A DNA stretch of 64,000 bases from Hydrolagus affinis (taxonomy: Eukaryota). The notes beneath the pieces are model-generated. The model ran no database searches and was not told where the DNA came from. It worked only from the letters and a program-made list of their open reading frames with translations. Position numbers and translations under genes: made by a program. Location of the stretch: positions 1-64,000 of the forward strand of contig JAAILG010001100.1 in NCBI GenBank assembly GCA_012026655.1, read 5' to 3'. This document shows, piece after piece, positions 1-64,000 of the stretch (position 1 is its first letter; each line of letters begins with the position of its first letter).

Positions 1-540
1 CAATGGAAGCAGTCAGACAGACCTCGGCTTAGCCTCAGATCCTGTATTTCTGATTTCCGTTTGTTTATCAGGCTGTCTCTGTGTTTGTGTATATGGTGTC
101 TGTGTGGAGGTGGGTGGGGGAATTACCCGTGTGTTTGGGGCGAGGGGGGGGGGGTGGTAGGTTGGAGCGGGAAAGGGAGATTTGCTCCTCTGCTGTTGTG
201 CTCAATGTCCCGTTTCACCTCTGAGCACTTTAGCAGTTTGCGCAATGCAGGTGGGAGGGAGGCATGGTGTCTTGAATCAGATCTTAGCATTCCTGTGTGC
301 AAGTGAACTACAGTGTTACGAAATGAACAGGCAAAGCAGGAAATAATCATCTTCCCCCCTCCCCCTCCCCCCCCCACACACACAACCCTCCCACACTCTC
401 TGTCTGTAATCTGCTTTGGAGCAGAAAACGTATGATCACATTTTGAAAGTTGTGCTTAATGTTTCTGTGCAAACTCCTCTCTGTGCACATTGATAACTTG
501 CCCAGACCCAATGTTAATATTTCTTTTCCTCGCTTGTTGA

Positions 541-1096
541 GTCCTGTAGCTCAGTGGTTAGAGCACTCATCTTACAAGTGAGAGACCTGGATTTGATTCC
601 AGGCTGGAAGTGGGGGCGAAACCTTGGGCAAATTTCCTTATTCCACATGACTGATAATAAACTGATCATTTTGTGCAGTCCTGTAGCTCAGTGGTTAAAG
701 CACTTTCCTTACATGTGTGAGACCTGTGTTCGAATACAGGCAGGGCGAAACCTTCGACAAGTTTCCTTACTCCACACGCCTAATACTAATCCATTTTTAA
801 AAATTGGCTTAATAAAACTTCTGTGCACAATTAGCCGCTGCGTTTCGCCCATAAATATGCAGTCAATGCACTTTTACAGTATATTCTTAGTGCTTTGAAG
901 ATGTGAAAATTATGATATCAAATGCAAAGATTATTATTATTATTTCAATCCACGTCTATTTGTGAGACATTTGTGTCTCAACTATTTGTGCAGTTGGCTA
1001 TCGAATTTCACCTGCAAATATACAGTATATTCTGTGAAGTGCTTTCAGACGACCAGAAGACATGTTAAGTGCTATATGAAATTCAAGGATTATTAT
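541..1096 (+). mobile_element. tRNA-derived SINE (family A), nested pair: inner copy 677-942 inside outer copy
   Basis: Two Pol III A/B-box heads (GTAGCTCAGTGGTTA..., degenerate GTTCGA-type B box) followed by two bodies and tails ending CAA(A/G)GATTATT. Confidence 0.85.
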
Positions 1097-2517
1097 CTCT
1101 GTTTGTATCAATCCTTAGCAGAACAGCCGCCAGCGTTGCCATACACAATGGGTTCCAACCCAGTGGCGGAGCTCCTTTAATAAACAACTACTTTATGGTG
1201 GACAATTTGTTGCACAATTGACAATTCTAGGCAATTTTGATTTACCTAGAACAATGCCATCTGCTGGTTTGTGACGCAAAAAAAGTGTCTACAGGTTCCC
1301 CTTCCTTCCATTGAGATATTAAACGTCAGTCTCCCTGTTCAATTGGACTTTAGAAGATCCCTTGACCCTTTTGCAAACCACAATTCTCCAGCTAAAATTG
1401 GTCAACTCACCTCATGGCTGTGGGGAAACTGGCTTCTGTCTGCCATTGCCAACAAAAACACAGTCACTGCACTCGTCAGCAGTAAACTCTAAAGTGCTTT
1501 AATAATAATAATCCTTGCATTTGATATAGTGCCTGATCATACCACTGAGGTGCCTCAAAGTGCTTCACAGCAGATATTGTAAAAGGAATTGATTATCTAT
1601 TTATGGGGCTTTGAGATGTTTCCACATTGAAAGATGCTGTATCGAACACAACACATTATCATCCTGGCTGTAAAGAGAGGCATTAGGTGGTTGAAATTAC
1701 AATACAGTACTGTATCATAAAGAGAGTTGCTGTAGTGCCCCCAGTGGCTGAGTTGGTAAATGTGGACCAAGGATCACAGGTCGGATCCTTGGTATTTGCT
1801 GCAATTATTATCATAATAATAATAATTATTATATTAATGGTTGATCTTCACAATGGTGGGTGTGGGACAGGGCAGTCACTGTCTCACTGATTTATATATG
1901 AAGAATGATCACATTGGGCTTAATACTAGTGAGCAGCTGACTCAGCGGTACTCCGTAGCTCTGTAAATCAGTGAAGCCAACGGGAGCCCAGGGCCAAAGA
2001 GAACGTGTCGATGGGAATGCAGTGTTTATAGGAATGTATCACCCCCATCACACCAGCCCTTGTCACTGGCTCCTTATCACAGAGCAGATCGACTTCAAGA
2101 TTCTTACACTCGTCTACAAATCCCTTCACTCCCCGACATCTCCCCATCTTTCCGACCTGCTGACTTCCCATTCCACCACCCGCTGCCTCCGCTCGGCTGC
2201 CTCCAACCTCCTGCTCGTTGCTCGTCCCCTTCGCTCCACCATCAGTGGCCGTGCTTTCAGCCACTACGCCCTGAAACTTTGAAACACTGCCTCAAACACT
2301 CGACCTTGCCTTCTTCCCCCTTTTCAGATCACAAAGGAAGACGTTCCTCCCCGACCGTGCTTACGTTCTCCTCCTTCTGGTTTGGCGTCAGGCTCAGCCA
2401 CTGTTACGCACCAAAATTTTCCCCAAATGAAGGGGACAATATAAATGGAAGTTGTTGATAATGACGGGAGCACAGTGGAAGCCGAGTGACAAATTCTCTT
2501 TTGTTTTCCTAGCCGAG

Positions 2518-14107
<11,590 letters not shown>

Positions 14108-14351
14108 AGTCAGCAATTGATCAAAGAAATGACAGGAGTATGGAATGGATTAGACATGGGTGGTGTGAAACAAAACATGATCTTTCAATAATGCTATCTA
14201 TAGTGCACTTGGAAACAGACTGGTTCTTAACCAGCTCACCTCAGTTCTTGCCTAATTATATACCAAATATTTTATTGCATGTACTTCAAAATACAGCATC
14301 ATGCATGCTACCGAATTACTCGATTTAGCTTGAAATTTACAATTTTTAAAA

Positions 14352-14357
14352 AATAAA
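14352..14357 (+). terminator. Candidate AMPD3 polyadenylation signal (second AATAAA at 14638-14643)
   Basis: AATAAA in the AT-rich region 245 nt after the stop codon. Confidence 0.45.
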
Positions 14358-15387
14358 ACTATATCAGAGGAAGCAATTTGTCAATATTGACTGGTACAGT
14401 ATATACCAGTCTATAGGCTGCAATACAATGTTTGTAAATTATCTATACAGATTATCTTTCTAGAGTAAAGTGCATATGTTTCTTTCCCATATTTACTAAA
14501 ATACTTATGTTAGTACAGTACTGAAATACTTACATCAGTCAGTGAATAGTCAAGAGTTGATTCATGGTGTTCTGAGCACTTTGGCATTGGGGAGGTGGGT
14601 TATCTTTCAATGTTTTGTTAATTTTTATAATTTTACAAATAAATTCTCATTGATTTGCAACCAGTTCCTCCCTCCATAAATTGCAGATAATCCAGAACTC
14701 TGCAGCCTGTGTCCTCTACAGCTCCTAGCTCCTTGACCCCATCTTCCCCATTCTCACTTGACTACATTGGCTCCCCATCACCCAGAGGATTCAATTCAAG
14801 ATCCTGGTCCTCGTGTTCAGAGCCCTCCATGTCCTCACCCCACTCTACCTCTGCAACCTCCTAAACGCCTACCAACCTGCATGCCCCCTCCGCTCAGCAG
14901 GCTCCAGCCTGCTCCATGTCCCCTGACCCACCATTGCCGGGCAAGTCTTCAGTTACTCTTGCCCCATACATCTGGAATTCCATCCCTCAGTCCCCCTGCC
15001 TCGCCCCTCCCTAGCCTCCTTCAAGACCCGCCTCAAGACCCTCCTCTTTGACGGTCCCATCAGTCATCCCAAATCCCCTCCTCTTCCTCCATCGTTCCCG
15101 ATCCCGACCGCAGCTCGGATCTGAAACATTGGCTGTCCAGCACTCTGGGATGTCGTCCTGATGGGAAAGGCACTATACAAATGTAATTTTGTTGTTGTTG
15201 CTGCAGTATCCACACATATAACTCGCAGCAATACCAATCAAGGGAAATTTAAACTATAAAATAAAGACATCAGTCTAAATGGCAGCTAGAGTGAATTTTG
15301 TTGATATCTAGATATGTACATTGTAAGTGAGGCCCTCGGTGCTACTTCAAAGAAATAACAATCATGGGATTGCATAGAACAATATGT

Positions 15388-15393
15388 TTTATT
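15388..15393 (-). terminator. Candidate RNF141 polyadenylation signal (3'UTR about 1.8 kb)
   Basis: TTTATT on + strand (AATAAA on -) at the end of a largely repeat-free AT-rich stretch downstream of the stop. Confidence 0.45.
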
Positions 15394-17161
15394 GTACTAA
15401 ACCTAATAGTCAACAACCCCCCCCTCCCCACCCACAAAAAAAATTCCAAATAAACAGAATAAGTGTTTCCAGAGTTTTCAAATAGAGAAGTTATTGTTTT
15501 AGTGTAAACAAAAAGCAGCAGTTTAATAATTGGTGGTAGTCACCATATCTCATTTGAATGTTATCAAAAAATTGATGTGTGCAGGCTACATCTATCACTT
15601 CCAAATCTGTGTATCCAGCCAAGCAAGTCTGCACTAAGATACCAAAAACAATTCCATGGACTTTAACTTCTACTCCCCGATAGAACCAGGGATTAGACAA
15701 TACAGTAAGAGAGACAATTTTGTAAGCAAGGAAATAACTCACCAGTCATGACTTAATACATCAAATGGTTCAATTTGTTTTAGGATGATATTGATTTGAG
15801 TTTTGCACCAGTCAATGTACACCTGATTTGTATAACAGTGTTTGAACTATGAAGCACATCAATTATGTGCCATTTCACAGAAGCACTCTCTCCAATCTCA
15901 AAACATTTCATGAAAGACCTTGTTTAACAAAAAGGTTCTATGCATGCTGTCACAAAATGAATAGCAGCAAATATCCTTCCTCCTAACAGACCCGTCTCTT
16001 TAAGATTAGCACAAGTTATTTTTGTAAAGGAAGCGAAAGAAGATTACTACAGTAAAAGTAAATTAAAAATAGGAAGGTTCAGTGAAAATGGGATGAGGGG
16101 GGAGAGAGGCAAAAGAGAAAGAACAAAACGTATGTATTCAAATAATATAATAATAATTGTTGCATTTGATATAGCACCGTATCACATCGTTGGGATGTCT
16201 CAAAGCGCTTCACAGCCTGTGATTCAGGGCAACTGGCAGGTTATTTAAATTAAATGAAGGTGTTAAAAGTTACCCACGTGTGCAGGGCAAAAGGCAATAC
16301 AAACTCAGTATTCGCTTCAGCGATGCAATACTGCAATAAATTCAAACTTTTAAATTAAAATATTCTTGCTGCCAACACAGAGCTAAATGTCTGGAAGCTA
16401 CAACCATTAATAAACCTTGAAGGTCACTGAGTTCCAATCCAAAACAGGCAAGTTCAAGGAGCTCATACTCAATAATATAATTTATCCTAAAACCACCAGT
16501 TATATTGAACCACCAGTTTATTCTTCAATCATGAATTTGTAAAATATAAAAATAATCTTATAATCCATTCACAAAGCACAACCCTAGTCTGACGATTTAC
16601 ATTACATTCTGTTCACTCCTTAGCGAGCATGAAAAACCATAATCAAAAAATTGAATTCTAGAGCAAATCAATTGAAAATGCCAGTTTGGTACTCACAGCT
16701 TCCATCCATCGAACTACAGTGAACTACGGACATAAAGTGCATGATATCAAGTTATAACTTTTAGCCTTTAAAAGTTAAACAGTGCTACGATTGAGCTTTT
16801 CCCAGATGTGAGTGGTATGAGCAGATTTCCATAGAGGACTTGCTGGACATACAAAATAATGCAGTGATTGTTAAGTATTACAGACATTTATGTATAATGT
16901 AAAGTTAGACTAAGAATAAACAATCCTTACAACTGATTTGTCCACTTTAACCAATATACAGCCAAAAACACAACTGAAAACTTCAGATATGTTTGTCAGT
17001 CTACTTCAATGCGCGATCAAACGGGGGCAGTAAAACCAAAAGATACTATTCAGCCACAATGGCCCGAATGCTGGTAAAACTTGTTAAAAGCACATTTTCT
17101 TTGACAAGGAGCCAAACGAAGGAGCCTTCTTCATTTGCACAAGGTTTAACCCTCATTAGTC

Positions 17162-17312
17162 TTAGGGCTTGTGGGGCTGCCCGGCCTCATCTGCTAGATT
17201 AAGAATGTAACTTGCTATGTCCTCTTCAGTGGGTGCTTCAGATACAACCCAAGAATCCCCGGCTTCGGTCACTTGCAGTCGGCAAATTGGACAATTCCTG
17301 TTGCGATCACTC
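17162..17312 (-). CDS. RNF141: RNF141 terminal coding exon
   Basis: [13 protein letters not shown]...[30 protein letters not shown]. Confidence 0.96.
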
Positions 17313-20011
17313 CTGTTATAAAAGTAAATAGCACATGAAACTGAAATTTCCAACTCTTAAATTCCCATTTAAAAAAAGCCACAGCCAATTTTATCAGTCT
17401 AGCATGCAATGTCCTAAAATAGTGGACATCTTAAAATATAAATTCAATTATTTTCACAGCTCACAGTACTGTAATATATTTTAACAAGATTTAATCTTTT
17501 ATGGTGCAACACGACAGGAATACAACCTTTGGTTCTCACAAATGAGATACCATACCAGTTTAACCTCAAATATTAAAGATCACATTTATTAACAGCAAAT
17601 ACAATACTGGTAGAAATGTGCAGAGAAGGTTGAAGGATATTTTTGTATGCATGAAAATAAATCTTGAGGATTTAACATTCACAGGACACAGTACTAAAGC
17701 AACACCATCATTTCCGGTCCACTATTTCTAAAAATCTAGATTATATTTTATCAGGTGATTTAAAAAATGTTTTCCTACAGGCATGTGAAATGTGAAAAAT
17801 AAAAAGCCTTACCATTTATCAATGCATTTCTGACAGAAGCTATGAGCGCAGGGCAGAATAAGGTCAGCACGACCATCCATGCAAATGCAACATTCTTCTT
17901 CATCGGTCATCTGCTTTATCCTGCAGAATGTACAAAACAATGTTGGCACAGTATCTAATGAATAAAGGAAATTCATACAATCATATCTTTTGCCCTGAAT
18001 TATTCAGTTGATCCCTTTTGCGATGTTTCATTCTTTACTTGAGGAGGTGAAACAATCAACTTTCATGATTCTGCCAATGCACAACTCAAGAGCAACTTCG
18101 ACCATGATTCTGGTCTCAGGCTGCATTCAGCCCAGGAGATTTCATCCAGTCCTCGAACATAGTCTTGCGGGATCCTGAATCATGGCTGTGATACACTAGG
18201 TTAGTAAAACATCCAAATCAAAGATGAACAAATATGAATTATTCAAAACAGACTGAACCATTTGTTAGTCAATTTCAATGATACTTATATTAAAATAAAC
18301 ACAGAAACAGTAATGGACAAAACATTTTTTTAAATCTGGCCACCTTTGATCTATTGGATACAATATTACTACATTCCTAATGAATAATCTTTATTCATCA
18401 GGAATCTAGTAATAGTTGAACTTTAAGCAGACTTGCAACAACTTATTGCTCACCAAGCAAAATTTCCCCGCTTAATATTTGCACTATTCCAGAAAGTAGT
18501 TGCTACTGAATATCGACCAGAATAATATAAAAACATTTTATTTCAGCAGAAACATTTATCTAACTGCAGATATAAAAAAAGTTAATATGTAAAAAACTTC
18601 AGAGAATTATTATATGACTTATTATAATTGGTACTATACAGCAACAAAATTACATTTGTATATAGAGTTATTCTATTTATACTGATTCAAATAGATTTTT
18701 CTTCAAAACTTATTTTTCTGGTACGTTAGCATTATGTTGTGTTTAAGATCAGAAAATGCCATAAGGGTCATTTACTATGCTGATATGGATTTGTTTACAT
18801 ATCCATATCCTCTCTATATAAGCAATATGATTAAGAATTAGACAGTATTATGTGAAGAGTTTGGCACCATTATGTGGTGTTTGTAGACCAAAGTAGACAA
18901 GGGAAAGCTTCAGTCCTCCTGGTTCTGTAGCACCGAAGCTTGTTCACATAGTCACACAATATTTTTAAAATACACTAACCTTATTGTTGGTTAAAACAAT
19001 AAGAAAATGGATATTAACAGCAAAATGATTATGTAACCGTAACCACATCTACTGGGGATCTTGTGAAATAAACTGTATTTCAGAGTATTGAATTGTATAG
19101 ATCGCAAACCATTTTGAGGCTAGGAAGGCATTCTGGTATTCTAATAAACTAAGCCTGTGCTAAAATGTGGCTTTTGGCAATGTTAGTACAGAATAAATTA
19201 CGATATTGAAAATACACGGATGATGCACTAATTTAGCCAACTCAAATCATTTACTCACTTGCCGAGCCACATACTGGCATGAGAAGAAGATACTGAAGAA
19301 ACACCTGCTATTGTTCCATCAGACATGCTGCTGTCTTGGGTCAGAACTCCACTTGCCTGAACAGTGATCTCCCGATATAGCTGGGTGAACTGATAGAGAT
19401 TTAAAATTCTGGAAGCATCGATATTTCCAGTTGTCTTGTTAATCTGTTAACATTATGATAGTGTACAATTAAAAGCAGCAGAAATTATGCACAGTTGAGT
19501 AAAATACACAATTAAATACATATTGTCCCACAAACAGCCAAAGAAACATACCACTTGTTTCATACCTTTGAACAAACAACCCGCACAATAATTTTCCAAA
19601 GGGCTGAGGAATCAGAGCCAGGCTGTACTTCAAACAATAAGCACTTCTCTTGGCCAGCAGCTAACCTTTCTGTGCTAAGGTGGGTGAAAAATAAAACATT
19701 AGTGTCCCACTTCTAAACTGGTTCTTAAAATCTAAATAGTCAAATTTGATTTTGAGCTTGCAAGGTAGACTTGAGCTACCTTCCCACAATTACATTTTAA
19801 AAACATCCCCATTTTGAAGCCATATGAAACAAAAATCAATTTGTAACACATAAAAGGATTAAACTTACATTTCATTAAGTTCTGCTACTCTGGCAAGAAA
19901 TTCCTCATACATCAGGAAGCCACTTTCTCGTACCAAAGCTGCATGTTTCATCACTTTATCTGGCAATTTATTTAAGACAGTCGGAGTTTGGTTTGAAATA
20001 TGTTGACCCAT
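17162..20011 (-). CDS. RNF141: RING finger protein 141 (ZNF230), 5 coding exons, 231 aa
   Basis: Exons 20011-19869, 19674-19566, 19443-19259, 17920-17813, 17312-17162 (696 nt, phases consistent). MGQHISNQT is an MGxxxS myristoylation-type start. RING domain [37 protein letters not shown]; C-terminus [10 protein letters not shown]. Confidence 0.96.
17813..17920 (-). CDS. RNF141: RNF141 exon (RING)
   Basis: [35 protein letters not shown]. Confidence 0.96.
19259..19443 (-). CDS. RNF141: RNF141 exon
   Basis: [27 protein letters not shown]...ASMWLG. Confidence 0.94.
19566..19674 (-). CDS. RNF141: RNF141 exon
   Basis: [30 protein letters not shown]. Confidence 0.94.
19869..20011 (-). CDS. RNF141: RNF141 first coding exon (acceptor at 20081)
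   Basis: [47 protein letters not shown]. Confidence 0.94.
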
Positions 20012-20804
20012 AATTCAATGGCAGCTTAGTAGCTGCTAGGGCTAATGGAATGCTCTTAAGTTTTAGTCATTTGTAGATCTCCTGTTTAAATAAAAAAATT
20101 AAGTGAATAAATTCTGGCAACATCCCTAACAAAATATACCATGTTTGTTGGTAAAAGCAAATTAAATAACATTTACCACCCTGAAACAATTATGTTTTGC
20201 TTAAATATTGTACAATGTAGATACAATGTAGATACAGTTTACACCCTACATCCTTCAATACTCGCATTCAATTTTACAATATAAACAACAAATTACATTT
20301 GATAAGAAGTTGCTGATGGTTGGGATAAGCCTCAAATACGAGGATTATTATTATTACTAAACGTTACTAAAACAGACCAGAAATTTTTGGATAATTGCAT
20401 TGTTCCCTCAGTTATCTTCTCTTAATGGTAGTCTTCCTTCTTGGTAATCTAGTTACCAAACGGCTTAAGCATTTCATTGCATAGTTCCATGCATGGCATG
20501 TCACAAAACAGATAAGAACCATATGAACTCCAATCACACTGCAGGATTAAACAGCAAATTTTTAATGAACATTATGGGTTGGATTTCATGTTGGACCATC
20601 CTTTTGTGTCAAAAGTAGAAGTTGTTTAATAGGACGACAGAGTCATTGCGCTTTGTGTTACTGACTGAGAAGCACAACATTCAAATATTAAACAATGCAA
20701 ATAGTCAGTTTGGCTTAACTAATAGCATTTTTGTCTCTAGGTAAAAAGGTAGTGTGTTCTGCTCCCCACCTACATGAGACATCCTGCAAACTTGAAAGGC
20801 ATAA

Positions 20805-21113
20805 ATAATAATCCAATAATTCTTACATTTGATATAGCACTTTTCATGTCTTCTCCATGTCATAAAGTGCTTCACAGAATATAATGTATAGTGTTTTGAC
20901 TGTTTATATGTGGATGAAACACGGCACCCAATTGCACACAGTAGTGTCCCACAAATAGTCATGGATTGAAACGATCAATTTATTGTTGTTTTTTCAGGCT
21001 TTATTAGGCGTGTTGGAGTAAGGAAACTTGCTCCAGATTTCACCCTGCCTGAAACTGAACTCGGGTCTCTCACTTGTAAGGCGAGTGCTCTAACCACTAA
21101 CCTACAGGACTTC
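20805..21113 (-). mobile_element. SINE family A
   Basis: Full-length copy. Confidence 0.88.
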
Positions 21114-21974
21114 ACCATATCAAATGCAAGGATTGTTATTAATTTTGACTCAATAGGGTTGGTTAAAAAGTGTATGATTAGTACTTTTTATGATGTGTGA
21201 AACATCACACTGAAAGAATACAGCCTTCTTCAAAAGATGTTTGGCCACAAAAAAACTGTTTCCAGATTTGTACTAGATGAAAGGACACAATCCACTGTTA
21301 CTGTGTCGGAAAACATCTGTGACAATAAGTGACAGGTGTCTGTTTCAGTTAACAAAATAGGGCCAGTCCAACTAACCAGAAAATGAAAAGCAGGCAAGTC
21401 AAGTTGAAGAGCTGGACAGTAATCACCACCAGCAGCTAATTTCTACTGGAGAATGGAACAAAATGAACTCAATGTATATGGGATGCGATAACATTTGATA
21501 CTCTGTGGGAAGTTTGATACTTATTTTACAGGCTGCTAACTTGAAAAAAAAACTCCAGTAGTGGTTAATTTTCTAGATATTGCTCTCAGACTCTGCTAGT
21601 TAATAGCCAATAGACAAACTGTCACTTTCCATGTTTGCATGGACCCTTTCTTACGCCGTTTCAAAGGCACGAATCCAAATCTTCCCAGAGAATCGGCCTG
21701 ATTCTCGACCACATGGGCGTGTATTTATGTTGTGTTTGTTACGAGGAGATAACAAGTTTGGGCGTCTGTCTAATTTTTGAGAAAATGTTTCATATAAACC
21801 TGCAAAACGTCCCCTCCCCACCTCACCAGGAGACCCTTTCTTACATAGAGTCTCTCAGGAAATGAACTAAAGTGGCCGCTCTGCTACCCCATAAGCTGGC
21901 TGTGCTAATACAGAATGGGGCTAGTTTGGGGCCAATGTTGTGATGGACTTTGGGTTACAAACATCATTTCTGGC

Positions 21975-22480
21975 AAAGTCGGCGGGGCTGACATATCGGC
22001 GCTAAGGCCGGGAAGGAGACAATACACGGCTCTGTGGGTGTTGGGGTAGAGCGGGGGGAGGGGGGAGTGGCATCTCACGAAGTGTGTGTTTGCATGGGGA
22101 GGGGAGGGGAGGTCTACGAAGAGCCAGCGGGGCTCAGCCGGGCCCTGTGACAAGAGTCCGAGGAACGGCCTGCCGAACGTCACCAGGCCCGCGCTCGCCT
22201 CCATCAGGCCTCTCCCGAAAAATTCTCGCTCACCCTCCTTCCCTCCACACAGAGCGGGTAGATCCCGCTCTTTCTCTCTCACCTGGCGCCGCTCTCATCC
22301 TCTCCACAGACAGCCCGCCCGTCTGAGCCGCCCAACCGCCGCAGCCCGAGACGCCAACCCCCACTCTCCTACCGCGCAGGCGCACTAACTGCCCGAACCC
22401 TCCACGCGCAGGCGCACCAACCGCTCACCCATCGTGATGTCACAGCTCGGGCGTCTGACACTCGATGCGACGTATCGACA
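21975..22480 (-). promoter_or_regulatory. RNF141: CpG island: RNF141 promoter and non-coding exon 1 (donor CCAG|gtgag, exon ends at 22283)
   Basis: Strongest CpG/GC-rich island in the window. Two NRF1-like CGCGCAGGCGCAC copies (22373-22385, 22405-22417), a CRE-like TGATGTCA (22435-22442), and a canonical donor on the - strand upstream of the coding exons. Confidence 0.8.
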
Positions 22481-22485
22481 ACAAT

Positions 22486-23220
22486 GGAGAGAGTGTGAGA
22501 GATGGTATAGAGGAGAGATAGAGAGAGTGTGAGAGATGGGATAGAGGAGAGATAGAGAGAGTGTGAGAGATGGGTAAAGGAGAGATTGTGAGAGGAGAGT
22601 GTTTGTTTTAAAAGGGAGGGGGAGGGACGGAATGTGAGAGTGTGTGTTAAAGGTGAGAGACGGAATGTGAGAGTCTGTGTTAGAGGAGAGGGAACGTGAG
22701 AGAGGAGAGAGTGTGTTTTACAGAGGAGACAAATAGAGAGACGAGAGACTGAGTGTGTGAGAGAGGGGGGAGAGACAGGGAGTGTGAGAGGGGAAAGAGT
22801 GTGTGTTAGAGGAGTGACAGAGAGAGTATGAGAGAGAATGTGAGAGAGGAGAGACAGAGTATTCGAAAAAAGAAACAGAGAAGACTGGGGGAAATAGTGT
22901 GTGTTTGTGTGTGTGTGTAAGAGGAGAGTGAAAGAAGGAGAGGGGAATATCAGAGAGAGAGAGAGAGAGAGTGTGAGAGAGGAAAGAAGTCAGGAGGATG
23001 GAGGGAGGAAGAAAATAATCATGTTCCGATGTTCTGGAACGCTAGAAATGAAGGAGAAGGAAATAAAAGGAAGGGAGAGAAGACGAGGGAGAGACGAGGA
23101 GATGAGAGAGAGAAAATAAGATAAGAGAGGGGGGGTAAGGTGAGGAAGGAAGAAAGGATGACAAAGAGTGGGACTCAGGTGAGATCGGGGAGAGGATGAG
23201 AGAAAAGAAAGGAGGATGGC
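22486..23220. repeat. GA-rich polypurine tract including three ~34-nt tandem units
   Basis: GAGAGAGTGTGAGAGATGG.ATAGAGGAGAGATA-type unit x3 (third diverged), then degenerate GA repeats. Confidence 0.9.
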
Positions 23221-25139
23221 TCTGCGTTGGCAGCATATTCTCACTGAGAACAAAAGGTTGTTACCTCGTTGTAAAACTGGCTAATTTTTCTACATCGTGT
23301 ATTTAAGGGAAGAGTGTAACCCGCTCACAAAACATGCTGGAAATGTTCTGGTAAAGTCACAATCTGTGAGGTCTTACATCACAGGGTGGTGGCTGGCAAT
23401 CACCATGATGACTTGAAAAAAATAAATGTGTGTTGCAATTGCACCAAAGTCCATGTGTAAAAAATACCCTATGGTTGTCAATAAATTGAAGGTCATCTGA
23501 GCATCTGGGTATAGATGTCTGTATGTCCCTCAGATGAGGAATCCAGAACAAGGCATAAAATTAGAAGGGGTGATTTTCCCTAAAAAGCTGTGGATACTGG
23601 GTCAATGGGAATTTTCAAGACTCAGGTCAATAGATGTTATGAAATAGTATCAAGGGATATGGAGAAAAGGCAGGTAAATGGAGTTTCGGTATGGATCTAA
23701 TATCTGGATCTCATCCAGAACTCTGCAGCTCGTATTCTCTCCCGCACTAAGCTTGATGACCATATCACTCGCACCCTTGCCCGGCTCCATTGGCTCCCCA
23801 TCCCCCAGAGGATCAAATTCAAGATCCCTGTCCTCACTTTCAAGGCTATTCACAGCCTTGCCCCTTCCTATTTCTATGATCTACTGTCTCCCTATGAACC
23901 CACCCGCCCCTTCCATTCAGCGGGCACCAGTCTGCTCCATGTCCCCTGCCCGACTCGCCCTACCATCAGTCAACGGGCTTTTAGCCTCTTTGCCCCCACA
24001 CTCTGGAACTCCATCCCACAGTCACTTCCACTTCCTCCCTTGCCTCGTTCAAGGCTGGTATCAAGACCCTCCTCTTCAATCATACCTTCTGCCCTCCCAA
24101 CTCTATAAATCTAATGTTGTTGTAATAGAATAGTGGAACAGGCTTGAGGAGCCGACTGGCCTGACCCTTTGATTGGAATAGAGTTTAACCTGCAGGCTAA
24201 AGTGTCACAAAATGGTCTGAATAGCTGGGACAGGAATGGGGACTTTCATGAGAACTGTATTCAGGTTCTTATCAGGATTCTGTCGCTGTTCAGTGATGCA
24301 ATATTACAGTTCTATTTAAAAGATGCACAGAAAACCTATCTCTTGTTTGACTTGATGGAAGTGTTCAGTATTTTGAAAGGAATTGATAAAACACTAATAA
24401 TAGCTTGAAAAAAACATCATTTGAAAGTCTTGCCAACAAATGATAAGCAATACTGAATGTACCAACACAGTTTTAAGTTTAACATGTGGGGCTGTTAAGT
24501 GTAGATCACTTTGCTGATGTTTTGATGGCGACAAGTCCAGGGAAGTGCCTGAAAGGAATTACTGCTTCGGATGTGTGGTGAATTGTACATATTTGATATA
24601 CTGTATATCTTAAATTATTCAATACTGTACATGAAAAAGGCAATTAGTCAATTAAATTGGAAAAAAAAACACCCAATGATTATCTTAAGAGGTACTCCAA
24701 ATCAATGACATTTTAATTGAAAAGTCAGGTTGCAAATTATAGTACAAGGGCAAATCACAGCTGACCTATGCCACTTTGGATAGTTTTTTGTTGTTGCATT
24801 TGATGGAGCGTTTGATGGAGAAGTCTTATTTGTGATCAGTATTATACTGTGTACTTTTGAGAACTAAAGTTCAATTACTTTACAACAGTCAATTCACTTT
24901 ACAACATATTTTGTGAAGTGCTTTGAGGCATCTAGAAGACATGAAAAGCGCTATATCAAATGCAAGGATTATTTATTATAAATGATTATTGCGTAAAATG
25001 CCAAAGTGATATTTCATATTGTCAATTGCAGTGATTTATTATGTGTCCAAACACTTTGTGAAACTAAAATCATTGGGAGATCAGTTGGAAAATTGGAAGT
25101 GACTGTAGGCATAAGAATCTATAAGGAAGGATATACCAC

Positions 25140-25651
25140 AAAAATCACAACAGAGAGACCTGGGGATTTGTGTTAGTGACTCTTTGAGGGTGGTAAGACA
25201 GTTATTTCAGTTATGGGGAAAGGCTGGATAGGCTAGTTTTATTCTCTTTGGAACAGAGAAGGTTGAGAGGAGACCTAATAGAGGTTTATAAAATCATGAG
25301 GGGATTTGACAGGGTGAATAAGAAAAAAACTGTTTCCACTGGTGGGCAAATCTGTGACTCGTGGTCACAGATTTAAAATAGTTTAGATACGAAGCAGAGG
25401 GGAGCTGAGGCAAAAAATTTTTACTCAGCGGATTGTTCGAATCTGGAATGCATTGCCTGAAAAGGTAGTGGAGGCCGATTCGATAACAGCTTTTAAAAGA
25501 GAATTAGATCTTTATTTAGGGAGAATAGGTCTGTTAGGTTATGGGGAGAGAGCGGGGTAGTGGGATTGAGTTGCTCTTTTCAAAGAGCCGGCACAGACTA
25601 GATGGGCTAAATGGTCTCCTTTTGTGCCGTAAAATTCTATGATTCTATGAT
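25140..25651 (+). mobile_element. CR1-type LINE 3' end, antisense in the LYVE1 3'UTR
   Basis: ORF2 C-terminus LFSLEQRRLRGDLIEVYKIM...WNALP and (ATTCTATG)n tail. Confidence 0.9.
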
Positions 25652-25676
25652 TTAGTTGATTGATGGTTCATTTCAG

Positions 25677-25773
25677 CTAATCATTTTCATCATCTACCAA
25701 GTTATGGTTCCACACTTCAACCTCTACGGTTTCTTTTGGCGGTACGCTTGAAAATGCAAAGGTGTTCTTGCAC
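25677..25773 (-). CDS. LYVE1: LYVE1 exon 6, cytoplasmic tail
   Basis: CKNTFAFSSVPPKETVEVEVWNHNLVDDEND*. Confidence 0.85.
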
Positions 25774-28700
25774 CTAGAAATCAAAAGATCTCAACGTCAG
25801 TTAAATACTTTAGCGGACCTCTGGGGTACATTCCGCATCATTTTGTTCTAAGGTTTTTTTTGTCCCTTAGAAGTTTTGTTTCATTGAAAGTTGAAATCAG
25901 AGTCATAGATAGAAAACCTACTGTACAATCTGACCAGGGTTATAATCATAGACATTCAAGACACGAAGGATACAATTCAGCCCATCACACTTGTGCTGGC
26001 TCTCTCTAAAGCTATCTACTGTATTTAGTCCCTTTTTTTACTTTTTCCCCACACTCTTGTATTTCTCTGTTTCAGGTATTCATCCAATTCCACCTTAATA
26101 GTGAATATGGATTCTCCTGCAACCTCAATTACAGGCAGGATATTGGACTTCCAAACAACCCTCTGTATTTCTTTTTAAAAAGGCTCTTAAACTCTCCCAA
26201 GTCATAGTTACCAACAACATTCTCTTTGTCTACAACACCATCAGTGGCGATATGAAGCAACGTTTTTTAATATATTTGCTCTTGGGGGCTGACTTGTCAG
26301 GATACCTGCTGTATTTGGTACCTAAGAAGCATTGAACCATTTGCCACAACTGGCTCTCTCTGGGGACAGCTGCCTTTGCATTCCTAAGCACAGGCACTAG
26401 GGGGTGCACTGGTTAAAGACAAGGTAATAGTGGAGCTGCAGTTGTAGATTCAAGTGATGATTCCTTTCCAGAGTGACAAAACACAGGCAGCAAGACAGCA
26501 AGCCTAAGCCTTGGATTTTGCCAATCTGTGCCTATACTATCTGGATAAGGCAAAAGTTGCATTCCTAAAAGCAAAAAGGGCAGCAATGCAAATGTATCAA
26601 ATTCTTATTTCAATCATAACACGATATATTATATTAGAATGTCACCTGTCACACATCACTACCACGATTTCCCGACTTCCATCATAATAAAACACAAATA
26701 TTACATTGTAAGTTCTTTCAAGTGCATTTTACCAGGCTCCAAGCCAACATTCAGCACTGTTAAATCATAGTTTAAGAATACTGGCTTGGACCTTTTGAGC
26801 CGAAAATCCCGTTTCCAAGCTAACATTCTGTGAGAGCTCTTACCTTCTGTAATAGCAACTTAAGATGAACAAAAAGATTATAATCAAACAGCCAATTGTC
26901 ACCAACAGTGAAATGATGAGTACTAGAAACACACAAAGAGAACAAAGGTTAGACAAGGTTAAGTGAACCAGGTGTGCATGTGGTTCTTATGGGATATTAG
27001 AGCAAGATGCATATAGATGGTGCATACTCTAACAAACAGGAAATAGCGATCATTTTTACAATTCATTATAATGTTGAAGTGCTTCCAAGTACATTTTTGT
27101 TATGACTGTTAATTATAGTAAAGTATAAGTATTTTAAAGTACCTTATTGCCTCATCAAGAAATCAAGGCACTGTACAAGATTGCATGCTATAGTGGTTAT
27201 TGGTGAAGGTGGCAGCCAATGTCCCACAAACCACCATAAAGTATGATCATTTTTTTGTATCAGTGGAATTGTTGGCAACACTGGGAGAAATTCTCTTTTT
27301 GAATAGTGCCACCTAGACAAGCAGATGGGACATCAGCGGAATGTCTCATCTGACAATGCAGTGATCCACAAAACATTGCAATGGAGTGTCAGCCTGGTCA
27401 GTGAGCACCATCAAGGTCCCATCAACAGCCATTTTTATTTTGTCAAATTGTTTTATGGGATCTTTAATACCCATCTGAAGAACAGGCAGAGGGCACTTTG
27501 GTATGATGATATATCTGAAGATCAATGCCTCGGGCAATGTTCCAAGCTGTATTGTACTGGGGGCAGTAACGGAACAATAATAGGGTTATTAAACAAACAA
27601 CTTCAATATATCAAATGATCCATAGATTCTTGTGTTATTTTGAGTCTCACCCCAACGGTTGTTCTTGCTGTTCACCACTACTGAGAATACCTCTGCAGTT
27701 GAGATGAGACGCGTTGTTGTCGAGAAACTGGGACTTGGTGCCACACTTTGACTGGGAGTCGTACTGGGAATTGGCAGCTCGGAATCTGCATTTGGGAGTC
27801 TGGATGTTTCAGTCTCTATTTGAACGGTAGTTTCAGAGGGCTGTGCTGATGCAATCTCTGCATGTGTGAGATCCAGGAGAGTTGGCGTCGCTGTTTCGTT
27901 GATACTCATTCCTGTGGTTGTGATTTGCAATAGTGGATCACAAATAATCTTCTCATGAGCATCTTAAAAAGGTTAAAACAAACATAGTCAGATCACAGGT
28001 TTGCTGTCAATCGATGACCTAACAAGTTTGTCAAATGCAGTTTCTTCAGGGAAAATCAATCAAAAGTTTGAAGCAGACCAATACAGAGAAATTGATTTTT
28101 TTCCCCTTTTGAGTAGGAAACAGAGCTAACCAATGATTCAAAAATATTGAAAGCCATCAGAAACAAAGTCAGCTCCAACAGGATCTCCTTCCTGCTCTTT
28201 CCCTGCTTGTATTTATTACAAGACACAAGTGGATAAAGTTGGTGCACACCTCTTGGAAAAAGTGTTTATTGCTCAAGGGTTAATCGGTGAAGTTATTTTT
28301 CCGCTATCTTTTACGAACATCCACTGATAAAGGAACATATAACTGCCACAGAAATATTTTTTCTCATCAACATTTTAGTAGATTTATTTTAAACATTTTG
28401 TTCTGAAAGTACATTTAATGGAACCTGATCTATCTCCATCTTCTTGTTAAACCTCTTTTGAATACCTCACTGTTTATTTCTCCTCCTTGCTGTTAAAACA
28501 TTTGTTATAACCATAAATAGAGCAGAAATCGTACGATTCAAGATATTTTGGAAGGCTTTTTTTTCTGTAGGATTGCTTGTCTTTAAAAATATTAAATTTC
28601 CTCCAGGCCAATTTTCTCCCCTTCTCTACTTTCCTTGCCCAACTGACATTCTTTAGGTAGATATGTCTTTATAGTGACCATGACTAGGTCATTTTAGAAT

Positions 28701-31700
28701 AGGGAGTAGGCAGGTCAAGTCCAATACAAATCCTAACACTAACTGTAAATCCAGAACAATACTTTGGGATGCACCAAAGACAATCGAGCAAGTGGATATA
28801 AGTTGCCAAGGAACAAATTCAGAACAGATACCAACGGTGTATATCTTTACCCAGAGGTTAACTAATGAGTTGATTATCCTTTGAGAAAAGAATAGTTGAT
28901 TCCAGGACAGTGGGAATTGTTTGGAATACAGCTTGTGATGGGAGGATGATAGGATGGGTCTGTGTTCTGGAAGGATGAGATCTGATGGGCCCTTTCCTTA
29001 TCTAGGGTAATCTTGTGATCTCCTGGGAAACAGCTCCACAGAGGGAATAAACAAAGAAAAAAAAAGGGAGGAAGTGAGAGGTGAAAGGGAAGTGTCTGCT
29101 TTCATGCAATATAATGATGCCATCCATCTAAAAACCAGTTCAGAAGCTCAGAGGAAAAAACAAATTGTTCCAAACAGAGGAATGTGCTGAGCTCAGCACT
29201 TTACTGTTGGAAAGCAACAAAAGCAACAAATGGCACTCATCGTCCCTCTCCACTCCCATGTTACTGAAGTAAGAACAGTTTTTTTTTTAAAAAACATAAG
29301 TGATGTAGTTTTCACTCAAGCAATTCTTAGGAAAGGAATAGAATTTGCTGCAATGGGTTCACAAAATTCTCTACCCCAAAAGGCTGTGGATCCATTCAAA
29401 TTTTCAAGACTGAGGTGGATAGGTAAGGGTATCCAGATATTTAGGGCAAAGGCTGGTAATGATCTAATAGAATGGCAGAACAGGATCGAGGGTTGAATGG
29501 CTTACTCCTGTTCCTATGTACCCTTAAATCTAACCAGGTGTCTACCCACTCCCACCACACTGGAACACCTCCTAATATAGATTTTGTTTATCCACAAATG
29601 AGGAATTGATTAGGATGTTTAAAAGGAGATGGAACTGAAATCCTAAACTTAACCCATTCCAGCCCCCCTGTTGTTCATAAAGTTCAAAAACTTCACTTTA
29701 CACAACATTGACTTGTGATAGGAAGAGATCGTTGGAATCACGTTGGATTTGTGAAATTCTTTGTATCCTGCCATTAATGGTGAACTTCCTGTTTGGCTAT
29801 TTGACATGTGCTTCCTGTCACTTCATCCAGCTCCGTATAAAAGATTCACTGCTGCAGTTTCTAACCGGTTTCAGACAGGAAAAATAATCTGTTACAGTAA
29901 CAGAGCCCTTCTCTTCCGAATTGTTGTCGTTAACAAAACTAGGATTTCTGAAGGGTCAAGAGGCCAATCAAGTGGAACAAAAATTGCATATTTATCAGAT
30001 AAATACAAACCATTAAATCCGCCCCCTCCCTCCCAGTGTTTATAAAAGTGAGAATTATATCATCAGATGTTCAAATATGAACGAATTAAGATTTACATCT
30101 GACACACTAGTCTGTTCATAGAATCATAGAATCTTACGGCACAAAAGGAGGCCATTCGGCACATCGAATCTGACAAAACCCGAGTATGCTTAGGACCTCC
30201 TCCTCACATGAAAGGCGCTATATAAATGTAATTTTGTTGTCTGGCTCGGTTAGTAACACTGGCCTATGAGATGAAAGCTTGTGGGTTTAATTATAACATC
30301 TGAACTTTGAGCTCACATTCTAGGCTGACACTCCCATACAGTGCTGAGGATGTGCTGCGTTGTTGGAGAGAGAAAATGTTGTTCAAATGAGACATGAAAC
30401 CAAATTCCCTTCTGCATATTCAGGTGGACAAGGTTCTGTGACACTACTTGAAAAATTAAGTGAATTTCATCTACTTCGTCATTGGCAATAATCCACCACA
30501 TAAAATAAAATCATTTTATAATTTATAGTATATAATTTACTAACTTAATAATATAATTAGTGCATTTCATTGCTAATTGTGGGTCTTGTGTGCCATGTTT
30601 GCCTACAAAATACAGTTACTATACTTTGTGGTATATCCTGCAAACACTTTATGATATTCACCTGATGTGAAAGGTTCTATATCAAATATAAGGATTATTA
30701 TTTGTTAAAGTTGTCAGAGTATTATTGCTGAAGCAACGTTTATTTTTAAAGCTCCCTTTTTTAAAAATATTTTTTGACTTCATGGGGAGCTATTTTACTG
30801 AGCAGGTCCTGTAATCTCAGGCCTAAATAACAATAATAATAATTATAATAATTGTTATGGCAACTTATTACATCTTCAAGATGTCTCAAAATGAATATAG
30901 TGTAAAATGAATTGACTGTATGAGGGCGAAACGAGCAGCCAATTACTCACAGCAGTGCCTCACAATAGTCATGGATTGAGTGACCAAATAACTATTTAAA
31001 AAAAAAGTTTTTAAAAATGATTATTACCTCTGGAAAAACAATCCAACAATTTAAAAAAAAGTTTTGAAAAATGATTATTACCCCTGGAAAAACAATCCAA
31101 CAATTGACTAACGACTGTTTTCCTGCTTACTGCCAGGTAAACAGAGGCATACGGAAACTTGCCGAACGTTTCTCCCTGCCTGGGAATAGAACCTGGTTCC
31201 AATCACTAGGAGGTGAATACTCCATCCAAAATGCTACCAATAGCACACAGCCTTGCTTAAAACTGCATCCACCATATCCATTCACTCATTTTCAGCCTTG
31301 TCATTAAAACATTACAAATTCCCCTAGATATTTGAATAAGTAGGTTTGCATTACCTTTGATATTGATGCAAAAGCCATCAAATGAACCATTCAAGACAGA
31401 GTTTTTTAACACTCCTGTTTGGTTGTTGGAACAAGTCATCACTGGATTGACCCTTGATATTACGGTGTATCCTTCAGCCACCCAACCATATCTGGAGTAA
31501 AAACAAACAAAGGAACAAGACTTACTAATTAAAACTGCATGTGTCAAACACCTGCCTAATGACGACAACAACAAAAAGGCACAGGAAAATGTCTCAAAGT
31601 GCTATAGAGTTGATGGGCGGGAGAGTTAGGAGTGGAGGGGGAGAATTGGGAGGGCAGCAGAAGGCACCGTTGAAGAGGAGGCTATTGAGACTGGCCCTGA

Positions 31701-34700
31701 AGGAGGCGTGGGAGGGAGGGAGCAAGGCGAAGGGATTGTGGGATGGAGTTCCAGGGTGTGGGGGCAGAGAGACTGAAAGCCTGTCCGCCGATGGTAGGGT
31801 GGGTCGGGTGGGGGACATGGAGCAGGCCAGAGCCCACTGAATGGAGGGGACAGGGAAGTTCATAGGAGGACAGCAGGTCAGAGAGGTAGGTGGGGGGCAA
31901 GGCCGTGAATGGCCTTGAAAGTGAAGACGAGGATCTTGAATTCGATCCTCTGGGGGATGGGGAGCCAATGAAGCTGGGTGAGGGTGGGAGTGATGTGTCG
32001 CGCTACTTGGTGTGGGTGAGGACACGAGCTGCAGAGTTCTGGATGATCTGCAGCTTGTGAAGGGAAGAACCAGGAAGGCCAATGAGGAGTGGAGCCTTGA
32101 TGTGATGAATGTATGGACAAGGGTTTTATATCTCTACTTATTGGTCAGCTGGGTATCTGAAACATGGGGAGGGGGGAAAGTGACTGAAAGTGCGGTCAGA
32201 GTTTGTTCTTGAGAAGGACCTTGAACGAGGTGAGGGAGAGAGCAAGTCGGAGGGGGTTAAGATTCCTAATTGCACTTTCTGATATCATTCAGAACATTAG
32301 GGTTTTATGGGCATAACTTTCACAAGAAAACAGAAGAGAAATTTGGATGGAGGAAGTCCAATGATGGCTTGCTTGTTCCATTGCATCACTACAGTATAAT
32401 TTGCCTATGAAATAAGGCCCAATTAATATTATCTTTCCATTTTCGCCGCAAGTTGTTCAGTTATGCAGCACCATCATTGCCAGCATCCGACAGAGCCATC
32501 CGCTTTGAAAGGCTGATTTGCCTATGTTTATTCATTGCTATTAACGTGAGGTGCTAAAATCGAGACGGCAGATTAACCTGTCTGAACCTGACATTTATAA
32601 GATTCAAGTTATAAAATAAAAGTTTATATTATTACATGATTCTTCATACAACTAAACAAGTTGTGGAACATCACAATTTCTAGGTAAAGGGCGTACTTTG
32701 TCATAATATTTCCATAGCGCCTATTGGGAGAAAGTTTGTGGACTTTATGTTACTCAGGAACACATTATGAATTGCTCCAAACTTTAACCCCATTATATCT
32801 ATTTTAAACAGTTTTTGAGCGTTCTACGTGGCCATAAAAAAACACCAGAACATAGAAATGTTAAAATAAGTCATACTTCATGACTGGCAATAAAATGTAA
32901 ATTATGAACTGAGCATGAGATATGAACCATTGCTTCTAATTTATTTTCCAACCTGTATTCCCCCATCAATCTCTCTAATATTCCCCGATGAAGATTCTGA
33001 TTTGTGATATAATACTGACACCCTCATCTACCTTGGCCACATTGCAATTGCTCACGTGCGAGCAGGCTGTCAATGTTGAGCCTCATCGTGTCCTCGCTAC
33101 ACAGAGATCTCGAGTAGGAAACCTGGATGATTTTCCCTTAGTTAACCCTGTTGATTAACCTCTGAGCAAAGCAATACTTGCTGGTGTCTGTCCTAAACTT
33201 CGTATCCTTAAACCTGGAGCTTTCCTTTCCTGCTGCCTCAGTGTAGCTGAAAGTACAGTATTCTGGCTTTACTTTCGCACTTCACCTACAAGATACACAG
33301 TCAATTTACTTTACAGTATATTCTGTAAGTGTTTTGAGATTTCTTGAAGGCTTGATAAGGGGCTCCATGAAATTCAAGGACTATTGTTATCCCAACTCGG
33401 CACCTTGTATACCTCCATGAAGTCCCCTCTGAGATGTTTCTTTTTGAATCCAAAGACTTGAAGTGGTACAAAAGAGGTTGGAGGAGGAGTAGCATTGCCT
33501 ACCTGCAAACCTCAAACCCACCCTGATTGGCACGCTCAACCTGGGCTTCTGTTGCCAATTGCGCCCCGAATGATTGACAGTTGGCACGAGCTTTCTCCAG
33601 TGACATTTGGTATCTGTTGTGTACACCGATGTGGAACACTCCATAATACCGACAGTTGCCATCAAAAAGATCTGTGACAGAAAGAAAGAATGCTGTTTAT
33701 ACCAGACAAAATACAAAGCAACCAAATCTACTGGCAGAATTGCAGCCACAGCTGTGCAATTTACTGCCAATGTTTCACCCACAAAATACACAGTCGCACT
33801 CTAGAGTGTATTCTGGGAAGTGCTTGAGACATCTAAACAACGTGGTTAAGGCGCTATATCAAATTCTTCTCTAATAACAAAGACTTACCTCAACAATACT
33901 GTGGGATTTAGTCTTACATTAAATATGTTTGATGGTCTGAACGTTAGGCAGACGGTCCTGCATTTATTGTGTCTGTAAAGCTTCTTTAAATGGCCTCCTT
34001 CTGTGTTGTAAGATTCTACAATTCTAAGTAATCAAAGACACAAGGGCACCTTTCGAAAAGTTCTTTGTACTCCCCCAACCCCCGCCCCCCCCACCCACCC
34101 AAACAACAAATATGGCTGGGAGTTTTAGAATAAGACAGTACGTGGTAAAAAAAGGAAGAAGTGGGTAGGTGGGGGGAACATTGCCACACCCTTTTCTTCA
34201 TTATTCTTCTTATTATTAACAAGCTCCAGATCATAAAGTTTATATTATTATATTATTACATGATTCTGATCAGCCTCGGTTAAACTAGTTCCGAAATATC
34301 ACGGTTGTTGATGCAGCATTGGCTGTACCTTGCCTTAATTCTGTAACTGTCAACGTTTAATGGCTTAAAGTTTATGGAGTTCTGTAGCTCAGTGGTTAGA
34401 GCACTCGCCTCACAAGCGAGAGACCTGGGTTTGATTCCCGGCAGAGCGAAACCGTGGGCAGGTGTGTTCAGTTTTCTTACTGAACACACCTGATAATAAT
34501 CCCTCAAGAAAAAATGATAAATATGTCAATTCAATCCACAACTGGGATTATTATCAGGTGGGAGACAATGGTGCATAATTAGCTGCTGCATTTCGCCCTC
34601 AAATACAGTCAATCCAGCGCCTTGGGACGTGAAAAGCGCTACACAAGTGTAATTTTGTTTTTGTTGTCAATTCACTTTACAGTATATTCTCTGATGCGCT

Positions 34701-36349
34701 TTGAGGCATCTAGAAAATGTGAAAAGCGCTAAATCAAATGCAAGGATTACTCTTATTATTAACATGAAAGTGCGTGCTAAAGAAACACGAGATAAGGTGG
34801 TTCAGCCCACCCAAATCACCACTTTCCTTAGGTAACATGCAACCTAGTCCGACTTTATACTCTCTCCCACTGACTTAATGGGAACTCGGATGATCATTTC
34901 TTTTTACACCCTCAACAATTTTGCAGGAGACATTGCTCGTTGCTTCTAAATCCACTCCGACTATCCCTTGCAGCTTCCATGCTCTTTCCTTGATCAATCA
35001 CAGGGTTCTGTAAACTACCACTGAGCATTTTTGCAATGCAGAATATCGGGCTAACTGGTCTACAGATAGCAAGAGCACATCTCACTCGTGTTTCGAGTTT
35101 TCTAACAATGTTTCATCTCTGTCAGGCTTTCACTATAGTCCTGACACTTGAAAATATTATAGAATCTTCAACACCCGCTTGATTAATCTGTCCTACAGGT
35201 GAAACATTAAACCAAGGTGCCACCTACTCAGGTAGTCATTGAAGATCTTGTGGCACAAGTCGAAAAGAGAAGGGAGTTTCTTATATATTTTATAAGCCCA
35301 TCTGTATGTGGATACTCGAAAAGAGAAGGGAGTTTCTTATACATTTTATAAGCCCATCTGTATGTGGATACTCGAAAAGAGAAGTGAGTTTCTCCGTCTC
35401 AGTGTCCTGGCCGATAATCCTCTGGATTAAATTGGTCATTCACTGCAAGGTTGTTGGTGTGATATGGCTGTGTGCAAATTGGCTGCCCAATCACCTACAA
35501 ATACAGGCGCTAAACCTCACAATAAGACTAGCTGAGATTTGGGGTTTTGTCTATTACTTGTGTAGTAGAAATATTTATTTGGACATTCTTGTTGCTGTCT
35601 GCAACACCAACGTTCTACCATATTGAGAGTTTTATGCCTTCTACCTTGCCACTCCCTTCTCTTTCTGTGCTACACAGTGCCACTGCTCAGCACTCGCTGG
35701 CTATTTTGTGCCTTTTCAGCGCTCTGAGACACCGTTCGGCATGGAGGGCGCTATATAAATCCAAGTTGTTGTTGTTGTCACCTCGTATCTGTTAAAACAT
35801 TCCTGCTTTATCGTTCAACAATAACTTCTAAAAACACAACTTATCTCTGCTCTTCCCACCCACACACCTTATATATACACACACAAATAAATCTTCTCCA
35901 AGTTCCTCATGAAGCTCCAAAGTTTGTCTATCTAAAATCATACAACAAAGATCTGGTGGAAGGGGTGGAGGGGTGTGGGGGCAGACAGCGAGATAAAGCA
36001 TTAGCACTGGGATTAACAAATGCCAACATTTAATGTTTAGTTTTCTATTTGGCTTTCCAAAAAGCGAGTGAGAGACAAGCACATCTGTTACAAGCACATC
36101 TATTACTTTACACCAGCCTTGCAATAGGAACCAAGATGCACAGTGTCATTTTTTCCATTTTTGGGGGGTGGTTAACCTCAAAGCAAAATGGAAATATTCT
36201 AATAATATGAGGGAAACTAGTATGAGTTGGTTAAAGTATTTAAAACCATCAAGACACAAATTAGTTATAAACGTACCTGCATGAGTCTGAACCAACAGCA
36301 GCAAACTACAGATCACAAGAATTGACGGAAGTCTCCTATGCATTTCCAT
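25677..36349 (-). CDS. LYVE1: Lymphatic vessel endothelial hyaluronan receptor 1, 6 exons, 288 aa
   Basis: Exons 36349-36277 (signal peptide), 33671-33503 and 31491-31355 (Link module CRYYGVFHI...GFEVCRYGWV...CSNNQTGV...FC), 27962-27651 (Ser/Thr stalk), 26922-26844 (TM), 25773-25677 (tail FAFSSVPPKETVEVEVW). Total 867 nt with consistent phases. Lies between RNF141 and IRAG1 as in tetrapods. Confidence 0.9.
26844..26922 (-). CDS. LYVE1: LYVE1 exon 5, transmembrane
   Basis: VLIISLLVTIGCLIIIFLFILSCYYRR; 79 nt, strong splice sites. Confidence 0.88.
27651..27962 (-). CDS. LYVE1: LYVE1 exon 4, mucin-like stalk
   Basis: DAHEKIICDPLLQITTTG...TTRLISTAEVFSVVVNSKNNRW; phase 1-1. Confidence 0.88.
30240..30700 (+). 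mobile_element. Older Deu-domain SINE (SacSINE1/AmnSINE1-like)
   Basis: TCTAGGCTGACACTCCCA...GAGACATGAAACC...ATTCAGGTGGAC. Related fragments at about 9650-9830, 27200-27500, 35190-35520, 46190-46340 and 50120-50560. Confidence 0.65.
30826..31222 (-). mobile_element. SINE family A, long variant with internal ~55-nt tandem duplication
   Basis: AAAAATGATTATTACC.CTGGAAAAACAATCCAACAA repeated twice. Confidence 0.82.
31355..31491 (-). CDS. LYVE1: LYVE1 exon 3, Link module C-half
   Basis: YGWVAEGYTVISRVNPVMTCSNNQTGVLKNSVLNGSFDGFCINIK. Confidence 0.93.
31560..32130 (-). mobile_element. L2-type LINE 3' fragment
   Basis: HITPTLTQLHWLPIPQRIEFKILVFTFKAIHGLAP. Similar fragments at about 2030-2280, 5480-5815, 14680-15200, 23700-24120, 44040-44400, 48650-49100, 51200-51420, 54950-55265 and 60830-61140. 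Confidence 0.85.
33503..33671 (-). CDS. LYVE1: LYVE1 exon 2, Link module N-half
   Basis: DLFDGNCRYYGVFHIGVHNRYQMSLEKARANCQSFGAQLATEAQVERANQGGFEVCR. Confidence 0.92.
34376..34760 (+). mobile_element. SINE family A, interrupted by a short L2-tail fragment
   Basis: Head at 34376, tail CAAGGATTAC at about 34745. Confidence 0.82.
35261..35384. repeat. 56-nt tandem duplication (2.2 copies)
   Basis: CGAAAAGAGAAGGGAGTTTCTTATA.ATTTTATAAGCCCATCTGTATGTGGATACT x2. Confidence 0.92.
36277..36349 (-). CDS. LYVE1: LYVE1 exon 1, signal peptide
   Basis: MEMHRRLPSILVICSLLLLVQTHA, phase-1 donor G|gtacg. Confidence 0.82.
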
Positions 36350-36459
36350 GTCTGTTGACGTCTGGTCAGTTCCCAAGTTATACAGTATTATGAGCAGGCA
36401 ACTGGTTTCCAGCTATTGTCACTGTAAGAGCGTAAGACCTTAAACCCGTTTGCAGTCTC

Positions 36460-36495
36460 TCTAGCTGATAAAGAATAGGAAACAGGAAGTGAAAA
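36460..36495. promoter_or_regulatory. LYVE1 proximal promoter cluster: GATA plus ETS (FOX:ETS-like and ETS-IRF-like)
   Basis: TGATAA at 36466-36471 and AAACAGGAAGTGAAA at 36480-36494, about 120-145 nt upstream of the ATG. Confidence 0.5.
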
Positions 36496-37463
36496 GCAGC
36501 GAACCAAATCATTTTTAAGAAGTTTATATTATCAGTGGATCTTGCCCATGTTGCACCAGCATAAATGTGTTGTTTCCTTCAAACACTTTGAGCAAATTTG
36601 TTATGAAAGACATGTTGGCAGGAATGTAAACTAAACTCAGCTGCAGGATATTTATTTTCATTACAAAAAATTGCTAATTTGGTTGCTCAATTCACGACTA
36701 TGTGGGACACTTGCTGCGTGCAATTGGCTGCCGCGTTTCAATCACAAAATATGCAGGATATTCACTGAAATGTCTGTGTGTTTGCCTAGAGTATATTGCC
36801 TTTAGAGTATATTCTGTGAAGCGTTTTGAGATTTCTCAAAGATGAGATAAGGCACTATATTAAATGCAAGGATTATTATTATTAAGACTAACACAGTAAT
36901 CAACAAGCAGCAAAGGGAGAGCGTCAAAATAATTGGGTGGGGCAGCTAATGTTTTGCGAGACATTTGTTTCAGGCAAAAAATCTTTGTGCTCCACCTCAT
37001 AGACATCTATCCTCCAGAAAGTCTACAACTTTCTGACTCACAACTGATCGTTCTACAAACTGAGCTAAGTTGGCACATTGAAAGTGTATGGAAAGTTTAC
37101 TTTAGTGGGAGAGCCAATTTCAGTCACCACCAGTGGATCGACTTCTATTGTAAATTACCTGCTTGGTAACCCAGCAACTCTAGCATTTAGCACAAGAAAA
37201 ACCACTGATTATTACCAATTGAAGGCATTGTGGTTGTGGCCTCTGCCTTTCAGACCACAACGGAACACCAATGAGCAAAACCATGAGCTCCATCAACAAT
37301 GTGCTAATTGCATTAAAAATAAACTTGTGTTATATATCCGCTGTTAGATTTCTGTGAGGTTGAGATTGAGAAATTGGAAAACCACATGCAGGCAGGTTTT
37401 CAACTGCTCTCTTAAACTTCAGAGTTCCTCTGACTTACGTTGTGCATCACTTCATTCAAGGTG

Positions 37464-37950
37464 CAACAACAACAACAATTTAAACTTATAAAGCGCCTTT
37501 CACGTCGGGAGGACGTCCCAAGGCGCTGCACAGGAGGCGCGTGACCCAAGCTGGGAGGGAAGTGTTCGGGAATGGGTGAAACACGTAGGGGAGGTCGAAA
37601 AATTCGGGGGGGAACAAAAGGCACGGTCGAAGAGGAAAGTCTTCAAACCAGCCTTGAAAGAGGAAAGGGAAGAAACAAGGCGGAGGGATTGGGGGATGGA
37701 ATTCCACAGGGTGGGAGTGGAGAAACTGACGGCCTGGCCTCCGATGGTGGGGCGGTTCGGGCAGGGGGCTTGGAGCAGGCCAAGTCCTGCTGAATGGAGG
37801 ATCCGGATGGACTTATAGGGGGAGAGTAAATCGGTTAAATAGGGCGGGGCAAGGCCGTGTAAGGCCTTGAAGGTGAGGACGAGGATCTTGAACTCGATCC
37901 TCTGGAGGATGGGGAGCCAGTGGAGACGGGCGAGGGTGGGACCTCGGTGA
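37464..37950 (-). mobile_element. Young L2-type LINE 3' end
   Basis: ORF2 C-terminus ([19 protein letters not shown]) plus 3'UTR and (TTG)n tail; near-identical to 39703-39868 (+) and 63035-63197 (-). Confidence 0.88.
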
Positions 37951-39602
37951 CCATACTTTCAGTCAACCTTTCCCTCCCCCTCCATCTTCCACACCCAGAC
38001 TCAAATGCCCAGCCAATACTGTTAAGTGCTTTGGGACATCCTCCTTTTGTGAAAGGAACTGTAGAACAACAACAATTTACATTCACATCGCACCTTTCAC
38101 ATCAGGACGACATCCCAAAGGCAGTGGACAGTGATTTGGACCTGATCTGGTGGGAGGTTTGGAGGGCACTGAGGTGGCCAAAAGCGTGGTCGAAGAGGAT
38201 GGTCTTGGGATGGGCTTTGAATGAGGCAAGGGAGGGAACAAGGCGAGAGGACTGGGTTTGGAGTTCCAAAGGGCAGGGGCAGATAATGTACATTTGTAAT
38301 TGCGTTGTACACTTATAAGAGACAGGCTAGCCGCAAGTATTCAGATAGTTTTATTTTAACAAAATCAAGTAGGTGGGCACTATACAGTACAATATTTAGC
38401 TTTTAAAAGTTGAAAACCTTTACACGATATAAAAGACAAATATTACGACACAAAGGAAAAATGGAACACTTACTTTTGAAAAGCTATCAATACTATCAGT
38501 GCTTTGGGAGGAGGGGAGGGCAGAGGAAAATAAACTACAGTGATCAAATAATACTGACGAGAAAATATTGCACTTTAAAACAAACATATATAGAGTGTAA
38601 TAACTGGTTTCTTTCGAACAGGCGTCCACTATCAAACTAACAAGCCTGCGGTCAGTTGTGGGGTGCGCGTTCGGGAATTGGGAGTGGGGTGGGAATTCGG
38701 GAATTGCCAAAAGAGTCATTCAATTGAGTTTTCGATCGTGTTAAAGCCACGATGAGAAATGGTCCAACTTGTCCTGTCCAAAGGGCACCATTGTAACGAC
38801 TGTCACCTAGTTTCAAGCCCAAGGAGAGAGGTACCGAAGCCATGGTCTGTCTGATTCCCGTTTCGGCTTCACCAAAAAGCTTAAGCCACCTCACCCCTCC
38901 CTGGTACTTTTACTAACCCTGGTTGAACTTACACTCTTAAGGTCGAGATGAGCTTCAGTATCCACCTGTAAATGAAGTGTTCATTTCCAAGTGGCCAACA
39001 CCACGACTGGCTGAACAAGCGCTTGTTTCCTGGTTTACCTATTGCAGAAAGAAGAGGGTCTGGGGGTAAATATCTATTGTTCTATTGATCTGAACCAGGT
39101 TGGTAGGGTGAAAAGGATGATTGGAAGAGAGAGGGTGAGGTCCTTTTGTCAGTTATGTTGAGTTAAGTACAGAAGAATTTGCCAGATAAAGCCCAAGGTA
39201 CATCCAGTTTGCCATTGACCATCTACCAGTCACATGCATATGTCATTTCCCAAACGAAATACTGTCGTATTAAATGTTATGGCCTCAACTGATACGAGTG
39301 AGCTATGTGAGTTTTACTGTACAGTATTTAGAAAGTTGACACGTGGACGTTTAATAATCTCCCTTGTGTAAGACACACGATCATAGCAGTAGGTTATGAT
39401 AGGGCCGACAGGCTCGAGGTAGCTTTACCCATATTAGAGCAGCACAACCAGCATAGGATGGGCATGAGTCCAACTTAGCTGGCGGCTGACGACAGTGTAA
39501 TACAAGCAGCTCGGAGAGGAAGAGAAATGGGATATCTCCCTGTCTCAAATTTGAGATCATTACCTGCCTTAAAATGTAAAATTGGACAGAATTATTTGGA
39601 AA

Positions 39603-39702
39603 NNNNNNNNNNNNNNNNNNNNNNNNNNNNNNNNNNNNNNNNNNNNNNNNNNNNNNNNNNNNNNNNNNNNNNNNNNNNNNNNNNNNNNNNNNNNNNNNNN
39701 NN
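39603..39702. other. Assembly gap (100 N)
   Basis: N run. Confidence 1.
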
Positions 39703-40101
39703 CCGTGCCTTTTGTTCCCCCCCGAACTTTTCGACCTCCCCTTCGTGTTTCACCCCTTCCCAAACACTCCCCTCCCAGCTCGGGTCACACGCCTCCTGTG
39801 CAGCGCCTTGGGACGTCCTCCCGACGTGAAAGGCGCTTTATAAGTTTAAATTGTTGTTGCTGTTGTTGGGGCGGGGGCTTGGCTGGGGGCTTGTGTGGTG
39901 GGGGGGAGGGGTGGCTAGAGGAGGGGGGAGTTGCTCCCAAATTAACAATCAATTGAAGGACAAAAAAATTCTGTGCCACCTGGGATGAAATTCCGTTCAG
40001 CATTAGGCACCTTTGTTTTTGTCTCTCATTGAAGGGATCTCCACCATTCTAATCACTAATCGCCAAACCGAGCAGAATTTTAGCCCAGTAGGTTTTACGG
40101 C

Positions 40102-40408
40102 CAGGGCCAATCAGAGGGGAGGCAAGGAGGGCCATTTGGCCGGGGCCTCAAACTCAAAGGGGGCCTCAAATTTAGACACTTGTTAATTTTTTTTGGCATT
40201 TGTTAAGTTTCGCGACTTGTTGCGAACATTTTTACAAGTTTTTATTAGATTTGTTTAAAAAATCAAAGTTTGAATTATAATTTCCTAATATTGTACTTAT
40301 GAAATATGGTGAGGCTGTGATTTGGAACTTAACCGTTATTTTTTTTATGGCCAGGGGCCGCAAAAGTTGGAAGTGGCCCGGGCCTCTCTGAACCTCTGAG
40401 AGGGCCTG
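40102..40408. mobile_element. hAT-superfamily MITE with 8-bp TSD
   Basis: TSD TTTACGGC at 40094-40101 and 40409-40416. TIRs CAGGGCCAATCAGAGG and revcomp CAGGCCCTCTCAGAGG match at 13/16. Confidence 0.85.
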
Positions 40409-40587
40409 TTTACGGCCCTGTTTGAGAAAGGTCTGCGGGCTGCATCCAGTGCAATAAAATCAACTGGTGGGACAGATGCAGTCCACAGGCTGCTTGTTTG
40501 GGCTGCTAATGCGTTGGGAAATTATCCTACATGCATACACGTACCAAGGTGCTAGGAAAGGCGCTATACAAGTGTAATTTGTCATTG

Positions 40588-41082
40588 TTGTGGAGAAGAT
40601 TTACCAGAATTATACCAGGAATGAGGGACTTTAGTTATGTAGAGAGACGAGAAGCTGGGATTGTTCTCCTTAAGATTAGGGGGAAATTAAGGGGAAATTT
40701 AATTGATGTGAGATTAAAAAATTATGAGTGGTTTTGATAAAGTGGATAGGGAGAAACTGTTTCCACTGGCAGGTGAGTCAGTTACCAGGACATATAGATT
40801 TAAGATAATTGTCAAAAGAACCAGAGGGGAGACGATGAAATAAATTTTTCTTTACACACAGAAAGTTGTTACTGTCTGGAATGCACTGTTTGAAAGGGTG
40901 GTGGAAACAGATTCAATAACAACTTTCAAAAGGGAACTGGATAGGTACTTAAAATGGAAACATTTGCAAGGGTATGGAGGAGCAGGGAAGTGGGACTGAT
41001 TAAGCAGCTCTTCCAAAGAGCTGGCACAGGTACAATGAGCTGTAATATTCTGTGCTGTAATATTCTATGATTTCTACGATTC
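40588..41082 (+). mobile_element. CR1-type LINE 3' fragment
   Basis: RRFTRIIPGMRDFSYVER...WNAL and ATTCTATGATT tail. Confidence 0.85.
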
Positions 41083-41871
41083 TATATATACACACGCGCA
41101 CACACTCACTCGTATTTTTTTCCTTCTCTGTTTGCATTCTACATATCTTCCAACAAAATCTGTGATGGGGGTAGAAGGAGAGTGGCTTGGGTGAAAGGGG
41201 TTGAGCTTAGTAAACAGTTGAAAGCTATGACAAAGCAATAACTCAAGGATGTGGTTTGTCCATCGCTGGCAGTTTGGGGGTTAAAATCGAACATTTATGA
41301 GGTTAAAAGGTCTTGGTCGTTTGTTGGGGGGGAGTGGGTGGGTGGTGCGATGGAATTCAATTGGAAATGATCCATTTGCGGACTGACAGTAAAAGGTTGG
41401 GTTTAAACGACACTGTTCCAAGTGTTAATTACTTTTTACAACTCCCGTTTCAGCACGTGAGAAGCTGCTGTAAAACAAACTAACACAGGAATGGCCTCAT
41501 TCGGGACCTGTCGAACACCTGAGCGACCGGCTCCACACTCGTTGCTTCCGGTCACCCCCGGTCCTGGTTTGGTGTCAGGCTCCGCCACTGTTAAGCGCTA
41601 CGAATCGTTGCCCTATGTGAGGGGCGCTGTATAAATGCAAGTTGTTGTTGTTGGTGCGAACGTGCCCTGTCTCAGGCGTAAAACATCCCCATTTTCTCCG
41701 CACACCAGCGAACAGATTCCTTCGGAAACACCTGTGAAGTTGCTATCACTCAATTCGTCCATGAGGGTTTTGTCTGAATGATATGTCAACAGTGTTCCAG
41801 GCCTCCCCATCCACCTCATCCCACCCTCCCTCTCCCCACATCCCAATCCCAGAGCAAAGGACGGTCCCCGT

Positions 41872-42109
41872 TCACACAGGTGCGCGGTTCTTGTGTCGGG
41901 TTCCTGAGTAAGCCCACAGGTACTGCTGCACGGCCGAGCACGTGCTCTTGCCATTTGGCGGGTCATCACAGGGATAACGGAGAGACGTGAAGATGCTGAT
42001 CACAACTGCCAAGAGGATCACTGCCACCGCCAGAATCCACACCACGTTCCGATGCTTCAAGCATTTCGGGCACAGTCTGTCGACCAGGTCCGAGACTTCT
42101 TCCAACTTG
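41872..42109 (-). CDS. IRAG1: IRAG1 terminal exon, TM plus luminal tail
   Basis: [78 protein letters not shown]. Confidence 0.94.
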
Positions 42110-45100
42110 CTACGAGAGAGAAAGAGTGAGGGCAAAAGTTCTGTTATTCACATTCTGGCCATGAGATATAGGCACCCTTTTCCCACAATGATTGAGTTTG
42201 GTAGGGGTGGTGGTGTGTGTGTGGGGGGGGTGGGGGCGTGGAGGGGGAAGAGGCCCTTTCGCAATAGACATAGAAATATAATGTTCCTTAATGGAATTCC
42301 GCAATAAGGAATTCCATTCCGATACTCAATCCACCTCCCCCATAGAAGATTGCGTCCCTTCCTCACTTTTGAACACCCATCCTCCCTCCTCCCCACCACT
42401 CACCCCTTTTTTATATTGAATTCTTCGCCTTGCAACATCGTAATGAAAAAATTTATACAATGAAGTTACAGTTAGACTTCAGCCAGATTTGATTTTTTAC
42501 ACAAGAAGTGAAAGCACTATAATTGTCCACCAGGCTATGACTTCAGCCAGTGTCACTGAGCCACCATCAAGAAAAAAATGAATTATCTCATTCCACACGT
42601 CTCATGTTATTACACAAGAAAGTCCCCAAATTATAGACAAGTGTAACCAATGCCTCTGGTTTCCTTCAGAAAGGGATGAAAGCAGAAGTTCAACAGTCAT
42701 TTGCAAACCAACTGCAAATCTGCTTCCGTTGTTTGTGAGACGTTGCTGGGGGCAAACTGGTTGTGAAACAAAACACACAATCATTGCCATCTATGGTGCA
42801 TTATCCTATGGGATATCCTCCTGACTCAATACCAGCGTAAAAAATATTATTATTTAAGGTTATTATCACAAGTTGAGAATCTAGAATTTATATTATTTCT
42901 CCTCCAGCCTCCGCACAGTCACATGCAGCGTTCCCCAGGGCTCTGTCCTTGGCCTCCTGCTCTTCACCCTCTACACTCTCCCGCTGGGCGACATCATCCA
43001 TAGACATGGGGTAAATTTCTACATGTATGCGGATGACACCCAACTCTACCTATCCGCGTCAACCCTCGATTCCAGGGTTGACGCGGACTGCATGTCTGTC
43101 CGACATCGAGTCCTGGACGAGGGCAAATTTCCTGCAACTCAACGTGAACAAGACGGAAGCCCTCCTGATTGGCTCACGTCAGCGCCTCTGCACCTCAGGC
43201 ACTGACAACATCAGCGTTCAAGGCTCCTCCCTTTCCTGCTTCAAGGCTACTCAAAGCCAATCAGGAATCTGGGCGTCTTGTTCAACCCCGAGCTATCCTT
43301 CCTCCCCCACATCCGCTCCATGACGGGCACAGCCTTCCATCACCTCTGCAATATTGCCAGACTCTGCCACTACCTTACCCCCCCATGCCGCCAAAATTTT
43401 GTTGTTGTTGATGACTGCTTTATGATCGTATACCAGTTCAGAATGAGTTGTCCCCAGCTAAAGGTTTCTCAGGCAAGAGCTGAGATTCTGAATAAGAAAC
43501 TAAAATATCTGGCACAATTTGAAAGATTTTTAAAAAATCCAAACTCTATACTCAAATAAGATAATTAAATATTACAGTATTTGTTTTTGAACCACAGTCT
43601 TTGAAACTTCTCAAAAAGCTTCTCAGAAATTCACTGGAAAGTGAGTGGCTGGGCAATTTGTAGGTGAAACCTGGCTCCCAGTTTTCATATAGCAATATCC
43701 CCCAAATAGCTCTGTTACCAGTTAGAATGCAAAGTCCCACAGGGCAACAACTTGGTATTTTTTTTAGATTGTAGCTGCCAATTGTAGTCTCTTTGAATTA
43801 AAATATGGTGTGAATTTAAATGGAAATCTCTCACCTTCTGAAACCTGTTCTATGAATTCTGAGAGGCAAAGGATCTGTGCAAAATCAGCTCACAATCTGC
43901 AGCTGGAGATGATTATAGATACGATTTCCTTTCAAAACACATTGTGTGTGTCGAGCAAAACACTTTGCGCACTGGACATTCAACAATCAGCAATGGTTTG
44001 CAGAGCTAATTGTTAATACTGAGGTCTTGCCAAGAGCACTAACAACAAATTACATTTATACAGAGCCTTTCACATTGGGAGCAAGTTCCAAGGCTCTGGA
44101 CGGTCAGGCATTTGGTCCCGTGCAGGGAACTAGGATCAGGAGGGGTGGAGGGTGGCTGAAGGCTTGATCAGAGGGTCTTGTGACATGTGTTGAAAGAAAC
44201 AAGGGGTGAGGGAGTGAGGTAAAGGGACTGTGAGATGGAGTTCCGGAGAGTGGGGGCTGAAGGCTCACTGCCAATGGTGGGGTGGGCAGGACGGCTGGAG
44301 CCTGCTCAGCGGAGGGAACAGGTTGATATGGTATTAACAGGTCATAGAGGTAGGAAGGAGCAAGGATGTGGAGGGCTTTGAATGTGAGGACGAGGTAAGT
44401 TGGAAAGATTGAGGGAGAATGGACTGCACTGAATGGCACATGCCCTGAGCTCAGGGTAACTAACAGGTTAAGGAAGGACCCACCTGCTCTTTCTTTCCTC
44501 TTTGAGGCTGGGATCTGGGATCTCGTCCACACTCGCTTCCTCACCCTTCCCCTCCTCATCCTCCTCTTCCTCTGGCAACTCTTTCAGCTCCTTCTTCAGC
44601 TGGGCCTTCAAGCCTTCTTGGTAACTTTGAAACAATTTTAAAAAAACAAATTCAGTTTTGCCAGCAATCGAACGGTTTGTTCTGAGTGGATGAAGGCCTC
44701 AGGGCTGTTTGCCTTGTGCTTGTTTGTCCCTTGTGTCCTTCATTCCACCATCAGCAGACATGCTTTCATGCTTTAATCTCCGAACCAAGTTGGTTTTTAA
44801 GTGTTGAACTAAGAGTGTAAGTGTCAATGGATTCTAACCCCTTCCCAGCCATTTAGCAGCACAAAGTTAGCTTGAGAGAAGATTTCACCCTCATTATATG
44901 TCCAATGATAACAGGTGAAAGCACCAAAAGGCCACCCATTCCCTGCTCCCCTTCATAATGATGTTATACAACAACAACAACTTTGATTTACATAGCACCC
45001 TCCACCCCGGACGGCGTCTCAGAGCGCTTATAATGTCACTAAGGCAACAGGGAAGGAAATTTCTCTCCAATATCCTGTGGATCACCCCCCCACCCATATA

Positions 45101-48100
45101 AAATTGGACATTCACTTCATTTCTGTTTGTGGGGACATTGCTGTGTTCGCGAATTGTCTGCCGCGTTGGTCTATGAAATAAATAGTCACTATGCTTCGCA
45201 GGAATTCCGTCAAGCGCTCTGATGGGTGTGGAATACCAAGAGGTTTTGTTGTAAACATGTGAGGGAAAAGAGTCAGGCATTTACAGGAATGAGGATGAGC
45301 TATCACACGGTATCTTCAGGAAAGGAGCCTCAGTGAGATAACGGAGCATGTAACAGGACATCGAAAAATCTGATCAGATCCAAATAATACTTTCTCCAGC
45401 ACCCCCCCACCCTCAGCCCCCCTCCCTACCCACCATCCCCCACCTCCTCCGAGCAACTGATTATGCTTTAAGCATCTTCTTTTTTACTGTCAGAAGGTAC
45501 ACAAGCTAAAAAAAAAAGCAGGGAAAGATTCCAATTTTATTCTTGTGTTACGAAATAATAATCCTTGCCATTGATACAGCTCCTTTCACATCAAGAGGAC
45601 ATCTCAAAGCGTTTGACAGGATCTTCCTTAAAGTGTAACTGGCTGTTTCGCAGGCGAATGATGCAGCCAACTTGCATGCAGCAACGTCCCCAATTGTTTT
45701 TATACAGCGCTTTTTATGTTGGGAGGATAGCCAAGGGTTTGCAGCTGAGCTGGGGTGAAAAAGTGTGAAACAGTTACAAAATTAGTTTCAAAGATTTTTT
45801 CCCACACGTTCAGCATCGCTTAACCACGGCTTCAACTGTTCTGAGACAGTGATGTCCTATGACACCTCTGGCCAAGGCTGCTCAACCAGCTTTGTTAATA
45901 ATCTTTGCATTTGATATAGTGGTTTTCACATCAGCTAGATGTCTCAAAGCGCCTCACAGAACATTCTGTAAAGTGAATTGACTGTATATTTGTGGGCGAA
46001 ACGTGGCTGCCAATTGCGGACAGCAGGGTCCCACCAACAGTCGTGGATTGAGTGACGAATTTATTACTGTTTTTTTTTAGGGATTATTATTAGGCTTGTG
46101 GAGTAAGGAAACTTGCCCAAGGTTTCACCCTGCCAGGAATTGAAACCAGGTTTCTCACTTGTAAGGCGAGTGCTCTAACTGGATGAGACATCTGCCTGTT
46201 CAAGTGGACGTTAGAGATCCTTTAAAATAACAATGGAAGTTTCTCTCTCTCAGTCCTGGCTAACAATCTCCCGTATAAAATCGATCACTCACTCCATGGC
46301 TGTTTGTGGGACATTGCTATGTTGCAAACTGGTTGCCGCGATCTTGCGGACACTTTAAACTCTCGCAACATTACAAAGATCAGCGTTGTCAGCTTGTTAG
46401 CGCAGTTTAATAAGAAGCCCATTGTGAGCACAGGGTTTGCTGTGATACTACGTGAGCAAGTTGAGGTCAGAGCCCAGTGATGACAGGCGAAAGCATCAAA
46501 AGTACCTGGTCACAAAATGTCAAGTGAGAGTAGTTTACATTGCACGCGTGTGTGCGTGTATGTGTGTGCTTGGAGGCTTGGATGAGTATCCATTCTATAT
46601 TAGGGACATCCTTCAATTCCTTGCAGTGATCCTTTTTCCTGTGTCCGTCTCACCCTTTATTGTAGGCTTCCTCTTCAATCTTGGCCTTTGTCTCGGACTT
46701 GCTTATCTCATCCAGCTTGGCTTGTCCTTCAGCAGGCGCGTTGCTGCCGCTGGTTCCCACTCCGTTCTGCTTCCCACTTTCAAGTTTGCGGGGGGAAAAA
46801 AGATTCCAGAGAAGTTACAAATAGCGTGCTCGCCTCGCAAGAGAGAGAACCTGGGTTCATTTCCCAGGCAGGGTGGAATCCTGGGCAAGTTTCCTTACTC
46901 CGTACACCTCTGTTTACCCAGCAGCAAGTAGAAACCCGGATGTTATTCGATTAGCGGATTACTAAATTTGATGATTTGCCTTATTCCGGATGCTCTTGAA
47001 ACTCCACATTAAACAGAGTAAATAAACACCAGTTGAAATGTATAATAATAATAGTAATGATCCTTGCATTTAATATAACTCCTTATCATGTCTTCAAAAT
47101 GCTTCAAATTACTTCACAGAATATACTGTAAAGTGAACTGACTGTATATTTGTGGGTGAAAAGCGGCAGCCAATTGCACATAGCAGTGTCCCACAAACAG
47201 CCATAGGATTACCAAATAGGGGGATTACCAGTGTTTGTTTTTGAGATGATCTTAATAATCACAGTGTCTTAGTACTGAATATTTCCTTAAATAAGGCTTA
47301 ATTTTTGAAGTGCTGGAAAGTGTCTTTTTGGAGTGGGGAAGTGGGGCAGTTTAGTTTGTACAATACAGTAATATAATAGTAGAGTAATAATAATAATTTT
47401 TGCATCTATTACAGTGACTTTTACATGAGTAGGATGTACTTCACAGGATGTACTGTGAAGCGCAGTGACTGCGTGTTGGGCGAATGGAAAACAAAAGACC
47501 ATCAATAAACTTTGAAAATGTTTATGTGATGGGGTGTCTTACTTCTCCACGTGAGGGGTGAGTGGGGGGCCGCACTGCACCCCCATCCGGCTGATGGGGC
47601 TGCTGGGATTGCTGGGGCTGCTGGGGTTGCTGGGACCAGTGCTGCTGGGGCTGCTGGTGGTTGTGCTGGCGGCTGGTGGGTTAGTTGACTCTGGCTAGAA
47701 GCAAAAACACAATGAGCCGATCAGGAGAAAATCACACACAAATACACACACATACCCCCACACACAAACATACACACACACATACACAGATTGGCTGGGG
47801 CAGAGGGCAGCAGAGCTCACACACGCCATATGGCTGTCTCCTGAGGTTGTCTGACTCCTGAGGTCCACAGTGATAGTAATAATCCTTGCATTTGATATAG
47901 CGCTTTTCACATCTTCTAAACGTCTGAAAGCGCTTCACAGAATATACTGTAAAGTGAAGTGATTGTATATTTGAGGGTGAAACGCGGCAGCCAATTGTGA
48001 ACAGTAGTGTCCCACAAACAGTTGTGGATTGAAATGACCCAGTTATTATTGGGGGGGTTGGGGAGAGAGAAGGTTTCCTTCCCACTCGACTCCCATCAAC

Positions 48101-51100
48101 CCTGCAAGCCAAAGCCCTAATGGTGCAGACTGGTCCTAGCTGGACAAGGAGAACAGAAAGCTTAGCTTGCCAGGGCAGTGCTCTCAATAGCAAGCTGTGC
48201 AGTTTCAGCTGGTACTCCAGCAGTTACCCCAAACCACTCTCCCAAGCCTTCGCTCTTGCCCACCTGCACTGGATTATGCTCTGGACTTATAGTGGCAGCC
48301 TCCGGGGAGAGATCTTTAATCTTTTTGCTTCCGCCCAACTCCCAACATCAGTTTCCTCATCTCCGCTCCTAAACAGTTTGACTCTCACTGCTCCCCTGTA
48401 GCCATTCGCCCATAGGGACCAATCTTCATCAGGCAGCCCAGAGGGGATGGGGTGGTGGGGTGGTGGGGGGGAAACCTGACCTACCATGGTTAGTGTGGCC
48501 AGGGGACCTGAAGTGCTGGGAGGATGACCGGGGAAATTGATGAACTTTGGGACCACAGCTACGCTGACCCTTCGTCGAGGCACCGTCTGTCAGGGAGATA
48601 ACACAGTGTGAACATCCACAGGACACACAATAAACACAACAACCAATTAACAAGTTACATTTGTATAGCTCCCCTCATGTTAGAAAGACTTCCCAAAGCA
48701 CTGAATAATCAGGGCCTTGGACCCAAGTTGGGGTCAGAAGGAGAGGAGGCTGTGAGGTGTGGGAGGGTGGCCAAAGAGGGGACTTGAAAGAAGCAAAAGA
48801 AGGGGTGAGACAGATAGAGATCCAAAGTGTGGGGGCAGAAATGCTGAATGCCCAACCTCCAATGGCGGGACGGGAAGTGCCGGGGACTTAGTGTCTGCCG
48901 AGCTGAGGGTAGACAGGCCAATATGGGGTTATAAGGTCGGTGAGCAAGACCATGGAGGGCCTTGAATGTACGAACAAGGGTTTTGCACTCGATTCTCTGA
49001 GTGATGTGGAGCCAGGGGAGCCGGGCAAGAACAGGGATGATAGATTCCCAGAACCTGATGTGGGAGAGGACAAGAGCTGCAGAGTTGTTAATAATCTGCA
49101 TCTTGTGGACAAATAAATAGCACAAGGAACACAATTAACACAGACGATAATCAACACACAGCATACACCACAAACACACAGCAAACACCAGAAACAAATA
49201 GTGTTTGCTGAAGCTGAATCGATCTCTCTAACTGAACACAGCTAAAACCTGCTCTTACCTTTCCCAGAGTCAGAGACATGGATCGGGCTGTCCTCGGGAT
49301 GCCGTCATCTGAGAAAAAATTGGGAGAGTCAATCGCATCTCTCTCAAGTAATGAAACTGGTGTTAACAGTAGCTGTGCCTTTGTAACCTCTTGATCTCAC
49401 TCCCTCGATCCCATGCGTCTTACTCCCTCTCCCCTCTTCTATCTAATAATGTGTGTTGTCTCTGTGTGTGTGTGTTGCTTGTATGCGTGTGTGTTGTTTG
49501 TATGTGTGTGTGTTGTTTGTGTGTGTGCGCGTGTGTGTGTGTTCAAGTGCAATGGGGCTGTATGACTGTGACAAACTCCTGGCACATCATGTATAAAAGC
49601 CAACAAGAAGGCATGACCACACTTGAGAATCACCAACATGGCTCAGCAATCAGATTCTGTGTGAACTATCACAATAGCGACAACATTGTATTGATACAGC
49701 GCCTTCCCCCTGGGCTAGTGCCCTGGAGAGCTTGAGCCACGGTGCTTTGGGGAATTACATAACATTGTTGGCCCACATCTGGACACAGTGCTGCTTTTGC
49801 ATTCAATTTGAAATCAGCTATTAAATTTGGAATCATCTCTCTCCCCCTCTCTCACTGCTCTCCCCCACCTGCCCCACCACACAGCCCCTCTAACCATCCC
49901 CCAACCACCCTCGCAAATGGTAAAGTGAGCCAGAGGGGGCACGGACCCTACCGCCGTTCTCTCCATACGAGCCATAGGTGCGGTTTGAGTTCTGATTGGC
50001 CAGTTTTTTATACTCGGTTAGCTCTGCGTGATCTTTCTCGTACGTCCTCTTGAGGTTCTCCACGTACTGCATCATCACCTCCGTGGCCTTGGACATGCGC
50101 TTTTCCTGCAAAAGGAAACCATAATCCCCACAGTAACAATCTTGGTGCCTGCTGCAGTGTCTCTCGCGTCGCTGGGAGGACATCCCGAAGCGTGAGGCGG
50201 AACGTTCCCGTAAAGCAGAACGACTGTGTTTTGTGGGTGAACCCGGCAGCCAATTGAGATGCAGCGAAGTCCCACAAACAGCTACAGACCAAAAATTATC
50301 GATTTTATTTAGAGGACTGTTGTCCAGGGGAGATCAGGAGAGAGAGAAAAACATGGTTCTGCTTTCGATTTGAGCTGTGGGATCATTAACCATTGACCCG
50401 AATGTGTGGACGGGTCCTCGGTTGAACACCTCACTCGAAGGACAGCACCTCCGACAATGCAGCGTTCCCCCAGTACCCAACAACTAGACCGAAAGTAAGG
50501 CTTGAATGCACGACTATCTGTCCCAGAGGTAGGAGGGCTAGTAACTGAGTCAGGCTGACTAGTGGATCATCAAATGAGCTTCGCAAGCTGGACACCGCTG
50601 ACCTCGATCCTCAACAAGTAAAACCTCAGCGCGGAATGGTTCTCACCTGACGCACGGCTCCGACCATTTCAGCTCGGCTCGAGAGCCTCTCAGCCAAACG
50701 GTGCAGCACAGAGATGGTCTCCAGCAGCCGCTGGTAAGCGTCCCGGTGATCAGGCCGTTGCCAGAGAGTGGTGGAAGACTGGAATATACATAAATAAAAA
50801 AGAGAAAAAAGGGAATTTAACAATACTAATAGAAATAATAATGTTAGTGAGAGCAGCGGCAGGGGGGGTGGTGGGGGAATGAGGGATAAGGGGACATGTG
50901 TCTGACATGTGTGTAAACTCGTCACTGTGCTTAAGAGTATCCAAACTAAACTGAGAATGCCATGTATCCTACCTACGCAGGGAAATCCCAGAGATAGATT
51001 GCTGGAATCTAGAAATCCTTGCATTTGATACAAGGAAACCAACATCTGAGAATAAAACAAGGGAAGTCAATCATCTTTCTCAGGTAAAAGGAACTGGTGT

Positions 51101-54100
51101 TCACAGCAACTGCACCTTTATAACCTCTTCTTCTGACTCCCTCTATTCCATTCATCTCACCACCACAACGCTTCATCTAACACAACAACTTGTGCCCCCT
51201 GCAGGTCAGAGTCTCGGAGCGCTTACCAGTGACACTGAGGTTGGGGGAGGGAGGAGGTGCTCGTAAGCATGATTGAAGAGGAAGGTCTTCAGTTGTGATT
51301 TGAAAGAGAGGAAGGAGGGGGCAAAGTGGGGGGAATGGGGGAGGGAGTGCCAAAGCTTCGGGGCATAGTGGCTGAAAGCGTGAGTACTGATGGAAAGGAA
51401 GGGAGGTGCCAGGGAATGAAGCAATAATGATAATAATATAGTCCTTACTTTTAATATTGTATTTAACAATCCTTAACGTTGGAAGAACATCTCAAAGCAT
51501 TTGCCCCCCCAACCCCCCAGGCCCCATGAGCTCCTCTTTGTAATCCCCTCACCTTCAGCTCAGTGGAGAAGTTCTCCAGCTCCTTCTCAGTATTGTCCTC
51601 AGTCAGGTTTCTCTCCCTCTCTGCCAGGTGGAGCCGAGCCTCCAGTGTGTAGCTGTCATTCTTGAACGCCAGCGACAACTGAATAAACGTGTTCTGTGGA
51701 TCAACAGAAACAAAACAACGTTGGGAGGGGTGTCAACAGAACAGGCCGTGAGTGGGTAATAACAACAACTTGCATTATATAGTTCCCTTCACATCCCTGT
51801 AAGGCAAAAGTCACTGTTAAAATCAGGCCCCGATTAATTCCCTCTGCTTCATGACTATCTGCTGTTTCCTCCCAGAAAACCCTCCCTCTATTCTCCTGCC
51901 CCCTTCCTCCCCCACCCTCCACCACCACAAAACCCGGTGAAGCAAACCCAAACCAATCAATCAAACAAAATTACATTTATATAGCGCCTTTCACATTGGG
52001 AGGACGTCCCACGGCGCTGAACAGTCAGGTAGGGACTAGAGCAGGTGGGGAGTAGTCGGGGTAGGGGGAAGGAGAGTAGAAAAATTGACTGTATATTTGT
52101 GGGCGAAACCAATCCAATTTCGACACATTCATTCTCGCAGTTGACACACACTCTCAATTGCATCCTCAAGACGTCACCAAAATAGTCGGACAGGATGTGT
52201 TACTGTGGGTTTTCAGTGACTGTGCGTTTTGTCGGCAAGTCCGGCAGCAGCCAAGATGCAGCCAACGATGCCCCACAAACAGCCGTGACGTGGACGATCC
52301 ATTGATCCAACGAAGTGCTAAAGTTCCAGCCAAACAGAAGTTCCCGATGGAATCCGGTTGTGTAACTCCCCGCAGTTTGGTTCGGTAATGGGTTTCCACG
52401 GGTTTCAAACCGAAAGTTAGACGAAGGGTTGATTGAGCATTCTGTCTAAAACCTTTTTAAAAGAAATTTATGGGGACACTGCTGTACGCAATTGGCTGCC
52501 GCGTTTTGCCTACAGGTACACAGTCAATACACTTTACAGTATATACTGTGAAGCGCTTTCAGACGTCTAGAAGACATATATCAAATGTAAGGATTATTAC
52601 TGTTAGTTATTATTATTTTAAAAAAAACATTACAAGAGCTCGGGAGACTTTCCTTTGGAAAACAATTATATGGACGGGACTAGTTTTCCTACAAGTATCT
52701 GAGTTGGAGGCTATCAGTCACATGGGCTGATGTTGAGGGATTCCCTTAGGGGCTGAAACTGGAGCTTTATTCCACACCGGGTGGTGGGTGGGAGGGGATC
52801 GCGGGTGGTGGAGATTGGAGGGCGCACATGAGAGCTGAAATTCGATGTCGATAAGTCATCGACCTGAAACGTTAACTCACTTCCCTCTCTCTATAGACGC
52901 TGCTGCCTGCCTGCCTGCCTCCTGAGTGTTCCCAGCCACTTCTGGTTTATTGGGTATGAATTAAATGTGCTTCTTTCGGCTCGGAACCTGGAGCTTGTTC
53001 GAAGGTTGTTGTGGGATCGGAAAGCGTTCTGGTGTCAGATGCCCTGCCAGGCCTTGCTGAGGCTGGGAATGTGTGCTCTGACCAGCGGCCAAACATGCAC
53101 ACATCACCACTATCCTACATGAGACGTCGAGGCCGCCTTTGATGCAGCCTCAAGATATTTGGACTCACTTTGCCTGTATTTCTGGTGGGGGTTTTTGTTA
53201 ACCCTTACCAGCCCAGTGCAGCGCAGAGAACAAACCTAATAATAATGTCAAACATCATCCTTGCATTTACAATTGCACCTGATCACGTGTTATTGAGACA
53301 TCTCAAAGCACTTCACATGATATAGCGAGGGATCATATATTTTGTGGGCAAAACGTGGCTGTTAATTGTGCGCAGCAGTGTCCCACAAACAGCCATGGAG
53401 TGAATGACCACTTTATTTTTGAAGGTATAATTGCCCCAGGAAAGCGATTCGCCAATCAACTAACAACCGGATTCCTATTTGCTGTTAGATAAACAGAGGC
53501 ATGTGGAGTAAGGAAACTTGACTAAAGTTTCATCCTGCCCAGGGAGCGAAGCCAGGTCCCCTTACTTGTGAGGTGAGAGCTCTAATCGCTACACTACAGG
53601 ACTCTAGTACAGTACAGTAAAGGACAGAGAGCAAATCCACAGTGCAGAACAGAGAGCAAATCGACAAGACAGAACAGAGAGCAAATTTGCCGCACAGAGA
53701 AAGTATGATGATTGAATTGGAACCAAAAGTCACTCACCTCGACCTCTTTCTCTGTGAGAGGAGGAACGCTGCAAACACAAGCAGAGACAAACTGTGACAA
53801 GCTGTGCCTGTGAACACCGTACAGTCAGGCCCTTTGTACATTCTAATAACAATTCCCTCCTTATGCAACTGTGGCAACTTACATTGCCCCCAAGAGGGAA
53901 TTATTTGATATTAAAATAAAAGACCAATTTCATGCAACCATTGTTCCTCACCCCTTCCACACTTGTCATTTTGATTTTGTTTTATTTGGTTTTCTCCTTC
54001 CACACTTTCAAAGTTTACCTTAAGGCTTTCTCCCCTCACTCCCACCTCCCCCCACTCCTGCCCCCACCCCACCATCTGTGTGAGGAGCTGTGAGATGTGA

Positions 54101-57100
54101 ACGTGAAAGGCGCTGTGTAAATGTGAATGTACTGCATTGTGTGTAATTTGACTGTGTCCTGAGGAGTTACAAATCCATTGGTATGTTGATCCCATTTCCA
54201 TCTCCCATCTCCAACAGTCTACTTTTCCAACAATCAGCATAATGGGCTGGAACATGATGAGAGCCCAATCAGACAGTTTGGGAGACTGGGATCCCCCCAA
54301 TGTAGAGAGGAGGATAGAGGAAAGGGAGAGGAGAGGAAGTCAGAGGAGAGGATGGTAGAGGAGAGGAACACAACAACAACAACATAATTACATTTATAGA
54401 GCTCCTTTCACGTCGGGAGGACGTCCCAACGAAGATGGAGGAGAGGGGGAGAAGATAGTGGAGGAGAAAGTAGAGGAGAATAGAGGAGAGGAAGATGAGA
54501 GGAGTACAGTGGAGAGGTGAGGAGCAGCAGGGAAGGCGAGTGGGGAGAGCAGAAGAGAGAAGAGAGGAGAGCAGAGGAGAGGAGATCAGTGAGAGCAGAG
54601 GAGAAGACAGCAGAGGAGAAGAGAGAGCAGAGGAGTGGAGAGGGGGGAGTCAGGAGAACTTCAGAACTCAATAACTACACAAATAAACACTAAGGCTCAA
54701 AACTGTGGCCTTTTCCACTCACGGCCCTCCCAGCTGAAAGGTTATGGGAAGTGGCGAGCCGGCAGAATGAACAGCTGGAATTCCTTACCCTCCAGGCAGG
54801 GTTCTGTGAACCTTCAGCTTCCGCAGCAGGGAGTCAGGGATATTAGGCATGATGTCCGTATCACCTTTGCTCTCCTTGTTGGCTGCTGTCCCGGGGGCAG
54901 GGGATGGACCTTCAAAATACAGACCATTTCAACTTTCACAGATCAAAAATAATAATAACAATGATTGGACTTGATACAGTGCTTTTCACATCGGGAGCAT
55001 GTCTCAAAGTGCTTGACTGTACAGCGGATTGGCTGTAAGCGCTGGACTGTTAAGGATTTGCACCTGAGAGGGTTTGGAATCAGGAGGGGTGGAGCGCAGG
55101 GAGTAAGAGCGTGACACGGTGCACTTGAAGAGGGTCTTGATACAGGATTTGAAGAAAGCCAGGGAGAGGGGCACCCTGATGGAGTTCCAAAAGGTTGGGG
55201 CAGAGAGGCTGAAGGCCAGAGCGATGAAGGTATGGTGGGCAGGGCAGTGGATGGAGCAGGGCTGAGTGGTATAGAAACAATAACCGTGCCTCACGCCCTC
55301 TCACCTTTCTCTTGTTCAGCTGACTCGCTGAGATCTGGCAACCTTAATCCAGACAGGTTCTGGTTCCGCATCAGTTTGTTCTCCTGGTTGAAGTGAAGCA
55401 GAGCCTTTTATACTGATCTCAATAACACAGTGGATGAAGCGCAAGAGCAAGCAGTGACTGAACTAAATCACCCAGTCAAGTGGGACAGTGAAGGGAATAC
55501 TGTAAAGGCAGCAAACCATCATTCCCATGGTACGTAAGCCACTGGCAAGTGTTCCAGTTGCTTTGCCAGCTAGGTAACAACTCATTCGCCAAAGGCCGAA
55601 TAACACCGGGAGCAGTGGGTTTACTGAATGGGAAGTCAGTCTGATCACACAACGCTGGTGAGCTGGAGATCAGACCTGTTTTCAGCTGGATGGCTAGTTT
55701 ACAGCAACAATAACAATTTGCGTTTATATAGCGCTCTTCGCGAGGCATAGCATCTCGGACTGCTTCAAGATTGTATAGTTTGTTGCTGAGCTCAGGAGAG
55801 AGAGGAGGTGACCGCGGATACAGTTGAAGAAGAAAATCTTCAGTTTCGATACGAAGATGGACAAAGAGGGGCTGAGGCGGAGGGATCGAGGAGGAGAGTT
55901 CCGTAAACAGTGACCAAAGTCAATTGTTAAGTTCTGAGCCATGATGCATTTTGTTATGTTACCCCTTTCCCGGATGAAGAGCAGTTTTCTGATCAATCCC
56001 ATCCATCGTTCCTAACGGACGGTTAATGCAGCGAAATAATCTCATTGCAGGTTTCCATGCAAAACCCCCAAACAAGCAAGCATGCTCCATCACAACTACA
56101 ATCCCCTGCAAATCCCGGGGTGATTCCCACAGACATTCATCGATGGCAGAAGGAAATAGAAGCAATCAAGCGTGAGCATTCAGAGCTGCGGTGTTAAAAG
56201 CGTGCCCTCGTCATTCTCTCCTCTGTGAGCCTCTGCGAAACAGAGTGGGAAAACCTCGGTTTTTACTGTGCCCCGTATCCACCCCTACACACACCCTCCA
56301 CACTTAACCCCACCCCGTCCTCTTTATTCTTTTTGAAGCCGACAGCGAATGAAGCAATCCAGGGTTATGTGATGGTGTGTCAGTGTTGGTTACATGCCAT
56401 ATCCTTGCCTGCCCAGTGACATGGATCAGCCAAAAACAATCTCATGCTTATAGCTGCCCAGTCTTTGCTCTGCGCATCCCGTAGCTGTGCCGAGCGTTAG
56501 ATTTGGGTGACGGCCACCCCCCACACCTTGACGTCCGCCCCACAGCCCTGCACCTCCGTGCTCGCCGTGCACCTCCTCCCAGCCTCAGCCTGTGACGACA
56601 CGCCTCACGTACCTCTCGCAGCTTGGCCAGTTTGTGCAGCTTCCCATGGGGCTGCGGGGAGGGTCCCCTGCAGGCGGGGGGCGCGGGGCAGCCTCCTACG
56701 GATGCCTCACCGAACGTAAACGCTTCCTTGGTCATCTCAGGCGGTGAGGGGGGCCCGTCGTCGAGCTCCACACACTCCCACGACACAGCGCGCAGGAGAG
56801 GAGGCTGCGAGCTGAACGACTTGATCTCGGCTTTGCAGGGGGTCTTGGAGCGGGAGGGGGTCTGAGCGGCTTGGGGTACTTTGCACTCCACCGCCACTGC
56901 CTTCTGCTGGACAGGCCTGCTCGAAGGTAAGTCCGCTGCCACGTTAGCATCCCTGCCGAGGTTTGTTCTGAGCCGGTCACTGGTGTTTTTCAATGGTGTG
57001 GGATCACTGTGGGCAGCAGGTACAAGCTGAGGAATCTCTCTGTGATCGAGGGGAACTAGCTTTGTCAGAAGGGAAACCTTTGCAGCTGGTGACACCTCCC

Positions 57101-60100
57101 TGGCTTCGTGCACGTTTCTGGCTGGGGAGAGTTTCCTGAGGTGCTTCTAGTAAACGGTTCAAAAGAAAAAAAAACGTTCAAGGAGCTTGCAGTTCATCGA
57201 CACTCACAGCGGGAGGATAATAAAAGCAACAAGAAACCACTACCTTAGCTGGGAAATTTAGCTTTTTGTCCTCCATTCTGCCAAGGAACTTCCAAACGCT
57301 ATCAATGAACGGCATCTCACCTCAAGGTAATGCTCCACCAACACTTGCTCATCATCACTCCGGTTAGCAGTGCTCCGGCCGACAAACCCTCCTTAAGACA
57401 GCGTCACTTCTGAGCGAGCGCAGTAAATTCCGTACAAGCTAAACCCAGGAAAATTGATTTTCCCTGAACTCAGGAGGACAGCGCGACAGGACTCAAAAAC
57501 TTCACTTGTCACAAAGGAACTTTGACAAAATGATGACAAAAATAGCAACAACTTGGGACTTTTAGATGGCGTCTTTCAAGCAGAAATAGTGTCTCAAAGC
57601 GCTGCAAAGTGACCGAGTAGGGAGCCTAGTGAGAGAGAAGCGAGAGTTGACCACAGTTGATATCAGGGAAGTAGGAGGAGGGTGGGAATGTCATCTCCTG
57701 GCACCGCCAGGGAACCAGATAACTGAGGAACCTGGTGCATGTGTGTCTGTGAGTGGGTGAAGCTCGCTGCTCAATCGATGGAAGTGGAAGGCGGAGATGA
57801 TTCAACCAACAGGAGGCGACGCAGTCAAACTAGCAACAGAAATCAGTGGGCCCCGTTAGCACTAAGCTTTCCAAGTCACCAACTTCACACAGAAATAGAA
57901 CCAGTAAGGAAATCATCAGTCAAAATGGATTTCATAAGATCGCAAGATTGGTATGGACCAGCTTTGGCTTGTCTCATCTTATCCGCCCAATCATCCCCCC
58001 ATCACAGTCATTTATCTACTTTTAAAAAAAAGACCGAGTCCCACTATCCTGGCCGCAACTTGGCAACCTTTTCGGATCGTTAATTACTGGAGACTCGTTC
58101 TATTTATGTAAGGGTTTCAAAGCGTCCAGAATGTCCACAAATTGTTGAAAGCATTCCTATCTTTCAGTTTGATTTTTTTTTCTCTTGCGAGTTCCTGAAG
58201 GAAAATTTGCAGAAAACCAGCTTGGGAATTCTGGACACTCTTGAGAGACCACGTAAATGGGAGCTAGCTACATCTAGAGTCAGGGGGACTTTCTCCCTGA
58301 TAGTGGAACCTGCTTGGGATCGCATTCCAATGCTGAACCCAATGTCTTTGTGCTGGAGTTTCGTTCTTCTTCTCTCTTTGAAACTGAGCCATTTCAGTTC
58401 CACAGGCTTCCCACCATCAAAGGGCCACAGTGTACCTGCCAAAGCTCCTATCTGATCCACACTCATCAACTAAAACATAATTTTTCCACTCGACGTCAGA
58501 CTGGACTGAACTGAAGTAAATCGGTGGATTCGCAGTTATTCCGCAAGACAAATGTAGGACCCACACTGTTTTGACAACCACCACCTCCGCAATACTAACG
58601 ACACTCTGGCCCTTCCCGCGCATGGTGAGATTATGCACAGGGCCAGGCGCGAGCGCAAGGCTGCTTTACCTTCATGTCTTGGTCTCGGTTGGGTGACAGC
58701 AATGGTTTCTCCCCCACCTGTCCCAAAGGTAAGGACACACCTGTCCCATTCACTGCCGATGCTTCAGAACCTAAACATGATAATAATAATAATCCTTGCA
58801 GTTGATGTAATGCTTCATGTGTTCAAGACATCCCAAAGTGCTTCACTGAATTTATGGACTGTATAGTGAATTGATTGTATATATTGTGGGCTAAACATGG
58901 CAGGCAATTGTGGACAGCAGTGTCTCACAAACAGTCGTGGATTGACTGAGCAAATTTTTATCCAGGGATTATTATCCCGGGAAAGCAATCCGCCAATTGA
59001 TTTACAAATGGGTTCCTATTTAATGCTAGGTAAACAGAGGCGTGTGGTGTAAGGAAACTTGCCCAACATTTCTTCCTGCCAGGGAACCCAGGTCCTCCCG
59101 CTTGCGAGGTTGAGCGCTCTAAACACTGAGCTAAGGACTCCACGTATTTATGAATTGCGCTCCGTTACTAAAGGGAGAACTGTTGAAAGCACGTGCGCCA
59201 TGAACACAATTCAACATAATTGTGATTGAGATAGCACCTCTCAAGTCGGGTGGATCATTGTCTCAAAGTGCTTGAGCACTTCCACACTTCATTTATACCA
59301 TATAAAACCATGGCCTTCTCGCCTGCAAAATCAATAATTACAATTTGTACTCAAATGACCTCCTTCAGTGAGGATAATGTCTTGGAGTGCTTCACAGTAC
59401 TATACTAGGGTCGGAAGTTGAGTGAGGAGGAAAGGGAGAGAGGGCCGGGGGAATCTTTAGTCCGGATCTGCATAATATCTGCATAAATAACGCTATATAA
59501 TTTATAATAAGTTTAATTGGCTGTAAATTGCACAATTAAGGTCCCCCCCTTGCAATTCTCTCTGTGCACACATGGCTCATAATGTAGCAAGTGCTTACAT
59601 GTGATGCAAAGTAGGTTGTATCTTTCTGCTGAACCTTTGTCAAATACTATGGAAGTGCCGCCTTGTTGAGTCAATAACTACTTTAAAAGCTCCTTGGAAA
59701 TTAAAGCTGCTTGTAGCGAGGCTGGGACCTTGGCAAACCTTTCTCAGTGTCTGCACGAGTGGTTAAGCCACGTGGGCAGTGAATATCCATCAAAATCCCT
59801 CTAGCTCTGAAACTTGTCAGAACGACACGACTGAACTAGTTTCCCCCACCGCATTACTGAAGTCTCACTCACAACAACAATGACTTATATAACATCCCTT
59901 ATATAACATCCCTCATATGGGGTAGTGTCCTGCCAAGGAAAACCCACATCAACAAGAACAAGTTACATTTATACAACACCACAAGGGGTGCTGAGGTTGT
60001 TGTTCACGTACCGGTTTGGTGCTGTGCTGTCACTGAATGGCTCTGAGATGTGTCCAAGGAAGATCTTGGGCTCAGTGATGGGGTGAGTGCTATAACAAGC

Positions 60101-63100
60101 CAAAGGAGATGATCACATAGAGGCCCAATGTGCAGGATTCTTACATGCAAGGATTATTATTATGCGTTCCCATTCGTTATTCAAGCATGCTTTAATAATA
60201 ATGCTTGCATTTGATATGCAGCCTTATCACGTCGTTGAGACGTCCCAAAGCATTTCACAGAATATACTGTAAAGCATGCATTTTGGAGGGTGAAACACAG
60301 CCGCCAATTGCGCACAGCAACATCCCACACACAAGCTAAAAAAAAGCTTTGAAATACCCTCCGCTTTGCAGATCACGATATTTTCTTAAACAGTCACGTT
60401 AATGAACACATTTTGCCCACGCCTGTCATGGCACCAGGTTCACGAGCCAATGAAACCCCCCCCACCGGAGAAGGCACTGAGACAGACAATCACAATGTGG
60501 CTCTCCCCAAACCCTACACTACGTGTTCTCAAGGTCCTGACTCTGTGGGGCTTGAACCCACGTAACCTCCTGGCTCAGAGGTGAGGGTTTTTCTGGCACC
60601 AAGCAATCCACCCTCTGCCTACCTGTCGGTGACTCGGGCATGCCGGGTCTGGACCGGCGGCTCCGGCGGGACAGGAACCTCTCGCTGACCTTCTTGGCCT
60701 CCTCCAGCAGCTCTGTGTTTTTCTTTTTGTCATCATCCGACAGATCCACATCTGGGAGCTCGTCATTCAATAGATCATACACGTGGCCATCGCCATCTGC
60801 TGCCAAGGAAAACCCACATCAACATCAACAAGAACAAGTTACGTTTACACAATGCCATTCAGTTCGGGAGGACGTCCCAAGGCTCTGGACAGTTAAGGGT
60901 TTGCACGCAATCTAGTGGTTGGGATCAACGACCTCTTGGGATCAAGAGGTCATTGGAGGTGAGGTGGGAGAGTGGCTGAAGGCATGATCAAAGAGGAGGG
61001 TCTTGAGAGGGGCCTTGAAGGAGGCAAGGGAGGGGGCGCGAGGCAGAGGGGCTCTGGGATTGGAGTTACAAAGGTTGTGGGGGCAGAAATTCTGAAGGGA
61101 AAGGGACATGGAGCAGGACAGCACCCGTCTAACGGAGGGCATTTGAACATTGTCTTAGCACGACGTTGAGATATCTCAAAGTGCTTCACACTTGTAAAGT
61201 GGTGTGACTGTGTATTTTTGGGGCAGACTGGTTGCAGCAATATCCCATTAACAGCGATGATTGAATGGCCAATTTGTTTTAACTTAGGGGATTGTCGGGC
61301 GTGAGAATCGCAAGGGAGAAACTGTCTTCTCTTAATTTGAAGCTGTTCTCTTACCGACAGATGTCAGGGAACTTGCTGAGGACGAGGATACTCTGGAATT
61401 CCGGCTGGACCTGCTCTGAACAGGGCTGTGTGATCTGCAGGGAACAGTGAGACAGGGAAAAATTTACACTTCCTGTAAAACCACAACGATATAATTAGAA
61501 TAGTAATAATAATTCTTGCAGTTGATATAGTGCATTAGTACATCGTTGAGACTTCACCAAATATATTGTAAAGTGGATTGATTGTATATTTTATGGGTGA
61601 AGAGTGGCAGCCAATTGCAGACAGAAGTGTCCCACAAATAGCTGCGGATTGCGTGACCATTTTCTTTTTTTCGGAGGGATTATTACAGTTTGCAGAGTCA
61701 GTCCATTACTTGAGTACATTGAGCACTTTCGCACATCAGATATAAAGGCAGATGGAAGCTCTCTTTGAACACAACCTATGATTAATCCCCAGTGTTGGTA
61801 CATTAATCACCCTCGTTCACTCTTTGACGGAGGCTGCAAAGTGGGTTTAGATCTACTTTATTGATGTAGCATTTTTTGCTCATCCAGAATTTGCACTTAA
61901 CTACAGCACTTAATATCCCAGCCTTTTTCTAGATAAGAACAGCAGAAAACTGACTTCAAAGCTAAGGCCGAATACAGCAATTTGCCAAATTCTTGTCTTT
62001 CCGAGACGCTACATGAATATTAGCCGCTTGGAATCTCTCCCCTGCAGTAATTGTGCCCAATTTCCTTGCACTTTCTCTCATGGACTCATGCCCCCAGAAA
62101 CGGAGATGCAAACTGCATCAAATTCATTCAGTCCAGCCTCTCTCCTTTGCGGTTGGCGGGGAAAGGTAGTTTGGACAGCAACCCAGATCTTCGCTGCGAA
62201 AGGCTATCTGCTTATTTTTACTGCACAATAATTCATCCATTTGCAAAAAAAACACAGCAATAAAAGCATCTGATGATGCAAAGCCATTGCACAACAGAGA
62301 AACCGATCTGAACATGAGTTCCTTATCATGGATTTAACTGCCTCATCTCCCACCCATCGTTCTAACAAGATAATTACTGTGGGGCTGTTGGGTTTCAAAT
62401 CAAAACAAAATATTTTATTTTATAGAGCTTTAAAGAGTTTTCCTCCTTGAGCGTGGAGAAGGTTTTAAGACTCGCTCTCCGCTCTGGAAGCAACCGATCA
62501 ACGTCTTGTAAAACAGCACGTGTGAGATACAGCAATAAATCTGCGAGGGACGTCCTTTCTGAAGGCAAACTGGTCCACACAGACACAGGAGATCTATGTC
62601 GACTAGTTTTGGAGCCAGACAGGAATGCACTGTCATTGGCAATTTGTTGCGGTGGTAACTAACTGGGTGGCAACTTCCTGATTACATCAGGGAGATAAGA
62701 TGGTATCTATACTAGACGATGTCAACGGTTCAAGAGTTCTTTGCATTCGGTACACCCTCTAAATGTCAAAATGACCACAGTGTTGTTTAATAAGATACTG
62801 CCTCCAGCAGGTAAAACAGAACAGAACCTGAAAGCCACTGTCGAGGGAATTTCCAAATCACAAGAGGATTTGTGCTGGGTATCGAACTGATGTAGTTTTA
62901 GAAAGAGGGTACGGGTTTAGAGATGCAATTTCAGNNNNNNNNNNNNNNNNNNNNNNNNNNNNNNNNNNNNNNNNNNNNNNNNNNNNNNNNNNNNNNNNNN
63001 NNNNNNNNNNNNNNNNNNNNNNNNNNNNNNNNNNCTCCGATGGTGGGGCGGTTCGGGCGGGGGGCTTGGAGCAGGCCGAGTCCTGCTGAACGGAGGGTCC

Positions 63101-63717
63101 GGGTGGGCTTGTAGGGGGAGAGTAAAGTGGTTAAATAGAGCGGGGCAAGGCCGTGTAAGGCCTTGAAGGTGAGGACGAGGATCTTGAACTTGGACGAGGA
63201 CATAGGTAATGAACGAGGAGAAAGGGTCGCCAGGAAAGGTGGCTGAGACAAGGATAACAACAACTACAATGCCACAATTACACAGCACTTTTCAAATGAG
63301 AAGGAACTGGACAGTTAAGCACACTTTAAAAAAAAATCTTGATGCTTTGATGGGAAGGCATTTGGGTGGGTGTTAAATAATAAAAAATAAGAATCCTTGC
63401 ATTTGATATAGCGCCTTATCATGTTGTTGAGACGTTTTAAAGTGCTTCACGGAATATATTGTAAAGTGGATTATTGTATATCATGTGGGTGAAACATGGC
63501 AGCCAATTGCGCACAACAATGTTAATTATTCTGAGTTCTGGAGATACTGAAGGGCTTTCTTTATACGGACATATTTTCCACATTCTATTTCCACTTTAAG
63601 CATAAGTGGCACTTACCTTAGCAGTGTGGATGGATCAAGCTCTGGGATTGTTGTGATGGCAGCCTCTGGGAGGATGATTGTGGGTGTACTGCTTGTTCTG
63701 GCTTCAACTGCTGTAAT
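41872..63717 (-). CDS. IRAG1: IP3 receptor-associated cGMP kinase substrate IRAG1 (MRVI1), 5'-partial
   Basis: Exons (high to low): 63717-63617, 61434-61355, 60799/60796-60623, 60089-60012, [58717-58670 and 57391-57321 tentative], 57146-56613, 55383-55305, 54909-54789, 53768-53738, 51693-51553, 50778-50647, 50105-49952, 49308-49259, 48586-48485, 47694-47543, 46776-46654, 44624-44484, 42109-41872. Contains the PKG-Ibeta-binding [21 protein letters not shown], the coiled coil [17 protein letters not shown]...[16 protein letters not shown], phosphosites RSMS and RRRVS, and a C-terminal TM. Confidence 0.94.
42900..43390 (+). mobile_element. L2-type LINE reverse-transcriptase core fragment (degraded)
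   Basis: [39 protein letters not shown], then [11 protein letters not shown] after a frameshift. Confidence 0.9.
44484..44624 (-). CDS. IRAG1: IRAG1 acidic exon
   Basis: [25 protein letters not shown]... Confidence 0.9.
45896..46180 (-). mobile_element. SINE family A
   Basis: Near full-length copy. Confidence 0.88.
46654..46776 (-). CDS. IRAG1: IRAG1 exon
   Basis: GKQNG...[15 protein letters not shown]. Confidence 0.9.
47543..47694 (-). CDS. IRAG1: IRAG1 exon with P-S-[S/N] repeats
   Basis: [35 protein letters not shown]...VEN; phases fit neighbouring exons. Confidence 0.85.
48485..48586 (-). CDS. IRAG1: IRAG1 exon (RRRVS PKG site)
   Basis: [15 protein letters not shown]. Confidence 0.93.
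49259..49308 (-). CDS. IRAG1: IRAG1 exon (RSMS phosphosite)
   Basis: [17 protein letters not shown]. Confidence 0.94.
49952..50105 (-). CDS. IRAG1: IRAG1 coiled-coil exon
   Basis: [39 protein letters not shown]. Confidence 0.95.
50647..50778 (-). CDS. IRAG1: IRAG1 coiled-coil exon
   Basis: [40 protein letters not shown]. Confidence 0.95.
51553..51693 (-). CDS. IRAG1: IRAG1 coiled-coil exon
   Basis: [42 protein letters not shown]. Confidence 0.95.
53255..53604 (-). mobile_element. SINE family A, long variant
   Basis: Full-length copy. Confidence 0.85.
53738..53768 (-). CDS. IRAG1: IRAG1 micro-exon (31 nt)
   Basis: [10 protein letters not shown]|gtgagt. Confidence 0.92.
54302..54655. repeat. 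(GGAGA)n-like low-complexity tract with an embedded LINE tail
   Basis: Read directly from the sequence. Confidence 0.85.
54789..54909 (-). CDS. IRAG1: IRAG1 exon
   Basis: [22 protein letters not shown]. Confidence 0.92.
55305..55383 (-). CDS. IRAG1: IRAG1 exon
   Basis: [26 protein letters not shown]. Confidence 0.93.
56613..57146 (-). CDS. IRAG1: IRAG1 large exon
   Basis: [10 protein letters not shown] (human PPLLRGLSWD) ... [10 protein letters not shown]|gtacgt. Confidence 0.85.
57321..57391 (-). CDS. IRAG1: IRAG1 tentative exon (phase 1 to 0 linker)
   Basis: Open frame [23 protein letters not shown]|gtgag supplies the phase change needed to join the flanking exons. Confidence 0.45.
58670..58717 (-). 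CDS. IRAG1: IRAG1 tentative small exon
   Basis: ggacag|...GAAG|gtaaag, 48 nt, frame-preserving; no recognisable homology. Confidence 0.4.
58780..59142 (-). mobile_element. SINE family A, long variant
   Basis: Full-length copy. Further partial copies lie near 1500, 4600-4930, 7460, 11000, 16150, 24890, 33750, 36670, 45560, 46820, 47050, 47880, 52470, 60200, 61510 and 63390. Confidence 0.85.
60012..60089 (-). CDS. IRAG1: IRAG1 exon
   Basis: [21 protein letters not shown] (human [21 protein letters not shown]). Confidence 0.82.
60623..60799 (-). CDS. IRAG1: IRAG1 exon, PKG-Ibeta binding region (tandem CAGCAG acceptor)
   Basis: [50 protein letters not shown]. Confidence 0.93.
61355..61434 (-). 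CDS. IRAG1: IRAG1 exon
   Basis: [26 protein letters not shown]. Confidence 0.85.
62935..63034. other. Assembly gap (100 N)
   Basis: N run. Confidence 1.
63617..63717 (-). CDS. IRAG1: IRAG1 exon
   Basis: [12 protein letters not shown] (human SPTPTIVLTGDA); donor AG|gtaagt; exact acceptor uncertain. Confidence 0.75.
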
Positions 63718-64000
63718 CTGCGAGTACATCATGTTTCATGTGCAAATAGAACAGAATGGAAAAGGTGCAATGTCCCACACTCCCCCCTCCTCCCCACCCA
63801 CCCACCCACACACTCATACAAACACACACACCCACACTCATACACACACACCCACACTCACACATCTCTCTTTTGAAGTTAAGTTTGGTAATTTAAAGTG
63901 GAGCAAACTGGCACTTTAATATACAGTACTTAAAAGCAACAAAACAATGCTGACTTTGTTTTATCTGTTTTACGTCCTCGGATTCCGCTCAGTGGGCTCT

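Follow-up and report, generated by a model that had tools for sequence, protein, structure and literature searches.

Whether the luminal end of a cartilaginous-fish IRAG1 can still act as a KASH peptide, or only descends from one, is the question raised by a 64,000-nucleotide stretch of the Hydrolagus affinis genome (contig JAAILG010001100.1, positions 1 to 64,000, hereafter the window). Mammalian IRAG1 (MRVI1) is a scaffold for PKG-Ibeta and IP3R1 at the ER, and its paralogue LRMP (Jaw1/IRAG2) is the KASH protein KASH6, known from a SUN1-KASH6 structure (PMC10827754). The status of LRMP as KASH6 and its relation to Fue and KASH5 are already described in the accessible text of PMC3787381.

On its minus strand the window carries an intact IRAG1 gene with 775 of 874 identities to the IRAG1 of Callorhinchus milii (874 aa). 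The model comprises 868 residues in 19 exons, with every intron GT-AG and no internal stop, and the ATG of the short form is located at contig position 64833, just beyond the window.

41872..63717, minus strand: the part of the IRAG1 gene in the window, 18 of the 19 modelled exons
49952..51693, minus strand: MRVI1 coiled-coil core, three exons (the IP3-receptor-binding region in mammals), from Pfam MRVI1, gene model and tree
41872..42109, minus strand: last coding exon of IRAG1/MRVI1 with juxtamembrane helix, transmembrane (TM) anchor, luminal tail and stop, behind an AG acceptor in phase 2
41980..42045, minus strand: TM helix, limits approximate, from the hydrophobic run and the AlphaFold2 helix
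41875..41979, minus strand: luminal tail of 35 residues, the last 22 homologous to and colinear with the LRMP/KASH6 peptide, from profile score, register scan, shuffles and alignment

A tree of the coiled-coil core with 51 hand-chosen rows pairs the window gene with C. milii IRAG1 (100/96) and places both in an IRAG1 clade of 16 rows (100/100). LRMP and a third vertebrate paralogue fall outside this clade, and vertebrate rows are separated from invertebrate rows (100/99). Tree position and the Pfam MRVI1 match identify it as the orthologue of mammalian IRAG1, with which it shares one C-terminal TM and a same-register tail whose Trp and His/Gln occupy matching columns, the identity of the coiled-coil core being about 77% (C. 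milii versus macaque). The PKG-Ibeta and IP3R regions are 81% and 89% conserved among chondrichthyans, and by analogy to mammals the window IRAG1 would bind both partners and be phosphorylated by PKG. Downstream of the gene are AMP deaminase exons (3679-13057, plus strand) and link-domain exons of the LYVE1 type (31353-33657, minus strand), neighbours that accompany human IRAG1 as well; in one rodent model (P0121) MRVI1 is fused to a link domain, which agrees with this gene order.

The last exon is 88% identical to C. milii IRAG1, and its Pfam MRVI1 match (PF05781, positions 454-533) extends to the final profile position with an E value of 2.3e-12. Translation of the minus-strand frame 41872-42147 gives a hydrophobic helix followed by a tail of 35 residues with RAPV at its end, closed by a TGA stop at 41872-41874. 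The peptide quoted in the first-pass annotation is indeed the end of this frame; of the limits given there, 41975 falls one base off the frame (codons start at 42108-3k). One public DNA run, which may be the source of the assembly, equals it over 41750-42200 with zero differences, and in a DNA run of a related organism the tail differs only by a 9-base insertion; two of the four runs compared had no coverage of the exon. AlphaFold2 prediction of the exon alone gave a helix at exon residues 16-44 (pLDDT 87-89 over residues 21-40), corresponding to the TM helix only, with the tail below pLDDT 50 and having no fixed fold by itself, and a PDB sequence search with the exon returned only chance matches to cytochrome oxidase TM segments (E 0.12 or worse). 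In the Heterodontus IRAG1 model (P0011), the TM is skipped by splicing into the middle of the last exon; an in-frame AG is present at this join site in the window (41944-41946, minus strand), with a poor pyrimidine tract.

The kinship of the tail was measured with a 22-column LRMP profile constructed from the 28 distinct tails found among 37 LRMP-type representatives, which were chosen by a W-P motif and a PPV end and included no IRAG1. The last 22 residues of the window protein scored +15.2 bits. Among the 2023 remaining ORF ends of the window the maximum was -23.2 and the mean -60.8 bits, and none of 200,000 shuffles reached the score of the window tail. Register shifts of 1-11 residues gave -53.4 bits or less with a peak only at offset 0, placing the C-terminus in exact LRMP register with no extension. 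The gapless match of the last 15 residues to LRMP, as proposed in the first-pass annotation, is thereby borne out, and 10 ungapped identities over the last 24 residues to the LRMP of the same genome (contig C20683) extend the colinearity beyond those 15. Left-out true LRMPs scored 33.3-84.8 bits, all above the window tail, indicating that the latter is related but degraded. By part, the window tail obtained 7.4 bits in the helix, 6.7 in the strand and 1.5 in the pocket, compared with about 15 for the pocket in LRMP, and the C. milii tail obtained 14.9 and 6.7 bits in helix and strand. As the profile is LRMP-specific, with the true nesprin-type tails of this genome at -23 to -38 bits, the score stands for kinship and not for SUN binding. 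On this sequence evidence, the window tail and the KASH peptide of LRMP are homologous. Another true-KASH last exon in the window was considered and rejected, since no other ORF end (n=2023) rose above that maximum.

The tails of the two paralogues are colinear over the last 22-24 residues and share a Q-x-L-W-x-aromatic stretch, His -6, Pro -1, Val 0 (numbered back from the last residue) and a similar distance from TM to end. They differ in that LRMP has a QPPV or PPPV end (35/36), Leu-8, Trp-21 and a di-alanine signal-peptidase site, the latter placed after the TM (10.1101/2022.12.10.519934, accessible text), whereas the window tail has RAPV, Thr-8, Cys-21 and no such site; di-alanine is found at this place in LRMP tails and is absent from IRAG1.

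Tails were collected from the window and 10 further cartilaginous fishes (n=11), with the Chiloscyllium and Pristis models excluded as ending before the last exon. The C-terminal register is identical in all 11, and Trp-13, His-6, Arg-3 and Ser-20 are invariant, demonstrating that the tail is conserved among sharks and chimaeras, a point on which the first-pass annotation had made its reading depend. Pro-1 is retained in 2 of the 11 tails and lost in all nine elasmobranch ones, shark and ray ends being RAQV, RAQA or REQV, and at position -8 both chimaeras have Thr, the seven sharks Ser or Pro and the two rays Leu. On the LRMP profile, C. milii IRAG1 reached 22.6 bits, and the seven sharks -1.8 to 9.9, whereas the two rays lay at about -23 and -26 and none of the 28 bony-vertebrate IRAG1 rows exceeded -10.7, making the chimaera tail the most LRMP-like among the IRAG1 tails sampled. 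Mammalian tails, nearly invariant among themselves, scored -15.6 to -20.4 bits with a PTEQ-type end, in contrast to RAPV and +15.2 in the window. The register is kept with other ends (PTEQ, RTEQ, RNPE, PTPE, PTAE) in mammals, crocodilians, coelacanth, sturgeon, gar and bowfin, while the tail is shortened in lungfish and bichir and lost in percomorphs. The suggestion that this lineage's IRAG1 retains a partly intact KASH is therefore right in that the relic is least eroded in chimaeras, but the relic itself is family-wide, since mammalian IRAG1 is colinear too.

The terminal motif was tallied over 150 representatives (50%-clusters), sorted by best match and filtered by hydropathy for a C-terminal TM. 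Ends of the form xPPx were found in 0 of 17 IRAG1s, 35 of 36 LRMPs and 20 of 34 invertebrate proteins, as well as in 0 of 12 members of the third vertebrate paralogue and 0 of 1 cyclostome protein; at the level of single matches, none of the 116 TM-bearing IRAG1s (of 122 matches) ends in this way. Among invertebrates such ends occur, for example, in hemichordates, starfish, scallop, mussel, snail, annelid and nemertean, together with centipede, tick, cockroaches, damselfly and mantis shrimp. Of the cyclostome homologues, the lamprey models have no TM at their end and the tail of the hagfish model is short. The proposal that the IRAG1/2 ancestor was a KASH protein gains support from this distribution, for which the simplest reading would be a KASH-type end in the bilaterian ancestor and loss of Pro-2 on the IRAG1 stem.

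Nine invertebrate MRVI1-family proteins with a TM and an xPPx tail (P0141, P0145, P0148, P0185, P0208, P0222, P0241, P0260 and P0262, from hemichordates, starfish, cockroaches, centipede, damselfly and tick) are uncharacterised KASH candidates. The H. affinis genome also contains a third MRVI1-family gene (C22301:58-198, C151926:552-695 and C143480:258-398), matching a clade known from gar, bichir, duck and snake, whose members possess a TM without a KASH-type end (the 0 of 12 given above). Separately, C19:11675-11842 (plus strand, L016) is the fourth PF10541-positive KASH exon of this genome; it ends PPPF, diverges in sequence from the three nesprin-like ones, and could be nesprin-4 or KASH5.

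Binding of KASH peptides by SUN proteins, in the accessible text of the structural literature, requires the terminal carboxylate and PPPX in the SUN pocket, with Tyr-7 and Leu-9 buried and Cys-23 optional (PMC10827754, 10.1101/2020.06.19.161265, PMC6527376, PMC3585024, PMC13757650), and changes of Leu -9 or Tyr -7 are described there as abolishing binding in vitro (10.1101/2020.06.19.161265, PMC6527376, PMC3585024). With one C-terminal TM and 35 residues between it and the stop, the window protein fits KASH topology (luminal peptide of about 20-40 aa). Three sites in the window tail correspond to these binding features.

41875..41886, minus strand: terminal RAPV replacing the xPPx pocket motif, from the translation and the tally of ends
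41893..41895, minus strand: His -6, matching H549 of KASH6 and Tyr -7 of nesprins, present in 11/11 chondrichthyans (PMC10827754)
41899..41901, minus strand: Thr -8 in the LRMP Leu column, equivalent to the buried KASH Leu -9, from the alignment and the accessible text of PMC6527376

KASH6 His549 occupies the Tyr position one residue nearer the C-terminal end (PMC10827754), and the offset between -8 and -9 follows from the alignment of H549 with the KASH Tyr. Animal KASH ends obey the pattern [PATHQL]PP[QTVFILM], rare ones lacking Pro-2 (PLPV, PSPT) and plant ones having only Pro-1, as far as the accessible text of PMC4050730 describes them. RAPV departs from the animal pattern at -3 and -2 and keeps Pro-1 and Val0; Arg at -3 is also seen in the RPPV and RPPM ends of invertebrate homologues. 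In sum, register, His, Pro-1 and Val0 are still present in the window tail, and Pro-3, Pro-2 and Leu are gone; the window species additionally has Ala at -12, where 10 of the 11 chondrichthyan tails have Pro. The degeneration of PPPx to RAPV recognized in the first-pass annotation is thus confirmed, and with two of the three terminal prolines missing a firm nuclear grip is not likely. The functional KASH envisaged there is disfavoured by the off-pattern RAPV, by Thr in place of Leu-8 and by the loss of Pro-1 in 9 of 11 chondrichthyan tails. No study of a single Pro-2 substitution was found in the accessible portions of the literature. The Pfam KASH model PF10541 did not match the window tail, nor did it match true LRMPs from the same genome, C. 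milii or of mammalian type. Prediction, without alignments, of three copies of SUN1 (C. milii 700-897; a full-length SUN protein in that species) with three copies of the window tail scored 0.53, compared with 0.37 for an unrelated control, a difference that counts neither for nor against binding.

Nesprin-1/2 KASH domains (PF10541, with four scoring genes in this genome) resemble the window protein in being tail-anchored with a luminal peptide of about 30 residues, and differ from it in the PF10541 match and in the surroundings of the disulfide cysteine. Two cysteines are found in the window tail.

41968..41970, minus strand: first luminal Cys (-31), a possible partner of Cys -21, aligned with Cys in most chondrichthyan and tetrapod IRAG1 tails
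41938..41940, minus strand: Cys -21, in the Trp column of LRMP and invertebrates by alignment, Cys in 8/11 chondrichthyan tails

The first-pass annotation had compared the luminal Cys at -21 with the nesprin -23 Cys used for the SUN disulfide. The residue is present at -21, but the equivalence is rejected, as it shares its column with the conserved LRMP/invertebrate Trp, W534 in human KASH6 (PMC10827754). The nesprin-type Cys is likewise absent from LRMP in the accessible text of PMC3787381, and also from KASH5, and is thus optional among KASH proteins. In nesprin-1/2 a kink proline steers the peptide to the SUN cysteine (10.1101/2020.06.19.161265, accessible text); with no Pro at the -11 kink and the Cys at -22 in nesprin register, this route is unlikely for the window tail. 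Given the second Cys behind the TM, an internal disulfide would be the likelier use. Both cysteines are lost together in Pristiophorus, gar and bowfin, and only one is kept in Heptranchias, Sorex, lungfish and sturgeon. At window position 41958, three luminal codons are missing relative to C. milii and to the DNA run of the related organism, which shortens the spacing of the two cysteines from 12 to 9 residues.

Constraint on the tail was assessed by identity. In a comparison of C. milii with 10 bony vertebrates (tails without gaps), IRAG1 shows 78% identity in the core and 29% in the tail, and LRMP, for which the 10 comparators are not taxon-matched to the IRAG1 set, shows 60% and 72%. Among nine full-length chondrichthyan IRAG1s, identity is 64% in the tail, 89% in the core and 51-57% in low-complexity regions, which ranks the tail at the 45th percentile among segments of 22 residues. 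C. milii IRAG1 and LRMP are 50% identical over the last 22 residues and 47% in the coiled-coil cores, with the flanking low-complexity regions and the TM aligning poorly. The tails are as alike as the cores, showing that the tail has not drifted freely in this lineage. Chimaera proteins evolve slowly, which accounts for part of this likeness and with which the short tree branches agree.

A second, unexpected link leads to the KASH5/Fue family. KASH_CCD, mostly with EF-hand_9, is present in long IRAG1 models of sawfish, beluga sturgeon, pipefish, catfish and gar, the sawfish model (P0124) being annotated as IRAG2 yet located inside the IRAG1 clade, and these domains also occur in C. milii LRMP, two hemichordate proteins and one scallop protein. 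Only the MRVI1 domain was found in 5 of 8 invertebrate models and four other IRAG1 models scanned; alligator IRAG1, the one tetrapod model scanned, is without the EF-hand and KASH_CCD exons, unlike fish and chondrichthyan loci. Of three EF-hand plus KASH_CCD loci in this genome, one on contig C704 matches LRMP (97% in the EF-hand exon) and one on C3558 has long IRAG1 as its best match (65% versus 50% and 48%).

C3558:21650-42022, minus strand: open exons (loci L047-L050) for EF-hand and KASH5-type coiled coil, best match to the N-terminal half of sawfish/sturgeon long IRAG1
C14065:1286-3770: third EF-hand plus KASH_CCD locus

The C3558 exons cover sawfish residues 23 to about 850 in order and the window's contig resumes at about 960-1023, the two contigs being unjoined in the assembly and tied by best match and order only. 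From these matches the C3558 exons are likely the 5' half of the window's IRAG1 gene, and this genome would encode a long IRAG1 isoform. The C14065 locus and the third MRVI1-family gene are possibly two halves of a KASH5 duplicate. EF-hand_9 and KASH_CCD are shared by long IRAG1 models with the EF-hand dynein adaptors KASH5/CCDC155 and zebrafish Fue/Lrmp, of which KASH5 binds the dynein light intermediate chain and activates motility (PMC10071310). By analogy, dynein binding is a candidate property of long IRAG1; KASH5 and Fue, however, end in a true KASH, whereas the long form would end in the degenerate tail.

Taken together, the tail is probably a relic KASH on an ER tail anchor, not likely to form a stable load-bearing SUN complex, and the best reading is that the relic is best preserved in chimaeras. 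The bilaterian ancestor would have resembled zebrafish Fue/Lrmp, with EF-hand, coiled coil, MRVI1 coiled coil, TM and KASH, and its gene would have duplicated in early vertebrates, with LRMP retaining KASH. On the IRAG1 stem Pro-2 would have been lost first, followed by decay that differed between clades: Leu-8 in chimaeras and sharks, Pro-1 in sharks, rays and tetrapods, the terminal hydrophobe in bony vertebrates and the whole tail in percomorphs. Without firm SUN capture, IRAG1 would spread over the ER and, by analogy to mammals, hold PKG-Ibeta beside the IP3 receptor; the moderate conservation that remains probably serves membrane insertion or an internal Cys pair, with weak SUN affinity possible. 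Mammalian IRAG1 is described as ER/SR-located in the accessible text of PMC10298018. Several observations count against a relic: heterologous mammalian IRAG1 was seen perinuclearly (same source), the register is kept in 11/11 tails as a pocket-bound carboxylate would need, the 50% tail identity against 47% in the core implies that some constraint persisted, and the Pro-1/Val0 of RAPV, the RPPV/RPPM homologues and the PLPV, PSPT and plant ends leave room for deviating motifs.

It is unlikely, though worth weighing, that the chimaera tail is a working non-canonical KASH, whose helix, beta-strand, His and Pro-Val would give SUN affinity and enrich IRAG1 with PKG-Ibeta and IP3 receptors at the outer nuclear membrane; the missing di-alanine site would deprive it of LRMP's off-switch. 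The positive helix and strand scores, the identity to the paralogue, the invariant register, Trp-13 and His-6, the existence of non-PPPX ends (PMC4050730, accessible text), the restriction of the di-alanine site to LRMP and the full-length SUN1 of C. milii all speak for it. Against these stand the changes of Pro-3, Pro-2 and Leu-8 together, the absence of Pro-1 from 9/9 elasmobranch tails, the Ala -12 and three-residue deletion of the window species, and a tail that diverged far faster than LRMP's. The boldest form of this idea, improbable in our view, would make chimaera IRAG1 the seventh vertebrate KASH protein, combining, in a long isoform with the C3558 exons, a KASH5-type EF-hand dynein adaptor, PKG-IP3R scaffold and SUN-binding RAPV; if true, an uncleavable RAPV tail would couple cGMP-gated Ca2+ release to nuclear-envelope mechanics. 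Quite improbable is a repurposed tail, in which the Cys pair would form an internal or dimer disulfide, the Trp/His stretch would serve an ER-lumen partner or insertion, and the KASH likeness would reflect descent only. The replacement of the LRMP Trp at -21 by Cys with a second Cys after the TM in most chondrichthyan and tetrapod tails, the joint Cys losses, the near invariance of mammalian tails and the importance of the LRMP luminal region for ER targeting (PMC10298018, accessible text) agree with it, but the four single-Cys lineages and the percomorphs that manage without a tail do not, and no luminal partner was found in the accessible literature. That the LRMP likeness is due to chance or to an assembly or annotation artefact is scarcely credible, being contradicted by the null distributions and register scan, the intact gene model, the same tail in 10 other cartilaginous fishes and the matching DNA contigs.

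No report of IRAG1 as KASH-derived, or of a long EF-hand IRAG1, was found in the full-text literature, outside which most subscription papers fall; an IRAG review, in its accessible text, ties KASH only to IRAG2, and the accessible main text of an MRVI1 proximity-labelling paper names neither SUN1 nor SUN2. Automatic annotation already marks the EF-hand/KASH_CCD domains. The KASH ancestry of the IRAG1 tail is real, and the probable relic is apparently undescribed.

Its recognition groups IRAG1, a well-studied cGMP/Ca2+ scaffold of smooth muscle and platelets, with LRMP and KASH5 as members of an ancient family that probably began as a link between nucleus and dynein. It also directs attention to uncharacterised KASH candidates among hemichordates, starfish, molluscs, annelids and arthropods. 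On a single scaffold, the natural ends PPPV, QPPV, RPPV, RAPV, RAQV, PTPE, PTEQ and none provide a test set for the tolerance of the SUN pocket, and the long fish and chondrichthyan IRAG1 would be a candidate ER-resident dynein adaptor even with a dead tail.
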